Part shown: positions 1-64,000 of the stretch, one piece after another
How positions within the stretch are numbered: position 1 is the stretch's first letter
How the letters are laid out: each line of letters begins with the position of its first letter
The notes under the pieces: generated by a model
What the model was told of the DNA's origin: nothing
What the model saw: only the letters and a program-made list of their open reading frames with translations
The model's database searches: none
DNA from: Escherichia coli
GTDB lineage: Bacteria > Pseudomonadota > Gammaproteobacteria > Enterobacterales > Enterobacteriaceae
Assembly (NCBI RefSeq): GCF_030384885.1
Contig: NZ_CP128613.1
Strand: one strand, 5' to 3'
DNA length: 64,000 bases
Translations under genes and position numbers: made by a program

Positions 1-301
1 CTTTAATCTGCTGCAATGCCACTGCGTCCTGGCTTTTGGGGGAGAAGTCTTTCAGGCCAAGCTGCTTACGATAGGAATCCCACCAACGGGAAAGAAGCTG
101 GTAGCGCCCGGCTGCTGTTGATTTGAGTTTTGGGTTTAGCGTGACAAGTTTGCGAGGGTGATCGGAGTAATCAGTAAATAGCTCTCCGCCTACAATGACG
201 TCATAACCATGATTTCTGGTTTTCTGCCGTCCGTTATCCGTTCCTTCTGACCATGCCACCATATCGAGGAAAGCTTTACGCTGAGGATTAAGATTTTGCA
301 T
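1..301 (-). CDS. Phage endolysin, lambda R-like lytic transglycosylase; N-terminal ~100 aa only, gene runs off the window start
   Basis: Reverse-strand translation from ATG at ~301 gives MQNLNPQRKAFLDMVAWSEGTDNGRQKTRNHGYDVIVGGELFTDYSDHPRKLVTLNPKLKS..., matching my recollection of lambda R; start overlaps the holin stop. Confidence 0.75.
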   Translation of the reverse strand, partial: MQNLNPQRKAFLDMVAWSEGTDNGRQKTRNHGYDVIVGGELFTDYSDHPRKLVTLNPKLKSTAAGRYQLLSRWWDSYRKQLGLKDFSPKSQDAVALQQIK

Positions 302-605
302 TTTTCACCCCTGTCAGTCGTTCCCAGAAGTACGTCAGTGCAACCGAACCCATCGCACCACTAATCCCCGCTGTCGCGAGAATCATGTAAATACTGAATC
401 CACTTTCGATGCTGATCAGGCCACCAATAACACCGGTGAATCCTGATACCACTATCTGAGCCAGAGCATTTATCCAACTCCACGTTGCTTTACTCTGCTT
501 CACATCTATCAGGTAGCGGACTAGACCGCCCCAACCTGCGATGATCAGCAAAACGAGCCAGAACGCTCCGGCAAGGCTCTCTTTTTCGTGCATATGAATA
601 GCCAA
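288..605 (-). CDS. Phage holin (105 aa, three predicted TM segments), directly upstream of the endolysin
   Basis: Small hydrophobic protein with charged C-terminus; position between Q-like gene and endolysin (Q-S-R order). Confidence 0.6.
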   Translation of the reverse strand: MAIHMHEKESLAGAFWLVLLIIAGWGGLVRYLIDVKQSKATWSWINALAQIVVSGFTGVIGGLISIESGFSIYMILATAGISGAMGSVALTYFWERLTGVKNAKS

Positions 606-914
606 TGTTTCGCCGCCGACAAAAGGCCGGGACGTTAAATGTCAGAAATCAGGCTCACGGGGTAATTTAACGACAAAGCACGGAGTTGATGCTCCCCGCA
701 AGCCTGGAATAAAAAAGCCAGCATGTAGCTGGCAACAGAGGGTTAAGCAATATCAACTCAACAGCTGAAGACACCCTGGCTGGGGTACATTGGAAGGATA
801 CTCACCGCCCAGAAACAGAAAAGCCCAAGGCTTTAAACCTCGAGCTTGAATTTGGATTACTGCCAGTGCGTACAACATTGGCAAAATATCAGATTTATAT
901 GAAATATATGCTTT

Positions 915-1604
915 TTAATCCAGTTTTGCAATATTTTGCTGTGAAAATGTCGCCTTTTGTTTTGAACGTGTTCTCGTTAGAAGCAATAAAGCTTCGCTAT
1001 CAAGCTGTAGAAAAATGTGCTTCATTGCAACCCAGCGTTCAGTGAATGTCTCAGACCAGTTTTTTGATGTCACTCCCACCAGTGACGCCAGTTCCTGGTA
1101 TTCATAAGCCTCACGCCCTGCCAGTTCGCTCTTCACATCCTGTGCCGCCAGCCAGATCAACTTCTTCAGGCGTTCCAGTGTCTTACCTGCAATTTTTCTG
1201 GTACCCAACAGAGTCTTAAACTCGCTCCATGCCCACTGCGTTATGGCAACCTGATGCTCCCAGCGAATATTTTCACTGTAACTCCACAGCAACCATGCTT
1301 TCTGATGCTCATCGAGAGACAGAACAGCGCGGCGCCATGAAGAGGTTGAAAACTCGACCGGACTGATCAGGGCGACAGATGAACCTTTTGCGTACGACTG
1401 TTTACCGGAAATCGGCAGATTATCCAGCATAATAATCTTGCCAGTTACCTCATCCAGAATGCGTCGCTTCTTTCGTTTGTATGTACCAGTATCAAATTGT
1501 GCATGCTCCAGCCAGGCTTCAAGCTGGCCTTTCGTTGCTCCGCTCAAGTCAGCGGTAGCCACCATGAGTTGCTCGCGGACATATTGTAAATATTGGGTAT
1601 TCAT
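915..1604 (-). CDS. Putative late-gene antiterminator (Q-like), 229 aa
   Basis: Position between rusA and the holin/endolysin cassette, with ~310 bp non-coding spacer before the holin; no motif-level confirmation. Confidence 0.4.
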   Translation of the reverse strand: MNTQYLQYVREQLMVATADLSGATKGQLEAWLEHAQFDTGTYKRKKRRILDEVTGKIIMLDNLPISGKQSYAKGSSVALISPVEFSTSSWRRAVLSLDEHQKAWLLWSYSENIRWEHQVAITQWAWSEFKTLLGTRKIAGKTLERLKKLIWLAAQDVKSELAGREAYEYQELASLVGVTSKNWSETFTERWVAMKHIFLQLDSEALLLLTRTRSKQKATFSQQNIAKLD

Positions 1605-1737
1605 GCGGCAGCTCCTTTCAGTGTTTTGGCGTAATTCCTCAGTATTCGGTAATCGGTCAAAACAGAACCGGGGAAACGATATAAGCGCAGATGCCCCCAG
1701 CGGTGGCGAAGAAGTTCTGCCATATAAAACTCAAACA

Positions 1738-2100
1738 TCATTCATTCCCCATTTCGGTGATGGTCAGTTCCAGCCTCCCACCTTTGGTAACAGGCATCTT
1801 CACAACACGGTAATCAACGACCTGAGCATCATCCAGCCAGAAACCTGCTTTAGTGAGTGCGTCAAAAGCGGCTTTTTGCAGATTATCCAGGTCACGGCGA
1901 CGGCGATCCGGCATGTGGCACTCAATGCGGATTTTCACAGGCATAGCCAGGCCGATATCCAGCATTGCGTTTTTAATGATTCGGGCGACGTTATCGCGGT
2001 ATGCCTGCCCCTCTGCGCTGACGTGCGTGCGCCCGCGATTATGGCGGTAATAGCGATTATTGCTCGGAGGCCAGGGTAATGTGATGCTGTAGGTATTCAC
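1738..2100 (-). CDS. rusA: Holliday-junction resolvase RusA
   Basis: 120 aa starting [23 protein letters not shown], matching my recollection of prophage RusA; stop/start overlap with upstream gene. Confidence 0.85.
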
Positions 2101-2387
2101 GCCTTAATAACCCCCTCTTTCAGCCAGATAACCTGTGTTCTCGCCATACCTTCCAGCGCGCATTCTTTTGCATATGCAGCATCGACAAAATGTGTGCGGC
2201 GGTCGATTTCGTCGTGGCAGGCAGAACATGCAATGGTGGCAATCAGGTCTGGCGGTTTGGTACCGGTGCCGCACAATCCAGTCAGCCGGATATGTGCCAG
2301 TACAGACGTTTCAGGGTTGCCATTACATACGCCAGGGATTCTTACCTGGCATTCCCGACTACGCGCTGCTTTTCTCAAATCAGCCAT
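2097..2387 (-). CDS. ybcO: YbcO-like prophage protein (DUF1364, Cys-rich putative nuclease)
   Basis: ORF 2097..2426; likely start at [23 protein letters not shown]...; conserved CxxC/H pattern; lies just upstream of rusA as in DLP12-type prophages. Confidence 0.65.
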
Positions 2388-2549
2388 GATTCCTCCTTGC
2401 TGCCAGTCGCAACCATTTTTTATCAACCAGGCTGGCGGTATATCCGAGCAGTGTTGGTATTTCGGAAGGCTTCAGCTCCGGTTTACGCTTACGACGATTT
2501 GGTACTCTGTAGATGTGTCCGTTCATGACACGAATAAGCGGTGTAGCCA

Positions 2550-2831
2550 TTACGCCTCCTGTTTGTCGCGGAGCTGCTGGAACTCGCAGCTCTGCGGAAT
2601 AGTCAGGTGGCAGCCAATATTCATCGCCCAGGCTTCAACCTTACACAGGAAGACATACATCTCTCCGGTATCAAGATCGGAGGTATGGCGTAACGACTGG
2701 ATAGTGGTGATATCACCGGTTACGACATCAACCAGGTCTTTGGTTTCATAACCGAGATATGTGTGTTTGAGAGCATCTTTTACCCAAGCTGGAGTGGCGA
2801 ACGTTTTACAGGCAACACGCAAAGACCCCAC
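2550..2831 (-). CDS. Hypothetical prophage protein (93 aa), possibly a fragment
   Basis: ORF only; divergent from the integrase gene across a 112-bp spacer. Confidence 0.3.
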   Translation of the reverse strand: MGSLRVACKTFATPAWVKDALKHTYLGYETKDLVDVVTGDITTIQSLRHTSDLDTGEMYVFLCKVEAWAMNIGCHLTIPQSCEFQQLRDKQEA

Positions 2832-2942
2832 TAAACCAAAATCTCCTTACCTCACAACGCGACAAGCCTGCATTGCGGCGCTTCAGTCTCCGCTGCATAC
2901 TATCAAGGTGAGCGCGGGTGATGGCATAACAGAGGAAAGAAA

Positions 2943-4106
2943 ATGTCACTCTTCCGCAGAAGTGAAATATGGTACGCCAGTTTCACATTGCCGAACGGTA
3001 AAAGATTTAAACAGTCTCTTGGAACAAAGGACAAAAGGCAGGCGACAGAGCTCCATGACAAGCTAAAGGCTGAAGCATGGCGGGTCAGCAAACTTGGTGA
3101 AATACCTGATATGACGTTTGAGGAAGCGTGTGTCAGGTGGCTCGAAGAGAAAGCACATAAGAAATCACTGGACGATGACAAAAGCCGGATCGGATTCTGG
3201 CTTCAACATTTCGCAGGGATGCAACTAAGAGACATCACTGAATCAAAAATTTATTCAGCGATGCAGAAAATGACAAACCGGCGTCATGAGGAAAACTGGA
3301 AACTCAGGGCAGAAGCATGCAGAAAAAAAGGGAAACCTGTTCCAGAATACACGCCAAAACCAGCGTCCGTTGCAACGAAGGCTACGCATCTTTCATTTAT
3401 AAAGGCCCTGCTAAGAGCCGCAGAGCGTGAATGGAAAATGCTGGATAAGGCACCAATTATTAAAGTGCCTCAACCGAAGAATAAACGTATCCGCTGGCTG
3501 GAGCCTCATGAAGCACAAAGGCTGATTGATGAATGTCCGGAGCCATTAAAGTCTGTTGTTGAATTTGCACTGGCAACAGGCTTAAGACGCTCGAACATCA
3601 TCAACCTTGAATGGCAACAAATAGACATGCAGCGCCGGGTGGCATGGATAAACCCGGAAGAGAGTAAATCAAACCGCGCAATTGGCGTTGCGCTGAATGA
3701 TACTGCATGTCGCGTATTGAAAAAACAAATCGGGAATCATCACCGTTGGGTATTTGTATACAAGGAAAGCTGTACCAAACCAGACGGAACGAAAGCGCCA
3801 ACGGTCAGGAAGATGCGGTATGACGCAAACACAGCCTGGAAAGCGGCGCTGAGACGAGCAGGTATTGATGATTTCAGATTTCACGACTTGAGACACACCT
3901 GGGCAAGTTGGCTGGTTCAAGCCGGAGTCCCGTTGTCAGTGTTACAGGAAATGGGAGGCTGGGAGTCTATCGAAATGGTTCGTCGATATGCTCACCTCGC
4001 ACCTAATCACCTTACCGAACATGCACGGCAAATAGACTCGATCCTGAACCCATCGGTCCCAAATTTGTCCCAGTCAAAAAATAAGGAAGGTACTAATGAT
4101 GTGTAA
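2943..4106 (+). CDS. int: Tyrosine site-specific integrase (lambdoid/DLP12-type), ends 14 bp from the tRNA-Thr 3' end
   Basis: 387 aa with C-terminal R...HDLRHTWAS...Y catalytic signature ([40 protein letters not shown]); adjacent to tRNA 3' end. Confidence 0.9.
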
Positions 4107-4120
4107 CTTATTGATTTAAA

Positions 4121-4196
4121 TGGTGCCGATAATAGGAGTCGAACCTACGACCTTCGCATTACGAATGCGCTGCTCTACCAACTGAGCTATATCGGC
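4121..4196 (-). tRNA. thrW: tRNA-Thr (anticodon CGU)
   Basis: Reverse complement reads GCCGATATAGCTCAGTTGGTAGAGCAGCGCATTCGTAATGCGAAGGTCGTAGGTTCGACTCCTATTATCGGCACCA, a full cloverleaf with CCA. Confidence 0.9.
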
Positions 4197-4310
4197 CCTG
4201 AAAGGACATGTTCACGAGCGTGAATCACGGTGGACAAGGTTAAAACTAACCGGGCGATGCGTCAATGGCCTTGTGAATCAAATGGCTACTTTTGCATCAC
4301 CCGGTTTTAT

Positions 4311-5564
4311 TTACGCACGAATGGTGTAATCACCAATGCCGATCCACTTGTAAGTGGTCAGTGCTTCCAGCCCCATTGGGCCACGCGCGTGGAGTTTTTG
4401 TGTGCTTACCGCCACTTCCGCACCCAGACCAAACTGGCCGCCGTCGGTAAAACGCGTAGAGGCGTTAACGTAAACAGCGGACGAATCCACTTCGTTAACA
4501 AAACGCTGGGCATTACGCATATCGCGGGTCAGGATCGCATCGGAGTGTTGCGTACCGTGTTCACGAATATGGGCGATGGCATCGTCAAGATCGCTGACGA
4601 TTTTGACGTTCAAGTCTAATGACAGGAACTCATCGTCATACTCTTCGGCTTTAACAGCCACCACCTTCGCGGGGCCTGCCTGCAACTGCGCCAGCGCAGT
4701 TGCGTCAGCGTGTAATGTCACGCAGCTTTCCGCCATTTGCTTGCTTAATGCGGGCAGGAAGCTATCTGCGATGTTTTTATTTACCAGCAACGTTTCTACC
4801 GTATTACACGTGCTCGGGCGCTGAGTTTTCGCGTTGACAATCACTTTCAATGCTTCAGCGATCTCTGCACTTTCATCAACGTAAATATGGCATACGCCTA
4901 TACCACCTGTGATTACCGGAATCGTCGACTGTTCGCGGCACAGTTTATGCAACCCAGCCCCGCCGCGTGGGATCAGCATGTCGATGTATTTATCCATACG
5001 CAGCAGTTCACTGACCAGCGCACGGTCAGGATTATCAATCGCCTGCACGGCACCCGCCGGTAAACCGCAGGATTTCAGGGCGTCCTGAATCACCGCCACC
5101 GTTGCAGCGTTAGTGCGACAGGTTTCTTTGCCGCCGCGCAGGATCACCGCGTTACCGGTTTTCAGGCACAGTGAAGCAACATCAACCGTCACGTTCGGGC
5201 GCGCTTCATAAATTACACCAATCACCCCCAGCGGTACGCGACGGCGTTCCAGACGCAGGCCGCTGTCCAGCACCCCGCCATCAATTACCTGCCCCACTGG
5301 ATCGGCGAGGTTACATACCTGGCGCACATCATCGGCAATGCTTTTCAGCCGTGCGGGCGTCAGTGCCAGGCGGTCAAGCATCGCTTCGCTAAGGCCATTG
5401 GCACGCGCGTCAGCAACATCCTGGGCATTAGCATTGAGGATGCTTTCGCTTTGTGCTTCCAGTTCATCGGCGATTTTTTCCAGCACGCGATTTTTTTCGC
5501 GACTGGAGAGTTGCGCTAAATTATACGAGGCTTGCTTCGCGGCAATGCCCATTTGTTCCAGCAT
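4311..5564 (-). CDS. proA: Gamma-glutamyl phosphate reductase
   Basis: 417 aa, [21 protein letters not shown]...; conserved synteny with proB. Confidence 0.95.
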
Positions 5565-5574
5565 CGGCTGCTCC

Positions 5575-6678
5575 TTAACGGGTAATCATATCATCACGGT
5601 GAACGGCAACCGGGCCGTATTCATATCCCAGTATTGCATCAATTTCTTGCGAGTGATGTCCGGCAATACGGCGTAATGCATCGCTGTTGTAACGACTGAC
5701 GCCGTGGGCGATATCGCGACCTTCAAGGTTGCAAATGCGAATGACTTCACCACGCGAGAAGTTGCCGGTTACGCTTTTAATGCCTTTCGGCAACAGGGAG
5801 CTGCCGCGTTCAAGAATGGCGGCGGTTGCCCCTTCATCTACCGTGATTTCACCCGCAGGCGGCGCACCGAAAATCCAACGTTTGCGGTTTTCAAGCGGAG
5901 TCGCCTGGGCATGGAACAGCGTACCGACGGAAATACCTTCCATCACATCACCAATGACACCCGGCTTACTGCCCGCGGCAATAATGGTGTCGATACCCGC
6001 ACGGCAAGCCACGTCAGCGGCCTGCAATTTAGTGCTCATGCCGCCGGTTCCAAGACCTGAAACGCTATCACCGGCAATCGCGCGCAGTGCGTCATCAATG
6101 CCGTACACATCTTTAATCAGTTCTGCCTGCGGATTGCTACGCGGGTCAGCGGTATACAAACCTTTTTGATCGGTCAGCAACAACAGTTTATCGGCACCTG
6201 CCAGAATCGCCGCCAGTGCCGAAAGGTTATCGTTATCGCCGACTTTAATCTCTGCAGTAGCGACAGCATCGTTCTCATTGATTACCGGAACGATGTTGTT
6301 ATCGAGCAGTGCACGCAAGGTGTCGCGGGCGTTCAGGAAGCGTTCACGGTCCTCCATATCAGCACGAGTTAGCAGCATCTGCCCGACGTGAATACCATAA
6401 ATCGAAAACAGCTGTTCCCACAGTTGAATCAGTCGACTCTGCCCTACCGCCGCCAGAAGTTGTTTCGAGGCGATAGTCGCTGGCAGTTCCGGGTAACCCA
6501 GGTGCTCACGTCCGGCGGCAATCGCACCCGACGTCACAATTACAATCCGATGCCCGGCGGCATGTAGCTGCGCACACTGGCGAACAAGTTCAACGATATG
6601 GGCACGGTTCAGGCGGCGCGATCCGCCTGTTAGCACACTGGTGCCGAGTTTTACCACCAGCGTCTGGCTGTCACTCAT
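5575..6678 (-). CDS. proB: Glutamate 5-kinase
   Basis: ORF 5575..6765; likely start [19 protein letters not shown] (367 aa) with C-terminal PUA region. Confidence 0.95.
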
Positions 6679-6866
6679 GATTCTCTGCCATTCAATTTTA
6701 GGGAAAATGATATCAAACGAACGTTTTAGCAGGACTGTCGCCGGTTGCCAACCATCTGCAAGCAAAGCATGGCGTTTTGTTGCGCGGGATCAGCAAGCGT
6801 AGCGGCAGTTGTTTACGCTTTTATTACAGATTTAATAAATTACCACATTTTAAGAATATCATTAAT

Positions 6867-6890
6867 CTGTAATATATCTTTAACAATCTC
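6867..6890 (+). promoter_or_regulatory. Candidate Pho box (PhoB binding site) upstream of phoE
   Basis: CTGTAATATATCTTTAACAATCTC about 70 bp upstream of the phoE start, resembling tandem CTGTCAT-type pho-box repeats. Confidence 0.4.
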
Positions 6891-6959
6891 AGGTTAAAAA
6901 CTTTCCTGTTTTCAACGGGGCTCTCCCGCTGAATATTCGCGCGTTAATTAAAATCAGGA

Positions 6960-8021
6960 ATGAAAATGAAAAAGAGCACTCTGGCATTAGTGGTGATGGG
7001 CATTGTGGCATCGGCATCCGTACAGGCCGCAGAAATATATAACAAAGACGGTAATAAACTGGATATCTATGGCAAAGTTAAAGCCATGCATTATATGAGC
7101 GATAATGACAGTAAAGATGGCGACCAAAGTTATATTCGTTTTGGTTTTAAAGGCGAAACACAAATTAACGATCAACTGACCGGTTATGGTCGCTGGGAAG
7201 CAGAGTTTGCCGGAAATAAAGCAGAGAGTGATACTGCTCAGCAAAAAACGCGTCTTGCCTTTGCCGGGTTGAAATATAAAGATTTGGGTTCTTTCGACTA
7301 TGGTCGTAACCTGGGGGCGCTGTATGACGTGGAAGCATGGACCGATATGTTCCCGGAATTCGGCGGCGATTCCTCCGCGCAGACCGACAACTTTATGACC
7401 AAACGCGCCAGCGGTCTGGCAACGTATCGGAACACCGACTTCTTCGGCGTTATCGATGGCCTGAACTTAACCCTGCAATATCAAGGAAAAAACGAAAACC
7501 GCGACGTTAAAAAGCAAAACGGTGATGGCTTCGGCACGTCATTGACATATGACTTTGGCGGCAGCGATTTTGCCATTAGTGGGGCCTATACCAACTCCGA
7601 TCGCACCAACGAGCAGAACCTGCAAAGCCGTGGCACGGGCAAGCGTGCAGAAGCATGGGCAACAGGCCTGAAATACGATGCCAATAATATTTACCTGGCA
7701 ACTTTCTATTCTGAAACGCGTAAAATGACGCCAATCTCTGGCGGCTTTGCCAATAAGACGCAGAACTTTGAAGCAGTCGCTCAATACCAATTCGACTTTG
7801 GCCTGCGTCCATCGCTGGGTTATGTCTTATCGAAAGGGAAAGATATTGAGGGCATCGGTGATGAGGATCTGGTCAATTATATTGATATCGGTGCTACATA
7901 TTATTTCAACAAAAATATGTCAGCGTTTGTTGATTATAAAATAAACCAACTGGACAGCGATAACAAATTAAATATTAATAATGATGATATTGTCGCGGTT
8001 GGGATGACCTATCAGTTTTAA
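6960..8021 (+). CDS. phoE: Outer membrane phosphoporin PhoE
   Basis: Signal peptide, porin beta-barrel pattern, C-terminal YQF. Confidence 0.95.
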
Positions 8022-8029
8022 TGGAGATT

Positions 8030-8050
8030 GCCGGATGCGGCGCATCCGGC
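8030..8050. terminator. GC-rich hairpin between convergent phoE and crl
   Basis: GCCGGATGCGGCGCATCCGGC perfect inverted repeat followed by a T-run. Confidence 0.6.
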
Positions 8051-8059
8051 ACTTTTCAC

Positions 8060-8518
<459 letters not shown>

Positions 8519-9763
8519 TTAACACAATCGTTTTTCGATCCAGCTCGTGATTTCCTGAAGACCTTTGTCAAAATTCCGATACACGGGGTTAAACGGAATC
8601 TCTAACAATTTACCATCAGCAGATGATGAGGTGATTAAGCGAGAGTCCTCTTCCGGGCTGAACGGATCGTTCTTCCAATAGCCTGATAACATTGGCGTTG
8701 GGCAGCGACGGCCCAGCAATCCTTGCACTTTTAATGAATAACGATTCAGTTCCACACGCAACGCTTCATCGGAAGCATCATGCATCCCCAAACGACTCGC
8801 CAGAACGTCAAGATACATTTCCGGCACCTGTTGCTGGCACTTAAAATCACTCAACAGGGTATGAACTACCGGACCAAGACAGGCAACCGCTTTCAGACGC
8901 GGCGATTCAAGATATGCCAGACGCACAGCAACGTTAGCGCCAAAACGGAAACCAAAGGCCGCGACACGGGTGTGATCCACCCACGGGACGTTAGGCAGCG
9001 CCTTTAAGACGTGCTGATGCAACAGGCTGGAGTCCTGGGTGAGCTTCCATTTTGAAGAAAAGCCCACCGACGGCATATCAATAGTCAGCATCGCAATGCC
9101 GCGCGGGGCAAAATAACGTTCATACAGACTGTAATAATCCGTCTGCATCGCATCCAGACCACCACACATTAATACCGTCGGGAACGGGCCATCGCCTTTC
9201 GGCATATGCAAAAAGCCGGTGATGGGCGCACCGCCTGGTACGGTAAACTCCATCTGCCGCATCGTGCCCGGCAGACGTTGGGCGGCCTCTTCATAGGCAC
9301 GGTTTGACAAAGCCTGCGCTTGCTCGGCCAGGTCATCCCCTTTCAGATGAGGATAGGCGGCAATGTTGTACAACGTGGCCGCATGCAGCCAGTGACGACC
9401 ACTGAGTTGTGGATCTTCTTCCGCACAAGCTTTTTGTTGCCACACCATCGCCTGGGTGGCCCATTCATAAATCCAGTTGCCGCCGCGGTAGCCAATCACC
9501 GTATCGTATAAATCATCGTCGGTACGTTCAGCATCGCTCATCACAATACGCGCCTGAACGTCGAGGATTTCACGTGGGTCAATGCCGCGCCAGATCCACA
9601 TCAGACGGTTTATCATGCGATACCAGTGGGGGATGGTTTTACCATCAAGGGCCGACTGCACAGGCGGTTGTGCGCCGTGATTAAAGCGGCGGACTAGCGT
9701 CGAGGTTTCAGGATGTTTAAAGCGGGGTTTGAACAGGGTTTCGCTCAGGTTTGCCTGTGTCAT
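8519..9763 (-). CDS. frsA: Esterase FrsA (alpha/beta hydrolase)
   Basis: 414 aa; synteny crl-frsA-gpt. Confidence 0.9.
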
Positions 9764-9854
9764 GGATGCAGCCTCCAGAATACTTACTGGAAACTATTGT
9801 AACCTGCCTGAAGTTAAAAAGAACAACGCCCGGCAGTGCCAGGCGTTGAAAAGA

Positions 9855-10313
9855 TTAGCGACCGGAGATTGGCGGGACGAATACGACGCCCATATCCCAC
9901 GGTTGTTCAATCCAGGTATCTTGTGGGATATCAACAACATAATCATCAACCAGCGGACGACCTGCCGGTTTAGCGAAGATGGTGACAAAGTGCGCTTTTG
10001 GATACATTTCACGAATCGCAACTGCAGTACCGCCGGTATCCACCAGATCATCAATAACGATGAAGCCTTCGCCATCGCCTTCTGCGCGTTTCAGCACTTT
10101 AAGCTCGCGCTGGTTGTCGTGATCGTAGCTGGAAATACAAACGGTATCGACATGACGAATACCCAGTTCACGCGCCAGTAACGCACCCGGTACCAGACCG
10201 CCACGGCTTACGGCAATAATGCCTTTCCATTGTTCAGAAGGCATCAGTCGGCTTGCGAGTTTACGTGCATGGATCTGCAACATGTCCCAGGTGACGATGT
10301 ATTTTTCGCTCAT
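9855..10313 (-). CDS. gpt: Xanthine-guanine phosphoribosyltransferase
   Basis: 152 aa, [51 protein letters not shown]... Confidence 0.95.
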
Positions 10314-10573
10314 GTGAAGTGTCCCAGCCTGTTTATCTACGGCTTAAAAAGTGTTCGAGGGGAAAATAGGTTGCGCGAGATTATAGAGATCTGACGCACT
10401 AAAAACCAGTATTTCACATGAGTCCGCGTCTTTTTACGCACAGCCTCTCCCTGACGCGGGATAAAGTGGTATTCTCAAACATATCTCGCAAGCCTGTCTT
10501 GTGTTGACAACATTTTCTGCTAACCCTGTGACCTGCAATACTGTTTTGCGGGTGATCGACAAGGAGACTTAAC

Positions 10574-12031
10574 GTGTCTGAACTGTCTCAATTATCTCCA
10601 CAGCCGCTGTGGGATATTTTTGCCAAAATCTGTTCTATTCCTCACCCGTCCTATCATGAAGAGCAACTCGCTGAATACATTGTTGGTTGGGCAAAAGAGA
10701 AAGGTTTCCATGTCGAACGCGATCAGGTGGGTAATATCCTGATTCGTAAACCTGCTACCGCAGGTATGGAAAATCGTAAACCAGTCGTCTTGCAGGCCCA
10801 CCTCGATATGGTGCCGCAGAAAAATAACGATACCGTGCACGATTTCACTAAAGATCCTATCCAGCCTTATATTGATGGCGAATGGGTTAAAGCGCGCGGT
10901 ACCACGCTGGGCGCGGATAACGGCATTGGTATGGCCTCTGCACTGGCGGTTCTGGCTGACGAAAACGTGGTTCACGGCCCGCTGGAAGTGCTGCTAACCA
11001 TGACCGAAGAAGCCGGTATGGACGGGGCGTTCGGCTTACAGAGCAACTGGTTACAGGCTGACATTCTGATTAACACCGACTCCGAAGAAGAAGGTGAAAT
11101 CTACATGGGTTGTGCTGGGGGTATCGACTTCACCTCCAACCTGCATTTAGATCGTGAAGCCGTTCCGGCTGGTTTTGAAACCTTCAAATTAACCTTAAAA
11201 GGTCTGAAAGGCGGTCACTCCGGCGGTGAAATCCACGTTGGCCTGGGTAACGCGAACAAACTGCTGGTGCGCTTCCTTGCGGGACATGCAGAAGAACTGG
11301 ACCTGCGTCTTATCGATTTCAACGGCGGCACACTGCGTAACGCCATCCCGCGTGAAGCCTTTGCGACCATTGCTGTCGCAGCTGATAAAGTCGACGCGCT
11401 GAAAACGCTGGTGAATACCTATCAGGACATCCTGAAAAACGAGCTGGCAGAGAAAGAGAAAAATCTGGCCTTGTTGCTGGACTCTGTTGCGAACGATAAA
11501 GCTGCCCTGATTGCGAAATCTCGCGATACCTTTATTCGTCTGTTGAACGCCACCCCTAACGGTGTGATCCGCAACTCCGACGTAGCAAAAGGCGTGGTTG
11601 AAACCTCACTGAACGTCGGTGTCGTGACCATGACCGACAACAACGTAGAAATTCACTGCCTGATCCGTTCTCTGATCGACAGCGGTAAAGACTACGTGGT
11701 GAGCATGCTGGATTCGCTGGGTAAACTGGCAGGCGCGAAAACCGAAGCGAAAGGCGCATATCCTGGCTGGCAGCCGGACGCTAATTCTCCGGTGATGCAT
11801 CTGGTACGTGAAACCTATCAGCGCCTGTTCAACAAGACGCCGAACATCCAGATTATTCACGCGGGCCTGGAATGTGGTCTGTTCAAAAAACCGTATCCGG
11901 AAATGGACATGGTTTCTATCGGGCCAACCATCACCGGTCCACACTCTCCGGATGAGCAAGTTCACATCGAAAGCGTAGGCCATTACTGGACACTGCTGAC
12001 AGAACTGCTGAAAGAAATTCCGGCGAAGTAA
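10574..12031 (+). CDS. pepD: Cytosol non-specific dipeptidase PepD (GTG start)
   Basis: 485 aa M20-family peptidase, MSELSQLSPQPLWDIFAKICSIPHPSYHEEQ... Confidence 0.95.
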   Translation: MSELSQLSPQPLWDIFAKICSIPHPSYHEEQLAEYIVGWAKEKGFHVERDQVGNILIRKPATAGMENRKPVVLQAHLDMVPQKNNDTVHDFTKDPIQPYIDGEWVKARGTTLGADNGIGMASALAVLADENVVHGPLEVLLTMTEEAGMDGAFGLQSNWLQADILINTDSEEEGEIYMGCAGGIDFTSNLHLDREAVPAGFETFKLTLKGLKGGHSGGEIHVGLGNANKLLVRFLAGHAEELDLRLIDFNGGTLRNAIPREAFATIAVAADKVDALKTLVNTYQDILKNELAEKEKNLALLLDSVANDKAALIAKSRDTFIRLLNATPNGVIRNSDVAKGVVETSLNVGVVTMTDNNVEIHCLIRSLIDSGKDYVVSMLDSLGKLAGAKTEAKGAYPGWQPDANSPVMHLVRETYQRLFNKTPNIQIIHAGLECGLFKKPYPEMDMVSIGPTITGPHSPDEQVHIESVGHYWTLLTELLKEIPAK

Positions 12032-12041
12032 TTACAATAAT

Positions 12042-12063
12042 GTCCACGCCTGCGGGCGTGGAC
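12042..12063. terminator. Perfect hairpin immediately after pepD
   Basis: GTCCACGCCTGCGGGCGTGGAC inverted repeat starting 11 bp after the stop. Confidence 0.6.
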
Positions 12064-12329
12064 TACTGTTTGAAGCCAATGGCTATCTATATCGAAATAA
12101 CAAAACATTATGAAACTCATGAAAAGGTCGCATATTTATATAGCTGCGACCATATTTCATGGGGAGAATTTCTGATCACCAAAGAAAGTTTTGCGCTGGA
12201 ATCCGTGAAAGAACTTAAGGGTGAAAAGCAGAATTTTTATATGTTCAGAGCCTGGGGCAAAGTCAGGAAAACATACTTAGCCACGGGAGAATTTCCCCAG
12301 GAAACATGTTACGCCGCTTAAAGTCAGAA

Positions 12330-12869
12330 TCATTTTTTCACGCGTTTTACATTTACCATTTTAGCATTACGCCTGCACCACATGGCAATGGCGGCAGCTA
12401 CTAATGCCAGTTCCAGTAAAAACGACCAGTGTAATAAAAAATTGAGCCACCACGGATGATGTACCGCCGTAATATGAAAGAGTGCAAAGGGTTGGTTAAC
12501 GAAAGGCATCAACCACCAGATATCACCGACCAGCGTATCAAGCAACAAATGCACAATACCATTCAGGCAAAACACCACGCCCAGCCACGCCGGAAGTTTA
12601 TTCTTCGCAATTGCGGCCCAGACTAATGTCGCCGCCAGCAGAGCAAACCATAATAATGGCCAATGAGACGGGTAAAGATGATGATGTCGTTGCCCGTTAT
12701 CCACCAGATAACACCAGAAGAGATCAAAATCGGGTGCAACGGCCCCGACTAAGCCAATAACCATCGCCCACCGCGCATGACGAGAAATCAGCGGTAGGCG
12801 TTTCACTAAAGTACAAGTTATTAAATATCCAGCCGGAAGATGACCGATAAACATGACGAATCCTTTCAT
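12330..12869 (-). CDS. Putative membrane-bound metal-dependent hydrolase-like protein (His-rich, multi-TM; YdjM/DUF457-like), distal gene of the rtcB-prfH unit
   Basis: 179 aa with HHHLYPSHW and HITAVHHPWW motifs in hydrophobic context; begins 48 bp after the prfH stop on the same strand. Confidence 0.45.
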   Translation of the reverse strand: MKGFVMFIGHLPAGYLITCTLVKRLPLISRHARWAMVIGLVGAVAPDFDLFWCYLVDNGQRHHHLYPSHWPLLWFALLAATLVWAAIAKNKLPAWLGVVFCLNGIVHLLLDTLVGDIWWLMPFVNQPFALFHITAVHHPWWLNFLLHWSFLLELALVAAAIAMWCRRNAKMVNVKRVKK

Positions 12870-12916
12870 TTTTGCCCGCCGCTTTCACGAAGAAAACGGC
12901 GGGTGACATTCCTCTA

Positions 12917-13531
12917 TTACACAGCGATAAAAGCCATCCCTGTAAACGTCCGTCGCGGGTTGCCACGTTCAATCTGGTGATGGAACATTCGCCGCTGCGA
13001 TTTCAGCGCCGCGCTATTTTCCTGTCGCTGTTGTTCCAGCTTCCAGGCAATCAGTAATCGCGCCAGCCGTTTGTTAGCATGCTGGCTGCGCTCTGACTGA
13101 ACCTTCACGCTAATCCCGGATGCCAGATGCGTGGCGCGTACCGCCGAGTCGGTTTTATTGACATGTTGACCGCCCGGCCCCGACGAACGCAGCGTCTCAT
13201 AATGGATCGCATCGGATTGCTCCTGCTCATCTGAAGTAAAACGCCCAATGCCCAGAAACCAGTTTTTGCGCCCATGATGAGGGCGATACGGACTCGGACA
13301 AATCCACTGGATAGTGCCACACCAGCTTTCGCTTAGTGCCCATGCGTTGTCGCCATCAAGTGAAACCAGCGCCGAACGCAGTGTGTCAGAGTAGCGACCC
13401 GTTTCTGTTTCCAGCACCGTTACCGCGACGTCTTGTCGGGCAGCTTCTTTAATCAGCCTGTCCAGTGCCTTTTTCACTGCGAGACAACATTCTTCCGGCC
13501 CCTGAGCTGAGGAGAGTTGTAGCAAGATCAT
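12917..13531 (-). CDS. prfH: Peptide chain release factor homologue PrfH (full-length, GGQ motif present)
   Basis: ORF 12917..13615; likely start [16 protein letters not shown] (204 aa) overlapping the rtcB stop (ATGA); contains [16 protein letters not shown]. Confidence 0.9.
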
Positions 13532-14667
13532 CCTTTTTTCCCTCCACTGTTTTTGAGCGTCAGCACCGGACGCAGTCGCGCGACAGGAATAATTAAACCG
13601 GCCTGCACCAGACATTGCACCACACTTTCAGCCGATTTATAGGCTTGTGGCGCTTCTTCAAAGATGAGTTGTTTATCGCGACAAATTACCCGACTGCCAA
13701 GTTCAGTACGTGAGAGTTGCGTCGCCGTGTGTTTCGCTGCCAGACGCCCTTTACACTCGGTGCGCCCCCATTTACGCCCTGCCCCATGCGCCAGCGAGTG
13801 GAGCGTTTTTTCGTTCGCAACAGGCTTAACCAGCCAGGAGTAATCACCGCGTGAACCGGGAATAATCACCAGACCGTTGTCATCCGGCGTAGCCCCTTTA
13901 CGGTGTAACCATCCTTGTTGATCGCCGATTCGACATGCGCTAACAAAGTTATGCGCCACATCCAGAACCGAATTTCCGTTGGCCTTAACTTGTTGCATTA
14001 TGCGCAAAGCGATCAGCTGGCGATTAATACGCGCAAACGCCAGCGCATCGTCATGTTCCGCAATATACCGTAGCGCGTCGTCACTGCCTTGAGGCAAACC
14101 ATGATGCGAAAACGAGGCAATATGCCGCTGTAAAATAGACTGCCCCAGCCCCCTCGAGCCGCTATGAACCAGCAGTTGCAGATGCTGCGCATCCAGACCT
14201 GCCAGTGCAAACAGTTCCGCGTCGATGATTTGATCAACTTTTTGCAGTTCTGCGAAGTGGTTTCCGCCACCGATAGAGCCAAGCGCGCAGCGCCACGGAT
14301 GCTGTGCAAACGCTGACGGCAGGTTTTCCTCCAGCCAGCTTTCTTCAGCAACGTCATCCAGCGCAGATAATCGCTTTTCAAACTTATCGGCGTTGTATTT
14401 ACGCGCGAGAATATCTGTTTGCCATAGCGCCATGCCGCAGCCGATATCATTGCCGACCAGTGCCGGGTAAAAACGGCCTACGGAGAAGAACGCTGCGCCA
14501 ATCGGATAGCCGCGTCCGGGGTGTAAATCTGGCATCCCTACTACGCGTTGCATGTCGGGTAAATTTGCCGAGGTGTGTAATTGTTGGATCGCTGAACTCT
14601 CGATCCACAGGTCATCAGATGCGATGGTAAATACCGCATCGGATAAGGGACGAATATATTTGCCCAT
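13528..14667 (-). CDS. rtcB: RtcB-family RNA ligase paralogue (RtcB2), full length
   Basis: 379 aa with His/Cys metal-ligand pattern (GNDIGCGMA...NHF...HSGSRG...HNF); translationally coupled to prfH. Confidence 0.85.
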
Positions 14668-14984
14668 GTATCATTCCATTTATACTCGTCATACTTCAAG
14701 TTGCATGTACTGCGACTGCGTTCGTTCACCCCAGTCACTTACTTTAGTAAGCTCCTGGGGATTCACTCGCTTGTCGCCTTCCTGCAACTCGAATTATTTA
14801 GAGTATATAAATATAAAAATCAAGAAATGGCAGACGAATCCAGGGCAAGAAAAAAAGAATTAATCCTGGAAAGGTCTGCAAAGAGTCATTGATAAAGGAT
14901 TTTTCATGATTTACCTCCTTGCAGTTTGTGGAATAAGAAAACGCGCACATATTAGGCGGGCGTTATTTTCATTGCAAGCTGGAT

Positions 14985-15437
14985 TTAGTGTTGCGGTTTA
15001 TATCGCATATGAAAATTAGTAAACCACGCTCCCCGGCATTCAACGCGCTGCTGCTTAACTGTCTGAAAACCATAACGTTCAAAAAAGGGTTTTGCGGTTA
15101 TGCTGGCATCTACCGTAAGTTCGGATTCAGACTTAATCAAAGGTTTTAACAAAGCGCTGGCAACCCCGCAGCGGTTGTATTTCGGATCAACAAATAACAT
15201 ATCGATATAATGCTCAATGCAGGTAATAAAGCCGACCAGTTGTGTATTAATAACCGCAACCCGCACTTGTGATTTCGCGAGTTTCTCTTTCCATCGATGT
15301 TCATCAATCTGCGCCCAGGCGGCAATTTGTTGTGGTGAATAATGCTGACTAGCGGTCATCGTAACCGCTCTAATAAAAATAGCGCATAGTTGCTGAAAAT
15401 CGCCAGGCTGATAGTTCCTTATTTGTATATTATTCAT
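14985..15437 (-). CDS. yafP: GNAT-family N-acetyltransferase YafP
   Basis: 150 aa, [17 protein letters not shown]...; 4-nt overlap with the dinB stop. Confidence 0.85.
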
Positions 15438-16489
15438 AATCCCAGCACCAGTTGTCTTTCCATTTGCGGATCAAGCAACGTCACATGCAGCCCCACCAGT
15501 CGCACACCGCGCCCGCCACGGCGTTCATCCCAGGTTTTACGCGCAGTGGCGATCAAGTCAGCTTTATTCAGCCGCGGCCAGACGTGTTCCTGGGTGGTTT
15601 GCTGAAAATCGTCGAACTTTAATTTCACCCCCTGGCGGGCAATCAGTAAATCAGGTTTTACCTTTGCCAGACGACGTTCAAGTTCCGGGTACAACCGCTC
15701 GATGATCGCTTCACATTCAGACCAGTGATGAATATCTTCCGCCATCGTGCGTTCTACACCGACGGATTTTCGCAACCTTTCGCTGTTAACGTCGCGCTCG
15801 TCAATGCCCTGACTACGCTCCCACAAAATGCGGCCAAATTTGCCAAAGCGTTTAAGCAATGTCACCAGATCACACTTTTGTACATCGCCGCAGGTTCGTA
15901 GCCCCATCGCTTCCAGTTTTGCCGCCGAGACTTTGCCGACACCGGGAATTTTTGCCAGCGGTAAGGTTTGCAGAAATGCCGGAACTTCTGCTGGCGTAAT
16001 CACAAACTGACCGTTGGGTTTATTCATGTCTGAGGCGATTTTGGCGAGAAACTTGACCGGCGCAACGCCCGCAGACGCCGTCAGTTGCAGCTCGTTGAAG
16101 ATCGTCTGGCGGATTTCCTGAGCGATAAGGGTCGCAGAGCCGTGGCAATGGACACTATCGGTGACGTCGAGATAGGCTTCATCCAGTGACAGCGGCTCAA
16201 TACGCGATGTGTAGCGAGAGAAGATTTCGCGGATATGATTTGACGCTTCTTTGTAGGCGTCAAAGCGCCCTGGAAGCAAGGTGAGATGCGGACACAGTTT
16301 GAGCGCCATGCCGGTTGGCATTGCGCTACGCACGCCAAATTTACGCGCAGGATAATTGGCGGTGCTGATCACCCCCCGGCGTTCGCGGCTGCCGCCAATA
16401 GCAATAGGGATATCGCGCAGGGCGGGATTGTCGCGCATCTCCACCGCGGCGAAAAAGCAGTCCATATCCACATGAATGATTTTACGCAT
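15434..16489 (-). CDS. dinB: DNA polymerase IV (Y-family translesion polymerase)
   Basis: 351 aa, [33 protein letters not shown]... Confidence 0.95.
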
Positions 16490-16505
16490 TGCTCACCTCT
16501 CAATA

Positions 16506-16521
16506 CTGGTAAAGTATACAG
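16506..16521. promoter_or_regulatory. LexA (SOS) box upstream of dinB
   Basis: CTGGTAAAGTATACAG, i.e. CTG-N10-CAG palindrome, 17 bp upstream of the dinB start codon. Confidence 0.75.
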
Positions 16522-16559
16522 TGATTTCAGAGTTTGAGAAATGCGTAAAGATTCAGCAT

Positions 16560-17138
16560 TTAACGCGTTCGCTGCGAAAGCACCTGCTGCTTATCCAGCT
16601 TTTTCACCAACGGCTGCACCACTTTATCGCCATGCTGACCAAAATATTGATACAACGTATCGGACGCGCTTTTGGTGAGCACCATAATCTCAATGCGCCG
16701 ATTGCCCGCGCTTTGTGGATTTTTGGCATCCAGCAGCATCTGGTCCGCCATTGCGCTCACCCGCGCTTCGCCCTGTAACACCGGCTGCAACTGGCGGTCC
16801 ACCGCGCCGCCGGAAAGTGCGGTGCGTTTGTCCAGCATCTGCGTGAGCGCCGTACCCTGCGCCTGCCCGCTCTTACGCTGGCTATGACGATAATCGAGCA
16901 ATTGCTGCTCCAGTTGCCCGAGATAGTGATCCGCCTGCTGCAACGTGGTGAGCTGATCGTTAAGCTGCACGCTGTAACGCTGCGGGCGAGTGGTAATCAG
17001 CGGCGAGGCCGGATATTCACTCGCCGTCGCCGGGAGCTTTTGCCGCACCGCCTGAGTGGGCGCAACGGTTGACGACGATACCGCAGCGCTATGCGCGCCG
17101 CCGGTGGCGAGTGATGAAGATGTAAGTCCGACCTGCAT
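16560..17138 (-). pseudogene. lafU: Remnant of lateral-flagellar MotB-like gene (lafU); only the C-terminal OmpA-like tail is recognisable
   Basis: 192-aa ORF ending ...AKNPQSAGNRRIEIMVL (OmpA/MotB tail) but N-terminal region low-complexity with no TM anchor; sits between lfgL and dinB where the laf cluster would be. Confidence 0.4.
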
Positions 17139-17154
17139 ACTGTTCCTGAAAGAG

Positions 17155-18108
17155 TTAGAGAACGCTGAACAAATTCAACTCACTCACCTTCGAGTAAGTC
17201 TTGAGGGTAGCTTCCATTGCCACTTCCAGTCCGGTAAAGGTGATCGACGCCGGGCCGTAATCGAGATCCTGCAATGAACCAATCAACTCATCATTAGAGG
17301 TAGAGATATCGGTCTGCGCATCGCTCAGCATCGACATGGTGTTTTGTGTCTCGCCGAGCGACGCAATCGAGGCGTTGAGGTCGTCCGAGGCGGTGTCCAC
17401 CACATTAACGGCGTTTTGAATATCGCTTTGTACCTGCGGATCTGCCGGGTCAACGTTAGGGTTTTGCAACTCCTGCGACAGGGCATTGAGCGTGTTGAGC
17501 ACATCTAAATTGCTGCCAAAGAAATCGCTCGCCGCCACGTTGGTGTCTACTTCGACGCCGTTCGACACCGTAGTCTGGCGATGGTCGCTGTTACCCTGAT
17601 AGCTGTAGCGATCGGTCACGCCATCACCGTCATCGTCCACCGCCACAATCGGCGGTTGATCGTTGATAGTGCCGCCAAAGACGTAATGCCCGTCTTCATC
17701 CTGATAGTTGAGCGCCGCCACCATCGATTCGGTTAGCGACTCAATATCCTGACCGAGGCTTGCCAGCGAATCGGCGGTATTGGTGCCGTTCGCTGCTTCC
17801 AGCAGGTCGTCGCGCACCGCCAGCAGGCTGTTGTTGACGCCATCAAGAATGGATTCCTGCTGGCTTAAGCCCGCCGACGCGGAGTCGATATTGCTCTGAT
17901 ACTGCTCAATCGCCGACTGCTGGCGGTTCAACTGGGTGATACGTGTGGCGGCGATAGGATCATCCGATGGCTGCAAAATTTCCTTGCCGGTTGCCATCTG
18001 CTCGACCACGTGCGCCAGTTCGCCAGAAAGATTATTAAAACTTTGCGTCATCGAGACGTAGGTTTGTTGGGTGGTTACTCGCATTTTCGCGCTCCCGCTT
18101 AGCTGCAC
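17155..18108 (-). CDS. lfgL: Flagellar hook-associated protein 3 (FlgL homologue), Flag-2
   Basis: 317 aa, flagellin-like N/C termini; follows lfgK. Confidence 0.8.
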   Translation of the reverse strand: MQLSGSAKMRVTTQQTYVSMTQSFNNLSGELAHVVEQMATGKEILQPSDDPIAATRITQLNRQQSAIEQYQSNIDSASAGLSQQESILDGVNNSLLAVRDDLLEAANGTNTADSLASLGQDIESLTESMVAALNYQDEDGHYVFGGTINDQPPIVAVDDDGDGVTDRYSYQGNSDHRQTTVSNGVEVDTNVAASDFFGSNLDVLNTLNALSQELQNPNVDPADPQVQSDIQNAVNVVDTASDDLNASIASLGETQNTMSMLSDAQTDISTSNDELIGSLQDLDYGPASITFTGLEVAMEATLKTYSKVSELNLFSVL

Positions 18109-19475
18109 ATTTCCAGCACCGAATCAAAAATCTCGGCCCCGGCGGAAATGACTTTCAGATTGGCTTCATAAATTTGTTGATAGGTGATCAGGTTCACCGC
18201 CTCTTCGTCCATGCTGACGCCGCTGACGCTGCTCTGCTGGTTTTGCGCCTCAGAATAGACATTGGACGCAGCGGTCACTTCGGTCTGGTTTTGCTGAGTG
18301 TAAATGCCAATATTGCTGATGATCGACGAGCACGCTTGCCCGACCGTCACGCTGCCGAGGTTGGCTATCTCCAGCGGCTCAGTGGAGATGTTGATCAGCG
18401 CCTGCAGGTTGTCGCTGTTGCCGCTTTCGTCCGGCGAACTGGAGAACGCCAGTTCATCGGCGGTGATATCCGGGTTAACGGTCAGCGGGCCATCGGCATT
18501 ACTGGCATCGTAAATAAACAGCGGCTCGCCGGGGTTACCGTTGAGATCATAGCCCTGCGCCAGCTGATTGTTGACCGCATCGGCGAACTGCGACGCCATG
18601 CTGTTGATGGTGTCGGTCAGCGGCGTCAGCACGTCGTTTTGATAATCAAAAAGTGCGCCTAATGAACCGCCGGTATCGGTGGTCATGGTCGAGGTCGTTC
18701 CGGCAAAGGTCAGTGTCATCGTTGGCGTGCCATCGGCGTTGGTTTCCAGCGCGATGGTCGAACTTTGCTGCCCGCTCACCAGCGGCTGACCGTTTTGCAG
18801 GGTGACGTTGTAGTTGCCCTGGTCGTCGATATTGACCTGCACATCCATCATTCCGCTGAGTTCTTCCACCATCTGATCACGAGCGTCATACAGCGCGGAG
18901 GCGTTATCACCGTTGGCTTCGGCCTGGGCGATTTGCTGGTTATAGCTGGCGATGCCGCTGGTGAGCGTATTGATTTGCGACACCATCGCCTGCTGCTGGC
19001 TGATGATTTCTGTGCTTTGCGAGTCGATGTAATCGAGCGTGTTATCGATACGCAACGACAGCGCCCCGGCTTCGCTGATCACCTGCTCGCGCAGGGCAGA
19101 ATCATCGGGGCTGGTGGTCGCTTCGTTGAGGGCCGCGAAAAAGTTATCGAACCCGCCGCTCAGGCTACTGTTATCGTCGCTCAATACCGCTTCCAGTTGC
19201 GTGAGATACCCTTGCTGGGTGTTGTAATAGCCGTAATCGCTGGCGGCATACCACACCTGATTCACCTGATACTGGTTGGAGACGCGACGAATGCTGTCCA
19301 CCTGTACACCGTTTCCGGCGCTGTTCGGCGAACCGCCGCTGGCACCGATGGTGCTGATCTCCGCCACCTGGCGGGTGTAGCCCGTGGTCATGGCGTTAGC
19401 GGTGTTTTGCGCCGTGACGTTCAGCTCCACCTGCGCCGTTGATGCGCCGCTGTAGCCGATGTTAATCATGTCCAT
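18099..19475 (-). CDS. lfgK: Flagellar hook-associated protein 1 (FlgK homologue), Flag-2
   Basis: 458 aa, MDMINIGYSGASTAQVELNVTAQNTANAMTTGYTRQ... and conserved C-terminus. Confidence 0.85.
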   Translation of the reverse strand: MDMINIGYSGASTAQVELNVTAQNTANAMTTGYTRQVAEISTIGASGGSPNSAGNGVQVDSIRRVSNQYQVNQVWYAASDYGYYNTQQGYLTQLEAVLSDDNSSLSGGFDNFFAALNEATTSPDDSALREQVISEAGALSLRIDNTLDYIDSQSTEIISQQQAMVSQINTLTSGIASYNQQIAQAEANGDNASALYDARDQMVEELSGMMDVQVNIDDQGNYNVTLQNGQPLVSGQQSSTIALETNADGTPTMTLTFAGTTSTMTTDTGGSLGALFDYQNDVLTPLTDTINSMASQFADAVNNQLAQGYDLNGNPGEPLFIYDASNADGPLTVNPDITADELAFSSSPDESGNSDNLQALINISTEPLEIANLGSVTVGQACSSIISNIGIYTQQNQTEVTAASNVYSEAQNQQSSVSGVSMDEEAVNLITYQQIYEANLKVISAGAEIFDSVLEMCS

Positions 19476-19544
19476 GTTGGATCCTTACCGGTAAATCGTG
19501 CCGGATAAAAGCGGCGTGAAGTTGGGGATTCTTAAGTTCCGTAA

Positions 19545-19885
<341 letters not shown>

Positions 19886-19896
19886 ACGTCGGAGCC

Positions 19897-20196
19897 TCAT
19901 TTATGCTTCGGCGACAACTGCTTCACAATCATCGCCGCGATCCCTATCCCGTGCTGCTGCGCCAGGGTGTTACACAACTCATCGTCATAAAACCCCTGCA
20001 TCATGCGCACCGAATCGCTGTTAAATGGGTTATCTTTCGAATCAAACAACTCGTTGGTTTTACGCATCTCTTTCAGCATGTTGCGTAAAAAAATCGCCTC
20101 AAACTGTTCGGCGGCCTGCTTAATATCATTGGCCTGAACCTTCGGCCCCATTAACGCATCGCTGCCGTCAATCCCGCCGCTGGCGTTGACTTTCAT
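19897..20196 (-). CDS. lfgJ: FlgJ-like rod-binding protein (N-terminal domain only, no muramidase domain), Flag-2
   Basis: 99 aa, ...AAEQFEAIFLRNMLKEMRKT...; position after flgI. Confidence 0.75.
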   Translation of the reverse strand: MKVNASGGIDGSDALMGPKVQANDIKQAAEQFEAIFLRNMLKEMRKTNELFDSKDNPFNSDSVRMMQGFYDDELCNTLAQQHGIGIAAMIVKQLSPKHK

Positions 20197-21311
20197 CAGA
20201 TCACCTCCAGGTCGGCATCCAGCGCGCCCGCTTCATGCAGCGCCTGCAAAATCGACATAATGTCGTCCGGCGTTGCGCCTAAACTGTTCAGCGCATTGAC
20301 CAGCGTTTTCAGGCTGCTCGACTCCGGCAAACTCACCACGCCCGGACGGGCATGATTCACCGCGATATTGCTCTGCGGCGTTACCGCCGTACGCCCGCCC
20401 GCAAAGGCATTCGGCTGGCTGACGTTGCTGGTTTCGTTAATTGAGACGGTCAGGCTGCCGTGCGACACCGCCGCCGCGTGCAGCGCGATGCCATCGCCCA
20501 TCACCACCGTACCGGTACGCGAGTTAAACACCACGCGGGCGCGGATTTTCTCCGCCTGCACCTGCACATCATCCAGTTGCGACATAAACGCCACCCGCGC
20601 GCCGGGGCTGGTGGGCGCACGCACGGTGACGTTGGTGGAACTCTGCGCCGTGGCAATGCCGCCAAACGAAGCGTTGATCGCCGCCGCAATGTTGTTGGCG
20701 TCTTTAAACGACGGGCGTTTCAGGTTAAGCGTGATGGTGTCGCCCATCTGAAAATCGCTGGGGATTTCGCGCTCCACCGTCGCGCCATTGGGGATTAACC
20801 CGGCGGTCGGCGTATTAACCGTTACGCTCGAGCCGCTGGCCCCGGTGGCATTCATCCCGCCCACCACCACACTTCCCTGCGCCAGGGCATACACTTCGCC
20901 ATCTGCGCCGTGCAACTGGGTCAGCAGCAAGGTGCCGCCGCGAATACTTTTGGCATCGCCAATCGACGAGACGGTGACATCAATAGTCTGCCCACGCGAG
21001 TACATCGGCGGCAACGTGGCGCTCACCGCCACCGCGGCGACGTTTTTCACCTTCGGGTCGATTTTATTTGGCAACTGCACGCCAAACTGGCGCAGCATAT
21101 TGGTGATGGTCTGGTTGGTGAATTTGACCTGGTTTTTATCGCCCGTACCGTCGAGGCCGACCACCAGGCTGTAGCCGACCAGTTGGTTTTCACGCACGCC
21201 CTGTACGTTGACCAGCGACTCCAGCGATTGCGCCAGCGCCACGCCAGGTAGCGCCAGGCTTACGGCTACCATCACCGTTTTTATCCAGTTTTGCATTGCA
21301 CTCTCCGGCAT
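20196..21311 (-). CDS. lfgI: Flagellar P-ring protein (FlgI homologue), Flag-2
   Basis: 371 aa with signal peptide; synteny. Confidence 0.9.
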
Positions 21312-21976
21312 TAAATCGGGAACAGAGGATGGTTAAACAGCCGGGTCAGCCAGCCTGCGGCGTTGGCGTCGCTTAACGCGCCACGTCCGGCATAGGAGAT
21401 ACGGGCGTCGGCGATCCGCTGGGAAGAAACCGAGTTGTCATTCTGGATATCGTCGGCGCGCACCAGGCCGCTTAAGCGGATGTACTCATCGCCCTGATTG
21501 AGGGTGAGCCATTTCTCGCCGCGAATTTCCAGGATGCCGTTGGGCTGCACCGCATGGACGGAAACAGTGATCTCCCCGCGCAGACTGTTCTGCTGCTGGG
21601 ACGTGGCGCTGCCGTCAAAGTCGCGGTTGGCGTCGATGGAGCCGGAGAGGTTATTTTTGGTGTGACCAAATACCGTTGGCGCGGTGATATCGACGCTGTT
21701 GCTTTTGCCGAAATTGGTTTTCGCCTGTTTGCTCGACTGGGTCGATTCTTCGAGGATCACCGTCAGGATATCGCCCACGCGATAAGCCCGCCGATCGGCG
21801 GTTAGCGACCAGTTGTAGCCCGTTTCAAACACGCCCCCGGCACGCCCGTCTGCCGGAGGCGGCGCTTCGGTTTTCGGTGGCGCAAAGTATGCGTCGTCTT
21901 TTTTGACCAGAATGGCCTGCGATTCACACCCGCTAAGCAGGGGAAGCAGCGCCACCAGCCAGAGATAATTTTTCAC
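21311..21976 (-). CDS. lfgH: Flagellar L-ring lipoprotein (FlgH homologue), Flag-2
   Basis: 221 aa, lipobox LLSGC; synteny. Confidence 0.9.
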
Positions 21977-22042
21977 GTTCTGCCTGTTTAGTGTTGCAGG
22001 CCACGGGGTGGCCGGTTGTTTGGTGGGTTGGAGCGGGTTTGT

Positions 22043-22158
22043 TCCCCCTCACCCTAACCCTCTCCCCAAAGGGGCGAGGGGACCGATCGAGCGCGTTTTT
22101 ACATCGTGCTCCACTTTTCTCCCTCTCCCTGTGGGAGAGGGCCGGGGTGAGGGCATCA
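22043..22158. repeat. GC-rich composite palindromic element (boxC/RSA-like), copy 1
   Basis: CCCTCACCCTAACCCTCTCCCCAAAGGGGCGAGGGG ... CTCCCTCTCCCTGTGGGAGAGGGCCGGGGTGAGGG; same family as 29281-29393 (inverted) and 48941-48985. Confidence 0.7.
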
Positions 22159-22179
22159 GGCCGCACCGCCCTTAACGCC

Positions 22180-22968
22180 TTACAGCGTCTGACTGATGTA
22201 CTGCAACATATCGTCCGCCGCCGACACCATTTTGGCGTTCATCTCGTAGGCACGTTGCACCGTAATCATCGCCACCATTTCGTTGACGATATCCACGTTC
22301 GAGCCTTCGAGCGCATTGTCCTGCAAGGTGCCAAGCCCATCTTCGCCCGGTACGCCTTCGGTCGGCTGACCGCTGGCGGCGGTTTCCAGATAGAGGTTGT
22401 CACCCTCGGCAGAAAGCCCCGCCGGGTTGGCGAAGTTGACCAGCGTCAGTTGCCCTAACTCGGTCACGTCGCTGTCGCCAGGTAAGATAGCCGTCACCGT
22501 GCCGTCCTCACCAAACGCAACATTCGTCGCCCCCGCCGGAACGTCGATTTCCGGCTGTAACGGCAAGCCCTGCGAGTTGGTCAGCACGCCGTCGGCGTTC
22601 ACCTGCAAGTTGCCGTCGCGGGTATAGGCGATATCGCCGTTGGCCTTTTGCACCTGCAAAAACCCCTGCCCCATAATGGCGACATTCATCGCGTTGTCGG
22701 TGGTTTCGACGTTGCCTTCGGTAAAGGTTTTCTGAGTGCCGACAATGCGCACGCCGCTACCGAATTGCAGCCCGGTCGGCATGATGTTGTTCTGGTCGAG
22801 CATCGCGCCCGGCGCTTCCTGGGTCTGGTAGAACAGATCCTGAAACATCACCCGGTCGCGCTTGAAGCCGGTGGTGTTAACGTTGGCGATGTTGTTGGCA
22901 ATCGCGCTCATTTCAGCATCCTGCGCCGAGAGGCCGGTTTTGCTGATCCATAATGCTGCGTTCATGGT
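22180..22968 (-). CDS. lfgG: Flagellar distal rod protein (FlgG homologue), Flag-2
   Basis: ORF 22180..23088; likely start MNAALWISKTGLSAQDAEMSAIANNIANVNTTGFKRDR. Confidence 0.9.
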   Translation of the reverse strand, partial: TMNAALWISKTGLSAQDAEMSAIANNIANVNTTGFKRDRVMFQDLFYQTQEAPGAMLDQNNIMPTGLQFGSGVRIVGTQKTFTEGNVETTDNAMNVAIMGQGFLQVQKANGDIAYTRDGNLQVNADGVLTNSQGLPLQPEIDVPAGATNVAFGEDGTVTAILPGDSDVTELGQLTLVNFANPAGLSAEGDNLYLETAASGQPTEGVPGEDGLGTLQDNALEGSNVDIVNEMVAMITVQRAYEMNAKMVSAADDMLQYISQTL

Positions 22969-23000
22969 GGTAAATTCCGTGTTATTTTGGGGCCGCGGTT

Positions 23001-23143
<143 letters not shown>

Positions 23144-23881
23144 TTACGAGCCGCGCAATAAGCGGTTGCCCGCGTCGCTGATATCTTCGGCGGTTTTCAT
23201 CATTTTGATCTGCGCTTCAAACTGGCGGTTCATGGCGATGGACGACATCATTTCGCTCACCGCCGAGACGTTGCTGCCCTCGAGAAAACCGCCGCTGACT
23301 TTGATGTTTTCATCACGCTGGGCCGGAACGCCGTCGCTAGTCACCAGCATCCCTTCAGGATTTTTCGCCAGGTTAGCAACCGGGATATCCACCAGCTTCA
23401 GGCGGTCGATATCCATCGTGGCGGTCACGTCACCGTCATCGGGCGTCACCGACAGCGTGCCGTCGCTGCCAAACGAGGCAATGGCGTTCGGCGGCAGAAT
23501 GATCGGGCCGTTATCCCCCAGTACCAGATTGCCGTCGATGGTCAGTTGCCCCTGATCGTCCTGCTGAATGTTGCCGTTGCGGGTATAAACTTCGTTGCCG
23601 TTTTTATCCTGCACCGCAATGTAACCCGCCCCCTGAATCGCCACGTCCAGCGGGCGTTCGGTTTTCTCCGCCACACCCGTGCTGTCGTTCACGCCGCTGG
23701 CCCCTTCCTGCGCCATATAGCGCGTGTCGAAGCCGCCGCCTTTCACCTTGTCGTTGGTCGCCATCGCCATATCGGCGCGAAAACCGTTGGTGTTGACGTT
23801 CGCCAGGTTGTTGGCGCTAATTTGCTGCTCGTACAACGTCTGAGAAGCCCCGCTCAGGGCGGTATAAATCAAGCGATCCAT
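23144..23881 (-). CDS. lfgF: Flagellar proximal rod protein (FlgF homologue), Flag-2
   Basis: 245 aa, MDRLIYTALSGASQTLYEQQISANNLANVNTNGFR. Confidence 0.9.
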   Translation of the reverse strand: MDRLIYTALSGASQTLYEQQISANNLANVNTNGFRADMAMATNDKVKGGGFDTRYMAQEGASGVNDSTGVAEKTERPLDVAIQGAGYIAVQDKNGNEVYTRNGNIQQDDQGQLTIDGNLVLGDNGPIILPPNAIASFGSDGTLSVTPDDGDVTATMDIDRLKLVDIPVANLAKNPEGMLVTSDGVPAQRDENIKVSGGFLEGSNVSAVSEMMSSIAMNRQFEAQIKMMKTAEDISDAGNRLLRGS

Positions 23882-25083
23882 TACATTGCCTGGAACAGCG
23901 CGTCATCGAGCTGTGTGCTGGTGGCGATAACTTTGGTGTTGGCCTGATAGTTACGCTGGGCGGTCATCAGGTTAACCAGTTCGCTGGTGATATCGACGTT
24001 AGAGCTTTCGAGCACACCGGACGACAGCGTGCCGCAGGTGCCGGAGCCGGGAACGCCAATCAGTGGCGTGCCGGATTCCCCGGTTTGTACCCATGCGGTG
24101 CCGCTCACTGCCTCCAGGCCGTTTTCATTCGGGAAAGTCGCCAGCACCACTTGGCCCTGCAACATGCGCTCGCCGTTGCTGTAGGTGGCGTAAACTTTGC
24201 CATCGTCATCAACCTGCACACCGTTTTGCGTGGCGGAAGCGTAACCGTTGGCGGAGTTGGTGGTGACAGAAAATTCAGAACCGTATTGCGTACAGGTGGA
24301 GTAATCGACGGTCAAATCGATGGGCGCGGCGGCGTCGGTCTGAAACTCAATGGTCTGCGGCGTAGTTGGCGAGGTCAGTTTTCCGGTATTCGGGTCGAAG
24401 GTTAAGGTCGTCGCCGGAACACCAGTCTGCTGCTGACCGTCGAAGGTGTACTGCACTTCCCAGGTGTTATCGCTGGTTTTGGTGAAGTACTGGCATACCG
24501 AGTGTTCGTTACCTAATGAGTCATACACCGTGGTGGTGTAGCTGTCGGTGTACGAACTGCTGTTGGTCGGATCGAACGGCACGGTAGTGCGGTCGATAGC
24601 GTCGTCACTGGCATCGAAGTTGGCGGTAAAGGTCAGGCTGCTGCTGGCCTGCGCCGGGATATTGCCGGTTTTGATCTGGATATCCGTCACCGTACCGGTT
24701 TGCAAAGTGCCGCTGTCATCGACCGGATAGCCCTGCAAATAAGCGCCCGAGGCGTTAACGATATAGCCGTCTTTGTCCGTTTCAAACGATCCGGCGCGGG
24801 TATAAGAGATGTTGCCTGCGCTGTCGCACATCACAAAAAAGCCGTCGTCGTTAATCGCCAGATCCAGCGCATTACCGGTGGAGACCAGCGAACCGCCGCG
24901 CGAAATACTTTGCGCGGTGCCCGCCACGCTGACGCCCATTGCCTGGCTTCCGGCATACATGGCTGAAAACTGGGTAGTCATCGACTTATACCCCACCGTT
25001 CCGGCGTTAGCGATGTTGTTACTGATCCCGTCCAGCTGTTCGTTAACGGCATTCAGCCCCGTTGCGGCAATTTCATAACTCAT
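23881..25083 (-). CDS. lfgE: Flagellar hook protein (FlgE homologue), Flag-2
   Basis: 400 aa, MSYEIAATGLNAVNEQLDGISNNIANAGTVGYK... Confidence 0.9.
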   Translation of the reverse strand: MSYEIAATGLNAVNEQLDGISNNIANAGTVGYKSMTTQFSAMYAGSQAMGVSVAGTAQSISRGGSLVSTGNALDLAINDDGFFVMCDSAGNISYTRAGSFETDKDGYIVNASGAYLQGYPVDDSGTLQTGTVTDIQIKTGNIPAQASSSLTFTANFDASDDAIDRTTVPFDPTNSSSYTDSYTTTVYDSLGNEHSVCQYFTKTSDNTWEVQYTFDGQQQTGVPATTLTFDPNTGKLTSPTTPQTIEFQTDAAAPIDLTVDYSTCTQYGSEFSVTTNSANGYASATQNGVQVDDDGKVYATYSNGERMLQGQVVLATFPNENGLEAVSGTAWVQTGESGTPLIGVPGSGTCGTLSSGVLESSNVDITSELVNLMTAQRNYQANTKVIATSTQLDDALFQAM

Positions 25084-25106
25084 TGTTTCTTCCTGTTAAT
25101 TGATTC

Positions 25107-25820
25107 TTACGCCACATCACTGTCGGCATCGGGTACGCCAAACTGGCTAATCATGGTGAACGGCACTTCGCCCACACCTGCAACGTTGAGCACCGGAGAG
25201 CTGCCGTCGAGCGGGATACGTACATCCTCCACTTCGCCGGAGACTTCAATCGGTACCTCTTCTTCCCCGGTGTTGGTCACCACCGAAACGTCGTAATCAC
25301 CCGGCGGGATGCCGTAATCCGCCGGATTAATCGAGAAATCAACCTGGCCTGGTCCAACCGACGAACTCCCTTCCGGGATCAGCGAGACGGTGTAGTCATC
25401 GCCCGCGGCATCGGTAAAGTGGAGTTCGGCGGTGGTACAGGCGTCGTCCAGTGTGGCGCGACCGTTAATGGTCTGGTCACTCACCTGCAAGGCGGTGGTC
25501 TGCACCATAATGTCGTCGCCCACCAGGTTGCCGAGCGCCATCACCTGAATGTTGCTCATCAGCACCGCGTTGGTATTGGCCTGCACGCTCATCTCTTCCA
25601 TCATCGCCACCTGCGCCATCGACGAAAGCTGGTCGATATATTCGGTGGCATCGGTCGGGTCGGTCGGGTCCTGGTTTTGGATCTCGGCGACAAACAGCGT
25701 CAGGAAAGTATCGACGGGCGAGCTATCGCTGCTGCTTGTCGTGTCGCTGGCCGCCACGTTGTTGCTTTCCGCCGTGGCGGTCGGCTGCGGCGATTGCGCA
25801 TTCAGCGCCAGGGTATTCAT
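25107..25820 (-). CDS. lfgD: Flagellar hook capping/assembly protein (FlgD homologue), Flag-2
   Basis: 237 aa; synteny between flgC and flgE. Confidence 0.8.
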   Translation of the reverse strand: MNTLALNAQSPQPTATAESNNVAASDTTSSSDSSPVDTFLTLFVAEIQNQDPTDPTDATEYIDQLSSMAQVAMMEEMSVQANTNAVLMSNIQVMALGNLVGDDIMVQTTALQVSDQTINGRATLDDACTTAELHFTDAAGDDYTVSLIPEGSSSVGPGQVDFSINPADYGIPPGDYDVSVVTNTGEEEVPIEVSGEVEDVRIPLDGSSPVLNVAGVGEVPFTMISQFGVPDADSDVA

Positions 25821-26251
25821 CAGGCTTCTCCCAGTTTCAGCAGGCTTTGCTGCATACTTTTCACGTTGTTGAGCACATCGACATTGGTTTCAAAATCGCG
25901 CGAAGCCGACATCATGTCCGCCATCTGTTCCACCACGTTGACGTCGGGATACCAGACATCGCCGTTGGCATCCGCCAGCGGCGAATGCGGTTCATAGCGT
26001 TTCAGCGCCCCGCCGGTTTGCAGCACGTCCTGCACCTGCACGCTGGCGCCGTCAATGGCATGACGATGCGTTCCCGCCAGCAAACTGTGGTGATACACCG
26101 CGGCAAACACCGGGCTGCGTGCTTTATACGCCTGCGCCTCGCTGCTGGCGGGCGCATTGGCATTCGCCAGGTTACTGGCGACGGTATTCAGACGCAGCGT
26201 TTGCGCCGTCATCGCCGAGCCGGAAATCTGATAGATATCAGTAAATGACAT
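25820..26251 (-). CDS. lfgC: Flagellar rod protein (FlgC homologue), Flag-2
   Basis: 143 aa, MSFTDIYQISGSAMTAQTLRLNTVASNLANAN... Confidence 0.9.
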   Translation of the reverse strand: MSFTDIYQISGSAMTAQTLRLNTVASNLANANAPASSEAQAYKARSPVFAAVYHHSLLAGTHRHAIDGASVQVQDVLQTGGALKRYEPHSPLADANGDVWYPDVNVVEQMADMMSASRDFETNVDVLNNVKSMQQSLLKLGEA

Positions 26252-26253
26252 GC

Positions 26254-26619
26254 TTATTTCCCTTCAATGGCCTCTCTGATACCGCTGATTTGCAGATTCA
26301 GAAAGGTCAGACTGCTTTGATAATCCATACTATTTTGTGAAAACCGCGCCTGTTCGCTGTTCAGTTCCACGGTGTTACCATCTTCCGACGGCTGCATCGG
26401 CACGCGGTACTGCACATCCACCGCCGCGTTATTTGCCCGTTGCATCTCCCTGGCAAAATCAATATCTTTAGCCTTGAAATTTGGCGTATCGACATTCGCC
26501 AGATTCGCAGTCAGTAGCTCGGTCCTCTCAAGACGTAACTTCACTGCCTGCGGATGTACTCCCAATGCTTGCTGAAAACTGATCCCCATTTCTTGCGTCA
26601 CTCCCGCTTCAATCCGCAT
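26254..26619 (-). CDS. lfgB: Flagellar rod protein (FlgB homologue), Flag-2; true start may be the internal Met (about 26589)
   Basis: ...LRLERTELLTANLANVDTPNFKAKDIDF... Confidence 0.85.
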   Translation of the reverse strand: MRIEAGVTQEMGISFQQALGVHPQAVKLRLERTELLTANLANVDTPNFKAKDIDFAREMQRANNAAVDVQYRVPMQPSEDGNTVELNSEQARFSQNSMDYQSSLTFLNLQISGIREAIEGK

Positions 26620-26649
26620 ACGCTAAGCAATCGCTGTGCCAATTTTTAA

Positions 26650-27408
26650 GTGACTGATGAGAAAGGGTTTATGAGTTTTCAATTTTGCAGGCGGAAGTTG
26701 TATTTCCTCCTGGCGCTGGCCTTACCGGGCTACGCCGCCGTCCATCCCGTGCAACATAGCGCGCGGGAACAAGTCAACGCCCAGGTGCTGAATGCCGCGA
26801 GCCAGCAGATTGAATCGCTGGCGCAACAGCGGCAGTGGCATGACTATCGCTACACCTTTAAGGTCTACATTCCCTCGCAGATTGCGACCGCCGCGCCCTG
26901 CGCTACGGCCCCCGGCGTCACGCTGACTTCGCCTGCGGAAATCGCTCTCAACCGGATGAACTTCACCGTCAGTTGCCCGCAAAGCTGGCAGATGAACGTT
27001 GCGGTGCGCCCGGATGTTCTGGTGCCGGTGGTGATGGCGAAGTCACTGGTTGCCCGCGATACGCCGCTCACGGCAAATGATGTGGAGCTGAAGCCCTACA
27101 ACGTCAGCGCCCAGCGGCGGGATGTGCTGATGGATCTCAATGAAGCGATTGGTTTAAGCAGCAAACATGCCCTGCAACCAGGCAGGCCGCTTACCAAAGA
27201 AGAACTGGTTTCGCCAGTGCTGATCGAGCGCGATCAGCCGGTGATGATTGTTTACCAGAGCGCGGGGATCACCGCCTCGATGCCCGGCGTGGCGCTGAAA
27301 AATGGTCGCAAAGGGGAAATGGTGAAAGTACGTAACGCCAGCAGTCAGCGGGTCATTAGCGCAATAGTGGCGGAAAGCGGCGTGGTGACAACGGTAAGCG
27401 CGGAGTAA
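26650..27408 (+). CDS. lfgA: P-ring assembly chaperone (FlgA homologue), Flag-2
   Basis: 252 aa, signal peptide and C-terminal SAF-like domain; divergent from lfgB. Confidence 0.8.
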   Translation: MTDEKGFMSFQFCRRKLYFLLALALPGYAAVHPVQHSAREQVNAQVLNAASQQIESLAQQRQWHDYRYTFKVYIPSQIATAAPCATAPGVTLTSPAEIALNRMNFTVSCPQSWQMNVAVRPDVLVPVVMAKSLVARDTPLTANDVELKPYNVSAQRRDVLMDLNEAIGLSSKHALQPGRPLTKEELVSPVLIERDQPVMIVYQSAGITASMPGVALKNGRKGEMVKVRNASSQRVISAIVAESGVVTTVSAE

Positions 27409-27488
27409 TTTACGCAGGCGATTAAAGTTTTGCCGCCTGTTAACCGCTTTACCGGAGTAACACACCTTCAAACAGAGACGAGGTTGCG

Positions 27489-27764
27489 ATGAAAATCACC
27501 CCGACTATGCCAGGCAATCGCCCGACAGCCACAACGGCAGGCTCCAGCCAGCCGCGCAAAACTACGGCGACCACCACGACGCTCAGCGCCGACGACATTA
27601 CCCAGGCGGGATTGCAGTCTGCCCAGCAAACGCTGAACGACCAGCAAGAGAGCGATATCGACAGCGATAAAGTGGCGCAAATGCAGGCGATGCTGGCGTC
27701 CGGCAGCCTGCAAGTGGACACCGAACAGTTAGCCAGCGACATGCTGAGTTTTTTCCAGAACTAA
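27489..27764 (+). CDS. lfgM: Anti-sigma-28 factor (FlgM homologue), Flag-2
   Basis: 91 aa with C-terminal ...DSDKVAQMQAMLASGSLQVDTEQLASDMLSF. Confidence 0.8.
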   Translation: MKITPTMPGNRPTATTAGSSQPRKTTATTTTLSADDITQAGLQSAQQTLNDQQESDIDSDKVAQMQAMLASGSLQVDTEQLASDMLSFFQN

Positions 27765-27776
27765 GAGGCCGATGAA

Positions 27777-28205
27777 GTGAGTATCCGGTTACAACAGGTG
27801 AAGGCGTTGTTGCAGGGAATTCGTGACGACGACGCACTGTACGATTCCCTGCGCGAACTTCTCCAGCGTCAGCGGATCTGCATGATTCGCCGCGCCAGTG
27901 AAGAGTTGATGGCGGTAAACGACGAGATAACGCAGCACTATGAGCAGTTGCATGGGCATAGCCATCAGCGGCACAGCCTGCTGCAACTGCTGGGTGTCAG
28001 CGTAAATCGTGACGGTCTGGCGCAGGTGTTTGCCTGGCTTCCGGCGGTACAAAAAGCGGCAGCACAACAGTTGTGGCAACGCCTGGAGCAAAAAACGGAA
28101 CGCTGCAAAGCCTATAACGATAAAAACGGCGAGCTGTTGATTCGTCAGTATGAATTTATTCAGTCTTTTTTAGGCAGCGAAGCGGATTTTCTGTATCAGG
28201 AATAA
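27777..28205 (+). CDS. lfgN: FlgN-like export chaperone (GTG start), Flag-2
   Basis: 142 aa helical protein immediately after lfgM. Confidence 0.65.
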   Translation: MSIRLQQVKALLQGIRDDDALYDSLRELLQRQRICMIRRASEELMAVNDEITQHYEQLHGHSHQRHSLLQLLGVSVNRDGLAQVFAWLPAVQKAAAQQLWQRLEQKTERCKAYNDKNGELLIRQYEFIQSFLGSEADFLYQE

Positions 28206-28331
28206 CGCGAATACCTTCCCCATAGCGGAAACGGATTTTCCGCCTGATTTCCAATCCTTTGTTTTTGATGAAAAAAAATCCCGGCACGCTTATTGCACAT
28301 CCTGCACAGCATTAAAGACTGGAAGCCACCT

Positions 28332-29261
28332 ATGAGTTTTATTGAATGTTACGAACCGGAATATGTGCGCAATTTTATGGCGCAATATCCCGATTCGCCT
28401 TTATACGTCCGCAAGGTGTGGAAGAATGAGATTCGCCAGAGCCTGGCATTGACCGATATTGCCAGTTGCAAAGCAGTGCTCAACGATGCCAGGGCCTTTG
28501 AATTACAGCTTACCTATCGCCCTGTGGAAGAAAATGCCGCAGCACTCTCCGCGCGCGATGCGATAGTAAACCAGATAATTTTGAGCACCCTCACGCTCCC
28601 GGATTTAACCCCAGAGCTTTCACTGTATGCCGTCGGTATCCTGCTCTCCCGCGCCAATAAAATGCCGGGCAGAGACGGCGACACTCTTGCCCGGCTGACA
28701 ACGCTGCCGCAGGCGCTGGCCGATCACGCACAAAAAGGCACGCTACAGGCACAGTTCGCCCAGCTACCGCCCGTGCCACAGCTGGCGCGCCAACTGGTGA
28801 CACTGCTCGGCAGTTGTGCGTTTGACTGGTCGATTCTGCCAGAAAGCCCGCGCAAAGCCTCGCTACCGTTGCAGGTGACTTTGCTGACGCTGCACGACGC
28901 CAACAGCGAAGCCCTGTTACAGCATCAGCTTCAGACGCAGTGGCAAACCACCTGGCAACAGCATTTTGCCACCGCGCCGTGGATGATGCGTAACTGGCTG
29001 ATTTACCGCGTTTACCACGATGTGATTGGGCAGACTGACGGGGCGGATTATTGCCCGCTGGTGTGCGATTTTTACCTCATCCGCACGTTAATCAGTTTAT
29101 GGACGCTGGATGATTCACCGCTGCGGCAGGAGGATATTTTCGCCCTCTTCGCGGTGTTTGAACGCTGGCGAGTGAGTGAAAATGCGCTGTTAGTTCGCCA
29201 GCAAATTCAGTCGTTATGTGCCGCCGAGCCGCTGCTTTCAGCGTTTTCGCTGCTTACATGA
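28332..29261 (+). CDS. Hypothetical protein (about 310 aa) of unknown function embedded in Flag-2
   Basis: ORF 28293..29261; likely start MSFIECYEPEYVRNF; no recognisable motif by eye. Confidence 0.5.
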   Translation: MSFIECYEPEYVRNFMAQYPDSPLYVRKVWKNEIRQSLALTDIASCKAVLNDARAFELQLTYRPVEENAAALSARDAIVNQIILSTLTLPDLTPELSLYAVGILLSRANKMPGRDGDTLARLTTLPQALADHAQKGTLQAQFAQLPPVPQLARQLVTLLGSCAFDWSILPESPRKASLPLQVTLLTLHDANSEALLQHQLQTQWQTTWQQHFATAPWMMRNWLIYRVYHDVIGQTDGADYCPLVCDFYLIRTLISLWTLDDSPLRQEDIFALFAVFERWRVSENALLVRQQIQSLCAAEPLLSAFSLLT

Positions 29262-29280
29262 ATCGCTCTGTGCGCGCTGA

Positions 29281-29393
29281 TGCCCCTCACCCCGGCCCTC
29301 TCCCACAGGGAGAGGGAGAAAACCTGCGCCCAATTCAGCACCACGCTCGATCGGTCCCCTCGCCCCTTCGGGGAGAGGGTTAGGGTGAGGGGC
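29281..29393. repeat. GC-rich composite palindromic element (boxC/RSA-like), copy 2, inverted relative to copy 1
   Basis: CCCTCACCCCGGCCCTCTCCCACAGGGAGAGGGAG ... CCCCTCGCCCCTTCGGGGAGAGGGTTAGGGTGAGGGG. Confidence 0.7.
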
Positions 29394-29451
29394 AAAGCGC
29401 GCATAGCGCCTCCTAACCCATCACATTCACCCACTAACTCACCCAAACACC

Positions 29452-31923
29452 ATGCCAACACCAAGCATCATCAAAACACTCGCCACCCACCGCGAAAAAC
29501 CGTTCGTCAGCGTCGTCACGCCAACCTGGAACCGCGGCGCATTCCTCCCGTACCTGCTCTATATGTACCGCTATCAGAACTACCCGGCAGACCGCCGCGA
29601 ACTGATCATCCTCGACGACTCACCGCAAAGCCATCAACACATCATCGACCGCCTGACCAATGGCACACCGGAAGCCTTTAACATCCGCTACATCCATCAC
29701 CCGGAAAAACTGCCGCTGGGCAAAAAACGCAATATGCTCAACGAACTGGCGAGCGGCGAATATATCCTCTGCATGGATGACGACGACTACTACCCGGCAG
29801 ATAAAATCTCCTGGACCATCGCCATGATGCAAAAACACCGGGCGCTGATCTCTGGTTCCGACCAGATCCCCATCTGGTACAGCCATATCAACCGCATCTT
29901 TCAAAGCCGCAGCTTTGGCCCGCATAACATCCTCAACGGCACCTTTTGTTATCACCGTAACTACCTGAAAAAGCACCGTTACGATGACGATTGCAATTTA
30001 GGCGAAGAGAAAAGTTTCACCGACAATTTCAGCGTTAACCCGCTACAACTGCCCAGCGAACGCACCATTTTGTGTATCTCGCATAGCCACAACACCTTTG
30101 ATAAAGATTTTATTCTTGGGGCCAGCACGCCTGTAAATGCCGAACTGAGCGATATCGTCAGCGATCCGCTGCTACGCAATGCTTATCTGAGTCTGCATAA
30201 CGCCACGCATCACCAGGGGATCAACCATCAGGCGATCGATCAGATAGTTGTTGTGAATCTGGATAAACGCCCGGATCGTTTACGGCAGATCCGTGAAGAG
30301 CTGGCATTGCTGCATATTCCGCCTGAAAAAATTACCCGCCTTGCCGCCTGTGAAGATGAAAACGGTCAACGGGGCCGCCGCCTGTCGCACTTGCAGGCGC
30401 TACGCCTGGCGCAACAGCACAGCTGGCAAAATTACCTGCTGCTGGAAGATGACGCGGTTATTCTCAAGCAGGAGAAACATATTCAGGTACTGAACACGCT
30501 GCTGGCGAGCCTGGCGAAAATCCCCTGGCAGGTGATGATCCTTGGTGGCGAAATTTCGCAAGGAACAATGCTAAAAAGCCTGCCGGGGCTGGTGCACGCG
30601 CGGGACTGCCGCAAAGTGTGCGCTTATCTGGTGAACAGTCGTTACTACCCACAACTGGCGCAGCAGATGGGCAACGATGAGCACTCGCTGGAAGACGGCT
30701 GGCAGCCACTGCTACGCGCCGACAAATGGCTGGCCTGTTACCCGAGTATTTGTTACCAGCGACCGGGCTTTAGCGATATCGAGAAAAAAGCGACCGATAA
30801 CATCATTCACTATTTCAATAAGTTACCCATAGCCACAAAGCCATCCGCATTACCCATCGCCGACACCATCGGCTTTTTAATGGAAACCTCATTCCACTAC
30901 GCGCTCTATCGCCCAATCATCACCGCCCTACAGGCGCAGGGGCAAAGTTGCACACTGGTAATCAACGATCGCGTGTTTAAACCGTTTCTGGATGAAATGC
31001 TGGCGACGCTAAAAAGCATCGACGATCCGCAGCTTAAAGGTATGCGCTTGTCTGAAATGCAGGCACACGGTCAGCGGGTGAAATGCCTGGTCAGCCCCTA
31101 CCACACACCCGCGCTCAATGGCCTTTCACCCGTGAACATCCGCGCCATGTACGGCTTAGCCAAAGAAACGTGGAACCACGCCGACTGGAACCGTTTTTAT
31201 CAACGCATTTTGTGTTACAGCCACTACAGCCAGCAGGCGCTGGCGCACCTCAGCAGCGCGAAAGTGGTCGGCAACCCACGCTTCGACGCCTGGCATAACG
31301 GCACGTTTGACCGCGCCCTGCCGGAAAATATCCAACCCGATTCCCGTAAACCTACGGTGCTCTACGCCCCCACGTTTGGCGCATTAAGCTCCCTGCCCCA
31401 CTGGGCAGAAAAATTGGGGCGCTTGAGCGGTGATGTGAACCTGATTTGCAAACTGCACCACGGTACCTGCTCGCGCCCGGAAGAAGCCGCATCGCTAACC
31501 CAGGCACGCAGGCATTTAAAACAGTGCACCAACTCAGCCCAGCACACACTGGCGCAGCTGGCAAAGGCCGATTACGTGCTCACCGATAACAGCGGCTTTA
31601 TTTTCGATGCTATCCACGTTGATAAGCGAGTGATCCTGCTCGACTTTCCGGGTATGACGGAACTGCTCGACGGTGAGAAAAGTTACTCCACGGCGGAGAG
31701 CGCTGACCAGCGGATTCGCGAAATATTGCCGGTGGCTCATGATATGGCTGAGCTGCGTTACTTATTGTCAGAGGCGTTTGACTGGGGGGCGGTACAGGCG
31801 CGGCTTACGGAGATTCGCCATCACTATTGTGACGCGTTTATGGATGGCAAGGCGGGAGAACGGGCGGCGATGGTGGTTGTGGAGGCGCTGGCGGGCAAGG
31901 AACCGTCAGGAATATGTCGATAA
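29452..31923 (+). CDS. Large three-module glycosyltransferase: GT2-like N-terminus, GT25-like centre, CDP-glycerol glycerophosphotransferase-like C-terminus
   Basis: 823 aa; N-terminal SVVTPTWNRGAFL...ILDDSP (GT2-type), central QIVVVNLDKRPDRLRQI...LLLEDDAVI (GT25-type), C-terminal third with TagB/TagF-like flavour; domain calls by eye. Confidence 0.55.
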   Translation: MPTPSIIKTLATHREKPFVSVVTPTWNRGAFLPYLLYMYRYQNYPADRRELIILDDSPQSHQHIIDRLTNGTPEAFNIRYIHHPEKLPLGKKRNMLNELASGEYILCMDDDDYYPADKISWTIAMMQKHRALISGSDQIPIWYSHINRIFQSRSFGPHNILNGTFCYHRNYLKKHRYDDDCNLGEEKSFTDNFSVNPLQLPSERTILCISHSHNTFDKDFILGASTPVNAELSDIVSDPLLRNAYLSLHNATHHQGINHQAIDQIVVVNLDKRPDRLRQIREELALLHIPPEKITRLAACEDENGQRGRRLSHLQALRLAQQHSWQNYLLLEDDAVILKQEKHIQVLNTLLASLAKIPWQVMILGGEISQGTMLKSLPGLVHARDCRKVCAYLVNSRYYPQLAQQMGNDEHSLEDGWQPLLRADKWLACYPSICYQRPGFSDIEKKATDNIIHYFNKLPIATKPSALPIADTIGFLMETSFHYALYRPIITALQAQGQSCTLVINDRVFKPFLDEMLATLKSIDDPQLKGMRLSEMQAHGQRVKCLVSPYHTPALNGLSPVNIRAMYGLAKETWNHADWNRFYQRILCYSHYSQQALAHLSSAKVVGNPRFDAWHNGTFDRALPENIQPDSRKPTVLYAPTFGALSSLPHWAEKLGRLSGDVNLICKLHHGTCSRPEEAASLTQARRHLKQCTNSAQHTLAQLAKADYVLTDNSGFIFDAIHVDKRVILLDFPGMTELLDGEKSYSTAESADQRIREILPVAHDMAELRYLLSEAFDWGAVQARLTEIRHHYCDAFMDGKAGERAAMVVVEALAGKEPSGICR

Positions 31924-32067
31924 AATTCGATTTTTTAAACATGTCGTTGGAATACGTTTATGCCATCGACATGTTTTGGCGATATGTCGAAAAAACGCGA
32001 TTTTTTAAACATATTTAACATAGCCAAACGGCAGACGGCATCATCTTCTCTCACTGCGGGAATCAAA

Positions 32068-32469
32068 TCAGTAGGTGGCTGATTTACTCCGAATCACCTC
32101 AATTATCCCCGTCGTCGACACCGACGGCGTGCGCGGGAAATAGACCACCTCACAAATATACGCAAAGCTATCAAACTTCCCTGCCCAGTCATCGCCCATC
32201 ACCAAAGCATCCGCACTGTACCCCCGCAGATATTCCGCTTTCTGCGCCAGCGACTCCTCCAGAAATACGCCATCCACGCACGCCAGCCCGGCGATAATCG
32301 CCATGCGGTCATCCTGAGGGTAAACCGGTGCCCTGCCCTTTTTGGCGATATTTAAAGCATCAGAGGATACGCCGACCAGCAGCCGTTCGCCCAGCGTGCG
32401 GGCGCGTTGTAAAAGGCGCAGATGACCGACATGAAACACATCGAAGGTGCCGAAGGTGATGACCGTTTT
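32068..32469 (-). CDS. Cytidylyltransferase (glycerol-3-phosphate cytidylyltransferase TagD-like, HxGH nucleotidyltransferase)
   Basis: ORF 32068..32505; likely start MKTVITFGTFDVFHVGHLRLLQRAR...; start overlaps the lfiJ stop. Confidence 0.7.
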   Translation of the reverse strand, partial: KTVITFGTFDVFHVGHLRLLQRARTLGERLLVGVSSDALNIAKKGRAPVYPQDDRMAIIAGLACVDGVFLEESLAQKAEYLRGYSADALVMGDDWAGKFDSFAYICEVVYFPRTPSVSTTGIIEVIRSKSATY

Positions 32470-32474
32470 CATGG

Positions 32475-32909
32475 CTACTCCGCTAATTTTTGCCGCAGCC
32501 AGCACTGAACGGCGATGTCATCCACCGCTTTTTGCGCTTTCGCCGTGGCACTTTCTTGCTGCTCGCGGCGTTTGTCATCCAGCGTCAGGGTCACCACTTT
32601 TTCTTCGCATGCCGCCGCCGTCAGGTTTTTCTGCATTCGCGTAGCCTTGATGTTTGCCAGCGTTTTTTCCTGCTCCTGCCAGGCGATCACTTTGCGCAAG
32701 GTGCCTTTGTAGCCGCTGACGTTTTTCAGCGATTCCACCGACGCCGCCGCGCCCGCAGATGTTTTCTCCACCAGGTAGCCTAACGCTTTGATATTGTTGT
32801 CATAGCCCGCGCAAATCTGTTTTTGCTTTGCCAGCTCGACGGTTTTGTCTTTGACCGATTTATCCCGCAGGCGCTGCAATTGCGCGAGGGTGTCGATGAT
32901 TTGTCGCAT
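32475..32909 (-). CDS. lfiJ: Flagellar export chaperone (FliJ homologue), Flag-2
   Basis: 144 aa coiled-coil protein immediately after the FliI homologue. Confidence 0.7.
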   Translation of the reverse strand: MRQIIDTLAQLQRLRDKSVKDKTVELAKQKQICAGYDNNIKALGYLVEKTSAGAAASVESLKNVSGYKGTLRKVIAWQEQEKTLANIKATRMQKNLTAAACEEKVVTLTLDDKRREQQESATAKAQKAVDDIAVQCWLRQKLAE

Positions 32910-32911
32910 AG

Positions 32912-34249
32912 TTACTGTTCTGCCTTTTTGGCACCAGGAAAGAGGATTTGCAGGCGGCTTTGTACCAGTTCGAGGGAGGCGGGTTCGCGCATCTCCTGGC
33001 GTAAAAATCGCTCGATGGCCGGGAACATTTTCACCGCTTTGTCGACGCTGGCATCCGCGCCTGCCACGTAGCCACCGAGTGGGATCAGCGGTTTGATCTC
33101 CATATAGGCGGCGTAGTTTTGCTTTAACGCGCGAGCGGATTGCTGATGTTCCGGGCGGGTGACCTGGTTCATGCAGCGGCTGATCGACTGGCCGATATCG
33201 ATGGCCGGATAGTGCCCCGCTTCCGCCAGTTTGCGGGTTAATACGATATGCCCGTCCAGCACCGCGCGGGCGCAGTCGACGATGGGATCTTGCTGATCGT
33301 CGCCTTCCGCCAGCACGGTGTAGATGGCAGTCATCGATCCCGCGCTTTCGCTGTTGCCTGCGCTTTCGACCAGTTTGGGGATCATGCCGAATGCCGACGG
33401 CGGATAGCCTTTGGTGGCGGGTGGTTCGCCAAGCGAGAGCGCAATTTCACGTTGCGCCATCGCATAGCGGGTCAGGGAATCCACCAGCAGTAAAACATGA
33501 TGCCCGCGGTCGCGAAACCAGGCGGCGATGGAGTGGCACAGTTCGGTGGCTTTCAGGCGCATCAGCGGCGATTCATCGGCGGGCGCGACGACGACGATAG
33601 ACTTCGCCAGCCCGTCCGCGCCCAAGGAATGGTCGATAAACTCTTTCACTTCACGCCCGCGTTCGCCAATCAGCCCAACCACCACGATGTCGGCTTTAGT
33701 CTGGCGGGTGATCATCCCCAGCAGCACGCTTTTCCCGACGCCGCTGCCCGCCATTAGCCCGACGCGCTGGCCTTTGCCGATGGTCAGCAGGCCGTTGATC
33801 GCTTTCACGCCCACATCTAAGGGTTCGTCCACCGAACGGCGGGTTAAGGGATTGACCGAGGGCGGTAGCGGCGGCAGAAGGTCGTTGCCGTTCAGGCGGC
33901 CTTTACCATCCAGCGGTTCGCCGAGGCCATTCACCACGCGGCCTAACCAGCTTTCGCCAATCAGGATGTCGTGGGCTTTTTCTTCCGGGAAGACACGCGC
34001 CCCCGCCATCAGGCCAACTGGCTGTTTGAATGGCATTAAATAGGTGATGTCGCGATTAAAGCCCACGGCCTGCGCGTCAATCAGCGTATGATTGGCGCTT
34101 TCTATGCGGCACAGTTGTCCGGTCATTAATGGGCAGCCGACGCTCTCCAGCAGAATGCCGTTCAGGCGCACCAGCCGTCCGGCGACGCGAGCCAGCGGGA
34201 TCGACTCCAGCGAGCGCAGGGCGTTATCGAAAGCAGAAAAATCACTCAC
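32912..34249 (-). CDS. lfiI: Flagellum-specific ATPase (FliI homologue), Flag-2
   Basis: 445 aa with Walker A GSGVGKS and Walker B VLLLVDSLTR. Confidence 0.95.
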   Translation of the reverse strand: MSDFSAFDNALRSLESIPLARVAGRLVRLNGILLESVGCPLMTGQLCRIESANHTLIDAQAVGFNRDITYLMPFKQPVGLMAGARVFPEEKAHDILIGESWLGRVVNGLGEPLDGKGRLNGNDLLPPLPPSVNPLTRRSVDEPLDVGVKAINGLLTIGKGQRVGLMAGSGVGKSVLLGMITRQTKADIVVVGLIGERGREVKEFIDHSLGADGLAKSIVVVAPADESPLMRLKATELCHSIAAWFRDRGHHVLLLVDSLTRYAMAQREIALSLGEPPATKGYPPSAFGMIPKLVESAGNSESAGSMTAIYTVLAEGDDQQDPIVDCARAVLDGHIVLTRKLAEAGHYPAIDIGQSISRCMNQVTRPEHQQSARALKQNYAAYMEIKPLIPLGGYVAGADASVDKAVKMFPAIERFLRQEMREPASLELVQSRLQILFPGAKKAEQ

Positions 34250-34952
34250 CCTGCGACTCCGGCGTTAGCGTCTCTTGCAGTGCGGTCATGCATTGTTCAA
34301 GGCGATGCTCGCAGCCGATATCCAGTTCTGATTTATCGGTAATCACCCGGCATTCCCCCGGCGGCAAATCCGGCGAAGGCGTCAGCCCCCATTCGTTGAC
34401 CTTTACCGGCACCGCATCGCGCAGGCGGTTAAACTCTTCCGTGCTCAGCATCACTTGCAGGGTTTCCGGCATCGCCGGGAAGGCCGCCAGCGCCTCTTCC
34501 ACCAGCGCCAGTAACTGCGTCGGTTGCAGCGCCAGTTCGCAGCGAATCACCTGGCGGGTGACTTTCTCCACCAGTTGCAGCAAATCTTCCCGCTGTTTAC
34601 GTTCGATATGGGCGAGGAAGTCGTTCACTTTACCGCTGATGGCCTCCAGCGGCTGCGCCGCTTCAATAAACTGCTTGCGCCCTTCCTGCTGCCCGGCGAG
34701 GCTGCCTTCGGTGTAGCCCTGACGTTGCCCCTCGGCAAAACCTTGCTGATGACCTTCGCTAAAGCCCTGCTCCTGCCCCTCGGTCATGCCCTGAGCAAAC
34801 CCTTTTTGCAGCCCTTCCTGAAAACCGTCCATCAACTGGCGCTGGTAATCGGCGGCGCTAATGCTGGCAGTGAGCGGTTCTCCGGTCACCGCACGCTGGC
34901 GCGGCGGGAAACGGTGCAGGCGATAGCGCCCGCGCAGTGTTTCAATGGTCAT
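34242..34952 (-). CDS. lfiH: Flagellar export ATPase regulator (FliH homologue), Flag-2
   Basis: 236 aa; between fliG and fliI homologues; overlaps fliI start. Confidence 0.75.
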   Translation of the reverse strand: MTIETLRGRYRLHRFPPRQRAVTGEPLTASISAADYQRQLMDGFQEGLQKGFAQGMTEGQEQGFSEGHQQGFAEGQRQGYTEGSLAGQQEGRKQFIEAAQPLEAISGKVNDFLAHIERKQREDLLQLVEKVTRQVIRCELALQPTQLLALVEEALAAFPAMPETLQVMLSTEEFNRLRDAVPVKVNEWGLTPSPDLPPGECRVITDKSELDIGCEHRLEQCMTALQETLTPESQGE

Positions 34953-34955
34953 GGG

Positions 34956-35999
34956 TTACTCCGCCGTCTGTTCCGCAAAGAGCTGTTGCTGAATTTCGCC
35001 CGCCTCTTCCAGTTCACGGGCGATACCCATGATTTCGCGGCGGATTTGTTCGATACGGCTAACCGGCACCGGACCCAGGCGCGCGGTGATCGCTTCCAGT
35101 TGCTGCACCTGACGTTTTGGCATCACCGCATAAATGGAGCGACGTAACAGGGCTTCGGTGCCTTTCAGCGCCACCGCCCAGTCTTCCATTGGCACTTCGT
35201 CGAGCAGGCGACGGCGTACCTCTTCGTTCTGGCGGCTGAGAATAAAGAAGTCGTACATCTCATCCTGCAACTGCTCCAGCACGTCTTCGTCGCGCTCGCG
35301 CATCTGGTCGAGGATCACCTGCTGGTTTCCCTGGAAGCGGTTGACAATATCCGCCGCCTGTTTGATGCCCTTCACCTTCGAGCCGTGCTCTGAAAGCACC
35401 GACAGGCCGCGTTCGATCAGACGATCCAGTTCATCCACCACGTCGCGGTTGACGTCGTTGAGTTTCGCTACCCGGTAGAGAATTTCGTTTTGCACCGATT
35501 CGTTGAGATAAGAGAGCACCGCCGCCGAGATTTCCGGCGTCAGAAACGCGAGGAATACCGCCTGCAATTGCAGATGTTCTTCGGAGATCAGCATCGCCAG
35601 CTGGCGCGGTTCCACCCATTGCAGGCGCGCCATCCGCGAGCGAATCTCATCGCCGTAGATGCCATTGATCACGCTGCTGGCGATCTCGGTGCCCAGCGCC
35701 TTGTTAAGAATGCCCTGCAACATGGATCGCGATGCGCCGTTGATCCCGCTCTGTTCGCGGAACTCATCAAAGAAGTTATTGATCACTTTGCGTGCCATGC
35801 TGGTTTTGACGCCGGAAAGCCGCGCCATGTTTTCGCTCAGGCGCACCACTTCTTCGCGGCTGAGTTTTTGCATCACCGTTGCCGCCGCTTCTTCGCCCAG
35901 ACACAGCAGCAGAATCGCCGCCTGTTCGAGATAGCTGTTGCTCTTATTTATTGTCAATTCGCTCATTGCTGGTAATCCATTGTCTGAGAACTTCGGCAA
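34956..35999 (-). CDS. lfiG: Flagellar motor switch protein (FliG homologue), Flag-2
   Basis: 347 aa; C-terminal torque helix region; synteny. Confidence 0.85.
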   Translation of the reverse strand: MPKFSDNGLPAMSELTINKSNSYLEQAAILLLCLGEEAAATVMQKLSREEVVRLSENMARLSGVKTSMARKVINNFFDEFREQSGINGASRSMLQGILNKALGTEIASSVINGIYGDEIRSRMARLQWVEPRQLAMLISEEHLQLQAVFLAFLTPEISAAVLSYLNESVQNEILYRVAKLNDVNRDVVDELDRLIERGLSVLSEHGSKVKGIKQAADIVNRFQGNQQVILDQMRERDEDVLEQLQDEMYDFFILSRQNEEVRRRLLDEVPMEDWAVALKGTEALLRRSIYAVMPKRQVQQLEAITARLGPVPVSRIEQIRREIMGIARELEEAGEIQQQLFAEQTAE

Positions 36000-37590
36000 C
36001 GCGATCGGTGTCGCTCATGGCCAGTTTTTGCAGGAACTCGAGTTTCACTTCGAGGCCAGAACTCTGGGACGGCAGGCTGTCATCGCCAGGCAGCGACGGC
36101 AGGTCGACATTTTTACGCTCCTCTTCCGGCACGGCGATCCACGGTTCGCTGATGGCTTCCGGTTCTGGTGTGATAACCGGCGCACGTACCGCCGTCAGCC
36201 GTTTCATCAGCGGGCGCACCACAAAGAACAGCAGCAACAGCGCCAGCAGGCCGCAGCCAATCAGCCGCCCCCACGCCAGTACACTGTCATCTTTCCACAG
36301 TGGAATAACCGGTTCGACAGGCACCGCCTGCGGCACAAAGTTGAGCAGTGATAAGGTGAGATTGTCACCACGCTGGGCGTCGATTCCGGCGGCATTATTC
36401 AGCAACGCGGTCAGTTGCGTGGTTTGCTCCGGCTTCCAGTTTTTCAGCGCCGGGGCGTTTTGATTGAGCACCACCGCCACGTTGAGGCGTTTCACCGCAA
36501 AGCCGGGATGCTGAATATGCTGGACGCTGCGGTCGTAAGAGTAGTCGCGCTTACTTTCGCTGTGTTTGGAAAGCGCTTCCGGCGAGCGGTTTTCTTCCGC
36601 ACCGTTGGTCATCTGATTCGCTGCAATCGGCGGACGGTTACTGAGCGAACCGGGCACGCCCATCGCCACCTGATTAGTGTCGCTGTCCAGCACGCTCTCT
36701 TCGCGGTTGATTTTCGGCGCGTCACCGTAGTGTTCCTGAGTTTCGTCGATGGTGCTGAGGTCGAGATCCGGCATCACACTGACGCGGTAATTCCCCATGC
36801 CAACCAGCGAATCCAGCACGTTCGCCACGCTGGCACGGGTTTTGTCCTGAATATCTTTGAGGATCTGATCGCGTTTACGGGTCGCGGCAGAAACCGCCTC
36901 GCCCGCGCCAATGCCGTCGGTCAGCAGATTTCCCGCCTGATCGACGACGCTGACTTTGCTGGCCTGTAGCCCCGGAATACTGCCGGACACCAGATGCACA
37001 ATGGCGTTCACCTGGTCCATATTCAGCTTCGCGCCGTAATGCAAGCGCACCACCACCGAGGCACTGTTTTGCGGCTCATCGCTGACCACAAACGAGCTTT
37101 CTTCGTTGAGCGCCAGATGCACCCGCGCGCTTTCCACCGCGTCCAGCGACATGATGCTCTGCGCCAGCTCCCCTTCGAGGCTGCGTTTATAGCGCACGTT
37201 CTGCACGAACTGACTGCTGCCGAGCATTTCGTCTTTGTCCATCAGCTCGTAGCCGCTGGGCAATATCGCCTGCACGCCTTTCGCGGCAAGGGTCATGCGC
37301 GTTTTCGACAGTTCGTCTTCCGGCACCAGTATCTGCCCGCTTTGCGGGTCGATGCGGTAGGTGAGCTTTTCGCCGTCCAGCACGGTGACAATCTGCGACA
37401 CGGGCAGATTTTCCTGGCGTCCGTAGAGCGAGACGTAGCCGCGATTCCCCGTCCATAGCACGCTGACGATAATCGCCGTCGCCGCAACGGCAAGCCCCAC
37501 ACCCGCCATCAACGCCCAGCGTTTGTTATCTGCGAGCCGCAGTCGAAACGCCGGAAAGGCCTGGGTTAACTTCTTTATTTGTGCATTCAT
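35944..37590 (-). CDS. lfiF: Flagellar MS-ring protein (FliF homologue), Flag-2
   Basis: 548 aa with N- and C-terminal TM segments. Confidence 0.9.
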   Translation of the reverse strand: MNAQIKKLTQAFPAFRLRLADNKRWALMAGVGLAVAATAIIVSVLWTGNRGYVSLYGRQENLPVSQIVTVLDGEKLTYRIDPQSGQILVPEDELSKTRMTLAAKGVQAILPSGYELMDKDEMLGSSQFVQNVRYKRSLEGELAQSIMSLDAVESARVHLALNEESSFVVSDEPQNSASVVVRLHYGAKLNMDQVNAIVHLVSGSIPGLQASKVSVVDQAGNLLTDGIGAGEAVSAATRKRDQILKDIQDKTRASVANVLDSLVGMGNYRVSVMPDLDLSTIDETQEHYGDAPKINREESVLDSDTNQVAMGVPGSLSNRPPIAANQMTNGAEENRSPEALSKHSESKRDYSYDRSVQHIQHPGFAVKRLNVAVVLNQNAPALKNWKPEQTTQLTALLNNAAGIDAQRGDNLTLSLLNFVPQAVPVEPVIPLWKDDSVLAWGRLIGCGLLALLLLFFVVRPLMKRLTAVRAPVITPEPEAISEPWIAVPEEERKNVDLPSLPGDDSLPSQSSGLEVKLEFLQKLAMSDTDRVAEVLRQWITSNERIDNK

Positions 37591-37594
37591 AGGG

Positions 37595-37936
37595 TTAGAT
37601 CGACATACTCATCAGATCGTTAAATCCGGTGGCGATTTTGTTGCGCACCTGCACCAGCGCGGAGAAAGAGAGCGACGCCTGCTGGCTGGCGATCATCGCC
37701 CCGGCGAGGTCATCACTTTTGCCCGTGTCGACAGCCGTTTGCTGCTGCTCCGCCACCTGCTGGAACTGGTCAACGTGACCGAGCGCGCCGAACATAATAC
37801 GGTTAAACGACACGTCCGGGTCGGTGGAACTGAAGGTCATGGCGGGTAGCACTGGCGCCTGGGCGTTGGCCTGCATCCGCTGCACGTCCTGCATAATTTG
37901 CGCCTGCATGGTGCTGTTGATTGTGGTAATGCTCAT
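37595..37936 (-). CDS. lfiE: Flagellar hook-basal body protein (FliE homologue), Flag-2
   Basis: ORF 37595..38158; likely start MSITTINSTMQAQIMQDVQRMQ (about 113 aa). Confidence 0.8.
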   Translation of the reverse strand: MSITTINSTMQAQIMQDVQRMQANAQAPVLPAMTFSSTDPDVSFNRIMFGALGHVDQFQQVAEQQQTAVDTGKSDDLAGAMIASQQASLSFSALVQVRNKIATGFNDLMSMSI

Positions 37937-37950
37937 TTTTAACTTCCGGG

Positions 37951-38937
37951 TCAGGAGAAAACTTCGATACCGTGCTTGCGCATGGAGGCCAGTCGATAGC
38001 GCAGGGCACGTGGGGTAATGCCTAACAGGTCGGCGATTTTGCTGCGGTTGCCCTGATATTTGCGCATCAGGTCGGCGATATATTGATACTGCGCGCTTCG
38101 TCCGTGCTGGCCTAAATCGCCGGTTTCGGCAATGTGGACGGCGGGCTGAACAGGCCATTGCAGTTCACTGTGGTCAGCAATATCGGTGTCCGGCAGGCCT
38201 AATGCATCCGGGTAAATTACGCCGTCGCGATTTAAAATCATTCCCCGCTGAATGGCGTTTTCCAGTTGGCGCACGTTACCGGGCCAGCGGTAATTAAGCA
38301 GCGCACGGCGGGTGGATTCGGACAGGGTGATATTTTTCACCAGCACCGTGGAGTATTTTTTAATAAATGACTCTGCCAGCGGAATAATATCGTTCAGGCG
38401 TTCACGCAGTGGCGGCATGGTAATAGGGATAACCGCCAGACGATAATAGAGATCTTCACGAAAACGTCCGGCGGCAACTTCCTGCTCCAGGTTTTTATTG
38501 GTGCAGGCAATCAGGCGAAAATTGAGTTTGATTTGTCGGTTACTGCCTAATCGCTCAACCTGTTGTTCCTGCAATACGCGTAATATTTTGGCCTGTAGCG
38601 CCAGCGGCATTTCACCAATTTCATCGAGTAATAAGGTGCCGTTATTTGCCAGTTCCATTTTTCCTGGCACGCTGGCAATTGCGCCGGTAAATGCACCTTT
38701 GTCGTAGCCAAATAACGTCGATTCCAGCATATTTTCCGGGATCGCCGCGCAGTTCACGCCGATATAGGGCGCATTATCATTTTCACCAAAGGCTACGGTG
38801 TGAATATACTTCGCCACGCACTCTTTCCCCGCGCCGGTTTCGCCCTGAATCAGGACCGGCACGTTAAAGGCGGCGACACGCTTTGCCAGAGTAAAAGCGT
38901 TAATGCTGGAGGCGGCAGATGCAATAAGTTCAGACAT
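37951..38937 (-). CDS. lafK: Sigma-54-dependent transcriptional activator, AAA+ and HTH only, no receiver domain (LafK-like)
   Basis: 328 aa: Walker A GETGAGKE, GAFTGA sigma-54 contact motif, C-terminal Fis-type HTH; ORF begins directly at the AAA+ domain. Confidence 0.85.
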   Translation of the reverse strand: MSELIASAASSINAFTLAKRVAAFNVPVLIQGETGAGKECVAKYIHTVAFGENDNAPYIGVNCAAIPENMLESTLFGYDKGAFTGAIASVPGKMELANNGTLLLDEIGEMPLALQAKILRVLQEQQVERLGSNRQIKLNFRLIACTNKNLEQEVAAGRFREDLYYRLAVIPITMPPLRERLNDIIPLAESFIKKYSTVLVKNITLSESTRRALLNYRWPGNVRQLENAIQRGMILNRDGVIYPDALGLPDTDIADHSELQWPVQPAVHIAETGDLGQHGRSAQYQYIADLMRKYQGNRSKIADLLGITPRALRYRLASMRKHGIEVFS

Positions 38938-39060
38938 AGGGTGAACAATATAAGTAGCGACAATAATCAGGATGTTCTGAAGCGTATCACCGGCGGGATT
39001 AACAAGTTTGAATTAAACGATAATAAAAATATTATTTGTTTACAAACAACGAGTTATCCA

Positions 39061-39143
39061 TGTAGGCCGGATAAGGCGTTTACGCCGCATCCGACAATCT
39101 TGCACCGGTGCCTGATGCGATGCTGCGCGTCTTATCAGGCCTA
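39061..39143. repeat. REP/BIME palindromic units in the lafK / lfiM divergent region
   Basis: TGTAGGCCGGATAAGGCGTTTACGCCGCATCCG ... GCCTGATGCGATGCTGCGCGTCTTATCAGGCCTAC. Confidence 0.85.
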
Positions 39144-39323
39144 CTGTTCGTGCAATGTTTTATGACGATGCCTGATATCTCACCCTTTAATAATTTAATT
39201 ATTTTTTCACCCTATTAATAATTTGCCCCTTTCACGCCCCGTCTATTTAATACCTCACCTTGTGTCACTGCCGGAATTGCATGCACAAAAACGCCCATAC
39301 CATTACAGCAGAGAAAGTAAGCC

Positions 39324-40175
39324 ATGCTGAAGTACAGTAAAACGCCAGGCATCTTTAAATTAGAAGGTAATCGGCTCGGACGCCCCTACCATCGCCTGCC
39401 GACCCTGTTTACGGGGAATTTTGACGTGATTGATTCGCATCTTGGCAGCTACTTTCTCAAAAAGCATCGCAGCAATATCACTTTAAAAAAGATTGGTTGC
39501 GAAATGGATATTATTAATAAAAACGCCGAGTTGATGGTTTCCCAGGTCGGGCATCTGGCGTTTGATATTGATCGTTCCTTATTGTTAATGCTGCTGGGTA
39601 ATTTTTATGGTCTGGAATCGTCTCTTGAAGAGGCGAAAGCGCATAACGGCCTACCGACCAAAACCGAAACACGATTAAAGAACCGACTCGCGCTGGATAT
39701 CTGCACGCTGATATTTAATCTGCAAACCTCCGGTATTGCACTGAAATTAAAACTGGACAGCAGCACAGTGATTACCCACTGGGCGTATCAATTAACCTTT
39801 ACCCTCGCGGGCGATGAAGAGAGCCGTTTTCGTATTTTGCTCGACGATGCCCACACCGATTTTATTTTAAATCTGATCCGCCACAGTGAGCACAGTAAAC
39901 CGCAGCAGGTGGCGAAATCCGTCAACAAGCCGGCACTGATTAAAGAGATCATCCGCTCCCTGCCGTTGACCCTGAACGTCAAAATCGCCGAGCTGTCGAT
40001 GAATGTTGCCGATCTGGCGCAGGTAAAAGCCGGAGATATTTTACCCATCTCGCTGGGAGAAACGTTCCCGGTGGCGATTGGGCAATCTGAATTATTTAGC
40101 GCCCTGATAGTGGAAGACAAAGACAAACTGTTTTTGTCGGAGCTGGCGGGCAAAAATGAGAATAGCCATGAGTAA
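39324..40175 (+). CDS. lfiM: Flagellar motor switch protein (FliM-like), Flag-2
   Basis: 283 aa with C-terminal SpoA-like segment (LAQVKAGDILPISL); followed by the FliN homologue. Confidence 0.7.
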   Translation: MLKYSKTPGIFKLEGNRLGRPYHRLPTLFTGNFDVIDSHLGSYFLKKHRSNITLKKIGCEMDIINKNAELMVSQVGHLAFDIDRSLLLMLLGNFYGLESSLEEAKAHNGLPTKTETRLKNRLALDICTLIFNLQTSGIALKLKLDSSTVITHWAYQLTFTLAGDEESRFRILLDDAHTDFILNLIRHSEHSKPQQVAKSVNKPALIKEIIRSLPLTLNVKIAELSMNVADLAQVKAGDILPISLGETFPVAIGQSELFSALIVEDKDKLFLSELAGKNENSHE

Positions 40176-40539
40176 GCAAGAAGATATTTTAGCCGGGGAT
40201 TTTGGCCTCACCGATGACGTTGCGCCTGTCACGAAATCCGCCGACGCCGAAACGCTGGTCACCCGCCTGGAGGACCGTTTTTCCGACTCGATGACGCTGC
40301 TGAAACGCATTCCGGTGACCTTAACGCTGGAAGTCTCCTCGGTGGAAATCATGTTAGCCGACCTGCTGAACATCGACGATGACACGGTGATTGAACTGGA
40401 TAAACTCGCCGGGGAGCCGCTGGATATCAAAGTGAACAATATCCTGCTGGGCAAAGCGGAAGTGGTAGTGGTCAACGAGAAGTACGGCCTGCGCGTGCTG
40501 GAGTTTAACACCCGCGATATCAACGACCTGGCGCCATGA
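40156..40539 (+). CDS. lfiN: Flagellar motor switch protein (FliN homologue), Flag-2
   Basis: 127 aa SpoA domain (VTLTLEVSSVEIMLADLLNIDDDTVIELDKLAGEPLDI). Confidence 0.85.
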   Translation: MRIAMSKQEDILAGDFGLTDDVAPVTKSADAETLVTRLEDRFSDSMTLLKRIPVTLTLEVSSVEIMLADLLNIDDDTVIELDKLAGEPLDIKVNNILLGKAEVVVVNEKYGLRVLEFNTRDINDLAP

Positions 40540-41288
40540 AACGCCGCACTCAACTGACGCTGGGCCTGGCGCTGCTGGCGCTCGCGCCGCTGGCATTAGC
40601 CCAGGGCGGCGATATTGCGCTGCTTAATGTGGTCACTCACGGCAACACTCAGGAGTACAGCGTCAAAATTCAGGTACTGATTCTGATGACCCTCGTCGGT
40701 TTGTTGCCGACGATGGTGCTGATGATGACCTGCTTTACGCGCTTTATTATCGTGCTTTCACTACTGCGCCAGGCGCTGGGGCTGCAACAAACGCCGCCAA
40801 ACCGCATTCTGATTGGCATTGCGCTCTCCCTCACCCTGCTGGTGATGCGCCCTGTCTGGCTGAATATTTACGACCACGCGGTGGTGCCGTTCGAAAACGA
40901 TCAGATTACCCTGACCGATGCGTTAAGCACCGCCGCGACGCCGCTGAAACGCTTTATGCTGGCGCAGACCGACAAAAAAGCGATGGCGCAAATCATGACC
41001 ATCGGCGGCGCAAAGGGCAATGCCGCCGACCAGGATCTCTCCATCGTGGTGCCCGCCTATGTGCTGAGCGAACTGAAAACCGCTTTCCAGATTGGCTTTA
41101 TGATTTACATCCCGTTTCTGGTTATCGACCTGATTGTCGCCAGCGTATTGATGGCGATGGGGATGATGATGCTGTCGCCGCTGATCGTTTCGCTGCCCTT
41201 TAAGCTGATGCTGTTTGTGCTGATCGACGGCTGGTCGTTGACCATCGGCACGCTCACCACCAGCATTCGCGGACTGGGGCTGGGCTGA
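40536..41288 (+). CDS. lfiP: Flagellar export apparatus protein (FliP homologue), Flag-2
   Basis: 250 aa polytopic membrane protein; overlapping start/stop with neighbours. Confidence 0.9.
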   Translation: MKRRTQLTLGLALLALAPLALAQGGDIALLNVVTHGNTQEYSVKIQVLILMTLVGLLPTMVLMMTCFTRFIIVLSLLRQALGLQQTPPNRILIGIALSLTLLVMRPVWLNIYDHAVVPFENDQITLTDALSTAATPLKRFMLAQTDKKAMAQIMTIGGAKGNAADQDLSIVVPAYVLSELKTAFQIGFMIYIPFLVIDLIVASVLMAMGMMMLSPLIVSLPFKLMLFVLIDGWSLTIGTLTTSIRGLGLG

Positions 41289-41290
41289 TT

Positions 41291-41563
41291 ATGCTGACCG
41301 TTGACGTAGCCGCCGACATTGTCGCCAGCGGCATAAAAGTGGTGATTTTACTGGTTTCGGTACTGGTGGTGCCAAGCCTGCTCGTTGGCCTGCTGGTGAG
41401 CGTGTTCCAGGCGGTGACGCAGATTAACGAACAGACCCTGAGCTTTTTGCCGAGGCTGATTGTCACGCTGGTGGTGCTGGGGATATGCGGCAAATGGATG
41501 ATTACCCAGTTGCATGACCTGTGCATTCACCTGTTTAGCCAGGCCGCGTTGCTGGTGCATTAA
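41291..41563 (+). CDS. lfiQ: Flagellar export apparatus protein (FliQ homologue), Flag-2
   Basis: 90 aa, two TM segments. Confidence 0.85.
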   Translation: MLTVDVAADIVASGIKVVILLVSVLVVPSLLVGLLVSVFQAVTQINEQTLSFLPRLIVTLVVLGICGKWMITQLHDLCIHLFSQAALLVH

Positions 41564-41564
41564 G

Positions 41565-42347
41565 ATGCGCACAAGCGACGTTACGCAACTGACGGATCTG
41601 GCGCTGGGGCTGTGGTTTCCCTTCGTGCGCATTATGGCGTTTCTGCGCTATGTGCCGGTGCTGGATAACAGCGCCCTGACTATGCGCGTGCGGATTATTT
41701 TGTCGCTGGCGCTGGCAATCATCATCACGCCGTTGATCCCCCATCCCATTCCGCATGATTTGCTCTCGCTCAACAGTTTGATCCTGACGGTGGAGCAAAT
41801 CTTATGGGGCATGTTATTCGGGCTGATGTTTCAGTTTCTGTTTCTGGCGCTGCAACTCGCCGGGCAAATTCTCTCGTTCAATATGGGGATGAGCATGGCG
41901 GTGATGAACGACCCGAGCAGCGGCGCATCGACCACCGTGCTGGCGGAGCTTATCAACGTCTACGCGATCCTGCTGTTTTTTGCCATGGACGGGCATCTGT
42001 TGCTGGTGAGCGTGTTGTACAAGGGCTTCACCTACTGGCCGATTGGCAACGCGCTGCATCCGCAAACCCTGCGCACCATTGCGCTGGCCTTTAGCTGGGT
42101 GCTGGCGTCCGCATCGCTGCTTGCGCTGCCGACCACTTTTATCATGCTGATTGTGCAGGGCTGCTTTGGCCTGCTCAACCGCATTGCGCCGCCGCTGAAT
42201 CTCTTTTCACTTGGCTTTCCCATCAACATGCTGGCAGGGCTGGTCTGCTTTGCCACCCTGCTCTACAACCTGCCGGATCACTATCTGCATATGGCGAATT
42301 TTGTGTTGCAGCAGCTCGACGCGCTGAAAGGTCACTATGGCGGATAG
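41565..42347 (+). CDS. lfiR: Flagellar export apparatus protein (FliR homologue), Flag-2
   Basis: ORF 41514..42347; likely start MRTSDVTQLTDLALGLWFPF at about 41565. Confidence 0.85.
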   Translation: MRTSDVTQLTDLALGLWFPFVRIMAFLRYVPVLDNSALTMRVRIILSLALAIIITPLIPHPIPHDLLSLNSLILTVEQILWGMLFGLMFQFLFLALQLAGQILSFNMGMSMAVMNDPSSGASTTVLAELINVYAILLFFAMDGHLLLVSVLYKGFTYWPIGNALHPQTLRTIALAFSWVLASASLLALPTTFIMLIVQGCFGLLNRIAPPLNLFSLGFPINMLAGLVCFATLLYNLPDHYLHMANFVLQQLDALKGHYGG

Positions 42348-43476
42348 CAGCAGCGAAGAAAAAACAGAGAAACCCTCGGCGCAAAAGCTGCGTAAAGCGC
42401 GTGAAGAGGGACAACTGCCGCGCTCAAAGGATATAGGGCTGGCGGCGAGCCTGTTTGCGGCGTTTGTGGTGATCTCCAGCAGCTTCCCGTGGTATGCCGA
42501 TTTTGTACGCGAGAGTTTTATCAGCGTGCATCAGTACGCGCAGGAGATTAATAACCCGGAGGTGATCGGCCAGTTTCTGCGCCATCACCTGTTAATTCTC
42601 GGCAAGTTTATTCTCACCTTGCTACCGATGCCCGCCGCCGCGCTGCTCTCTTCGCTGGTGCCCGGTGGCTGGCTGTTCTTGCCAAAAAAAATCCTCCCGG
42701 ATTTCAGCAAAATCAGTCCGTTAAAAGGGATTGGGCGGCTGTTCTCCAGTGAACATCTTGCGGAAACAGGCAAGATGACGGCGAAGTCGGTGGTGGTGCT
42801 GGTGATGCTGTGGATTAGCCTGCGCAATAACTTTGCCGCCTTCCTCGGCCTGCAAGCGCTGCCGTTCAAACTGGCGATGAATGAGGGTTTGTCGCTCTAC
42901 GCCAGCGTGATGCGCAACTTTGTCATCCTGTTTATTTTCTTCGCGCTTATCGACGTGCCGCTGGCGAAAGCCCTGTTCACCAAAGGGCTGAAGATGACTA
43001 AGCAGGAGCTGAAAGAAGAGTACAAAAATCAGGAAGGCAAGCCGGAAGTGAAGGCGCGCGTGCGGCGGCTGCAACGGCAACTGGCGATGGGGCAAATTCG
43101 CAAAGTGGTGCCGAAAGCCAACGTGGTGATCACCAACCCGACCCACTACGCCGTGGCGTTGCAGTATGACCAGTCACGCGCCGCCGCGCCGTTTGTGGTG
43201 GCAAAAGGTACCGATGAAATCGCCCTCTATATTCGTCAGGTCGCCACTGAAAATCAGGTGGAAGTGGTCGAGTTCCCGCGACTGGCGCGCTCGGTTTACT
43301 ACACCACCCAGGTGAATCAGCAAATTCCGTTTCAGCTTTACCGGGCCATCGCCCACGTTCTGACCTACGTCCTGCAAATGAAACACTGGCGCGACGGCGC
43401 ACAGCCGCGCCCGGCTCTGAACAGACATATTTCCATTCCCAAAGAGGTGCTTAAACTGGATGGCGAAAACAACTAA
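42337..43476 (+). CDS. lfhB: Flagellar export apparatus switch protein (FlhB homologue), Flag-2
   Basis: 379 aa with NPTH autocleavage motif (VVITNPTHYAVAL). Confidence 0.9.
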   Translation: MADSSSEEKTEKPSAQKLRKAREEGQLPRSKDIGLAASLFAAFVVISSSFPWYADFVRESFISVHQYAQEINNPEVIGQFLRHHLLILGKFILTLLPMPAAALLSSLVPGGWLFLPKKILPDFSKISPLKGIGRLFSSEHLAETGKMTAKSVVVLVMLWISLRNNFAAFLGLQALPFKLAMNEGLSLYASVMRNFVILFIFFALIDVPLAKALFTKGLKMTKQELKEEYKNQEGKPEVKARVRRLQRQLAMGQIRKVVPKANVVITNPTHYAVALQYDQSRAAAPFVVAKGTDEIALYIRQVATENQVEVVEFPRLARSVYYTTQVNQQIPFQLYRAIAHVLTYVLQMKHWRDGAQPRPALNRHISIPKEVLKLDGENN

Positions 43477-45553
43477 ATCGTTCCTCGCGCTACTGCGCGG
43501 CGGCAATCTCGGCGTGCCGCTGGTGATCTTGTGTATTCTGGCGATGGTTATTTTGCCGCTGCCGCCTGCGCTGCTGGATATTCTGTTCACCTTCAACATT
43601 GTGCTGGCGGTGATGGTGCTGCTGGTGGCGGTGTCGGCGAAACGTCCGCTGGAATTCAGCCTGTTCCCGACTATTTTGCTGATCACCACCTTAATGCGCC
43701 TGACGCTTAACGTTGCTTCTACGCGCGTGGTGCTGCTGCACGGGCATCTCGGCGCGGGCGCAGCGGGTAAGGTGATTGAGTCGTTTGGTCAGGTGGTGAT
43801 TGGCGGCAACTTTGTCGTCGGTTTCGTGGTGTTTATCATCCTGATGATCATCAACTTTATTGTCGTCACCAAAGGGGCCGAGCGTATTTCCGAGGTTTCT
43901 GCCCGCTTTACCCTAGACGCGATGCCCGGCAAGCAAATGGCGATTGACGCCGATCTTAACGCCGGGTTGATCAACCAGGCGCAGGCGCAGACCCGCCGCA
44001 AAGATGTTGCCAGCGAGGCCGATTTCTACGGCGCGATGGACGGGGCATCGAAGTTTGTGCGCGGGGATGCCATCGCCGGGATGATGATTCTGGCGATCAA
44101 CCTGATTGGCGGCGTTTGTATCGGGATCTTCAAATACAACCTGAGCGCCGATGCCGCCTTCCAGCAGTATGTGCTGATGACCATCGGTGACGGGCTGGTA
44201 GCGCAGATCCCGTCCCTGCTGCTCTCTACCGCGGCAGCGATTATCGTCACCCGCGTCAGCGACAACGGCGATATCGCCCATGACGTGCGCCATCAGTTGC
44301 TGGCAAGCCCGTCGGTGCTCTACACCGCCACCGGGATTATGTTCGTGCTGGCGGTGGTGCCGGGAATGCCGCACTTCCCGTTCCTGATGTTCAGCGCCTT
44401 GCTTGGCTTTACCGGCTGGCGAATGAGCAAACGCCCGCAGGCGGCGGAGGCGGAAGAGAAAAGCCTCGAAACGCTGACCCGCACAATCACTGAAACCAGC
44501 GAGCAACAGGTCAGTTGGGAAACCATTCCGCTGATCGAGCCCATCAGTTTAAGCCTCGGTTACAAGCTGGTGGCGCTGGTGGACAAAGCGCAGGGCAACC
44601 CGCTCACCCAGCGTATTCGCGGCGTGCGGCAGGTGATTTCCGACGGCAACGGCGTGCTGCTGCCGGAGATCCGTATTCGCGAAAACTTCCGCCTCAAGCC
44701 CAGCCAGTACGCCATTTTCATCAACGGCATTAAGGCTGATGAAGCTGATATTCCGGCGGATAAACTGATGGCGTTGCCCTCCAGCGAAACCTACGGCGAG
44801 ATAGACGGCGTGCTGGGGAACGACCCGGCGTACGGGATGCCGGTCACCTGGATTCAGCCCGCGCAGAAGGCGAAGGCGCTGAATATGGGGTATCAGGTGA
44901 TCGACAGCGCCAGCGTGATTGCTACCCATGTTAATAAGATTGTGCGCAGCTATATTCCTGATTTGTTTAACTATGACGACATCACGCAGTTGCATAACCG
45001 TTTGTCGTCAATGGCACCGCGCCTGGCAGAGGATTTGAGTGCGGCGCTGAATTACAGCCAGTTGCTGAAAGTGTACCGGGCACTACTGACCGAAGGCGTT
45101 TCCCTGCGCGATATCGTCACCATCGCCACCGTGCTGGTCGCCAGTAGCACCGTCACCAAAGATCATATTCTGCTGGCGGCCGATGTGCGCCTGGCACTGC
45201 GGCGCAGCATTACCCATCCGTTCGTTCGCAAGCAGGAGCTGACGGTGTATACGCTGAATAATGAGCTGGAAAACCTGCTGTCCAACGTGGTGAATCAGGC
45301 GCAACAGGCTGGCAAAGTGATGCTCGATAGCGTGCCGGTGGACCCGAATATGCTCAACCAGTTCCAGAACACGATGCCGCAGGTGAAAGAGCAGATGAAA
45401 GCGGCAGGGAAAGACCCGGTGCTGCTGGTGCCGCCGCAGTTGCGCCCTTTGCTGGCGCGTTATGCGAGGTTGTTTGCGCCGGGGTTGCATGTGCTGTCGT
45501 ATAACGAAGTGCCGGACGAGCTGGAGTTGAAGATTATGGGGGCGTTGAGTTGA
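43460..45553 (+). CDS. lfhA: Flagellar export apparatus gate protein (FlhA homologue), Flag-2, full length
   Basis: 697 aa; N-terminal TM domain, conserved FHIPx-like region and cytoplasmic C-domain. Confidence 0.9.
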   Translation: MAKTTKSFLALLRGGNLGVPLVILCILAMVILPLPPALLDILFTFNIVLAVMVLLVAVSAKRPLEFSLFPTILLITTLMRLTLNVASTRVVLLHGHLGAGAAGKVIESFGQVVIGGNFVVGFVVFIILMIINFIVVTKGAERISEVSARFTLDAMPGKQMAIDADLNAGLINQAQAQTRRKDVASEADFYGAMDGASKFVRGDAIAGMMILAINLIGGVCIGIFKYNLSADAAFQQYVLMTIGDGLVAQIPSLLLSTAAAIIVTRVSDNGDIAHDVRHQLLASPSVLYTATGIMFVLAVVPGMPHFPFLMFSALLGFTGWRMSKRPQAAEAEEKSLETLTRTITETSEQQVSWETIPLIEPISLSLGYKLVALVDKAQGNPLTQRIRGVRQVISDGNGVLLPEIRIRENFRLKPSQYAIFINGIKADEADIPADKLMALPSSETYGEIDGVLGNDPAYGMPVTWIQPAQKAKALNMGYQVIDSASVIATHVNKIVRSYIPDLFNYDDITQLHNRLSSMAPRLAEDLSAALNYSQLLKVYRALLTEGVSLRDIVTIATVLVASSTVTKDHILLAADVRLALRRSITHPFVRKQELTVYTLNNELENLLSNVVNQAQQAGKVMLDSVPVDPNMLNQFQNTMPQVKEQMKAAGKDPVLLVPPQLRPLLARYARLFAPGLHVLSYNEVPDELELKIMGALS

Positions 45554-45636
45554 TTGAGGATTCTTTTCCATACTTTGCAGCACCTGACACCATTAATTGA
45601 CGTCACACTGCAAAGAGACTACGATGACACCATACA

Positions 45637-45936
45637 ATGACGTCATGGATTGATAGTATGATTAAGGTCAGCGCGCTAGGCTCTCGTCATAGAAAAACAT
45701 TCGACGATGTAATGACGGAGCCGCCAAAATCTGGAATTAAATGGGATGATGTTGTTGCTCTCATTAAAGCGGTGGGTGGCTCAATAAAAAATAACAACGG
45801 CTCCAGACGAAAATTTCAGATTGGAACGACCAAATTCAGCACACATGAGCCGCATCCAAAGAATGTGATGGATAAAGGCGCAGTAGCAGGTCTTAAGGAG
45901 TGGTTTGTTAACTGTGTAGGGGTAGATTATGAATAA
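45637..45936 (+). CDS. HicA-like (YcfA fold) putative mRNA-interferase toxin
   Basis: 99 aa; ...KWDDVVALIKAVGGSIKNNNGSRRKFQIGTTKFSTHEPHPKNVMDKGAVAGLKEW resembles the HicA helix-strand-HxP pattern; 8-bp overlap with the downstream partner. Confidence 0.5.
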   Translation: MTSWIDSMIKVSALGSRHRKTFDDVMTEPPKSGIKWDDVVALIKAVGGSIKNNNGSRRKFQIGTTKFSTHEPHPKNVMDKGAVAGLKEWFVNCVGVDYE

Positions 45937-46285
45937 AGCATCGAACATTATCACAATTAAAGGTCAACCAGCCGCAGTGACATTTGAAGCCGATATCAAC
46001 GCATTTCGCGGCAAGTTCCTCAATGTAAACGGTTATTGTGACTTTGTAGCCACAAGTATTGAGGCATTATATCGTGAAGGCGAAAGCGCTCTGGATGAGT
46101 GGATGGCGGATTGTGAAGAGGACGGTATTGCCCCTTTTCGTGAAGAAGAAGAGCAAAAACGCCTGACGCTTCGTGTGCCGCATCACATCGATTCGCGGCT
46201 GACCATCGTCGCCAGACAACATTCCATTTCAAAAAACCAGCTCATTATTGATGTCTTAGAACGTGAGTTTTCAGCCCAGATGTAA
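45929..46285 (+). CDS. HicB-like putative antitoxin with C-terminal ribbon-helix-helix DNA-binding tail
   Basis: 118 aa; acidic linker then RLTLRVPHHIDSRLTIVARQHSISKNQLIIDVLEREF (RHH-like). Confidence 0.5.
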   Translation: MNKASNIITIKGQPAAVTFEADINAFRGKFLNVNGYCDFVATSIEALYREGESALDEWMADCEEDGIAPFREEEEQKRLTLRVPHHIDSRLTIVARQHSISKNQLIIDVLEREFSAQM

Positions 46286-46318
46286 ACAGGTCGGATGCCG
46301 CGTGGCATCCGACCTGTT
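46285..46318. terminator. Perfect hairpin between the HicB-like gene and yafL (bidirectional)
   Basis: AACAGGTCGGATGCCGCGTGGCATCCGACCTGTT. Confidence 0.6.
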
Positions 46319-46341
46319 GCCAGTTCGTCAATATTACCCAT

Positions 46342-47100
46342 TTACAAAATCGTCTCTTCCGTCAAAATCCGCCGCGCGCCTAAAAAATGATCATGCCAGA
46401 AAGGTTCAGCTAACCGACTTACCCGAATGGTTTCCCCGGTGCGCGGCGACTCGATAAACTGACCGTCTCCCAGATACACGCCCATATGGTCGGCAATCTC
46501 GCGGCTGTGAATATGGAAAAACAGCAAATCTCCCCGGCGCAGGTCGTTATTTGCCACAATGGTTGCCCGACGGTAGTGATACATCTCATTGGCCGTGCGC
46601 GGGAGTTTCGCCTCGAGGATCTTGTTGTAGGCATAAAAAACCAACCCGCTACAGTCGAAGCCTTGATCGGGTCGCGTGCCGCCCCAGACGTATGGCTTGC
46701 CAAGCTGCTGCTCCAGACGGTGAATCGCCACTTCGGTGATATTATGCAGGTGGTTACTGCTGAGGAAATGATTGTTTTCCGCCAGCGCCTGCCAGCGTCT
46801 GTCACTCGCCTTGAGCGGCGCAGGAAACCATTCTGGATGCTGTTTTATCTGTTCGCGGTTGTGTTGCCGCAGTGCCCTTCTGCTTTCGGCATTGCCTTCC
46901 ACAATATAGCTGGCCTGCTTTTTCAGATGAATTTGGTACTGTTTTAATAAACGCGCACGGTTTTGCATCCGCTGGCGGGCGGCGTAGCTGAAAGAGATAT
47001 GTGATGTGGTGGCGCTGGCGAGTAAAGGGAGCAAAACGCATAACGAAAACACGCCTGGATGCAGAAATCTGCCGAGCAAGAACGAAGACATGAAGGACAT
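46342..47100 (-). CDS. yafL: NlpC/P60-family peptidoglycan endopeptidase lipoprotein YafL
   Basis: 252 aa with signal peptide; C/H/H catalytic pattern (DCSGLV...H). Confidence 0.8.
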   Translation of the reverse strand: MSFMSSFLLGRFLHPGVFSLCVLLPLLASATTSHISFSYAARQRMQNRARLLKQYQIHLKKQASYIVEGNAESRRALRQHNREQIKQHPEWFPAPLKASDRRWQALAENNHFLSSNHLHNITEVAIHRLEQQLGKPYVWGGTRPDQGFDCSGLVFYAYNKILEAKLPRTANEMYHYRRATIVANNDLRRGDLLFFHIHSREIADHMGVYLGDGQFIESPRTGETIRVSRLAEPFWHDHFLGARRILTEETIL

Positions 47101-47391
47101 AAACCGGCTGAATGAAGGTGAGAATTTTAAAAGACCGGAGGAGTAAACGGGATTATTAATTGCTTATTTGCATATTACTATTGAGGTTTCATAATCTTAG
47201 GAAATAAATGATACATGCGCTTTTCGGACTAATGAAAACTGCCCTTGTGCTAAATTTGTAAACCCTGCGCCGACAGGCTTGCGTAAAACTCTTTTGGTGA
47301 TAATGTGAGCCTTCCAAATCCAGACTATTCCGATTTGGGATCCATTTTGCCGTCCTGGCGTGTGTAACCGTTTTATCAAGGAATAAGCAGT

Positions 47392-48132
47392 ATGCGTAAA
47401 ATCGCATTAATTCTTGCGATGTTGTTGATCCCGTGCGTTTCGTTTGCCGGTTTGCTGGGCAGCAGTAGCTCGACCACGCCAGTGAGCAAAGAGTATAAGC
47501 AGCAGTTGATGGGATCCCCTGTCTACATCCAGATCTTCAAGGAAGAACGTACGCTCGATCTCTACGTCAAAATGGGCGAGCAATATCAACTGCTCGACAG
47601 CTATAAAATCTGTAAATATTCCGGCGGCTTGGGGCCAAAACAGCGTCAGGGCGATTTCAAAAGCCCGGAAGGGTTTTATAGCGTCCAGCGTAATCAGTTA
47701 AAACCAGACAGCCGTTACTACAAGGCGATTAATATCGGTTTCCCCAATGCCTATGACCGTGCGCATGGTTATGAAGGGAAATACCTGATGATCCACGGCG
47801 ATTGTGTTTCCATCGGCTGCTACGCGATGACCAATCAGGGTATTGATGAGATCTTCCAGTTCGTTACTGGTGCGCTGGTGTTTGGTCAGCCGAGCGTGCA
47901 AGTGAGTATTTACCCGTTCCGCATGACCGACGCCAATATGAAGCGCCATAAATATTCCAACTTTAAGGACTTCTGGGAGCAACTGAAGCCGGGCTACGAC
48001 TACTTTGAGCAAACCCGTAAGCCACCGACCGTTTCTGTGGTCAATGGCCGTTACGTGGTCAGCAAGCCGTTAAGCCACGAAGTTGTGCAACCACAGCTGG
48101 CATCAAACTACACGCTCCCCGAGGCAAAATAA
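47392..48132 (+). CDS. yafK: L,D-transpeptidase-fold periplasmic protein YafK
   Basis: 246 aa with signal peptide; YkuD-like motif ...[14 protein letters not shown]. Confidence 0.85.
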
Positions 48133-48870
48133 GCGCCATTCGCCTGGCATAATCTTTTGCCAGGTTTCATTGCCCGTCAGCGGCTGTGTTGCAATCACCG
48201 TGACCACATCATTCGGTGTGGTCTGCGAGCTGAAGTCGATTTCCACATCCTGATCCAGCAACGTTGCCACGCCAAACGGCGCGCGGCGGGTGATCCAGTG
48301 TAAATTAGTCGAGCAATACGCCATTACATAGCGCCCGTCCGAAAGCAGCATGTTGAAAACGCCCTTCTGCCGCAGTTCATCCGCCAGTGAGGCGATATAT
48401 TTAAATACCGCCGCCATGTTGCCCGGTGTGCGCGGGTAACGCTGCGTTAATTTATGTAGGAGCCAGCAGAAGGCTTTTTCGCTGTCGGTTTCGCCTACCG
48501 GGCGGAAGTTGCCGGTTTCCAGTGATTTGTAGCCCGTCAGTTGTCCGTTATGGGCATAAGTCCAGTTACGCCCCCATAACTCGCGGGTAAATGGGTGAGT
48601 ATTTTCCAGCGCCACCTCGCCCCGATTAGCCTGGCGAATATGAGCCACCACCGAACAGGATTTTATCGGGTAGTCCTGGACAAGTTTGGCGATGGGGGAA
48701 TTAAAGCTGGGTTGTGGATCTTTAAATGTGCGACAGCCTTTACCTTCGTAAAAGGTAATGCCCCAGCCATCTTTATGTGGCCCGGTTCCACCACCACGCT
48801 GTACAAGTCCGGTGAAACTAAAGCAGATATCGGTAGGGACGTTGGCGCTCATCCCGAGCAATTCGCACAT
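48103..48870 (-). CDS. yafJ: Class II glutamine amidotransferase-like protein YafJ
   Basis: ORF 48103..48885; start [12 protein letters not shown] with Cys2 nucleophile. Confidence 0.85.
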
Positions 48871-48940
48871 CGGTAACCTCCACAACAGCGGGAGCGCATG
48901 GCCCCCGGCGAAGATTGATTAAAAAGTAATAAGGTGCAGG

Positions 48941-48985
48941 CTGTTACCCTCACCCCGGCCCTCTCCCTGATAGGGAGAGGGAGAA
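48941..48985. repeat. GC-rich palindromic element (boxC/RSA-like), copy 3 (single unit)
   Basis: CCTCACCCCGGCCCTCTCCCTGATAGGGAGAGGGAGAAAAGCCC. Confidence 0.65.
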
Positions 48986-48991
48986 AAGCCC

Positions 48992-49570
48992 TTACTTAGC
49001 CATCTCTTTTTCAATTAACTGGATCAGGATATGGATCACTTTAATGTGAATCTCCTGAATGCGGTCGGCATAACCAAAGTGCGGAACGCGAATTTCGATA
49101 TCCGCCGTGCCAGCCATTTTGCCGCCGTCTTTACCGGTCAGGGTGATCACTTTCATCCCCTTCTCACGCGCCGCTGCGATCGCTTTGATCACGTTTGCAG
49201 AGTTACCAGAGGTGGAGATCCCCAGCAGTACATCGCCTTCGCGACCTACCGCTTCAACGTAACGGGAGAAAATATCATTGAAACCGAAATCGTTACCGAC
49301 GCAGGAAATATGACTAACGTCAGAAATGGCAATCGCCGGATAGCCCGGACGGTTTTCACGGTAGCGCCCCGTCAACTCTTCGGCAAAGTGCATGGCGTCG
49401 CAATGGGAACCGCCATTACCGCAGGAAAGCACCTTACCACCGGCTTTAAAGCTATCTGCTAACAGGACCGCCGCGCGCTGAATGGCGTGAATATTGGCGT
49501 CATCTTTTAAAAAGTTAGCCAGCGTTTCCGCCGCTTCGTTCAGTTCGTTACGAATAAGATCCTGGTACAT
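48992..49570 (-). CDS. gmhA: Phosphoheptose isomerase (sedoheptulose-7-phosphate isomerase)
   Basis: ORF 48992..49732; likely start [17 protein letters not shown] (192 aa), SIS domain. Confidence 0.9.
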
Positions 49571-49809
49571 GAGGATATCCTTCAGCATAAATGTAATAGA
49601 CAAAATGCAGTGTACCGGATACCGCCAAAAGCGAGAAGTACGGGCAGGTGCGATGACCAGGACTTTTTGACCTGAAGTGCGGATAAAAACAGCAACAATG
49701 TGAGCTTTGTTGTAATTATATTGTAAACACATTGCTAAATATTTTTACATCCACTACAACCATATCATCACAAGTGGTCAGACCTCCTACAAGTAAGGGG
49801 CTTTTCGTT

Positions 49810-52254
49810 ATGATGATTTTGAGTATTCTCGCTACGGTTGTCCTGCTCGGCGCGTTGTTCTATCACCGCGTGAGCTTATTTATCAGCAGTCTGATTTTGC
49901 TCGCCTGGACAGCCGCCCTCGGCGTCGCTGGTCTGTGGTCGGCGTGGGTACTGGTGCCTCTGGCCATTATCCTCGTGCCATTTAACTTTGCGCCTATGCG
50001 TAAGTCGATGATTTCCGCGCCGGTATTTCGTGGATTCCGTAAGGTGATGCCACCGATGTCACGCACTGAAAAAGAAGCGATTGATGCAGGCACTACCTGG
50101 TGGGAAGGCGACTTGTTCCAGGGTAAGCCGGACTGGAAAAAGCTGCATAACTATCCGCAGCCGCGCCTGACCGCAGAAGAGCAAGCGTTTCTCGACGGCC
50201 CGGTAGAAGAAGCCTGCCGGATGGCGAATGATTTCCAGATTACTCATGAGCTGGCTGATTTGCCGCCGGAGCTGTGGGCGTACCTTAAAGAGCATCGCTT
50301 CTTCGCGATGATCATCAAAAAAGAGTACGGCGGGCTGGAGTTCTCGGCTTATGCCCAATCTCGTGTGCTGCAAAAACTCTCCGGCGTGAGCGGGATCCTG
50401 GCGATTACCGTCGGCGTGCCGAACTCATTAGGCCCGGGCGAGCTGCTGCAACATTACGGCACTGACGAGCAGAAAAATCACTATCTGCCGCGTCTGGCGC
50501 GTGGTCAGGAGCTCCCTTGCTTTGCACTGACCAGCCCGGAAGCGGGTTCCGATGCGGGCGCGATTCCGGATACCGGGATTGTCTGCATGGGCGAGTGGCA
50601 GGGCCAGCAGGTGCTGGGGATGCGACTGACCTGGAACAAACGCTACATTACGCTCGCGCCAATTGCTACCGTGCTTGGGCTGGCGTTTAAACTCTCCGAC
50701 CCGGAAAAACTGCTGGGTGGTGCAGAAGATTTAGGCATTACTTGTGCGCTGATCCCGACCACCACGCCAGGCGTGGAAATTGGTCGTCGCCACTTTCCGC
50801 TGAACGTACCGTTCCAGAACGGACCGACGCGCGGCAAAGATGTCTTCGTACCGATCGACTACATTATCGGCGGACCAAAAATGGCCGGGCAAGGCTGGCG
50901 GATGCTGGTGGAGTGTCTCTCCGTGGGCCGCGGCATCACCCTACCTTCCAACTCAACCGGCGGCGTGAAATCGGTAGCGCTGGCAACGGGCGCGTATGCG
51001 CACATTCGCCGTCAGTTCAAAATCTCTATCGGTAAGATGGAAGGGATTGAAGAGCCGCTGGCGCGTATTGCCGGGAACGCTTATGTAATGGATGCTGCGG
51101 CATCGCTGATTACCTACGGCATTATGCTCGGTGAAAAACCTGCCGTGCTGTCGGCTATCGTTAAGTATCACTGTACCCACCGCGGGCAGCAGTCGATTAT
51201 TGATGCGATGGATATCACCGGGGGCAAAGGCATTATGCTCGGGCAAAGCAACTTCCTGGCCCGTGCTTACCAGGGCGCACCGATTGCCATCACCGTTGAA
51301 GGGGCCAACATTCTGACCCGCAGCATGATGATCTTCGGTCAGGGAGCGATTCGTTGCCATCCGTACGTGCTGGAAGAGATGGAAGCGGCGAAGAACAATG
51401 ACGTTAACGCGTTCGATAAACTGCTATTCAAACATATCGGCCACGTCGGCAGTAACAAAGTTCGCAGCTTCTGGCTGGGCCTGACGCGCGGTTTAACCAG
51501 CAGCACACCAACCGGCGATGCCACTAAACGTTATTATCAGCACCTGAACCGCCTGAGTGCCAACCTCGCCCTGCTTTCTGATGTTTCGATGGCGGTGCTG
51601 GGCGGCAGCCTGAAACGTCGCGAACGCATCTCGGCACGTCTGGGGGATATTTTAAGTCAGCTTTACCTCGCCTCTGCCGTTCTGAAGCGTTATGACGACG
51701 AAGGCCGTAATGAAGCCGACCTGCCGCTGGTGCATTGGGGCGTACAGGATGCGCTGTATCAGGCTGAACAGGCAATGGACGATTTACTGCAAAACTTCCC
51801 GAACCGCGTGGTTGCCGGGCTGCTGAATGTGGTGATCTTCCCGACCGGACGCCATTATCTGGCACCGTCTGACAAACTGGATCATAAAGTGGCGAAGATT
51901 TTACAAGTGCCTAACGCCACCCGTTCACGTATTGGTCGCGGTCAGTACCTGACGCCGAGCGAGCATAACCCGGTTGGTTTACTGGAAGAGGCGCTGGTGG
52001 ATGTGATTGCCGCCGATCCGATTCATCAGCGGATCTGTAAAGAGCTGGGTAAAAACCTGCCATTTACCCGTCTGGATGAACTGGCGCACAACGCGCTGGC
52101 AAAGGGGCTGATTGATAAAGATGAAGCCGCTATTCTGGTGAAAGCTGAAGAGAGTCGTCTGCGCAGTATTAACGTTGATGACTTTGAGCCGGAAGAGCTG
52201 GCGACGAAGCCGGTAAAGTTGCCGGAGAAAGTGCGGAAAGTTGAAGCCGCATAA
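49810..52254 (+). CDS. fadE: Acyl-CoA dehydrogenase FadE
   Basis: ORF 49732..52254; likely start [17 protein letters not shown] (814 aa). Confidence 0.9.
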
Positions 52255-52261
52255 TTGAATA

Positions 52262-52281
52262 ACGGAGCCGAAAGGCTCCGT
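52262..52281. terminator. Hairpin between convergent fadE and ivy
   Basis: ACGGAGCCGAAAGGCTCCGT followed by TTTCATT. Confidence 0.6.
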
Positions 52282-52296
52282 TTCATTATCCGCTAA

Positions 52297-52770
52297 TTAT
52301 TTAAAATTAAAGCCATCCGGATGATTTTCCAGGCTGCCGGTCAACGCCGCGAATAGCACCGTTTTACCATCAATCGAAAGCGCATCATTCACATTCAACC
52401 AGGTGAGTTTCTCTTGCGACGTTTTCTCATCAATGGTCGAGAACAGCCCCGTCATCTGATTAGATTTCTCGGACCACATCACAGCGATACGTTGCGAGCC
52501 ACAGTCATGCGGTTTGCACGCGCTCATCACCTGATACGTCTCATCTCCCAACGTTACGGTTTGTGCAGGGGTATAAGTCCCGCCTTTCATCACCCAGGCA
52601 GGCAGCTTATGCCCTTGCACCATCTGATTAAACGCAGCTTTGGTGGTTTCGCCCTTTGCAAGGCTGCTAATGGTTAAATCATCCTGCGCCATTGCACTGG
52701 TGGCGATGACCAGAGCGGCGACTGTTGTTATTGCCTTAAACATCATTCCTCCCGAGCTTATCCTGCCCAT
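52297..52770 (-). CDS. ivy: Inhibitor of vertebrate lysozyme (Ivy)
   Basis: 157 aa, signal peptide, CKPHDCG loop motif. Confidence 0.9.
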   Translation of the reverse strand: MGRISSGGMMFKAITTVAALVIATSAMAQDDLTISSLAKGETTKAAFNQMVQGHKLPAWVMKGGTYTPAQTVTLGDETYQVMSACKPHDCGSQRIAVMWSEKSNQMTGLFSTIDEKTSQEKLTWLNVNDALSIDGKTVLFAALTGSLENHPDGFNFK

Positions 52771-52914
52771 GTTATTAACCTCCTAAAGCCTGGCGATAAC
52801 ACGATAATTTGCAAATCAGATATTTCCAATATCAGCATTTGTTATCAATTTATTCTGCGCTAAGGCAACTGCCTGATAAGGTGTTAAAGTTATAAAACCC
52901 TTCACATAAAGGAG

Positions 52915-53694
52915 TTGTACACCGTGCCTGGCTTGAAGATTACGCTTTTGCAGCAACCACTGGTGTGGATGGATGGTCCTGCCAACCTGCGCCATTTTGA
53001 TCGTCAACTAGAAGGTATTACCGGGCGCGATGTGATCGTTCTACCGGAGATGTTTACCAGCGGCTTTGCCATGGAAGCGGCAGCTTCGTCGCTAGCACAA
53101 GATGACGTAGTGAACTGGATGACAGCTAAAGCGCAGCAGTGCAATGCGCTGATTGCAGGCAGTGTTGCATTACAAACGGAGTCTGGTTCGGTTAACCGCT
53201 TTTTGCTGGTTGAGCCGGGCGGCACGGTACATTTTTATGATAAGCGTCATCTGTTCCGAATGGCAGATGAGCATCTGCATTATAAAGCGGGCAATGCGCG
53301 AGTGATTGTGGAATGGCGCGGCTGGCGTATTTTGCCGCTGGTGTGCTACGACCTGCGTTTTCCGGTGTGGTCGCGCAATCTCAACGATTATGACCTCGCC
53401 ATCTACGTTGCCAACTGGCCTGCACCGCGCTCTCTGCACTGGCAGGCATTGCTGACGGCCCGCGCGATTGAGAATCAGGCGTATGTGGCGGGATGCAATC
53501 GCGTCGGCAGCGATGGCAACGGCTGCCATTATCGCGGTGACAGCCGGGTGATTAATCCACAGGGCGAGATTATTACTACTGCCGACGCGCATCAGGCAAC
53601 GCGCATTGATGCCGAGTTGTCGATGGCGGTGTTAAGGGAATATAGAGAAAAGTTTCCAGCATGGCGGGATGCGGATGAGTTTAGGTTGTGGTGA
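52915..53694 (+). CDS. yafV: Nitrilase-superfamily omega-amidase YafV
   Basis: 259-aa ORF; carbon-nitrogen hydrolase pattern (E...K...C triad context). Confidence 0.85.
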   Translation: MYTVPGLKITLLQQPLVWMDGPANLRHFDRQLEGITGRDVIVLPEMFTSGFAMEAAASSLAQDDVVNWMTAKAQQCNALIAGSVALQTESGSVNRFLLVEPGGTVHFYDKRHLFRMADEHLHYKAGNARVIVEWRGWRILPLVCYDLRFPVWSRNLNDYDLAIYVANWPAPRSLHWQALLTARAIENQAYVAGCNRVGSDGNGCHYRGDSRVINPQGEIITTADAHQATRIDAELSMAVLREYREKFPAWRDADEFRLW

Positions 53695-53699
53695 GTGGG

Positions 53700-54950
53700 G
53701 GTTGTGTTTAGGGCCGGGGAGAGTCGGGGTAAGACTACGAAAGCCCGCTCCCAGCAAGGACTGACGCCAGATAGTTTCTGTCCATGGCTGCTTTTCGCAT
53801 CTTACGTCTTAACCCTGCCTTGAATACCTTATCATTCGTTAAAATATTAATAGCGATGTGCCGTATCCCTGAAAATAATTCTGCGGCGTTTCCTCTTCGT
53901 ATTTTGCAGTCGTCTTCATTCATTACCACGTCCAGACGCCAGTGCAGCTTATTCTCCACGTGCCAGTGATTTCGGATCGCTGTGGCGAACTTTTCTGCGG
54001 TTAAATCAGCAGAACTGATATAATATCTGACCGTCATTTCTGGCTCTTTCTTTTGTTCTGCTATTATTGACCGAAAGGAGAATGCCACGCATAATTTCTT
54101 CAGTCCTTTCCATTCAAACGTGAAATCAATAAGTTCATCACGGACATCGCAAACAATATGAAGACGGATTTCTTCTCTGCCGTGACTCTTTTCACTCATT
54201 GCGTAACTGTCATGCTCTGGATTATTTAATTCTTTCAGCGGAAATTTTTCCTCGAAGGCTTTATTTAGCCGCCCCTGGTTTCCTTTTACAGCGAATAAAT
54301 AATCACCTCCCTGTTTTTGTATCTTCTCTGCAATATCTTTCTGGCAACCCATCGCATCAGTTGTGATGATTTTTCCTTTAATATCCAGAATGTTAAGAAG
54401 TTCTGGGATAGCTGTAATCTCATTGGATTTCTCATCCGTCCTGATCTGTCCGATGACCAGACTGTGCATTGTTGAGAATGCACTAATGACATGAATCGCT
54501 CCCCTGCGGCGACTCTTGTCATAAGAATGCCGGAGTGTTTTTCCATCAATTGCGATGACGTCTTTATCATCTGAAGTATGGCAATCTCGCATCCAGTTAA
54601 TAAAGCACTCGTGAAATTTTGAAGGACTGATACAGGATACAACTCTGGCGATGGTATCGTGAACAGGAATACCATTTTCAAAATCACCATATTGTTTTAA
54701 AAAATCGCGATGTGCTTCCCCAAACTCCTCTATATGTTCCCAGCCTTCTGCACCAGAAATAACGGCACAAATAGTCAACAGTAGAATATCCGACAATTTA
54801 TGTTTCACTTTTGCAGGATTGTCTGTAATCGGGAATAACAGAAATATGTTCCATCAATTTTTTAAGTTCCATTCTTTTCTCCTTAATTATGTAAGGAGTA
54901 TTTGATCATGTATAAGCAATAAAAAAACAGCTTCAGGCAATGAGGAATAT
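53700..54950 (-). mobile_element. ISAs1-family insertion sequence (H-repeat element), approximate boundaries
   Basis: Transposase ORF plus flanking sequence; terminal inverted repeats not mapped. Confidence 0.5.
53735..54808 (-). CDS. ISAs1-family (H-repeat-associated) transposase; N-terminus appears frameshifted
   Basis: 357-aa ORF from a GTG; an upstream ATG-initiated segment ([21 protein letters not shown]) lies in a different frame across an A-run near 54809-54812. Confidence 0.8.
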
Positions 54951-54994
54951 CTCAATTTTTAAACATAAAATGCGAATTGTTTAGTACAAAAAAG

Positions 54995-57000
54995 CAGCGT
55001 TAAGTGAGTAGGCCACCGGAACCTCCCCGACAGCCTCTCGCAGAACCGTACGTGAAACTCTCGCTTCATACGGCTCCCGTCAGGCAAACGCGCTTCCTGG
55101 TCCTGCTTTCCAGTGGGCAAACAACTCCGGCTTCTCTTTTGACAGCCTTTCCATTAGCTGACACGCCTTCGTCTTTCTATACCGCAGGGTTTTATATTTC
55201 TTTCTCGCCCACGCAATCAGCGTCAGATTAATATATCTGCATACTTTCTTCATCGCTGATTTGTGGTATCTCGCGTAATAATTCAGCCACCCCGATATTA
55301 TCGGATTCAGCCACTTCGCAATATCTTCGAGACTCATCTCCACCCTGCGTCTGATCCACAGTTTCCTGAGTTTTCCAATCATGCCTTTCTGCGCACGGTT
55401 ACTCGCCGCCGGGCTGAAACTCGTAAAGAGGTTTCCCCGCCGGTGGTTACGTGCTCTTCGCGCTCTGAACGTATACCCCAGAAAATCAAACTGCACTGTT
55501 TCATGGTTCGCCTGTCGTTCGCTGTCTTTGCAGTAAACTATTTTCGTTTTCTCCGGATGTAATTCCAGTCCACATTCCTGAAAACGTTTTGCCAGCTTAT
55601 TCAGTAATTCCTCTGCCTGTTGTTTACTGCCACAATGAATTAATCCATCATCTGCATAACGGCACCAGGGAATTTCCGGATAATGTAACGTCAGCCATTT
55701 ATCAAACACATAGTGCAGAAATAAATTCGCCAGTACCGGGCTGATGACTCCACCCTGTGGCGTACCTTTATTTCTTTCCTTCAGTGTTCCATCCGGCATC
55801 TGCACCGGCGCTGTCAGCCACCGGCGAATAGACAGTCTTACCCATTTATCCGCACAATGTTTATCCACTGCCCTGAGTAATAAATCGTGGGGGATATTAT
55901 CGAATAACCCTTTAATATCAAACTCAAGACACCAGTCGTATTGCCAGCAACGTTTTCTGGTGACTGCTATTGCATCCAGCGCTGATTTTCCATGCCGGTA
56001 TCCGTATGAATCATTCAGGAAATAACGCTCCACTAATGGTTCAAACGTTACCAGCACCGTCATCTGCGCTATTCGATCGCTTACTGTCGGTATTCCTAAA
56101 AGTCTTTTGCTGCCATCCTTCTTCGGAATTTCCACCGCACGCACTGGCGGCGGCATCCAGCTTCCCGACGATAACCTGTTCCAGATTTTGTACAGATTTC
56201 CTTTCAGATCCCGCTCAAAATCTTTCAGCGTCTGGTTATCCACTCCGGCAGCTCCGGCATTCGCCTTTATCCGCCGGTACGCTTCCACCACATGCAATTT
56301 ACTGACCTGAAACGGTTTTGTCTGTTCACACACAGCCTCCTCCTGCCTACAGTTGGGCTGTGATGCAGACTGCCCGACGCTGTCCCTTCGCTCCACGTTC
56401 ATTACAAACGCTTCCTCACTACTACGAACAGCTCTGCCCCGGTTTCGCACATCGATACTCTCATACTCATAATTTCGGTTATTTGTATTTCTCTCTTGAC
56501 ATTGCGACGACCGGTTCCCGTAGTTCCTGCAAAGAGCCCGATACAGCGTCATGCCTGCTATACACCGGACATCATTCACGCAGCATTCGGAATTCACCCG
56601 TAAATTAATCCCGGCGGTATCACGAAACCTCCGGTTTTGATGTCACTTAGGACTAACGACGTTTCAACACAGGTTCGGGTTTACTCATCTCACTGTATCT
56701 CACATAGGATCAGATCTCGTCTGATCGTTCCCCCTGCGCTCACTACCATGGCTCTTTACCACAGCAGCCGGGGTTGTTTGGGACCGACTTCCGACAGCAG
56801 ATCCCGGTGGGCCTGCCACCATCTCTTCACAAGCTTATGCTTATTACATGCAAAACGTCCCGTTTTGCATCTTTGTGCCTACGGCACACCGTGATCTTTC
56901 CCTAGCATATCGCCCTGACGCGCCGCTGGTTTTACGCTCATGGTATCTCCTTAAATTATTTTGGGCTGTATTCTGGCACCATAGACTCTGATTTATCACC
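54995..57000 (-). mobile_element. Bacterial group II intron (approximate boundaries) with intron-encoded reverse transcriptase/maturase
   Basis: RT ORF plus a domain V hairpin on the minus strand (GAGCCGTATGAAGCGAGAGTTTCACGTACGGTTC, about 55042-55075) immediately 3' of the ORF stop; 5' boundary estimated about 0.6 kb upstream of the ORF start. Confidence 0.7.
55080..56597 (-). CDS. Group II intron reverse transcriptase/maturase (true start probably internal, about 56402)
   Basis: RT fingers/palm motifs incl. YADD (CRYADDGLIHC), then maturase X-domain and C-terminal Zn-finger-like region. Confidence 0.85.
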   Translation of the reverse strand: MNSECCVNDVRCIAGMTLYRALCRNYGNRSSQCQERNTNNRNYEYESIDVRNRGRAVRSSEEAFVMNVERRDSVGQSASQPNCRQEEAVCEQTKPFQVSKLHVVEAYRRIKANAGAAGVDNQTLKDFERDLKGNLYKIWNRLSSGSWMPPPVRAVEIPKKDGSKRLLGIPTVSDRIAQMTVLVTFEPLVERYFLNDSYGYRHGKSALDAIAVTRKRCWQYDWCLEFDIKGLFDNIPHDLLLRAVDKHCADKWVRLSIRRWLTAPVQMPDGTLKERNKGTPQGGVISPVLANLFLHYVFDKWLTLHYPEIPWCRYADDGLIHCGSKQQAEELLNKLAKRFQECGLELHPEKTKIVYCKDSERQANHETVQFDFLGYTFRARRARNHRRGNLFTSFSPAASNRAQKGMIGKLRKLWIRRRVEMSLEDIAKWLNPIISGWLNYYARYHKSAMKKVCRYINLTLIAWARKKYKTLRYRKTKACQLMERLSKEKPELFAHWKAGPGSAFA

Positions 57001-57138
57001 AATACTCAAAACACCATTAATCAGAAAAATCAGCATCTACATATAATTAATTAGAATAATTCAATAAATTATTTTTCTGCCATTATTGACTTGGCTTTTT
57101 ATTGAATGAAATAAAAGAAAAAATCATCACCTAAAAAT

Positions 57139-57777
57139 TTAGTAGACGTTTCTTGTTACTATATGCGCATCATCAACCAAACGCCCGGAACTATCTGTTT
57201 CCTCATGATCAGATACACACATTTCTGGTGCATATCCTGAAAAATCAGAAGTCGCATTCGGATAATTTGTGACATCTAATCTTAATTTAAAACTATATAT
57301 CTCCCAAAATAATTCAGGAGATCTTTCAGGCAAAAAATCATAAATATCAATAAGTATCTTCATCCCCCTTACACGGAACTCCCTCCTGTGTCCATATAAC
57401 GGATGATCTTTACATCCACCAATGATTTGGGACAGAAAAAATCTTGCTCGTGTTTCTGTTACTCCCCAATTAGCAACAGGTTGAAAAATTTCAGAACCAT
57501 CTTTCACACTAAAAAATTTACATTGGTAAAAGCCTGAAAACGTACCATATTCTCCAATATATTTTTCTGATTCATTATAATCCATGCAAACAAAAACATA
57601 TTCAATATCTCCATTTTTTGCCATAACATCATGGATAATAAATGGATTGTTTTGTGATACAGAGAAAATACTATGTACGTTCTGCACTTCAACATTTAAA
57701 GCCCATATATCACTGGGAAAGAAAATCAAACATATCAAATACAACCAAAATTTCATTATTGCGTACCACTCGGACAA
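57139..57777 (-). CDS. Putative immunity protein cognate to the upstream Rhs C-terminal toxin (secreted/periplasmic, about 205-212 aa)
   Basis: Starts at or overlapping the Rhs-fragment stop; hydrophobic N-terminus; AT-rich. Confidence 0.45.
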
Positions 57778-58748
57778 CTCATATCATCAGGTATAGTAAT
57801 TATTACATCTTGAATGCCCATATCCTTCTCTAGCCCTGGTATTTCAAGAATCAACTTTCCGGGATTTTTATCCATTAACTTTTGCTGAGGGTTTATATTA
57901 TTTCTACGCAAAGCCGAATCATCAACGATGTCCCTGACACAACTAAACAGCTGAGTACCATCAGCTTTTAATTTTCCGCTAATAGAATTTATTTTATTTC
58001 TGGCAGATGGTTTATCCCTAAATCCCCATTGAGAAGGGATAATTGCTGTCGAGTCAGTTGTTACTCCGTATTTATCCAAATTTGAAGGACTAGTGTTATA
58101 TCCACCACCTTTCCCAACTAGTCTCGAATTTCCTTGTAATACTCGTGCGCTGCCTATACATTCTTTTAACCCCAAAGGATCTATATACCCCACAGGATCC
58201 AGCGGATACGCATACAGGTTCCAGCCCCCCTTCAGCCCTATCGGATCCTGGGTAATATACCTCCCCTGCAACGGGTCATAGTACCGGTGATGGTTGTAAT
58301 ACAGTCCCGACTCCTCATCATACTGCTGCCCCGGCAGACGGAGTGACTGTTGCAGGTGCAGCGTGCTTTCCTCTCCCAGCAGGTTTCCCCACTCGTCATA
58401 CTCCCCCTGCCACGCCGTTTCCCCTTCCGGGCTGATGAGCGCCTGCGGCAGCCCACGGTGGTCACAGTGGTAAAGATGAAGTTTCCTCTCCGGGATGTAT
58501 TCCGCCTCCATCTGCGCCGCCATCTGTTCCGCCGTCAGCCCGCACTGCGCAAGCCACTGCTGGCTTTCCTCACTCACCGCGCCCGTGCGCAGCTCCCGCT
58601 CCAGCCTTCCCAGCATCACCGCCAGCTCCGCCGGTAGCGTCACCCCCGTGTCCTCCTGCAACATCTCCGCCAGGCTATCCTGCATCGCCGTCTGGCCGGA
58701 AAGCCTGCAACAGCAGCAGGCTACGACACAATGGAATGAAGCACTCAA
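57756..58748 (-). CDS. Orphan Rhs C-terminal fragment: end of Rhs core (DPxGL boundary) plus about 140-aa variable toxin domain
   Basis: 330 aa; ...[45 protein letters not shown] then an unrelated AT-rich C-terminal domain; no full-length rhs upstream. Confidence 0.7.
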
Positions 58749-59105
58749 AACCCGCGCACAGAGTAGCCCACAGTTGCGTGGCTGGTTGCAGACCCGCCAG
58801 GACTTACATGCTTTTGCAGATCTCGTGATGCAGCGCGAGAAAGAGGGATTAACCCTTTCCTATATCAAAAATGTCATCTGGCAGGCGGAGCGGGGGCTGG
58901 GGCAGGAAACGCCTGTGGAATCTCTGCTGACGCAGTACCAGGATGCCCGTGCGCAGAAGCAGAATACAGATGCGCTGGAAAAACAGATTAACGAGCGGAT
59001 GGACGGCGTGTTAAGTCGCTGGCTGCTGCTGAAGAATAATACGATACCGACGATAAAAAAAGACATTGAATTTCAATAACATTCATGAATACAAAGGAGC
59101 TTTAA

Positions 59106-59585
59106 ATGGCGAATTTAATTTATTTAACACTAAATGGTGATAATCAAGGGCTCATTTCAAGTGGTTGTTCATCACAACCATCCATTGGAAATAAAGCTCA
59201 AACAGCACACATTGATCAAATTATGATTTATGAATTCATGCATGGATTAAATCGAGATCAAAACGTCAACCATCATCATTTGACAATAAAAAAACCTATA
59301 GATAAAGCATCACCCTTATTAGGCAAAGCAATTTGCGACAATGAATTATTGACATGTGATTTTTCCTTTTATCGTACAAATAAATTTGGAATTAATGAAC
59401 TGTACTATAAAATCAAATTAACTGGAGCAAAGATAAGCGACATTCATGTCTCTATATCACATATTGTTGTTGATAACAGCGTTCAACCCGAAGAGTCAGT
59501 TTCTTTCAGTTATGAGTCAATTATATGGGAGCATTGTTCCGCTGGCACTAGTGCATACAGTTTATGGGAAGATCGTCTTTTTTAA
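59106..59585 (+). CDS. hcp: Hcp-family protein (type VI secretion tube/carrier), orphan copy
   Basis: 159 aa; MANLIYLTLNGDNQGLISSG... and KPIDKASPLLGKAICDNELLTCDFSFYR...ELYYKIKLTGAKISDI match Hcp beta-sandwich conserved stretches by eye. Confidence 0.65.
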   Translation: MANLIYLTLNGDNQGLISSGCSSQPSIGNKAQTAHIDQIMIYEFMHGLNRDQNVNHHHLTIKKPIDKASPLLGKAICDNELLTCDFSFYRTNKFGINELYYKIKLTGAKISDIHVSISHIVVDNSVQPEESVSFSYESIIWEHCSAGTSAYSLWEDRLF

Positions 59586-59605
59586 AAATATCTGGGATTA
59601 TTATA

Positions 59606-60502
59606 ATGGCTAACAATATTTTACACTCTTCAACATCAGACAGTGAAAACAAAAATACAAGCACTGACAGTACGTTATTTAATGAAAAATTCCCATTTCA
59701 ACTAAGGCAAGATTTCGCATCAAGAATAACAGAAGATGAAAGTGATTTTTTTAAATGGAAAAAAATAAGAGAGTTGGCATTTGTGAGCAATCATAAAGAA
59801 TGGAATAAATATGACTTATTAATTTTAAAATCTGTTAATGAAATCAACATTCATTTGTCCAGCACTCCATACTTTCAGCCGTTGGATTGGTATATAATAA
59901 AAGCCATGCTCTGGACTGAAAACGATGCGGCAAATACTTCTCAGTGGAATGGTTATCCATTACAAATTGGTCGTTTTCGGAAAGATAAAGCGATGCCTGC
60001 TTTAATTTCTGGAGAAAAATCCACAGCCCTTGTTACCCCCCCACAATGGAGAAACAAAGCATTCAATGGGTTAAAAGATCCAGAAAGAAATTACTGGGCA
60101 AAAGAACAAATAACTGGCTCTCCAGAAGAGAATATCAAAGCAGCAATTACTTACTTAATGATGAAACTTTCTAATACAAAGGAAGAGTCAACTATCGTTC
60201 AATATGACTCAACTCTATATAGCACCATTGTCCAAAAAGGCGATTTGGCTGACAACATCAGAAAAGAGAGAAAAACGACCATACCTAACTTAACGAAAAA
60301 CAACCCTGGAAAAAATCTCGATAAAATACACCCGGGAGATATTTTATATTATCAAAAAGCATCCATGAAAGTAATAATTACTGGATGGAAACCTATCACA
60401 ATAAAAAATGTAGCGATGAATTATAATGGTGGTGGAGATCCCAAGTATGCAATAAAACTTCAGTTCGTTTATACATTGCTCACAAAAAACAGAGTGTTAT
60501 AA
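59606..60502 (+). CDS. Putative Hcp-associated effector (about 298 aa, no Cys, C-terminal LysM-like segment)
   Basis: ORF 59564..60502; likely start MANNILHSS; C-terminal YSTIVQKGDLADNIRKERKTTIPNLTKNNPGKNLDKIHPGDILYY resembles LysM spacing; followed by two small secreted proteins. Confidence 0.4.
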   Translation: MANNILHSSTSDSENKNTSTDSTLFNEKFPFQLRQDFASRITEDESDFFKWKKIRELAFVSNHKEWNKYDLLILKSVNEINIHLSSTPYFQPLDWYIIKAMLWTENDAANTSQWNGYPLQIGRFRKDKAMPALISGEKSTALVTPPQWRNKAFNGLKDPERNYWAKEQITGSPEENIKAAITYLMMKLSNTKEESTIVQYDSTLYSTIVQKGDLADNIRKERKTTIPNLTKNNPGKNLDKIHPGDILYYQKASMKVIITGWKPITIKNVAMNYNGGGDPKYAIKLQFVYTLLTKNRVL

Positions 60503-60504
60503 GA

Positions 60505-60954
60505 ATGGGAAAAATAACAATTATTCTACTGCTTACATTCTCATGTACAAAAGGTCTGGCATTTGACATTTCCATGTCTAAAGAATGTAGTGGCGTTGAT
60601 GAACTTGAATTTGTTGATTGTGTTAAAAACTCATTTATTATGAGCACTATTACACTTAAAAAAGCAGAAGTAAATATAAAAGAGAAAATTAAAAAATGGA
60701 ATAACGATGAGGACGAAGCAATAAGAAAAGAAGCAGTTATTTCTTTAAAAAGACTAGAATCTTCTAATCGGGAATTTATACGTTACAGATTTGCTCAATG
60801 CTCTTTTGCTCTAACCTGGGGGGCCAGAGTAGGACGTCTGGCATTCTCTCGACTATATCCATGCTATACTGAGTTAAACAAAATTAGAGCCATGCAACTA
60901 AACAATGCTTTCATTTCAGATTTTCAAAACCCAGATGAGATATCCAGCAAATGA
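60505..60954 (+). CDS. Small secreted Cys-containing helical protein; putative immunity protein 1
   Basis: 149 aa, N-terminal signal/anchor, four Cys; 3 bp after effector stop. Confidence 0.4.
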   Translation: MGKITIILLLTFSCTKGLAFDISMSKECSGVDELEFVDCVKNSFIMSTITLKKAEVNIKEKIKKWNNDEDEAIRKEAVISLKRLESSNREFIRYRFAQCSFALTWGARVGRLAFSRLYPCYTELNKIRAMQLNNAFISDFQNPDEISSK

Positions 60955-61307
60955 TTATTATAAAATTAAGATTAACATTACTATTTATACTGGCCACAAT
61001 TACATATTCAGTACAATCAGACGAATTCGATGATCAAACCACTTACACGAAATACCGTTATTTTTCCACAGCCATACCAGAAGATATACGTAGATTTATG
61101 TTCTACGTAGATTATTGCTTTGTAGATTTAGCATTCGATATCGAAACTGACTCAATGACAGCTAAAAATGATATTATTAATGAATGTACTCCATTAAAAG
61201 AAAGAAACAAAACATTAAAAGAAAAATATAAAAAAGATGAAGAGATAATAGCAATTCTTTCCATTGCAGATGATACCATTTTAATTTATGAAGAATTAAA
61301 AAAATAA
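60951..61307 (+). CDS. Small secreted protein; putative immunity protein 2
   Basis: 118 aa with signal peptide; 4-bp overlap with previous gene; very AT-rich. Confidence 0.35.
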   Translation: MIIIKLRLTLLFILATITYSVQSDEFDDQTTYTKYRYFSTAIPEDIRRFMFYVDYCFVDLAFDIETDSMTAKNDIINECTPLKERNKTLKEKYKKDEEIIAILSIADDTILIYEELKK

Positions 61308-61433
61308 CTCACATGCAATTCACTGGCAATATATATTATAATTTTATAAAAAAAATAATATTTACATTATAGAAATACTCAGCTCCTGTTTGCTGCCCGC
61401 CCTAAACTACAGGCGGCAGCATAACAATAACGA

Positions 61434-62234
61434 TTACTGGAATCGACTCACCAAGTCTTTCACCATCGATACATATGTTTTTTGTTTCAAATTAAACAGT
61501 TGCACTTCCGTAACATGGTCCTTTGATAGTTCTTTATTGCTCGTTTTTGTTATTCCAGCCGGCGGAAAAATTACTCTCGATTCATAATTCACCGGCGACC
61601 AGGTAGCCCACTCACCTGTTGCCACATCCACCAGCGTGAAACGTACCAGGTAGCGCAGGGAGATAGTGTCAGTGAGTTTTTCATTTTTATAGTCGGACCA
61701 TACTGTTGATTTCAGCGCAGAGTCATATTTTCCTGTCTGCAACGTATCATGGTAAACAATAATCGCTTTCTGATGCCCTTTCGCAGCCACAAAACGCAAT
61801 GCCTGCATCCAGTTCATATTTTCAGCACTGGCAACATCCTCGTTCTCATTTTTATCTTTATTTTTGTTACAAGTCAGAGGCTTTTGCCTGTCCGGGATAC
61901 CAGAGAATGTGGAAACAGTATAATATTTTCTCATCTCCTCCTGCATAATGGTTTCCGGTGCGCGACTGCCAGACTGGACAAGTATTACGGGAGAATTGAG
62001 AGGCACACGAAACTCATCTCCTTCAAGCGCAGCCTGAATATCCTCCTCGGATACAGCCAGAGTGGTTTCATTACCGAATAAATCTTTGTCTGTCAGTTGC
62101 GGGGGAATGTTTTTATTAATATTACTTTGTGTAACTTGAGCTTTTTTCTTTTTTTCATCAATAGAAGATTGAGAGGCACATCCTGCAAGCAGCGAGAATA
62201 ATACACATATGCAACAAACTTTTTTTGAATTCAT
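61434..62234 (-). CDS. yafT: Lipoprotein YafT
   Basis: 266 aa with lipobox LLAGC; conserved position next to aspV. Confidence 0.7.
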
Positions 62235-62559
62235 AATCGGACACTCCCTCGCCTGTCATAATGATTAGAATATTTAGCACTGATAACGGACTCTAATTAT
62301 ATACCCCACTTAAATAATAACAAACAAAATCAACATGAAATATACATTCATTTAGTCAATATAAAATTATTCTCTAAAAATATATTTAAGTTGAATGGTT
62401 CGATATCATTATTGAATTTTAATAAATGAGACAACAAGCGAGAGTTACGCACTTACGCCAGAGTAAAATCATTGAACAGAGAAATAGCGGGATTTAAATG
62501 CAAAAAACCGCAAAATTAAAAATCTTGCGGTTCTCTGAACTCATTTTCATGAGTAAATT

Positions 62560-62636
62560 TGGCGGAACGGACGGGACTCGAACCCGCGACCCCCTGCGTG
62601 ACAGGCAGGTATTCTAACCGACTGAACTACCGCTCC
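62560..62636 (-). tRNA. aspV: tRNA-Asp (anticodon GUC)
   Basis: Reverse complement reads GGAGCGGTAGTTCAGTCGGTTAGAATACCTGCCTGTCACGCAGGGGGTCGCGGGTTCGAGTCCCGTCCGTTCCGCCA. Confidence 0.9.
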
Positions 62637-62768
62637 GCGTTGTGTTCCGTTGGGAACGAGGCGAATATTACGGATTGCCTCACCCTTCGTCAACGGTTTT
62701 TCTCATCTTTTGAATCGTTTGCTGCAAAAATCGCCCAAGTCGCTATTTTTAGCGCCTTTTACAGGTAT

Positions 62769-63500
62769 TTATGCCCGCCAGAGGCAGCTTCCGCCCTTTT
62801 TCTGCACCAGATCGAGACGGGCTTCATGTGCCGCAAGCTCTTCATCTGTCGCAAAAACAACGCGTAACTTACTTGCCTGACGCACAATGCGCTGAATTGT
62901 TGTTTCACCTTGTTGCTGTTGTGTCTCTCCTTCCATCGCAAAAGCCATCGACGTTTGACCACCAGTCATCGCCAGATAAACTTCCGCAAGGATCTGGGCA
63001 TCGAGTAATGCCCCGTGCAGCGTTCGTTTACTGTTATCTATTTCATAACGAGCACATAACGCATCAAGGCTGTTGCGCTTGCCAGGAAACATTTTCCTCG
63101 CCACCGCAAGGCTATCTGTGACCTTACAGAAGGTATTGGTCTTCGGAATATCGCGCTTGAGCAACGAAAACTCATAGTCCATAAAGCCGATATCGAACGC
63201 TGCGTTATGGATCACGAGCTCCGCGCCGCGAATATAGTTCATGAACTCATCGGCTACTTCGGCAAATGTGGGCTTATCGAGCAAAAACTCATCGGCAATA
63301 CCATGTACGCCAAAGGCTTCTGGATCCACCAGCCGATCGGGTTTGAGATAAACGTGAAAGTTATTGCCCGTCAGGCGACGGTTCACCACTTCAACGGCAC
63401 CAATCTCAATGATCTTGTGGCCTTCATAGTGCGCACCAATCTGGTTCATACCGGTGGTTTCGGTATCGAGAACGATCTGGCGTGTAATTGCAGTGCTCAT
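62769..63500 (-). CDS. dnaQ: DNA polymerase III epsilon subunit (3'-5' proofreading exonuclease)
   Basis: ORF 62769..63509; start [20 protein letters not shown]; DEDDh motifs. Confidence 0.95.
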
Positions 63501-63564
63501 AGCGGTCATTTATGTCAGACTTGTCATTTTACAGTTCGATTCAATTACAGGAAGTCTACCAGAG

Positions 63565-64000
63565 ATGCTTAAACAGGTAGAAATTTTCACCGATGGTTCG
63601 TGTCTGGGTAATCCTGGACCCGGGGGTTACGGCGCTATTTTACGCTATCGCGGACGCGAGAAAACCTTTAGCGCTGGCTACACCCGCACCACCAACAACC
63701 GTATGGAGTTGATGGCCGCTATTGTCGCGCTGGAGGCGTTAAAAGAACATTGCGAAGTCATTTTGAGTACCGACAGCCAGTATGTCCGCCAGGGGATCAC
63801 CCAGTGGATCCATAACTGGAAAAAACGTGGCTGGAAAACAGCAGACAAAAAACCAGTAAAAAATGTCGATCTCTGGCAACGTCTTGATGCTGCATTGGGG
63901 CAGCATCAAATCAAATGGGAATGGGTTAAAGGCCATGCCGGACACCCGGAAAACGAACGCTGTGATGAACTGGCTCGTGCTGCGGCGATGAATCCCACAC
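63565..64000 (+). CDS. rnhA: Ribonuclease HI, N-terminal about 145 aa; runs off the window end
   Basis: [35 protein letters not shown]...; divergent from dnaQ. Confidence 0.9.

Follow-up and report, generated by a model that had tools for sequence, protein, structure and literature searches.

A probable HicAB-family toxin–antitoxin operon, with arginine at the catalytic histidine position of its HicA, at a dimorphic site between lfhA and yafL of Escherichia coli

In the 64,000-nucleotide stretch of Escherichia coli DNA analyzed here (the window), two small open reading frames lie between the Flag-2 flhA homologue and yafL, and an earlier note had read them as a HicAB-like toxin–antitoxin pair. 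This raises the questions of whether the two frames form such an operon, whether its toxin would use the mechanism known for HicA, and how the site is occupied in other E. coli lineages. The layout described in that note was confirmed: ORF1 (45637..45936, +, 99 aa) and ORF2 (45929..46285, +, 118 aa) run in the same direction, overlap by 8 bp (45929–45936), and lie in the interval from the stop codon of full-length lfhA to that of yafL, the right flank being annotated as yafL in the matching genomes. The locus comprises the following features.

43460–45553, + strand: lfhA (Flag-2 FlhA homologue), full length, left flank (FHIPEP, 808.9 bits)
45548–46342, no strand: polymorphic cassette from the last codons of lfhA to the stop codon of yafL, with hicAB in the window and REP-rayT-REP in K-12
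45658–45936, + strand: hicA, 92 aa, encoding a HicA-family protein with a dsRBD fold, from the long 'GSR / HxPHP' clade (Pfam, PHROG, AF2, Foldseek, homologue starts, RefSeq)
45929–46285, + strand: hicB, 118 aa, with an N-terminal HicB domain (partial RNase H-like), an acidic linker, and a C-terminal ribbon-helix-helix (Pfam, PHROG, profile, AF2, Foldseek)
46342–47100, − strand: yafL (NlpC/P60 peptidase), right flank, convergent with hicAB (NLPC_P60, E 8e-33)

The characteristics of a type II toxin–antitoxin operon were all found for this pair, namely small, adjacent, and co-directional genes, their overlap, relatives on plasmids, and a patchy distribution. The pair is likely to be a chromosomal type II toxin–antitoxin operon of the HicAB family, belonging to Gerdes Class 4, in which the toxin gene comes first and HicB has a C-terminal ribbon-helix-helix (RHH).

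The earlier note had proposed an HMM search as a check on the family assignment, and in that search both the HicA and the HicB profiles scored above the Pfam gathering thresholds. ORF1, which had been called HicA/YcfA-like, passed the HicA_toxin profile (PF07927 / COG1724) with a score that barely exceeds the threshold (29.1 bits, gathering cut-off 27, residues 36–84 of the 99-aa form), and matched PHROG 8887 'toxin' (E 5e-20); the fold models agree with this reading. ORF2 matched the Pfam family HicB (PF05534) with 40.5 bits against a cut-off of 21, and PHROG 9151 'HicB-like antitoxin' over residues 6–114 (E 5e-13), and its tail matched PHROG 582 'Arc-like repressor'. For both proteins, NCBIfam gave no meaningful match, PADLOC gave no match, and BLASTP against HicA and HicB of K-12 detected no similarity; single-sequence searches of the PDB with either protein returned nothing relevant, and profiles were needed. 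Pfam, the PHROGs, the fold models, and RefSeq agree in identifying ORF1 and ORF2 as a HicAB-like pair.

For HicA, a full HMMER scan covering 1.84 billion cluster representatives yielded 359 relatives at E <= 1e-3. These are mostly 84–135 aa long and align over residues 7–85, indicating that the N-terminal extension belongs to the family. The subfamily profile matched the HicA chains 6g26 and 4c26 in the PDB at E 3e-3, and 4p78_C weakly (E 0.24). The AlphaFold (AF2) model, built on 89 relatives with a pLDDT of 96.9, consists of helix 29–38, strands 42–45, 50–55, and 58–63, and helix 73–87, preceded by an extra helix at residues 9–19, and its DSSP assignment corresponds to the dsRBD-like α1-β1-β2-β3-α2 topology. 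The top Foldseek matches of the model in the PDB were the B. pseudomallei HicA chains 6g26_F/E (probability 0.87–0.89, target-normalised TM 0.60–0.63), and the list also includes T. thermophilus HicA 1WHZ and 4c26.

The toxin had been taken to be 99 aa long, whereas the conserved start is the ATG at 45658 (MIKV...). Full-length HicA homologues are 92–93 aa long and begin with MIK, MIN, or MIQ, RefSeq (PGAP) annotates hicA with 92 aa from the ATG equivalent to 45658, and a GGA motif lies upstream of the downstream hicA ATG in all of the loci compared. The ATG at 45637 is located inside a palindromic box (operator box 4, see below), and the equivalent of this longer start in the Salmonella plasmids runs into a TGA stop codon; the 99-aa start was therefore rejected. 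From these comparisons, HicA is most likely 92 aa rather than 99 aa long. An N-terminal 'GSRH' (residues 8–11), suggested as the catalytic motif by a MAFFT alignment to GSNH of K-12 HicA, was also rejected, because Gly8 and Ser9 are unconserved, His11 is a histidine in 81 of 141 relatives, the segment forms an α-helix in the model, and the Pfam and profile alignments put the HicA domain at residues 29–77 of the 92-aa form.

For HicB, the AF2 model (pLDDT 89) contains strands at residues 7–10, 13–20, 25–30, and 38–41 and a helix at residues 44–65, followed by a low-confidence acidic linker and by the C-terminal helices 85–97 and 102–117. Both the model and the Foldseek matches exhibit the partial RNase H-like fold (β-β-β-α) at the N terminus. 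The best PDB matches of the model are B. pseudomallei HicB, E. coli HicB3, Y. pestis HicB3, TTHA0281, and K-12 HicB; the Foldseek probabilities were 1.00 for B. pseudomallei 6g26_A/B, 0.99 for 4p78_A, 0.99 for 2dsy, 0.97 for 6u0i, and 0.87 for 6hpb_B, and the rmsd for 6g1c_B was 2.6. The HicB profile (35 relatives) matched Arc (1b28, E 3.8e-4) and AmrZ (1.6e-3) in the PDB, followed by CopG and Mnt, over residues 75–116. These profile matches confirm the C-terminal RHH of HicB, and the acidic linker, EWMADCEEDGIAPFREEEEQKR, is present in the translation; both elements had been read from ORF2 in the earlier note. The family and the fold are thus directly observed for both proteins.

In the HicAs examined by experiment, the essential catalytic histidine lies at the start of β2 (H23 in E. 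coli, H24 in B. pseudomallei, H28 in Y. pestis, H36 in S. pneumoniae, and H24 in N. gonorrhoeae). In the window HicA, this position is occupied by Arg50. The subfamily consensus 'GSr' aligns with 'GSH' of Y. pestis HicA3 and with 'GSA' of 6g26, which we read as the H24A variant, since the literature places H24 there. Arginine is found at position 50 in 112 of 141 relatives, and GSR is the clade consensus. Gly48, which is kept in 138 of the 141, aligns with the glycine of GS(H) and corresponds to the conserved glycine of the β1–β2 turn (Gly22 of B. pseudomallei and N. gonorrhoeae HicA). Given Arg50, the sequence does not assure that HicA would be an RNase toxin acting by the textbook mechanism.

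Gly48, Ser49, His63, Pro65, and His66 are near-invariant among the relatives, with His63 and His66 of the HxPHP motif each being a histidine in 137 of 141. His66 is the histidine of PHP, and the equivalent H40 is dispensable in gonococcal HicA. His63, at the end of β3, aligns with Thr37 of B. pseudomallei HicA, and would lie directly across from Arg50 in the β2–β3 hairpin, according to the pairing of strands 50–55 and 58–63 in the DSSP assignment of the model rather than to distances. Among the 27 Class 4 HicAs read in Table S1 of Gerdes 2024, all 11 GSR proteins carry HxPHP, whereas none of the other 16, the GSH and GDH proteins included, possesses a histidine at the HxPHP position. The GSR proteins probably form one clade, and the combination of GSR and HxPHP is accordingly to be read as a signature, not as independent covariation. 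We tentatively raise the hypothesis, which is reasonable but on balance rather unlikely, that the 'GSR / HxPHP' HicA clade has moved its catalytic histidine, with either His63 or the trio of His63, His66, and Arg50 serving as the active site. If this were true, the clade would be a catalytic variant, so far uncharacterised, within a toxin family that is widespread, and the extra N-terminal helix would accompany it. The main text of Gerdes 2024 contains neither 'histidine' nor 'His', and no experiment on this HicAB pair or on the GSR clade, toxicity included, was found in the literature searched. The matter of RNase activity and of the catalytic residue in Arg-type HicAs concerns a whole clade (359 cluster representatives at E <= 1e-3) and not this locus alone.

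Upstream of hicA, a predicted promoter and two candidate operator units were found.

45597–45625, + strand: predicted sigma-70-like promoter, TTGACG, 17-nt spacer, TACGAT (consensus scan, 9/12 matches)
45585–45605, no strand: candidate operator unit 1, TGACACCA-TTAAT-TGACGTCA (boxes 1 and 2), a copy of a 21-nt direct repeat
45625–45645, no strand: candidate operator unit 2, TGACACCA-TACAA-TGACGTCA (boxes 3 and 4), the second copy of the 21-nt repeat

The two copies of the repeat are 40 bp apart, and each consists of TGACACCA, 5 nt, and the palindrome TGACGTCA. Box 2 overlaps the −35 hexamer; unit 2, with boxes 3 and 4, covers the ATG at 45637 as well as the expected transcription start, predicted near 45632. 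The 64-kb window contains three TGACGTCA sites, two of which are in the hicAB promoter. In two Salmonella IncFII plasmids, both units are present, 42 bp apart, with four perfect TGACGTCA boxes. In three metagenome loci, of which the HicA is 65–74% identical, the boxes are in register and the spacers are unrelated. The four-box layout is thus kept across six loci with HicA 65–100% identical, although their spacers have diverged. Other HicB proteins have been shown to repress their own operons (review), and the placement of the boxes over the −35 hexamer and the transcription start fits such autorepression by an RHH antitoxin, with HicB as the presumed binder. These comparisons suggest that the four TGACGTCA-like boxes over the promoter are probably HicB operators. 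An 8-nt perfect inverted repeat, CTTTGCAG / CTGCAAAG, at 45573–45580 and 45608–45615, brackets operator unit 1; the Salmonella plasmids do not conserve it in their promoters.

At the other end of the operon, a hairpin starts from the hicB stop codon.

46285–46318, no strand: perfect hairpin with a 15-bp stem and a 4-nt loop (arms 46285–46299 and 46304–46318)

The earlier note had described this element as a perfect bidirectional terminator hairpin. The perfect hairpin is real, with a folding energy of about −30 kcal/mol (z = −6.1 against shuffles), whereas the terminator scan at this position found 0 sites, and no T/U run follows the stem on either strand, the tail being GCCAGUUCG on the + strand and UACAUCUGG on the − strand. 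The hairpin is therefore not a canonical rho-independent terminator. The commoner allele, found in most other strains, has CCUUUUGCC, in which the 3' arm has CCTTTT where the window has CCTGTT, resulting in a 12-bp stem followed by UUUU. An Rfam search over 45300–46700 gave nothing credible.

By analogy with characterised HicAB systems, from which all of the following steps are drawn, one promoter would drive both hicA (92 aa) and hicB (118 aa), and the 8-bp overlap would couple their translation. HicA, as a small dsRBD-fold protein, would be expected to act as a ribosome-independent RNase, and the N-terminal partial RNase H-like domain of HicB would bind HicA and mask its active face. HicB would dimerise via the RHH and repress the operon by occupying the four TGACGTCA-like boxes that cover the −35 hexamer and the transcription start, and the strong hairpin 3' of hicB would probably end or stabilise the transcript.

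A comparison of this intergenic site across E. coli genomes, which the earlier note had also proposed, was carried out on 5426 complete genomes, with the following counts.

1479/5426 (27%): any hicAB or hicB-only match
1369/5426 (about a quarter): full hicAB
about 110/5426: hicB only, e.g., E. coli P31_YH1_02.21 (L003 5973–6347) and GMF054 (L004)
3564/5426 (66%): K-12-type REP-rayT-REP cassette
3326/5426: dinJ-yafQ
2834/5426: yafNO
1289/5426: lfhB/lfiR end of Flag-2
423: Flag-2 end and hicAB together
1135: hicAB (or hicB alone), yafL, and dinJ-yafQ together

In an alignment of the window, K-12, O104:H4, and one hicB-only strain, the identity between K-12 and the window extends to the last sense codon of lfhA, breaks off there, and restarts at the yafL stop codon; the cassette swap between lfhA and yafL is exact. 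The hicAB cassette is thus one allele of a dimorphic site, of which the other allele is the K-12 rayT cassette. Of 110 E. coli/Shigella genomes studied by Ton-Hoang et al. (NAR 2012; PMC3333891), 74 had tnpA_REP (rayT) between yafL and fhiA, and 24, nearly all of clade B1, had hicA and hicB in place of rayT and its BIMEs, the clusters of REP repeats on either side of rayT. The proportions observed here (66% rayT, 27% hicAB) agree with theirs.

These data also bear on three other explanations of the locus. One is that the pair is HicAB by descent, but that its HicA clade has given up canonical RNA cleavage and could be an RNA-binding protein that is non-catalytic or uses a different mechanism, so that the module would be mainly a regulator or binder and not an RNase toxin. 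The alignment of Arg50 with the catalytic histidine of both B. pseudomallei and Y. pestis HicA speaks for this explanation, as does the literature, in which every tested HicA needs that histidine, while GSR is the consensus of the clade. However, the strong conservation of the clade, including the near-invariant His63 and His66, argues against this explanation, and GSR-type hicA is always paired with hicB, both in all of the loci examined and in all of the GSR pairs read in Table S1 of Gerdes. In addition, relatives of hicAB occur on Salmonella and Yersinia plasmids, as well as in varied chromosomal contexts in metagenome contigs, and those on plasmids lie among addiction genes, the Salmonella IncFII relatives adjoining ccdAB and parA. 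The natural allele that lost the toxin and retained the antitoxin points in the same direction. An active toxin–antitoxin module usually decays via loss of the toxin, with the antitoxin being kept. In the approximately 110 genomes with this divergent allele, hicA is deleted except for its ribosome-binding site and start codon, to which hicB is joined in frame (ATGATGAAAACGCGT...). The −10 hexamer and operator unit 2 are retained, but the region of the −35 hexamer and unit 1 is replaced; compared with the window, the hicB of this allele exhibits a dS of 0.26 and a dN/dS of 0.07. We therefore consider a module of this kind distinctly improbable, although less so than the two explanations that follow.

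A second explanation sees the cassette as what is left of a mobile element, without function and in decay, trapped between two convergent genes, and would accord with the frequent decay of chromosomal toxin–antitoxin modules, with the truncated HicA variants of 61–65 aa that occur in E. coli, and with the genomes that have no hicA. This is very unlikely, given that both ORFs are intact in 1369 genomes, that the promoter boxes are conserved, and that synonymous substitutions greatly exceed non-synonymous ones in number. Strain MEI008 differs from the window in hicA by 11 synonymous changes and 1 non-synonymous change (dN/dS 0.02), and within E. coli the dN/dS is 0.02–0.11 for hicA and 0.07–0.09 for hicB, which is a direct observation of purifying selection. 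The remaining explanation concerns the 34-nt hairpin, which might be a REP/BIME-type dispersed repeat derived from the rayT system and thus lie outside the hicAB operon. REP sequences do flank the alternative rayT allele, and the CGGATGC core of the hairpin is one that we take to resemble REP. However, whereas a REP/BIME element has many copies per genome, a 771-bp query containing the hairpin matched exactly one place per genome, and the REP-bearing rayT query matched a median of 29 places. Moreover, no BIME trace was reported in the hicAB strains (Ton-Hoang 2012, PMC3333891), and this origin of the hairpin is hardly credible. The reading of the cassette as a HicAB toxin–antitoxin operon is thus preferred.

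The hicAB locus and its interpretation are already known. RefSeq WP_000598759.1 / WP_001030482.1 are the same genes at the same site and are already named HicA/HicB; Table S1 of Gerdes (mBio 2024) catalogues E. coli UIV62394.1/UIV62393.1, in which HicA differs from the window protein at 1 residue and HicB at 2, as a Class 4 hicAB with RHH; and the replacement of rayT was reported by Ton-Hoang 2012 (PMC3333891). The DNA of strain 2013C-4282 is 100% identical to the window over 771 bp, no essential difference from the published E. coli hicAB between yafL and fhiA/lfhA was found, and the locus itself adds little beyond published and annotated knowledge. The 'plasmid' label carried by E. coli matches in PLSDB and Gerdes is probably unreliable, the records being 0.4–4.9 Mb long, the size of a chromosome or a chromosome fragment.

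Among the characterised systems, the B. pseudomallei HicAB (6G26, 4C26) shares with the window pair the toxin-first order, the dsRBD-fold HicA, and a HicB whose N-domain has the partial RNase H-like fold and whose C terminus is an RHH. In contrast, B. pseudomallei HicA is about 60 aa long, with the catalytic His24 in GSH and Thr37 at the position of His63, whereas the window HicA is 92 aa long, with the extra N-terminal helix and Arg50; the sequence identity in the Foldseek alignments is 18% for HicA and 11% for HicB. The E. coli K-12 HicAB (b4532/b1438, PDB 6HPB) is of the same family and gene order, without BLASTP similarity as described above, but its HicB uses a helix-turn-helix (review) instead of the RHH of the window HicB, and its genes are at a different locus, at approximately 1.509 Mb. 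The Salmonella IncFII hicAB (pLG25p1, pHL21C) belongs to the same clade (GSRRKF, THQPHP) and shares the 92-aa HicA, the 8-bp overlap, and the four-box promoter; it differs in being plasmid-borne, with approximately 67% nucleotide identity, and in having a perfect TGACGTCA at all four boxes, where E. coli has TGACACCA at boxes 1 and 3.

The neighbourhood beyond the cassette also differs from that of K-12, which, in line with the earlier note, has rayT at the site and dinJ-yafQ beyond yafL. That note was likewise right that yafNO is missing next to dinB in the window, as seen from the following two genes, which have no yafNO between them, whereas K-12 has yafNO after dinB.

14985–15437: yafP, overlapping dinB by 4 bp (15434–15437)
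15434–16489: dinB, overlapping yafP by 4 bp

The window gap between yafL and dpaA (291 bp, 47101–47391) contains no dinJ-yafQ; about 190 bp of it are unrelated to the dinJ-yafQ cassette, and the shared sequence resumes near 47252. The window thus combines hicAB with a largely intact Flag-2, as do 423 of the 1369 hicAB genomes, and is devoid of dinJ-yafQ and yafNO. Several combinations of cargo were seen directly in individual genomes. The proposal that the locus swaps toxin–antitoxin cargo therefore holds for the neighbourhood, where the cargo varies by lineage, but not for the exact site, where hicAB replaces rayT plus REPs and no toxin–antitoxin module. Overall, the short stretch from dinB to dpaA is a clean example of a region in which each of three toxin–antitoxin modules and a REP transposase is found in some lineages and missing from others. 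The 5' end of yafL also differs between the alleles, being annotated with 750 or 774 nt.

In the window, Flag-2 is internally deleted at 16560–17138 (− strand), between dinB and lfgL. At the deletion, a 192-aa chimeric ORF joins approximately the first 127 residues of a hypothetical protein encoded beside flgL to the last 66 aa of LafU, and it is identical to the flgL-adjacent hypothetical protein over residues 1–86. The closest complete genome, E. coli MFDS1022581, has approximately 9.7 kb at this site, including lafU, motA, a sigma factor, fliL, fliK, fliS, fliD, and lafA, indicating that the window strain is without the lateral flagellin, stator, and sigma genes. In MFDS1022581, Flag-2 also has an insert between flgA and flgM (L010 2091–4807) that encodes a type II restriction endonuclease and a DNA cytosine methyltransferase, and the list of open reading frames suggests that this insert is absent from the window. 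In E. coli 2013C-4282 (L001 2400–3454), dinB is frameshifted and the usual lfhA-lafU deletion scar of Flag-2 is present. As its hicAB is identical to that of the window, identical cassettes occur in different Flag-2 backgrounds.

Follow-up and report, generated by a model that had tools for sequence, protein, structure and literature searches.

The window analysed here, a 64,000-nucleotide stretch of Escherichia coli contig NZ_CP128613.1, carries in order fadE, ivy, yafV, a frameshifted insertion sequence (IS), a group II intron, an Rhs core and VgrG. The IS is a copy of ISEc1, the H-repeat of E. coli Rhs elements: along its full length its DNA is ~97% identical to known ISEc1, and it occupies the same site beside yafV. 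H-repeat copies at Rhs loci have long been known. ISEc1-related sequence is present in 5353 of 5426 complete E. coli genomes, at a median of five places per genome that are almost all chromosomal. We take K-12 yafF to be an H-repeat pseudogene at the same min-5 locus as the window copy, and ybfL and yncI to be further H-repeat pseudogenes of E. coli.

The surroundings of the element were compared with E. coli 2013C-4282, with which window positions 43841-58677 (14.8 kb) are colinear with 8 mismatches and no gaps. Positions 16761-43841 hold ~27 kb that is extra relative to 2013C-4282, between the dinB/lafU side and a truncated flhA-like gene, and this may be a putative intact lateral-flagella (Flag-2) cluster. 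At the other end, similarity to 2013C-4282 is lost altogether over positions 58678-64000, the break falling within the Rhs core/tip region that lies upstream of the IS; variable Rhs tips would be expected to give this pattern. Further away, dinB (~15434-16489, minus strand) has a C run at 16372 that is C6 in the window, where 352 codons are open, and C5 in 2013C-4282, where the gene is annotated 'frameshifted'. The discrepancy reflects either genuine variation between the strains or a wrong homopolymer length in the public assembly of 2013C-4282.

A transposase gene in two frames

The transposase pseudogene lies at 53735-54872 on the minus strand and is 1138 nt long, against 1137 nt in intact copies, owing to a 1-nt insertion. 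Its ATG (54872-54870) stands 8 bases 3' of AAGGAG, a strong Shine-Dalgarno sequence, and opens the reading ATG GAA CTT AAA AAA TTG ATG GAA CAT ATT TCT GTT ATT CCC GAT TAC AGA CAA TCC TGC AAA AGT GAA ACA TAA. This upstream fragment (54798-54872, minus strand) thus has 24 codons and a stop at 54800-54798. Alignment to the intact protein identifies codons 1-21 as the native N-terminus, except that codons 19 and 20 give Ser and Cys for Ala and Trp, while the reading from codon 22 to the stop has run on out of frame. The main open reading frame (ORF; 53735-54808, minus strand) comprises 357 codons from a GTG at 54808-54806, which corresponds to Val22 of the intact protein, to a TAG at 53737-53735. 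The stop of the short ORF falls 8 nt downstream of this GTG and 2 nt upstream of an in-frame TTG.

The two starts are 64 nt apart, or 21 codons plus 1 nt, which confirms the earlier observation that the ATG and the main ORF are out of frame, the latter being shifted by +1. The break had been placed across a 4-A run, and alignment to intact copies puts the extra base exactly there: the run at 54809-54812 (minus strand), directly 5' of the GTG, is A4 in the window and A3 in intact copies. The gene is hence split into 21 + 357 codons where the family has a single uninterrupted ORF of ~376-378 codons. Apart from this insertion the main ORF is fully open. The frame break is a deterministic feature of the sequence, to which a chance model is inapplicable. 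A span of 53735-54880 had been proposed for the whole feature; its 53735 end holds, whereas 54880 overshoots the ATG by 8 nt into the ribosome-binding site.

The ISAs1-family assignment of the sequence-only reading is borne out by profile searches. The NCBIfam ISAs1 transposase model NF033564 matches at 414.4 bits (E 2.9e-124, cut-off 70) over profile positions 1-314 of 314, and the Pfam domains DDE_Tnp_1_assoc (PF13808) and DDE_Tnp_1 (PF01609) are both found. The main ORF holds complete DDE_Tnp_1 and the remainder of DDE_Tnp_1_assoc, which is matched there from profile position 17 (17-88) versus position 2 in the intact protein. The acidic residues D109, D172 and E306 (intact numbering), which are invariant in a 15-sequence alignment, are present in the window ORF.

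The segment that the main ORF lacks is well conserved. Relatives were aligned from E. coli, Salmonella, Citrobacter, Serratia, Dickeya, Raoultella and Enterobacter, among other named sources, and from metagenome records. All 13 full-length relatives (376-378 aa, down to 66% identity) begin with M-L--L--HI(S/T)(I/V)IPDYRQ-(W/G)K. In the alignment of these with the intact protein, positions 1-21 rank with the better conserved stretches of the protein; M1, L6, I10, I13, P14, D15, Y16, R17, Q18 and K21 each reach at least 90% conservation. Lost with these 21 residues are IIPDYRQ, the best-conserved motif of the N-terminus, and 16 positions of DDE_Tnp_1_assoc, the N-terminal Pfam domain. Database proteins of only 346-372 aa were considered as possible natural GTG-start forms, and those inspected proved to be partials or internal-deletion variants. 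The predicted structure of the intact 378-aa protein is of low confidence (mean pLDDT 58), with residues 1-30 below 50.

Upstream of the ATG lies a hairpin, CUCCUUA/UAAGGAG with the loop CAUAAU (54879-54898, minus strand), whose 3' arm is the Shine-Dalgarno sequence of the ATG. It has a dG of -8 kcal/mol (z -2.6) and is invariant in all copies aligned. The arrangement resembles the device of IS10 and IS50, in which translation of read-through transcripts is silenced while the element's own transcript is translatable. A promoter-like -10 sequence, CATAAT (54891-54886, minus strand), is found in and beside the hairpin loop; matches in a promoter scan of the locus were not above those in shuffled sequence, and this site is noted rather than claimed as a promoter.

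Element ends and the intron at the left end

On the minus strand, 53725-55002 is the IS body, which runs from just inside the left inverted repeat as far as the right tip and is defined by homology with copies at other loci. This homology ends at 53727 (53725 if tip mismatches are allowed) and begins at 55007/55002. With the 15-nt left tip added and the intron removed the element totals 1293 bp and has two 1-nt insertions relative to intact copies. Copies at different loci give the IS ends as CAGGGAAAGATCACG on the left and its complement, ...CGTAATCTTTCCCTG, on the right. The right inverted repeat (53725-53739, plus strand) is degenerate, reading CGGGGTAAGACTACG versus CAGGGAAAGATTACG at other loci, with 3 mismatches; it contains the TAG stop of the transposase and is common to all yafV-locus copies examined. 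The left tip (56890-56904, minus strand) reads TAGGGAAAGATCACG, with 1 mismatch to CAGGGAAAGATYAC, and is 1887 nt from the body. The locus therefore holds a ~1.3-kb element with CAGGG... terminal inverted repeats, of which both tips are imperfect and the left is split off. Scanning the locus for inverted repeats failed to pick out these ends, since the intron stands between the left tip and the rest of the IS.

ISAs1-family elements generate a target-site duplication of 8-10 bp according to ISfinder. Here it is absent, as GGCGATATGC on the left flank bears no relation to ACTCTCCCCG on the right, which is expected of an old or recombined insertion. Directly upstream of the left tip, positions 56905-56940 (minus strand) hold a short ORF that has a good ribosome-binding site, encodes MSVKPAARQGDML and ends in the tip. 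It resembles the N-terminal remnant of a gene truncated when the H-repeat inserted.

The intervening DNA is a group II intron of 1887 nt (55003-56889, minus strand) that starts with GUGUG, 15 nt inside the left end of the IS. Rfam models place domains 1-4 (RF01999) at 56820-56703 and domains 5-6 (RF00029, full model 1-77) at 55078-55003. The reverse transcriptase/maturase ORF within it (55080-56402), annotated as ltrA in a near-identical genome, is apparently intact. When 56889-55003 is removed, what remains matches exactly the junction GATCACG|TAACGCTGC of other copies that have no intron. An alternative boundary, GUGUG...CCUAC with a 5-nt TCACG exon duplication, was rejected, given that none of the intronless copies in 5426 genomes has the 5 nt and that Rfam aligns to 55003. 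The split left repeat and the right repeat with its 3 mismatches indicate that the element is also crippled in cis. The frameshift, the intron-split left repeat and the degenerate right repeat together leave it with neither a working transposase gene nor a clean pair of ends.

Among 5426 E. coli genomes, just 83 have the complete intron, and roughly 2400 have a 5' remnant of ~170-207 nt. BL21(DE3) and VE-V11-M carry at the same locus an IS tip and ~158 nt of intron remnant directly upstream of a complete H-repeat. This suggests that the intron-bearing arrangement is ancestral at the yafV locus and was later overwritten.

Origin of the extra base and its interpretation

Intact alleles are available from the same site. 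In VE-V11-M and BL21(DE3) the position adjoining yafV is occupied by one 1137-nt, 378-codon coding sequence, and the intact H-repeat transposases WP_126509284.1 and WP_221840786.1 (378 aa) come from the same locus as the window copy. Alignment to intact family members had been suggested as a check, and against these 1137-nt genes of other strains it returns a 1-nt insertion: a single extra base, exactly at the A run. The intact sequence reads CAA GCC TGG AAA GTG GAA CAT AAA and the window CAA TCC TGC AAA AGT GAA ACA TAA. Between them stands an intermediate allele, CCTGGAAAAGTGG/CCTGGAAAAGTGGAACA (TGG AAA AGT GG), which differs from the intact form here only by the extra A. It was recognised in the ybfD copy of strain 104 and occurs exactly in 65 genomes, always in a decayed ybfD pseudogene.

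These alleles show that a single A was inserted into the AAA of codons 20-22 (A3 to A4), most simply by replication slippage, changing TGG AAA GTG to TGG AAA AGT G. A G-to-C change (Trp20 to Cys) and a G-to-A change (Glu23 to Lys) came later. On the aligned sequences the direction of change can be taken as certain, from intact to A4, because the continuous frame is common to the 376-378-aa proteins of several genera. Since the intermediate allele carries only the extra A, insertion followed by two substitutions is the simplest history.

The window allele itself is rare. Its exact 71-nt form was found in 2 of 5426 genomes, 2013C-4282 (same locus) and N96 (ydcC/yddH locus), and with 1 mismatch in EC42405 (yiiX/metJ locus). 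Each genome that has it carries a single copy, and nothing suggests that it has proliferated. NCBI's PGAP pipeline has independently annotated two of these copies, that of 2013C-4282 (over the identical interval) and that of N96, as a pseudogene: 'ISAs1 family transposase; frameshifted'.

Other carriers of the A4 run have decayed further. The EC42405 copy has an additional -1 deletion, and ybfD copies are annotated 'frameshifted; internal stop; incomplete'. In the window copy, residues at conserved sites have been replaced (W20C, D46H, D49E, L55R, P244R and V264F), and its dN/dS against intact copies is 0.22-0.27, compared with 0.12-0.16 for other pairs. The raised dN/dS and the conserved-site replacements point, if weakly, to decay.

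Ribosomes starting at the well-equipped ATG would terminate after 24 codons, and the 357-codon remainder would have no ribosome-binding site of its own. A product started at the GTG would miss 21 N-terminal residues that are strongly conserved across the family. It is very likely that transposase function has been lost, as judged from the broken frame, the conserved N-terminus and an element that is also disabled in cis. The reading held here with high confidence is that of a transposase pseudogene belonging to a fossil ISEc1 (H-repeat) copy at the conserved site between the Rhs/VgrG cluster and yafV. As the 357-codon ORF is otherwise open and the invariant acidic residues are kept, either the inactivation is recent or the body has been refreshed by gene conversion. 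Reversion would need the loss of only one A.

Inactivation was one of three options offered by the sequence-only reading, along with an internal GTG start and programmed frameshifting, and is the one backed by evidence, namely intact genes at the same locus, the conserved N-terminus and the decay. A fourth explanation is that the run is truly A3 and the gene intact, the extra base being a sequencing or assembly error. Homopolymer-length errors do happen in long-read assemblies, and a one-C difference between the C5 and C6 runs of 2013C-4282 and the window breaks dinB in 2013C-4282. Four bases are, however, short for such an error, and three further assemblies of independent origin share the allele, its two neighbouring substitutions included, each at a different locus; the A4 run is also found in 65 further genomes. 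The window assembly is also distinct from that of 2013C-4282, from which it differs by the 8 mismatches over 14.8 kb, the large structural differences and the dinB C run. Even with A3 the copy would have Cys20 and Lys23 at conserved positions. As four assemblies agree on the run and its flanking substitutions, comparison indicates that the A4 run is real and not an artefact, and an error is scarcely credible. An internal GTG start, or reinitiation after the 24 codons, would instead yield an N-truncated protein, acting either as a transposase or as a trans-acting inhibitor of other ISEc1 copies. The GTG and TTG flank the stop of the short ORF in a geometry compatible with translational coupling, and the long ORF is open with an intact catalytic domain. 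Nonetheless, the sequence before the GTG (CCUGCAAAAGUG) has no Shine-Dalgarno motif, and the missing IIPDYRQ and Pfam N-terminal positions make transposase activity unlikely. Intact members that also start at this GTG had been named as the observation that would count against a frameshift; the alignment contains none, as 13 of 13 full-length relatives begin 21 residues upstream. The inhibitor role would be drawn purely from analogy. A functional truncated product is thus considered very unlikely.

Programmed +1 frameshifting at UGC AAA AGU would have the tRNA-Lys on AAA slip to give the full-length 378-aa transposase at a regulated low level. The sequence A AAA A offers this tRNA perfect +1 re-pairing, the restored product would be near-native, and low transposase output is a common strategy among IS elements. 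Against this, the two-frame layout is not conserved, all full-length relatives being single-frame, and an intact single ORF is both ancestral and dominant. The exact allele is confined to 2 of 5426 genomes and A4 is otherwise seen only in decayed ybfD copies. The next codon, AGU, is neither a stop nor a known hungry codon, the stop coming three codons further on, and inspection upstream of the A AAA A site found no Shine-Dalgarno-like stimulator. A four-A run is too short for transcriptional slippage. Other A4 carriers have gained stops, deletions and truncation, and the allele's presence once per genome without proliferation likewise speaks against a working recoding signal. Programmed frameshifting is accordingly given almost no credence, though background +1 slippage on A AAA A could conceivably give some full-length product.

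Related elements and movement of the allele

In its CAGGG... type of inverted repeat, its ribosome-binding-site hairpin and its place at the distal end of an Rhs/VgrG cluster, the window copy is the same as intact ISEc1. It differs in the ORF broken after codon 21, the left repeat split by an intron and the substituted conserved residues. It shares with the ybfD-type H-repeat pseudogenes the same IS, the same A3-to-A4 insertion and an immobile, decaying fate. Unlike the truncated, stop-bearing ybfD copies, it is otherwise full length and open.

Several IS elements express their transposase by programmed frameshifting, which is -1 in IS1 and the IS3 family; prfB is recoded by +1. Such recoding is conserved across the family concerned. 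IS1 and the IS3 family use A6G-type heptamers with downstream structure, and prfB uses CUU UGA with an upstream Shine-Dalgarno sequence. The upstream frame in programmed-frameshift systems encodes a functional domain. The window gene is similar to programmed-frameshift IS elements in having two overlapping frames with the catalytic part downstream. Unlike them it has an unconserved +1 offset without stimulators, and its upstream frame has only 21 native residues, the last two of which are substituted. The Inh protein of Tn5 is an N-truncated transposase made from an intact gene with a dedicated promoter and internal start, and is conserved. The hypothetical GTG product would likewise be a transposase without its extreme N-terminus; here, though, the truncation would stem from a rare mutation.

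Transposition of H-rpt elements has not been observed at all according to a genome paper (PMC3032704). In the full-text literature on H-rpt/Rhs, ISAs1/ISEc1 frameshifting and group II introns with H-repeats, this remark was the only one found.

Annotation should treat the gene as a pseudogene and not as a transposase with a GTG start, and should count the IS copy neither as a transposase source nor as a mobile element. It is an IS pseudogene of an already known kind, with nothing new in kind. The series from the intact gene to +A, to +A with substitutions, and on to added deletions and stops neatly illustrates how H-repeat copies decay at Rhs loci. Beyond correct annotation the case has little importance, and current understanding is unchanged.

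The comparative series also shows that alleles move between Rhs loci by recombination. A related but bolder proposal is that the allele is not wholly dead. Reinitiation at the GTG or TTG, or +1 slippage, would give a little truncated protein, possibly dampening other ISEc1 copies, or some full-length transposase, and the allele and the group II intron would travel together between Rhs-associated H-repeats by gene conversion. Taken as a whole this is extremely improbable. In N96 (NZ_CM169999.1), positions 1943-5125 correspond to window positions 56903-53721 and carry the IS tip, the intron and the frameshifted transposase at ydcC/yddH. This unit is near-identical to the window from the intron to ~230 nt past it, frameshift included, and is then clearly more divergent. 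Such a mosaic is consistent with gene conversion, or with intron homing and co-conversion, carrying the frameshift allele between H-repeats.

Follow-up and report, generated by a model that had tools for sequence, protein, structure and literature searches.

Genes and features of the locus

The window, meaning the whole analysed stretch of 64,000 nucleotides of Escherichia coli DNA, carries two segments of unusual composition among its core genes. One of them is a truncated cluster of lateral flagellar genes:

16762..45553, no strand given: Flag-2 (lateral flagella) block, truncated; GC 0.562, GC3 0.689

This block extends from the flgL-side genes through an intact lfhA/flhA (43,460-45,553), lacks lafA, fliD, motA/lafT and the sigma-factor gene, and carries E. 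coli-type REP elements. Its left junction (16,757-16,764) holds a TCACC microhomology and does not occur in any of 5,426 complete genomes. The block is absent from a near-identical sister strain. The other segment, the interval between yafV and aspV, had been described in the initial annotation as an AT-rich island beside Flag-2. The two are in fact about 8 kb apart, with core genes (hicAB, yafL, dpaA, yafJ, gmhA, fadE, ivy and yafV) in between. The yafV end of the interval is composed as follows:

52915..53694, + strand: yafV, last core gene ahead of the island; GC 0.545; placed by annotation of homologous loci, with a change point at 53,770
53727..54992, - strand: ISAs1-family (ISEc1-like, 'H-repeat') element; GC ~0.41; placed by homology to ISEc1 in locus L001
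54999..56889, - strand: group II intron, ~1.9 kb; GC 0.49; boundaries read from the sequence, 3' end approximate (+/-6 nt)
56890..56941, - strand: 5' exon of 52 nt, start of a putative PAAR-like ORF (MSVKPAARQGDMLGKDH...) split by the intron; read from the sequence

The ISAs1 transposase gene (53,735-54,872; NCBIfam transpos_ISAs1, E = 2.9e-124) is frameshifted, reaching a stop 24 codons after its ATG at 54,872. It is likewise annotated as frameshifted in strain 2013C-4282, and in K-12 the corresponding site holds a remnant, yafF. The intron begins with GTGTG at 56,889, matches Rfam families RF01999 (56,703-56,820, 93 bits) and RF00029 (55,003-55,078, 63 bits), and encodes a reverse transcriptase/maturase, ltrA (55,080-56,402; TIGR04416, E = 7e-128, with RVT_1 and GIIM). 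The ORF begun in the 5' exon may be PAAR-like, as its motif suggests. The same pair of ISAs1 and intron also occurs at the RhsE locus, and both elements are habitual companions of Rhs loci. Adjoining them is the remainder of an Rhs toxin gene with its immunity gene:

57139..57756, - strand: rhsI, putative immunity protein of 205 aa with N-terminal signal peptide; GC 0.333, GC3 0.243
57756..58166, - strand: Rhs C-terminal toxin tip, 136 aa past the DPLGL motif; GC ~0.38; no family assigned
58167..58677, - strand: Rhs core remnant, last ~170 codons; GC 0.60; the N-terminal ~1,090 codons deleted
58676..58694, + strand: deletion scar, an exact 19-nt tssM relic between the rhs and vasL remnants, equal to 28,419-28,437 of locus L004

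The core remnant matches positions 1082-1261 of the 1261 in NF041261 (RHS_core) as well as TIGR03696, and is colinear with L004 as far as position 6,435. rhsI overlaps the rhs stop codon and has no match in Pfam or NCBIfam; a homolog occupies the same position behind a full-length Rhs in Lelliottia wanjuensis. The tip is extremely rare. Only three homologs of it occur among 5.8 billion proteins, and tip and rhsI occur together in one of the 5,426 complete E. coli genomes. The aspV side of the interval comprises the following features:

58692..59140, + strand: 3' fragment of a VasL-domain gene ('tssA2' of some authors); GC ~0.51; Pfam VasL, E = 8e-20
59106..59585, + strand: hcp (tssD); GC 0.329, GC3 0.237; T6SS_HCP, E = 1.8e-23; TIGR03344, E = 1e-58
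59606..60502, + strand: etse4ori, intact, 298 aa, periplasm-acting effector with a lysozyme-like/lytic-transglycosylase-like domain and LysM; GC 0.337
60505..60954, + strand: etsi4 ortholog, 149 aa, signal peptide, weakly LprI/DUF1311-like; GC 0.336
60951..61307, + strand: 118-aa signal-peptide protein; GC 0.266, GC3 0.193; the most AT-rich gene of the window
61434..62234, - strand: yafT-like lipoprotein; GC 0.416; aligns to K-12 yafT; near-core, highly polymorphic
62235..62559, no strand given: AT-rich intergenic region with the aspV terminator hairpin; GC 0.298; conserved in K-12
62560..62636, - strand: aspV, tRNA-Asp(GTC); from ARAGORN, Rfam and segmentation

The VasL fragment is colinear with L004 from position 32,314. 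The EHEC ortholog of the hcp gene has been named Hcp1 (PMC7216683, PMC12981562), and that of etse4ori, Etse4, is toxic in the periplasm and rescued by Etsi4 (PMC12981562). In the model of the etse4ori product, the predicted fold is lytic-transglycosylase-like and contains an invariant Glu. The hcp-etse4-etsi4 cassette is present in 364 of 5,426 genomes. In the window, hcp, etse4ori, etsi4 and rhsI are all intact ORFs.

Base composition of the window

The initial annotation had proposed a sharp compositional mosaic, and the computed GC content is indeed non-uniform between blocks. Around a window-wide GC of 0.518, core DNA averages 0.507 (SD 0.044, minimum 0.410; 500-nt windows, n = 84), Flag-2 (16,765-43,840) reaches 0.562 and the aspV-yafV interval (53,701-62,559) falls to 0.408. 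Third codon positions show the same contrast, with GC3 of 0.541 +/- 0.062 in core genes, 0.689 in Flag-2 genes and 0.19-0.30 in the cargo genes of the island. Likelihood segmentation placed seven change points, at 15,465, 38,315, 53,770, 56,950, 58,185, 59,035 and 62,560 (LLR 46-465), all coinciding with feature boundaries, the last being the exact 3' end of aspV; none was returned in any of five shuffled-sequence controls.

The reported richness in long A/T runs at 57.0-62.4 kb was confirmed, runs of at least 6 occurring at 4.07 per kb versus 0.6-1.0 per kb in core and Flag-2 DNA. This segment (57,000-62,400) is AT-rich on average (GC 0.381) but not homogeneous, as it encloses a GC-rich patch of 0.85 kb (58,186-59,035, GC 0.595), formed by the Rhs core and VasL remnants, as well as yafT. 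Moreover, the first third of the supposed AT-rich island, the 53.7-57.0 kb stretch occupied by ISAs1 and the intron, is only intermediate (GC 0.455). The two unusual segments clearly have distinct non-core compositions and distinct histories, which agrees with the suggestion of at least two separate acquisitions; any acquisition of Flag-2 was, however, ancient, since this locus is held to be ancestral to E. coli and deleted in about 75% of strains (PMC6993521), and since it bears E. coli-type REP elements. A Flag-2 deletion scar is found in 4,073 of 5,426 genomes. Flag-2 is a separate component, much older than the remnant near aspV.

Origin of the aspV-yafV interval

The interval (53.7-62.56 kb) is very probably a degraded remnant of the aspV-linked T6SS-2 island of E. 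coli. Positions 52,243-58,677 are 99.94% identical and positions 58,692-64,000 are 99.98% identical to the intact island of strain 2013C-4282, in which 25,878 bp missing from the window lie between the two stretches. The net loss is 25,864 bp, from within rhs to within vasL. At the scar, the tssM relic is colinear with the intact island and in the same orientation, flanked by microhomologies of 2 nt (TA) on the rhs side and 3 nt (CTG) on the vasL side. Such an ordered and oriented relic with microhomologies shows that the direction of change was deletion, on the lineage of the window. As vasL is annotated as frameshifted even in full-cluster strains, the 'intact' ancestor may already have been impaired.

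The intact island, of 34.7 kb, has a GC of 0.523, with 0.558 in the T6SS core, 0.641 in the rhs core and 0.558 in vgrG, and with 0.333 in rhsI, 0.329 in hcp2, 0.34 in the effector, 0.336 in the immunity gene and 0.266 in the orf. The island itself is therefore not intrinsically AT-rich; it is so only in its cargo, namely the Rhs tip with its immunity gene and the hcp-etse4-etsi4 group. Since the cargo is equally AT-rich in 2013C-4282, its low GC predates the deletion, and the interval looks AT-rich only because the 25.9-kb loss took the GC-normal part. The GC step in Rhs is likewise intrinsic, since the same tip and immunity gene at another locus in Lelliottia wanjuensis show the same fall, from 0.62 to 0.34.

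The initial annotation had instead taken the 3' side of tRNA-Asp as a hotspot at which independent AT-rich mobile and conflict elements were inserted serially. The elements themselves are present (an Rhs toxin/immunity pair, Etse4/Etsi4, ISAs1 and a group II intron), composition shifts exactly where the interval abuts the tRNA gene, and the content varies widely by strain, from 2.4 kb in K-12 through 8.9 kb in the window to 34.7 kb in 2013C-4282. Nevertheless, profile searches with Pfam and NCBIfam revealed no integrase or recombinase in the interval, nor was a direct repeat of the aspV 3' end (att) found there, in contrast to thrW in the same window, which has an integrase directly adjoining. 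Across E. coli genomes, the 1.25-kb stretch adjoining aspV (yafT and the intergenic region, GC 0.30-0.42) is shared by 4,340 of 5,426 (80%), with the yafT segment at 80-95% identity, so this AT-rich DNA is near-core, not a recent insert, and the variable DNA does not start at the tRNA. Furthermore, in a 99.9%-identical strain the two AT-rich cassettes form opposite ends of one T6SS island, and ISAs1 and the intron, both Rhs-associated, sit at the end of the interval farthest from aspV, on the yafV side. Stacked integration at the tRNA is thus largely refuted and is improbable as an origin of the interval, even though aspV is a known anchor of the T6SS 'pathogenicity island' (PMC5363993).

The low GC might also be secondary, arising after loss of the T6SS as useless remnants decayed under relaxed selection and AT-biased mutation, and pseudogenes are present among the remnants, rhs and vasL being truncated and the transposase gene frameshifted. 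The comparison with 2013C-4282 refutes this least credible of the alternatives: the GC is the same there, with only 5 substitutions in 11.7 kb, and the same again in O157:H7 (97.6% identity) and in Lelliottia. The ORFs of hcp, etse4ori, etsi4 and rhsI remain intact, and the truncated pieces are GC-rich parts, not AT-rich ones. A misassembly at the rhs/vasL junction, and perhaps also at the left junction of Flag-2, that hides a full island is also very unlikely, although E. coli carries repeated Rhs genes, a classic source of misjoins, and the exact rhs/tssM/vasL junction, like that of Flag-2, is carried by none of the 5,426 complete genomes. rhs and vasL have no repeat in common and are joined on opposite strands through the relic and its microhomologies, a signature of illegitimate recombination and not of a repeat-collapse misjoin. 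Comparable natural deletions are moreover on record, including other rhs/vasL junctions in ten genomes, E. coli C among them, an rhs/tssM junction in an ETEC strain, and those published for ST410 (PMC10711316).

Proposed course of events

Under the preferred reading, a remnant of one T6SS-2 island, the ancestor would have resembled 2013C-4282, with a full 34.7-kb island of 52% GC in the order yafV, ISAs1, group II intron, rhsI-rhs, vgrG, hcp, tssB...tssM, vasL, hcp, etse4, etsi4, orf, yafT and aspV. A microhomology-mediated rearrangement would then have cost it 25,864 bp between a point within rhs and one within vasL, either in two steps (deletions of 21,985 bp and 3,879 bp) or in a single template-switching event. 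Such a loss would have removed every GC-normal structural gene, sparing only the cargo cassette at each end (GC 0.27-0.38) together with ISAs1 and the intron, both Rhs-associated. The GC steps would accordingly be normal internal boundaries of polymorphic-toxin loci, one kind lying between the GC-rich conserved Rhs core and the AT-rich exchangeable tip with its immunity gene, the other between GC-normal T6SS genes and the AT-rich hcp-effector-immunity cassette. These cassettes would spread between genomes by recombination in conserved flanks, and not by tRNA integration. The AT-rich modules belong to a single system, as its cargo, and are swapped by Rhs-tip and effector-cassette replacement.

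The T6SS at this locus is presumably non-functional, and expression of the truncated rhs ORF is presumptive. The retained immunity genes rhsI and etsi4 may offer protection against T6SS-proficient relatives. As in published work on the EHEC cluster, H-NS probably keeps the AT-rich cassettes silent.

Comparison with known systems

Among the closest relatives is the intact aspV-linked T6SS island (PMC5363993, PMC7216683, PMC12981562), which occupies the same yafV-aspV site with the same genes on the aspV side (yafT, orf, etsi4, etse4, hcp, vasL) and on the yafV side (rhs, rhsI, ISAs1), and whose aspV-side cassette is 97.6-100% identical to that of the window at the nucleotide level. The window differs in lacking all 13 core tss genes, vgrG and one hcp, and in its rare type of Rhs tip. 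Its etse4ori and etsi4 are orthologous to the described Etse4/Etsi4 pair (PMC12981562), although etse4 of EHEC carries a TAA nonsense mutation where the window has an intact TTA. With LysM, a lysozyme-like fold, an invariant Glu and a signal-peptide immunity neighbour, the pair resembles lysozyme-fold T6SS effectors such as Tse3.

Hill et al. (1994) reportedly described classical Rhs elements with a GC-rich core, an AT-rich core-extension/tip, a downstream ORF and an H-repeat. The H-repeat corresponds to ISAs1; such elements are also the subject of Jackson et al. 2009 (PMC2935791). The window shares the GC contrast (~0.60-0.64 in the core versus 0.33-0.38 in tip and immunity gene), the DPxGL boundary motif and the downstream ISAs1/H-rpt, but retains only the last ~170 core codons, has a full group II intron between immunity gene and ISAs1, and bears a nearly unique tip family.

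Cummins et al. 2023 (PMC10711316) described deletions that inactivate the T6SS in ST410-B/H24, one of 21.0 kb (rhsG-tssM) and another of 19.8 kb (tssD1-tssA2), which agree with the window in locus, outcome, a left breakpoint in rhs, retention of hcp2 and 'tssA2'/vasL, and a junction free of mobile elements. The window differs in its breakpoints (rhs to vasL, 25.9 kb) and in its tripartite junction, in which 19 nt of tssM lie between microhomologies of 2-3 nt. This junction indicates an illegitimate or replicative rearrangement, not the homologous recombination suggested by the ST410 authors.

The Flag-2 block corresponds to the known locus (Ren et al. 2005; De Maayer et al. 2020, PMC6993521) in its dinB-yafL site, syntenic flg/fli/flh genes and GC above the genome average. 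It represents neither the complete locus nor the common lfhA'/lafU' scar, but a third state without lafA through lafT and most of lafU, and with a unique microhomology junction. The mosaic is real yet ordinary. Descriptions of T6SS deletions equivalent to this one, of the Etse4/Etsi4 pair, of the GC step in Rhs and of the high GC of Flag-2 are all already in the literature.

Composition and layout of the region

The window represents the thrW-aspV region of E. coli, inverted in orientation relative to K-12. The region takes its name from two tRNA genes:

4,121-4,196, minus strand: tRNA-Thr(CGT), thrW
62,560-62,636, minus strand: tRNA-Asp(GTC), aspV

By alignment, proA-dinB (4.1-16.8 kb), lfhA-yafV (43.8-54.0 kb), and yafT-aspV-dnaQ-rnhA (61.6-64.0 kb) are shared with MG1655. 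The stretches 16,765-43,840 (the lateral-flagella block Flag-2) and 54,016-61,579 have no K-12 counterpart. K-12 has two toxin-antitoxin pairs, yafN-yafO and dinJ-yafQ, and a REP transposase gene, rayT, that the window lacks (15,434-15,440; 47,028-47,251; 45,637-46,285); a hicA-hicB pair stands in place of rayT. An rtcB-like RNA ligase gene (13,528-14,667) and a YdjM-like hydrolase gene are intact in the window (12,330-14,667); at this site K-12 retains only ykfJ and prfH pseudogene remnants.

The sharp compositional mosaic described in the initial annotation was borne out by every measure applied, and uniform GC was not found. Core DNA has a GC content of 0.507 +/- 0.044 (500-nt windows), compared with 0.562 for Flag-2, 0.408 for the aspV-yafV interval (53,701-62,559), and 0.381 for 57.0-62.4 kb. 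The core genes have a GC3 of 0.541, those of Flag-2 0.689, and the cargo genes of the island 0.19-0.30, and A/T runs of at least 6 nt are four to six times as dense in 57.0-62.4 kb as elsewhere. Likelihood segmentation placed change points at 15,465, 38,315, 53,770, 56,950, 58,185, 59,035, and 62,560, and none in shuffled sequence. Those from 53,770 onwards coincide with, or lie near, the boundaries of independently identified features, the last being the 3' nucleotide of aspV. Two details had been overlooked at the first reading: a 0.85-kb patch with a GC content of 0.595 lies inside the supposedly AT-rich segment, and 53.7-57.0 kb is intermediate (0.455).

A remnant of the T6SS-2 island

From yafV towards aspV, the interval holds a frameshifted ISAs1/ISEc1 element, a group II intron, a 52-nt start of a PAAR-like ORF, the immunity gene rhsI, and the 3' part of rhs. 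These are followed by a 3' fragment of a VasL-domain gene, hcp, a 298-aa ORF, two small signal-peptide proteins, a yafT-like lipoprotein gene, and an AT-rich intergenic region. The yafV-aspV location and the characteristic end genes are those of the E. coli T6SS-2 cluster, and they are colinear and 99.9% identical with the cluster ends of 2013C-4282, a near-identical strain with the island intact. The aspV-linked system has been named T6SS-2 (PMC7216683, PMC10711316), and its EHEC counterpart is a 37-kb aspV island (PMC5363993). Of the 13-gene core set (tssA-M) and vgrG, however, all that is left is hcp (tssD), a 19-nt relic of tssM, and the vasL fragment.

A screen of 5,426 complete E. coli genomes turned up none with the full configuration, and 2013C-4282 matches both halves, with 99.94% identity over 52,243-58,677 and 99.98% over 58,692-64,000. 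In that strain the two matching stretches are 25,878 bp apart. The DNA deleted from the window comprises most of rhs, vgrG, one hcp, tssB to tssM, and most of vasL, which together make up the whole apparatus of the aspV-linked T6SS. In strains with a complete T6SS-2 cluster, too, the VasL-domain gene carries a frameshift annotation (31,352-32,762 in L004, the locus of 2013C-4282; 5,039-6,455 and 8,328-9,738 in the comparison loci L003 and L001).

At the junction (58,676-58,694), 19 nt form an exact copy of a tssM segment in colinear order; the copy shares 2 nt with the flanking rhs sequence and 3 nt with the flanking vasL sequence. That the 14 nt separating rhs from vasL homology are random filler is ruled out by this exact 19-nt match. 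Because the relic is exact, colinear, and overlapped on both sides, the state of the window derives from an intact island. The relic and its 2-3-nt microhomologies point to illegitimate or replicative rearrangement. This would have been a single template-switching event or a pair of microhomology deletions of 21,985 bp and 3,879 bp.

Such losses have occurred repeatedly. Other rhs/vasL junctions in ten genomes, including E. coli C, represent independent losses of the T6SS, and a rhs/tssM junction in an ETEC strain is a further one. T6SS deletions of 21.0 and 19.8 kb have been reported in ST410 (PMC10711316). The K-12 remnant is smaller still, its yafF being the tail of ISAs1 at the same site. 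The window therefore adds another independent case of T6SS-2 loss in E. coli. Both immunity cassettes were kept, which fits the idea of immunity outliving the weapon.

Source of the AT-richness

The intact island of 2013C-4282 is not AT-rich, its overall GC content being 0.523. The T6SS core (0.558), vgrG (0.558), and the rhs core (0.641) are GC-normal or GC-rich, and low values are found in rhsI (0.333), the Rhs tip (0.38), hcp2 (0.329), the effector (0.34), the immunity gene (0.336), and an orf (0.266); yafT has 0.416 and the intergenic region 0.298. It is the terminal cargo cassettes that are AT-rich, and the remnant looks so because everything else was deleted. Decay after the loss would be another way to reach the same composition, but it is ruled out by the near-complete identity of the cassettes before and after the loss (5 substitutions in 11.7 kb). 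The proposal that the two blocks record at least two separate horizontal acquisitions holds only in part: different origins of the blocks are supported, and neither serial integration at the tRNA site nor an intrinsic AT-richness of the island is. The remnant calls for caution in composition-based island calling, as deletion of a GC-normal majority can mimic an "AT-rich island".

The Rhs tip and its immunity gene

The cassette on the rhs side consists of two parts:

57,139-57,756: rhsI, 205 aa, with a signal peptide
57,756-58,166: Rhs tip

The rhs remnant comprises the last 306 codons, that is, about 170 GC-rich core codons up to DPLGL followed by a 136-aa tip. It has the hallmarks of an Rhs polymorphic toxin, with the end of the RHS core (TIGR03696, E = 3e-25), the PxxxxDPxGL motif reading ...YIDPLGL before the variable C-terminal domain, and an immunity gene that overlaps the rhs stop codon. 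A full YD-repeat shell and an N-terminal delivery region are missing, as only positions 1082-1261 of the 1261-position RHS model are covered. Tip and rhsI together occur in one of the 5,426 complete E. coli genomes, and a search of 5.8 billion proteins brought up only three homologs of the tip. For the toxin/immunity pair, a handful of homologs was seen in Citrobacter, Lelliottia, and E. fergusonii. Lelliottia wanjuensis has the same tip (83% aa identity) and immunity protein (68%) behind a full-length Rhs at another locus, where GC likewise drops at this point, from about 0.62 to 0.34. The GC step is thus intrinsic to the module.

The signal peptide of RhsI implies a putative periplasmic target for the toxin. 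The tip showed no recognisable toxin family, and an AlphaFold2 model of its 136 aa, built from only 4 sequences, reached a pLDDT of 56, which is too low to support a fold search. A PDB sequence search returned C-type lysozyme at a non-significant E = 0.14 with the catalytic Glu35/Asp52 unaligned, and this match was treated as chance. A near-unique Rhs toxin with a signal-peptide immunity protein is a testable side lead.

The ISAs1 element and the group II intron

The ISAs1 family DDE transposase (NF033564, E = 2.9e-124) has a broken frame: translation from the ATG at 54,872 would end after 24 codons, and the long ORF resumes at an internal GTG. It is annotated as frameshifted in 2013C-4282 as well. 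The group II intron is complete, with ribozyme domains D1-D4 (RF01999, 93 bits) and DV/DVI (RF00029, 63 bits) matched in Rfam, a reverse transcriptase/maturase (TIGR04416, E = 7e-128), and a 5' end conforming to GUGYG (GTGTG at 56,889). Its 5' exon is the first 17 codons of the PAAR-like ORF, which it interrupts (MSVKPAARQGDMLGKDH; 56,890-56,941, minus strand). Only about 6 nt separate the 3' end of the intron from the ISAs1 homology, and hence the target gene of the intron is otherwise gone.

The full-length intron is present in 82 of the 5,426 complete genomes and matches five places in 2013C-4282, a copy distribution which suggests, rather than proves, that it may be active in splicing and retromobility. 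Furthermore, about 2,800 of the 5,426 genomes carry a 170-207-nt fragment of its 5' end together with 14 nt of the same 5' exon (56,697-56,903; 3,501-3,708 in comparison locus L007). In LY180, the single genome examined in this respect, the fragment lies at the RhsE locus, flanked by an ISAs1 element on one side and the ORF downstream of RhsE on the other. The finding suggests that the association of Rhs, intron, and ISAs1 is old and recurrent.

The hcp-etse4-etsi4 cargo and yafT

The aspV-side cargo is known from earlier work: its 298-aa ORF is intact etse4 (etse4ori, 59,606-60,502). The codon that is a TAA nonsense mutation in EHEC etse4 reads TTA in the window. The gene product is predicted to adopt a lysozyme-like/lytic-transglycosylase fold in which a catalytic Glu is present; searched by itself against PDB sequences, Etse4ori gave no match. 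The Etse4 family, with 360 representatives at 50% identity, has a LysM domain and a W-x-E-S/N motif whose Glu is invariant, and in one relative a fusion to an eCIS core domain is seen. The hcp-effector-immunity cassette is found in 364 of 5,426 complete genomes, O157:H7 among them at 97.6%.

In the EHEC ortholog pair Etse4/Etsi4, periplasmic toxicity is neutralised by the adjacent immunity protein (PMC12981562). Both proteins downstream of etse4ori in the window carry signal peptides, one being weakly LprI/DUF1311-like; by analogy with the EHEC pair, an Etsi4-type neutralisation of periplasmic Etse4 toxicity is putative here. In 2013C-4282, PGAP splits the identical, uninterrupted etse4ori into a "partial" and a "hypothetical protein" CDS (59,606-60,502; 33,228-34,124 in L004). 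This split is an annotation artefact, probably caused by protein evidence from the EHEC nonsense allele.

The yafT gene and the aspV-proximal intergenic region (61,308-62,559) are present in 4,340 of 5,426 complete genomes (80%), at only 80-95% identity, which is far more divergent than the adjacent core genes. The divergence of this stretch suggests diversifying selection or allelic exchange. The aspV terminator lies within the AT-rich intergenic region.

aspV as an integration site

Non-core composition begins at 62,559, immediately 3' of aspV, as in a tRNA island. The view that the 3' side of tRNA-Asp serves as a hotspot for stacked integrations nevertheless did not survive closer analysis. 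No ORF of 53.7-62.6 kb contains a tyrosine or serine integrase domain, no direct repeat of the aspV 3' end (62,560-62,600) that could represent attL/attR was found in 53,500-62,800, and variable DNA starts beyond yafT rather than at aspV. Thus, aspV is not an integration hotspot in the integrase sense. In contrast, thrW in the same window is directly adjoined by a tyrosine integrase (2,943-4,106; Phage_integrase, E = 5e-48), and a phage antiterminator Q gene lies at 915-1,604. Together they indicate a prophage at thrW (1-4,106) that is missing from 2013C-4282, where a 112-nt integrase remnant is all that is left.

The Flag-2 block

Flag-2 is on average 2.1% richer in GC than its hosts in Enterobacteriaceae, with a maximum of 5.8% (PMC6993521). 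The excess in the window is +5.5 points for GC and +15 points for GC3, which places it at the upper end of this range. Flag-2 is regarded as an ancestral E. coli locus that most strains have lost by deletion (PMC6993521); in the complete E. coli set, at least 80% of a 25-kb Flag-2 probe is found in 884 genomes and the deletion scar in 4,073. The block in the window (16,762-43,840) measures 27,079 bp and lacks part of the roughly 39 conserved lateral-flagellar genes: flgL to lfhA are present, with lfhA intact, and lafA, fliD, the sigma-factor gene, and motA/lafT are absent. Four naRNA4/REP-type elements occur in its intergenic regions (19,612-19,807; 23,055-23,131; 39,065-39,141), 84-89% identical to REP clusters of K-12 core intergenic DNA, and such E. 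coli-type elements are consistent with long residence. GC dips at 38-40 kb, at the site of one of these elements and of the intergenic stretch that separates a sigma-54-dependent regulator gene from fliM.

2013C-4282, the nearest sequenced genome, differs here, carrying the ancient K-12-type lafU'/lfhA' scar with a junction identical to that of K-12 to the nucleotide. Nevertheless, its left flank shows no substitution and one homopolymer indel in 12,657 nt relative to the window, and its right flank one substitution beyond the boundary in 8.6 kb. The indel, the sole difference in the 12.6-kb flank, is in dinB, which is intact in the window (351 aa, 15,434-16,489; 6 C in the C-run at 16,377) and annotated as frameshifted in 2013C-4282 (5 C).

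The strain may have regained its Flag-2 block recently instead of having kept it from early on, a tentative reading to which we give slightly less than an even chance. The right join is seamless within lfhA. The left join is illegitimate: lafU is reduced to 205 nt, with 555 nt of lafU' lost, and is joined through the 5-nt microhomology TCACC (16,757-16,764) to the gene adjoining flgL, a junction found in no other of the 5,426 complete genomes. One event could account for both ends, namely a homologous crossover in lfhA with an illegitimate join in lafU', the pattern of homology-facilitated illegitimate recombination (HFIR). A recurrent repeat-mediated deletion as the source of the 2013C-4282 scar would account for the identical flanks, but it was rejected, because with only about 3 nt (ATC) of microhomology at the scar junction a second deletion identical to that of K-12 is implausible. 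Alternatively, there could have been two events, a deletion in a Flag-2-positive ancestor and import of the scar allele into 2013C-4282. This is plausible, since divergence from other E. coli is no greater within Flag-2 than in its flanks. Identity to other Flag-2-positive strains is 97.0% inside and 97.6% in the flank, with no divergence step at the right boundary, and a foreign, divergent donor is accordingly unsupported. If the block was indeed re-acquired, it would be a natural 27-kb example of partial restoration of an ancestrally deleted locus. In either case, a near-clonal strain pair differing by 27 kb of Flag-2 is a testable side lead.

Relation to known systems

Leads arising from the region are a deletion scar of tripartite structure, an Rhs tip that is near-unique, and near-clonal strains that are polymorphic for Flag-2. 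The components of the mosaic themselves are already in the literature, including low-GC Rhs tips, effector/immunity cassettes, the aspV T6SS island, and a slightly GC-rich Flag-2. Every component is of a known kind, and the main phenomena have been published.

What the first reader, a model, noticed from the sequence alone, without database searches (positions are those of the whole stretch)
54995..57000. Group II intron inserted between the Rhs immunity gene and the ISAs1 element
A reverse transcriptase/maturase ORF with a YADD motif is followed immediately by a sequence that folds as a canonical domain V hairpin (GAGCCGUAUG...CAUACGGUUC), so this is a group II intron and not a retron or DGR. 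The intron RNA domains look intact, suggesting possible mobility. It sits in non-coding DNA beside other mobile elements.
Basis: partly seen in the sequence, partly recalled or inferred. Interest (0 to 1): 0.45.

Follow-up and report, generated by a model that had tools for sequence, protein, structure and literature searches.

The report
Known E. coli group II intron E.c.I9
This is a real and apparently intact self-splicing retroelement, but it is the already catalogued E. coli intron E.c.I9 sitting in its usual target, the end of an ISEc1 (H-repeat) insertion sequence, so it is ordinary.

Summary
On the minus strand, window 56889..55003 is a 1887-nt group II intron. It starts GUGUG, matches two Rfam intron models, and carries an intact 440-aa reverse transcriptase/maturase with YADD. 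Domain V starts 4 nt after the stop codon, and domain VI has a bulged A.

It is already known. Length and both boundaries are the same as for E.c.I9 (class D/IIB3, reference copy in E. coli ATCC 8739), with 96.4% identity and no indels.

One correction: it does not lie between the immunity gene and the IS. It lies inside the ISAs1-family element ISEc1 (H-rpt), 14 nt from the IS left end, at the inner edge of the inverted repeat. This is the published E.c.I9 homing site. The uninterrupted site occurs at 100% identity in other E. coli genomes.

Mobility is plausible:
- EBS1 (CGUGAU) pairs perfectly with the 5' exon (AUCACG).
- The protein keeps consensus residues that the reference copy has lost.
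- Copies differing by 1-13 nt sit at four chromosomal loci, in host IS copies only 90-97% identical.

Full-length copies occur in 83 of 5426 complete E. coli genomes. More than 2000 genomes carry 5' relics of mostly 159 or 193 nt. Interest is low.

The parts
55003..56889 (-). Complete group II intron E.c.I9 (class D / IIB3), 1887 nt, from 5' GUGUG to ...CUCACU 3'
   Evidence: It has the same length and boundaries as the published E.c.I9 (CP000946/NC_010468 2411599-2413485), with 67 substitutions and no indels. Joining the two flanks reproduces an uninterrupted ISEc1 site found elsewhere (L003 3863; 100% over 65 nt in other genomes).
56890..56903 (-). Left terminal inverted repeat of ISEc1 (AGGGAAAGATCACG), which is also the 5' exon. 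IBS1 AUCACG is at 56895..56890.
   Evidence: Homology among all copies starts at 56903. IRL CAGGGAAAGATCACG and IRR CAGGGAAAGATTACG are seen in an intact ISEc1. IBS1-EBS1 forms 6 Watson-Crick pairs.
56619..56624 (-). EBS1 (CGUGAU), in a hairpin loop of domain I
   Evidence: It is complementary to the 5' exon. At the same alignment columns E.c.I2 has CGUCCAG, matching its own exon CUGGACG. The ATCC 8739 copy has GAUGAU, matching the other IS variant GATCATC.
56703..56820 (-). Conserved domain I segment (Rfam RF01999, group-II-D1D4-2)
   Evidence: 93.1 bits against a gathering score of 36, E 1.2e-17. The same model hits E.c.I2 and related introns from Acinetobacter and Bradyrhizobium.
56404..56886 (-). 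Predicted domains I (about 56886..56516), II (about 56514..56439) and III (about 56437..56404)
   Evidence: RNAalifold consensus of E.c.I9 (two copies), E.c.I2 and an Acinetobacter relative gave 124 pairs, 42 of them with compensatory changes. The domain limits are my mapping of alignment columns and are approximate.
55080..56402 (-). Intron-encoded protein (RT domain plus maturase X, no endonuclease domain), 440 aa plus stop, lying in domain IV. YADD is at 55658..55647.
   Evidence: Pfam RVT_1 and GIIM only. TIGR04416 scores 426.6 bits. The frame is open and collinear with the ATCC 8739 protein, with 26 synonymous and 23 non-synonymous codon differences. The C-terminal P.LFAHW is shared with class D relatives.
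55003..55078 (-). Domains V and VI (Rfam RF00029). DV is 55076..55043. The candidate branch-point A is at 55009, 7 nt from the 3' splice site.
   Evidence: 62.8 bits against 40. Sequence checked.
53726..55002 (-). Body of the host ISEc1/H-rpt element (3' exon), with a frameshifted transposase gene (54872..53735) and a degenerate right inverted repeat (53739..53726)
   Evidence: The 99.9% identical locus is annotated 'ISAs1 family transposase, frameshifted'. ORFs, IR sequence. IS length without the intron is 14 + 1277 = 1291 nt.
56904..56941 (-). Context only: 13-codon remnant of an Rhs/PAAR gene start (MSVKPAARQGDML) with its ribosome-binding site, cut off by the IS end
   Evidence: Translation. 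The Rhs core N-terminus in the related locus reads MGGKPAARQGDMT.

Best explanation
The feature is a full-length copy of the known E. coli group II intron E.c.I9 (IEP class D, IIB3-type ribozyme). It sits in its cognate homing site, 14 nt inside the left end of an ISEc1 (H-rpt, ISAs1-family) element that closes a T6SS/Rhs effector-immunity cassette in the aspV-yafV island.

How it most likely works. Steps 1-3 are inferred from established group II intron biology and from the class D model intron RmInt1, and were not tested here.
1. The intron is transcribed by read-through from the co-oriented Rhs-CT/immunity genes upstream, or from a promoter of its own.
2. The 440-aa RT/maturase binds the RNA and helps it splice as a lariat, using the bulged A of domain VI.
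3. The lariat-protein particle recognises intron-less ISEc1 ends by base pairing, chiefly EBS1 CGUGAU with IBS1 AUCACG, and reverse-splices into the DNA. The protein has no endonuclease domain, so cDNA synthesis is presumably primed by a nascent strand at a replication fork, as in RmInt1.

What is shown here: identity with E.c.I9, exact boundaries, the empty site, intact ORF and ribozyme motifs, EBS1/IBS1 complementarity, and a population pattern that indicates recent movement independent of the host IS.
For: - Rfam hits to domain I and DV-DVI.
- TIGR04416 at 426.6 bits against a cutoff of 300, with RVT_1 and GIIM and no HNH domain.
- 1887 nt with the same ends as the published E.c.I9, 96.4% identical with no indels.
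- E.c.I9 is listed as class D, and as targeting the Rhs IS (ISEc1-5) at a position different from E.c.I2 (PMC3522654; PMC3552965 Table S1).
- A precise empty site exists.
- EBS1-IBS1 forms 6 Watson-Crick pairs and covaries with the exon in E.c.I2 and in the ATCC-type copy.
- DI-DIII consensus fold has 42 compensated pairs.
- The IEP is intact, with a rough dN/dS of 0.3 against the ATCC copy. It keeps the consensus residue at R273, D306, P331, R378 and P425, where the ATCC copy deviates.
- Intron copies differing by only 1-13 nt lie at four loci: aspV-yafV, pptA/yddH, a vgrG cluster, and ybfD-ybgA. Their host IS sequences are only 89.7-97.1% identical.
Against: - No splicing or mobility assay exists for E.c.I9 that I could find. 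Activity is inferred.
- I could not identify a convincing EBS2-IBS2 pairing. The best candidate is a 4-bp match, UCCU with AGGG, at columns homologous to a 4-bp match in E.c.I2.
- There is only one copy in the window.
- 4 of 11 sampled full-length copies have a broken ltrA.
- Occupancy is low: 83 genomes have a full-length copy, while about 2200 have an empty cognate site.
- Gene conversion between IS::intron alleles could mimic retrohoming in the identity pattern.
- The host IS is itself defective, with a frameshifted transposase and a degenerate IRR.
Confidence: 0.93

Rival explanations
1. It is a structurally intact but functionally dead relic. It was inherited vertically or moved only by homologous recombination or gene conversion between ISEc1 copies, or passively with the IS, and no longer retrohomes.
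For: - Most E.c.I9-derived DNA in E. coli is relic: more than 2000 genomes carry only 5' pieces, mostly of 159 or 193 nt (PMC3522654 Table S2).
- Several full-length copies carry frameshifts or stops.
- The host IS here is frameshifted.
- Homing-site occupancy is very low.
Against: - ORF, DV, DVI and EBS1/IBS1 are all intact here.
- The window-type lineage is 99.4-99.9% identical across four loci, while the surrounding IS is 89.7-97.1% identical. Passive movement with the IS would not produce this, so very recent spread is needed.
- Where the window and reference proteins differ, the window copy keeps the consensus residue at five positions.
Confidence: 0.3
2. The reverse transcriptase belongs to a retron, DGR or defence-type RT (Drt/UG), and the domain V-like hairpin is coincidental.
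For: There are weak sub-threshold matches to Drt3a (78 bits against a cutoff of 200), Drt2, retron St85 (54 against 235) and others, as expected for any RT domain.
Against: - The group II equivalog model passes its cutoff by a wide margin, 426.6 against 300.
- The GIIM maturase domain is present.
- Two independent Rfam intron models hit on either side of the ORF.
- The insertion is precise, with a known empty site.
- Nothing in the Rfam scan or the sequence read here suggested a retron msr/msd or a DGR template/variable repeat, though I ran no dedicated search for them.
Confidence: 0.01

Closest known systems
E.c.I9 (E. coli ATCC 8739, CP000946 2411599-2413485; Zimmerly database name; class D entry D176 in Toro & Martinez-Abarca 2013)
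   Same: It has the same length (1887 nt), the same 5' and 3' ends, and the same insertion point 14 nt inside the ISEc1 left end. Identity is 96.4% at nucleotide level and 95% at protein level, with no indels. This is above the 95% rule under which the database gives copies one name (rule quoted in PMC3552965).
   Different: - The locus differs: aspV-yafV island here, pptA/RhsE locus in ATCC 8739.
- Four substitutions in the EBS1 loop give CGUGAU here and GAUGAU in the reference. The first ~10 nt of the 3' exon also differ (TAACGCTGC here, AGAAGTACAC in the reference), so the two sit in different ISEc1 sequence variants.
- The reference copy's EBS1 does not match its own 5' exon, whereas this copy's does.
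- The reference protein carries non-consensus residues at 5 positions where this copy has the consensus.
E.c.I2 (IntB; X77508; e.g. E. coli UMN026, strain 118UI)
   Same: It is also class D, also lacks an endonuclease domain, and also lives in ISEc1/H-rpt elements of Rhs regions. It starts GUGUGCCG and has the same domain architecture and Rfam hits. The protein is 60% identical and ends with the same P.LFAHW motif.
   Different: Nucleotide identity is only about 69-71%. It is inserted inside the transposase ORF, not at the IRL boundary. Its EBS1 is CGUCCAG, pairing with exon CUGGACG.
RmInt1 (Sr.me.I1) of Sinorhizobium meliloti, the experimentally characterised class D intron
   Same: It has an RT-X protein without D/En domains, a IIB3-type ribozyme of about 1.9 kb (1884 nt), and homes into an insertion sequence (ISRm2011-2) (PMC3552965 Table S1). 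Rhizobial plasmid relatives of the IEP are 57-60% identical, but I did not confirm that any of them is RmInt1.
   Different: The host, target IS and EBS sequences differ. RmInt1's splicing and fork-dependent retrohoming are demonstrated experimentally, whereas nothing has been tested for E.c.I9. I did not align RmInt1 itself.

Membership tests
Group II intron (mobile, ORF-containing) | Conserved 5' end GUGYG and 3' end AY | tested here: met
   The intron starts GUGUG at 56889 and ends ...CUCACU at 55003.
Group II intron (mobile, ORF-containing) | Domain V hairpin with the catalytic AGC triad and a 2-nt bulge, followed by domain VI with a bulged A | tested here: met
   RF00029 scores 62.8 bits against 40. 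DV is GAGCCGUAUG...CACGUACGGUUC, and the bulged A at 55009 is 7 nt from the 3' end.
Group II intron (mobile, ORF-containing) | Domains I-III fold upstream of the ORF | tested here: met
   RF01999 scores 93.1 bits. The RNAalifold consensus has 124 pairs, 42 compensated, across 4 sequences of which 2 are nearly identical. No full-length intron model was available.
Group II intron (mobile, ORF-containing) | RT with YADD plus maturase (X) domain encoded in domain IV | tested here: met
   RVT_1 and GIIM, TIGR04416 at 426.6 bits against 300, YADD.
Group II intron (mobile, ORF-containing) | Exon-binding sites pair with the flanking exon | tested here: inconclusive
   EBS1/IBS1 is met, with 6 Watson-Crick pairs that covary with the exon in E.c.I2. 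EBS2/IBS2 has only a weak 4-bp candidate. EBS3/IBS3 was not identified.
Group II intron (mobile, ORF-containing) | Precise insertion, with an intron-less allele of the target | tested here: met
   The joined flanks equal uninterrupted ISEc1 ends at 100% over 65 nt.
Group II intron (mobile, ORF-containing) | Self-splicing or protein-assisted splicing, and retrohoming activity | not testable with these tools
   There is only indirect population evidence: near-identical copies at four loci in diverged IS copies.
IEP class D / ribozyme IIB3 | [quoted passage not shown] | tested here: met
   No HNH/En hit. The protein ends about 30 aa after the GIIM match.
IEP class D / ribozyme IIB3 | Class-specific C-terminal extension signature | tested here: inconclusive
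   The C-terminus P.LFAHW is conserved with E.c.I2 (a listed class D member) and with Bradyrhizobium and Acinetobacter relatives. I did not have the published consensus to compare with.
IEP class D / ribozyme IIB3 | Phylogenetic placement within the class D clade | not tested
   I built no tree. The literature lists E.c.I9 as class D (PMC3552965 Table S1; PMC3522654 Table S2). Its 60% identity to the E.c.I2 protein is consistent with that.
E.c.I9 (named intron) | More than 95% nucleotide identity to the reference with the same boundaries | tested here: met
   1820 of 1887 nt identical (96.4%), no indels, identical ends.
E.c.I9 (named intron) | Insertion in the Rhs-associated IS (ISEc1 family) at the E.c.I9 position | tested here: met
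   The junction is GATCACG|GUGUG as in ATCC 8739, 14 nt from the IS end.
Retron / DGR / defence RT | RT passes the family-specific model cutoff | tested here: not met
   Retron St85 54 bits against 235, Drt3a 78 against 200, Drt2 59 against 390, Drt4 26.5 against 450.

The most novel reading that the evidence does not exclude
The window copy represents a currently active sub-lineage of E.c.I9. Its EBS1 loop has been retargeted by four substitutions (GAUGAU to CGUGAU) to a different sequence variant of the ISEc1 left end, and it has recently retrohomed into at least four chromosomal ISEc1 copies in unrelated strains. The catalogued reference copy in ATCC 8739 would then be a decaying relative. 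A linked reading concerns the 97-, 159- and 193-nt 5' relics. The 159- and 193-nt classes account for most of the more than 2000 partial matches among 5426 genomes. These relics would have been made by ISEc1 ends landing inside the intron, followed by IS-IS recombination, so host IS and intron would disrupt each other in turn.
Probability: 0.45. Interest if true: 0.3.

Novelty: already known. Interest (0 to 1): 0.13.

Why it matters
It matters little beyond correct annotation. The element should be labelled as E.c.I9 (class D group II intron) nested in a defective ISEc1/H-rpt element at the end of a T6SS/Rhs cassette.

Two minor points may be useful. This copy looks like a better candidate for an active E.c.I9 than the reference copy, because its EBS1 matches its exon and its maturase keeps consensus residues. 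This could interest anyone wanting an endonuclease-less E. coli intron for mechanistic or targeting work. The natural EBS1/IBS1 covariation between sub-lineages is also a tidy example of an intron tracking variants of its IS target.

Tried and rejected
- Retron, DGR or defence RT: rejected on model scores.
- EBS2: a complementarity scan of the 5' exon against intron nt 1-480 gave no convincing hit beyond EBS1. An attractive GACGC/GCGUC match in E.c.I2 has no counterpart in E.c.I9. The only co-located candidates are 4-bp matches, so this is left open.
- Literature searches for 'H-rpt' plus group II intron, and for Rhs plus ISAs1 plus group II intron, found nothing useful. The whole-word search for EcI2/IntB was swamped by unrelated terms.
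- UMN026 (NC_011751) is not in the local collection. I used strain 118UI as the E.c.I2 example instead.
- The Sinorhizobium medicae relative (L007) lacks a domain I hit and has another intron nested beside it, so I left it out of the alignments.
- I first assumed the window is collinear with strain 2013C-4282 upstream of the Rhs C-terminus. It is not: similarity ends at about 58677. The Rhs gene in the window is only a 330-aa C-terminal piece.
- I did not use the large protein-database searches, structure prediction or metagenome scans, because the identification was already unambiguous.

Full report
**Context.** The window is E. coli chromosome. It contains fadE, ivy and yafV on one side and tRNA-Asp (aspV, 62560-62636) on the other. 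This is the aspV island, which in many strains carries a type VI secretion/Rhs cluster. The finding lies between a 212-aa ORF (57777..57139, minus strand) and an ISAs1-family transposase gene. The 212-aa ORF follows and overlaps an Rhs C-terminal ORF, which is the usual position of an immunity gene; it is annotated only as hypothetical.

**Checking the observation.**
- Rfam gives two matches above gathering score in the region. RF01999 (group-II-D1D4-2) scores 93.1 bits at 56820..56703. RF00029 (domains V-VI) scores 62.8 bits at 55078..55003.
- Between them is an ORF that RefSeq annotates, in a 99.9% identical locus, as a 440-aa ltrA (56402..55080).
- The protein has Pfam RVT_1 and GIIM and no endonuclease domain.
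- It passes the NCBIfam equivalog for group II RT/maturases (426.6 bits, cutoff 300). All retron and Drt models fall far below their cutoffs.
- YADD is at 55658..55647. Domain V (GAGCCGUAUGAAGCGAGAGUUUCACGUACGGUUC) starts 4 nt after the stop codon. Domain VI has a bulged A at 55009, 7 nt from the 3' end.
- A consensus fold of the 5' 490 nt, using the ATCC 8739 copy, E.c.I2 and an Acinetobacter relative, gives a closed domain I, then domains II and III. Of 124 pairs, 42 carry compensatory changes.

**Boundaries and insertion site.**
- BLAST against 5426 complete E. coli genomes shows that all other copies share sequence from window 56903 onward and on into the IS. Upstream of 56903 they differ.
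- The intron begins GUGUG at 56889, so 14 nt (AGGGAAAGATCACG) precede it.
- An uninterrupted ISEc1 in strain 118UI reads CAGGGAAAGATCACG|TAACGCTGCTTTTTTGTACTAAA. That is exactly the window's two flanks joined. The joined 65-mer occurs at 100% identity in other genomes, and at 80% coverage or more in 2226 genomes.
- The 14-15 nt are the IS left inverted repeat: IRL CAGGGAAAGATCACG against IRR CAGGGAAAGATTACG in an intact copy.
- The intron therefore lies inside the IS, at the inner edge of IRL, in the same orientation as the transposase gene.
- The IS runs 56903..53726, which is 1291 nt without the intron. Its transposase is frameshifted and its right repeat is degenerate.

**Identity.**
- Leclercq & Cordaux 2012 (PMC3522654) report that E.c.I2 and E.c.I9, both class D, target the Rhs-associated IS (ISEc1-5) at two different positions.
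- In that paper, E.c.I9 is full-length in ATCC 8739 (NC_010468 2411599-2413485). It survives as 193-bp fragments in O157 and other strains, and as 159-bp fragments in BL21/REL606.
- Toro & Martinez-Abarca 2013 (PMC3552965, Table S1) list the same coordinates, 1887 nt, RT-X, class D.
- The window intron is also 1887 nt with identical termini. It differs from the ATCC copy by 67 substitutions and no indels, which is 96.4% identity.
- It is only about 70% identical to E.c.I2, which splits the transposase ORF instead.
- The finding is therefore E.c.I9.

**Is it likely to work?**
- The ORF is open. Against the ATCC copy there are 26 synonymous and 23 non-synonymous codon differences, a rough dN/dS near 0.3.
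- At five of the differing positions (R273, D306, P331, R378, P425) the window protein has the residue shared by E.c.I2 and the Bradyrhizobium and Acinetobacter relatives. The reference does not.
- EBS1 (CGUGAU, 56624..56619) pairs perfectly with the last six exon nucleotides (AUCACG). At the homologous loop, E.c.I2 has CGUCCAG, matching its exon CUGGACG.
- The ATCC copy has GAUGAU at that loop. This does not match its own 5' exon, but it matches the other ISEc1 end variant, GATCATC|AGAAGTACAC, whose 3' part is the ATCC 3' exon.
- I could not find a convincing EBS2.

**Evidence for recent movement.** Eleven full-length copies were compared.
- A tight group differs by only 1-13 nt: the window, 2013C-4282, N96, FDAARGOS_536/1284 and R32_14_1F.
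- This group occupies four loci: aspV-yafV, pptA/yddH, a vgrG cluster and ybfD-ybgA.
- The IS sequence next to these copies is only 89.7-97.1% identical to the window's.
- That pattern fits retrohoming into resident IS copies better than passive transport with the IS. Gene conversion is not excluded.
- Other copies are decayed by frameshift, stop or deletion.
- Overall, 83 genomes hold a full-length copy.

**Mechanism (inferred).** By analogy with RmInt1 and general group II biology, the sequence would be: transcription by read-through from the co-oriented Rhs-CT/immunity genes; maturase-assisted lariat splicing; EBS/IBS-guided reverse splicing into intron-less ISEc1 ends; and, lacking an endonuclease, priming of cDNA from a nascent strand at a replication fork. 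None of this has been tested for E.c.I9.

**Verdict.** The insertion context needs correcting, since the intron is inside the IS at its known homing site. The only mildly new points are three. A full-length copy occupies the aspV-yafV locus, where the 2012 survey recorded only the 159-bp relic (its E.c.I9-tr2, in BL21 and REL606). The EBS1 loop differs from the reference copy and matches its own exon. The 5' relics end exactly at fresh ISEc1 ends.

Noticed in passing
L008 3486-3690 (BL21), L009 3470-3730 (O157:H7 F6294), L011 3390-3520 (FDAARGOS_1284); corresponds to window intron nt 1-97/159/193 (56889..56697): The E.c.I9 5' fragments (97, 159 and 193 nt) each stop exactly where a fresh ISEc1 left end (CAGGGAAAGATCAC/TC...) begins. 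That end is followed by a complete IS, which in one case carries a full intron of its own. More than 2000 of 5426 genomes have only a partial match, mostly one of the 159- or 193-nt classes. This fits ISEc1 insertion into the intron followed by IS-IS recombination. It does not fit abortive retrohoming, which would keep the 3' end. O157 also has two stacked IRL remnants upstream.
   Followed up: partly
window 56904-56941 (-): Directly upstream of the IS end there is a ribosome-binding site and 13 codons, MSVKPAARQGDML. These match the conserved N-terminus of Rhs/PAAR proteins (MGGKPAARQGDMT in the neighbouring strain's Rhs core). The IS therefore truncated a downstream rhs/PAAR gene at its start.
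   Followed up: partly
window 57756-58748 (-) and upstream to about 58677: In the window the Rhs gene is only a 330-aa C-terminal piece. Similarity to the otherwise 99.9% identical strain 2013C-4282, which has a full 4.2-kb Rhs core, ends near 58677. Beyond that point there are plus-strand ORFs (59106-61307), including one that looked Hcp-like by eye, with no domain search run. The island has been rearranged relative to that strain.
   Followed up: no
window 19612-19807, 23055-23131, 39065-39141: Four Rfam naRNA4 (CssrE) matches, which are REP/BIME-type repeats typical of E. coli intergenic regions.
   Followed up: no
L004 (E. coli TOK-001 plasmid pECTOK-001_1, 170293-179612): A 219-kb conjugative plasmid carries a 5'-truncated E.c.I9 copy together with the chromosomal neighbours pptA, yddH, nhoA and narI. 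A piece of the chromosomal RhsE/pptA region has therefore been captured on a plasmid. This is a possible route for horizontal spread of the intron.
   Followed up: no
L013 2440-2560 (strain fS58a): An E.c.I9 copy lies next to gnd, at the edge of the O-antigen cluster. It has lost the IRL 5' exon and has a mutated 5' end (GTGCTGTAAGCCC instead of GTGTGCCGTAGGCAC), with a frameshifted ltrA. This is a decayed copy at a fifth locus.
   Followed up: partly

Follow-up and report, generated by a model that had tools for sequence, protein, structure and literature searches.

Does the open reading frame that lies immediately upstream of hcp in this locus encode a protein, or is it what remains of something else? 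The DNA analysed, here called the window, is a stretch of 64,000 nucleotides from Escherichia coli (assembly GCF_030384885.1, contig NZ_CP128613.1). The frame in question runs on the plus strand for 194 codons, from an ATG at 58495 to a stop at 59077-59079 (194 aa). It overlaps by 254 bp the 330-codon Rhs reading frame delimited mechanically on the minus strand (57756-58748), and 26 nt separate its stop (59079) from the hcp start codon, an ATG at 59106. Its coordinates and strand, its overlap with Rhs and its end just before hcp were therefore as the original prediction, made from the sequence alone, had described them. The same prediction had read the 3' part of the frame as genuine protein sequence, and had proposed that it was either the remnant of a gene disrupted by insertion of the tip of an Rhs gene or a small gene linked to hcp. 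The evidence set out below makes it very probable that the frame is not a gene, but a by-product of the deletion that destroyed the aspV-linked T6SS-2 cluster.

The features on which the argument turns are the following (position, strand, identity and basis of the assignment).

57139..57756, minus strand: presumed cognate immunity gene, intact, 205 aa; position directly after rhs
57756..58677, minus strand: 3' remnant of rhs; collinear with the RHS element core protein of strain 2013C-4282, Pfam RHS PF03527
58495..59079, plus strand: mosaic reading frame spanning the deletion junction; list of open reading frames, junction anatomy, coding score
58495..58677, plus strand: antisense of the Rhs core region, codons 1-61 of the mosaic frame; GC 67%, collinearity with 2013C-4282 rhs, coding log-odds
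58678..58691, plus strand: 14-bp filler derived from tssM, in the same orientation as tssM; exact match to 2013C-4282 tssM, unique in the window
58692..59079, plus strand: 3' remnant of vasL/tagA; 100% identity to 2013C-4282 vasL, Pfam VasL, BLASTP, full-length translation
59040..59079, plus strand: last 13 codons of vasL, within the variable AT-rich hcp2 cassette; allele divergence, drop in GC
59106..59585, plus strand: hcp2 (Hcp family), intact; Pfam T6SS_HCP E 1.8e-23, annotation of relatives, AAGGAG ribosome-binding site

Composition of the reading frame

The 3' part of the frame is genuine coding sequence, as had been claimed, and searches with the C-terminal segment find VasL homologues. 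The Pfam profile VasL (PF12486) matches residues 66-179 of the frame with an E value of 8.3e-20, above the gathering cut-off; the match covers positions 30-146 of the 147 in the profile, the first ~29 being missing. Aligned by BLASTP with an intact VasL domain-containing protein of 469 aa from E. coli O55:H7, the frame reaches an E value of 2e-87, with near-identity beginning at residue 67 of the frame, which is residue 322 of VasL. The protein-like segment is longer than was first supposed: instead of about 80 codons from 58828, it comprises 128 codons from 58692. Base 58692 is the third position of vasL codon 321, and the reading frame is the native vasL frame, continuing through residues 322-449 of a 449-aa VasL allele to the native stop.

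Codon usage bears out this division of the frame. When codons are scored by log-odds, with the window's own long genes as the training set, the vasL part (58693-59039) is positive in the frame under study (+0.34) and negative in all five others, whereas the 5' part (58495-58677) scores -0.17 per codon, against +0.49 for the opposite Rhs frame. Exact look-ups found no record of the 194-aa chimeric product, or of its 143-, 97- and 83-aa variants; a 101-aa version starting at TTG 58774 is recorded as CAD6110424.1, a gene-caller product.

The vasL tail has retained its native frame, and upstream of it the frame is by chance open across the filler and 61 antisense Rhs codons, a GC-rich stretch (67%) in which it reaches an ATG and so attains its 194 codons. 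The Rhs frame on the minus strand, which reaches 58748 only through antisense vasL, likewise runs on for about 24 codons through the tssM filler and antisense vasL to a TTG at 58748. The apparent overlap between the two frames consists of two spurious extensions across the joint, and the remnant still looks like protein, most likely because the deletion is recent.

The deleted interval and its joint

Both flanks of the joint were compared by megablast with 5,426 complete RefSeq E. coli genomes. Homology to the vasL-hcp region begins abruptly at 58692 in this collection, and the arrangement and junction seen in the window are absent from all 5,426 genomes. The best match on both flanks is E. 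coli 2013C-4282 (NZ_CP027579.1), whose locus (L003) provides the reference for the breakpoint coordinates given here, and which represents the ancestor as a close relative and not as the direct parent. Window positions 50443-58677 correspond to reference positions 1-8235 with four mismatches and no gaps, and window positions 58692-63579 to reference positions 34114-39001 with one mismatch and no gaps, making 5 SNPs across 13.1 kb of flank. Between the two breakpoints 2013C-4282 has 25,878 bp, of which no piece was located elsewhere within the 64-kb window; the net loss is 25,864 bp, extending from inside rhs to vasL codon 321.

The deleted DNA is the core of the T6SS-2 cluster, adjoining aspV/dnaQ. 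In 2013C-4282 the minus strand of the interval carries the remainder of the 1393-aa rhs (its 5' three-quarters), vgrG and hcp1. The plus strand carries tssB, tssC, tssE, tssF, tssG, tagH, tssJ, tssK, tssL (icmH), tssH, vasI, tssA and tssM, as well as the opening 962 bp of vasL. In relatives vasL follows directly after tssM, of which the window keeps only 14 bp. The ancestral locus would accordingly have had the immunity gene, a full-length rhs, vgrG and hcp1 on the minus strand, and tssB through tssM followed by vasL and hcp2 on the plus strand; illegitimate recombination would have removed the T6SS-2 core and fused the back part of rhs to the tail of vasL.

What is left of rhs is the C-terminal 307 of its 1393 codons (922 bp), which include the last part of the core together with the toxin tip. 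This fragment and the gene downstream of it align collinearly, at 99.95% identity, with the 3' end of the full-length rhs at the same site in 2013C-4282. There the downstream gene (57139-57756) is annotated as a hypothetical protein after rhs; it encodes 205 aa in all deletion-bearing contigs, has no Pfam match, and is presumed purely from its position to be the immunity gene.

The view that a gene had been disrupted was thus correct as to the outcome, the 3' part of the frame being a vasL/tagA remnant, and mistaken as to the cause. An incoming C-terminal tip/immunity module that hit the gene upstream of hcp and left only its 3' end would explain why the Rhs fragment starts within the conserved core, right next to foreign sequence, which gives it the superficial appearance of an orphan tip. 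Orphan Rhs tip/immunity modules do share with it a 5'-truncated rhs starting from the conserved core, and then a small gene at the immunity position. Classical Rhs orphans lie downstream of a full-length rhs, and probably arise by displacement on acquisition of a new tip. No full-length rhs adjoins the fragment in the window, and the fragment differs from orphan tips in being the main rhs gene minus its 5' 3.26 kb, collinear with the resident full-length rhs of 2013C-4282 and in the same site and orientation. Furthermore, the two genomes differ by 25.9 kb of missing DNA, not by extra DNA, and the tssM 14-mer at the joint comes from the missing interval and is explained only by its deletion. 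Insertion of an Rhs tip is on these grounds extremely unlikely, and on the deletion reading the "Rhs fragment" is what remains of the main rhs gene after loss of its 5' part, rather than an acquired orphan tip.

Mobile sequences do occur nearby. The segment between yafV and the Rhs immunity gene (53735-56597) contains a frameshifted ISAs1-family transposase and, on the minus strand, the group II intron reverse transcriptase/maturase gene ltrA (55080-56597); since 2013C-4282 has both as well, neither is connected with the deletion. In strains that carry the deletion, short-read contigs break within 53735-56597. Further upstream, positions 30000-52000 match a Flag-2 (second flagellar) cluster (flhA, fliF, fliI, a glycosyltransferase and others) upstream of fadE, and this region is covered to at least 80% in only 1,256 of the 5,426 complete E. 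coli genomes.

Rhs homology stops at 58677 and vasL homology starts at 58692, and the 14 bp between them, TCCTGCATCGCCGT, match exactly positions 30221-30234 of the reference, inside tssM, on the same strand and within the lost interval. The 14-mer has this single matching site in the reference cluster and is unique in the window, and the number of matches expected by chance was 0 in 100 shuffles, with one mismatch allowed. The full exact match to tssM amounts to 19 bp (58676-58694; reference 30219-30237), with microhomologies of TA (2 bp) on the Rhs side and CTG (3 bp) on the vasL side. The scar can therefore be written as rhs / TA / 14 bp of tssM / CTG / vasL, and is equivalent to two losses, of 21,985 bp and 3,879 bp. 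Inspection of the joint showed no IS end, target duplication, long repeat or mobile element.

Two other explanations for details of the joint were considered and rejected. The filler is not divergent Rhs sequence, given that no Rhs copy in the 5,426 E. coli genomes passes 58680 and that the match to tssM is exact. Nor does error-prone repair synthesis account for the SNP at 58664, which lies 13 bp from the joint, because the ancestral C is present in three of the five other carriers of the junction described below.

Tiny microhomologies, together with a collinear and co-oriented filler templated inside the lost interval, suggest template switching or templated synthesis, and the joint points to illegitimate, probably template-switching, recombination. 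A single replication-based event with a double template switch, from rhs to tssM to vasL and co-directional throughout, would produce the scar; an MMEJ-type variant, microhomology-mediated end joining with templated synthesis, would also fit it. The 2- and 3-bp microhomologies and the collinear filler in direct orientation liken the joint to those of FoSTeS/MMBIR-like or alternative end-joining events, with the difference from FoSTeS/MMBIR-like events that the mechanism here is read from the scar.

The same sequence would result if two successive deletions had occurred, but the second of them would have to begin no more than 19 bp from the first joint, and a single complex event is the most likely course, being favoured roughly twofold. 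The final joint contains the k-mer CTCCGCCAGGCTATCCTGCATCGCCGTCTGGCCGGAAAGCCTGC; a joint between rhs and tssM only, as in the hypothetical intermediate, would read GCCAGGCTA/TCCTGCATCGCCGTCTGTGGGAACATG and contain the k-mer GCCAGGCTATCCTGCATCGCCGTCTGTGGGAACATGCC. An intermediate having only the rhs-tssM joint was found neither with a synthetic 200-bp junction query against the complete genomes nor by searching for exact copies of the truncated Rhs products that it too would encode (309 aa, in both SNP variants, and 295 aa); the final allele alone was recovered, although absence of the intermediate from the collections searched is weak evidence. The only two-piece match returned by the intermediate search was a separate, independent rhs-tssM deletion in strain 2018-10-1CC, which is considered further below.

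The joint is not confined to the window. An identical 44-bp junction is present in five assemblies (L004-L008, comprising two NCBI assemblies, two Logan run assemblies and one ENA metagenome assembly) and absent from intact loci; all five carrier contigs, found via the 101-aa product CAD6110424.1, have the same gene order. Position 58664 is C in L004, L007 and L008, and T in the window, L005 and L006, and since both bases occur among the carriers the substitution postdates the deletion, after which the lineage diversified. Divergence among carriers is 0-3 SNPs per 5.7 kb, excluding 20 clustered differences of L008. In L008, the ENA metagenome contig, two tight clusters of differences lie at the equivalents of window positions 58437-58587 (the Rhs core remnant) and 61667-61860 (yafT), which point to gene conversion by other copies of Rhs, to recombination or to a consensus of mixed strains.

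With an identical joint in several isolates, and an intact cluster in the close relative 2013C-4282, the junction is a lineage marker. That it might instead be an artefact of assembly, a mis-join of repeated Rhs sequence with the hcp2 region, is a natural concern, in that Rhs cores exist in multiple copies, at which assemblies often break or are mis-joined, and the junction is in no complete RefSeq E. coli genome. Yet the same 44-bp junction occurs in five assemblies from different samples and pipelines, one of them a metagenome contig with 55x coverage according to its name, and a mis-join would not add a 14-bp segment of tssM. The probability of an artefact is accordingly negligible.

The vasL remnant and the hcp2 cassette

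VasL-domain proteins are the class B TssA-like TagA proteins, such as V. cholerae VCA0121 and EAEC TagA; they are membrane-localised and act on the extended sheath, which they stabilise or limit (Schneider et al. 2019, PMC6745524). In the intact E. coli relative (O55:H7) the ImpA_N domain spans residues 12-113, hydropathy peaks at about 239-262 and the VasL domain occupies 292-434. The remnant in the window derives from an orthologue of these proteins and carries the C-terminal VasL domain, but it differs from them in consisting of the last 128 residues only, without ImpA_N and the membrane segment. ImpA_N (PF06812) is absent from the frame, and the DNA that encodes it is absent from the window; the hydrophobic/transmembrane segment is likewise missing, the remnant starting at residue 322. 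The T6SS structural genes of the cluster (sheath, baseplate, membrane complex and cap) are all deleted in the window, so that the apparatus with which TagA works is gone. A scan of 58300-59300 for sigma-70-like promoters and terminators, a crude consensus test, found none, and inspection by eye of the sequence before ATG 58495, TTG 58774 and ATG 58828 revealed no clear Shine-Dalgarno sequence. Judged from these features of the sequence, the remnant is most likely an inert, untranslated or non-functional pseudogene fragment.

The other possibility originally raised, a functional small gene linked to hcp, could take the form either of an expressed VasL mini-protein, the candidates being 101 aa from TTG 58774 and 83 aa from ATG 58828, or of ~390 bp retained for signals that serve hcp2 and the downstream genes. 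The frame is intact and is called by annotation pipelines, and the vasL tail is invariant across the six sequences compared (the window and the five carriers); this invariance, however, is uninformative on selection because overall divergence is so low. Independent deletions elsewhere keep a similar vasL tail beside hcp, as in a vasI-vasL fusion that breaks 11 bp away, and the 102-aa tail product of the vasI-vasL type occurs in 1,872 index blocks of the collection. On the other hand, the look-up that yielded these 102-aa relatives is biased toward breakpoints in this stretch of vasL, and other lineages truncate vasL at query bases 643, 914, 974 and 1178, so that there is no fixed minimal unit. 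With ImpA_N and the hydrophobic segment gone and the VasL domain lacking its start, with neither a promoter-like site nor a clear Shine-Dalgarno sequence, and with its T6SS deleted, a small hcp-linked gene is not supported, and we consider it very unlikely; an inert vasL fragment remains the preferred reading.

The first intact gene after the scar is hcp2, which belongs to an AT-rich variable cassette made up, from 59040, of hcp2 and its downstream genes. Homology of most E. coli genomes ends at query base 1310, which is window position 59039, and GC content is 28% in 59040-59079 as against 55% upstream, that of the cassette being ~33%. Other strains have an alternative vasL tail (…NNVMPEAATGTTAEK) together with a 160-aa hcp allele. 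As the break in homology falls 13 codons before the vasL stop, the boundary of the cassette lies inside the vasL coding sequence.

The vasL alleles also differ by a 1-bp indel after a poly-A run at window positions 59057-59066 (AAAAAAAGAC). The extra A is present in the window, in 2013C-4282 and in several strains, and gives a 449-aa VasL that ends 26 nt before hcp2; O55:H7/O157:H7, without the extra A, have a 469-aa VasL which is 20 codons longer and overlaps hcp2 by 35 bp. The vasL of 2013C-4282 is a 449-codon open reading frame ending ...KKDIEFQ and a stop, and the "frameshifted" flag placed by PGAP on the 449-aa form is due to the O55/O157 allele, which lacks one base of the poly-A run and so runs longer.

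Downstream of hcp2 (59564-61307) are open reading frames of 312, 149 and 118 aa. The 312-aa frame gave no significant Pfam match, and a PDB sequence search with it gave no meaningful match; PGAP splits it in 2013C-4282, a stop codon interrupts it in O55:H7, and L004 and L008, which share the difference G59758A, have a shorter version. The 149-aa frame (60505-60954) is DUF1311/LprI-like, resembling lysozyme inhibitors (Pfam E 0.006), and both it and the 118-aa frame have hydrophobic, signal-like N-termini. The region 59564-61307 looks like Hcp-linked effector and immunity genes.

Other losses of T6SS-2 in E. coli

Loss of this cluster by internal deletion has already been published. T6SS-2 was lost from ST410-B/H24 through a 21.0-kb deletion between rhsG and tssM, and from a sub-clade through a 19.8-kb deletion between tssD1 and tssA2; the site was free of mobile elements, and its junction served to mark the clone (Cummins et al. 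2023, PMC10711316). The window resembles ST410-B/H24 in that the cluster lies next to aspV/dnaQ, one breakpoint falls in the minus-strand rhs, the core tss genes are lost and hcp2 (tssD2) is kept, and again there is no mobile element at the joint and the junction is a clonal marker. It differs in that rhs is here joined to vasL, with 14 bp of tssM left between them, a templated filler being unreported in ST410. The window's joint is distinct from all the other decays seen.

The deletion in 2018-10-1CC (NZ_AP021894.1; L015, position 6537) is an independent loss of ~21.5 kb between rhs and tssM, with a 2-bp overlap at the joint. Its breaks lie at reference positions 8673/30142, compared with 8235/30219-30237/34114 for the window, so that its breakpoints are 438 bp from the window's Rhs breakpoint and 77 bp from the source of its tssM filler. 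In size this deletion resembles the published ST410-B loss of 21.0 kb. A very common type of T6SS-2 decay in E. coli combines a tssF-tssH fusion reading frame with a vasI-vasL fusion (L009 and L011-L013, at about 5981-8309); the breakpoint of the latter is at reference position 34125, within the GCCGGAAA microhomology, and is the one that lies 11 bp from the window's 34114. In terms of the vasL gene the breaks are at base 963 in the lineage of the window and at base 974 in the vasI-vasL fusion, and further classes of truncated vasL start at gene bases 643, 914 and 1178. In L010 and L014 vasL is broken by frameshifts.

It is tempting to ask whether such clustering of breakpoints in vasL and tssM marks a fragile or template-switch-prone site, or else selection for the vasL tail as a regulatory region or mini-protein serving the hcp2-effector-immunity cassette. 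The searches made here were biased toward finding such neighbouring breakpoints, and we regard either meaning of the clustering as very unlikely.

For annotation, the consequence is that the sequence upstream of hcp2 should be labelled not as a gene but as a vasL/tagA pseudogene fragment at a deletion joint. The 14-bp templated filler offers a clean natural example of a complex microhomology-mediated deletion, and the 44-bp junction can be used as a clonal marker. Another independent lineage of E. coli has here discarded the T6SS-2 apparatus and kept the Rhs tip, the presumed immunity gene that goes with it and the hcp2-linked cassette, a combination of loss and retention in which a specialist would find nothing surprising.
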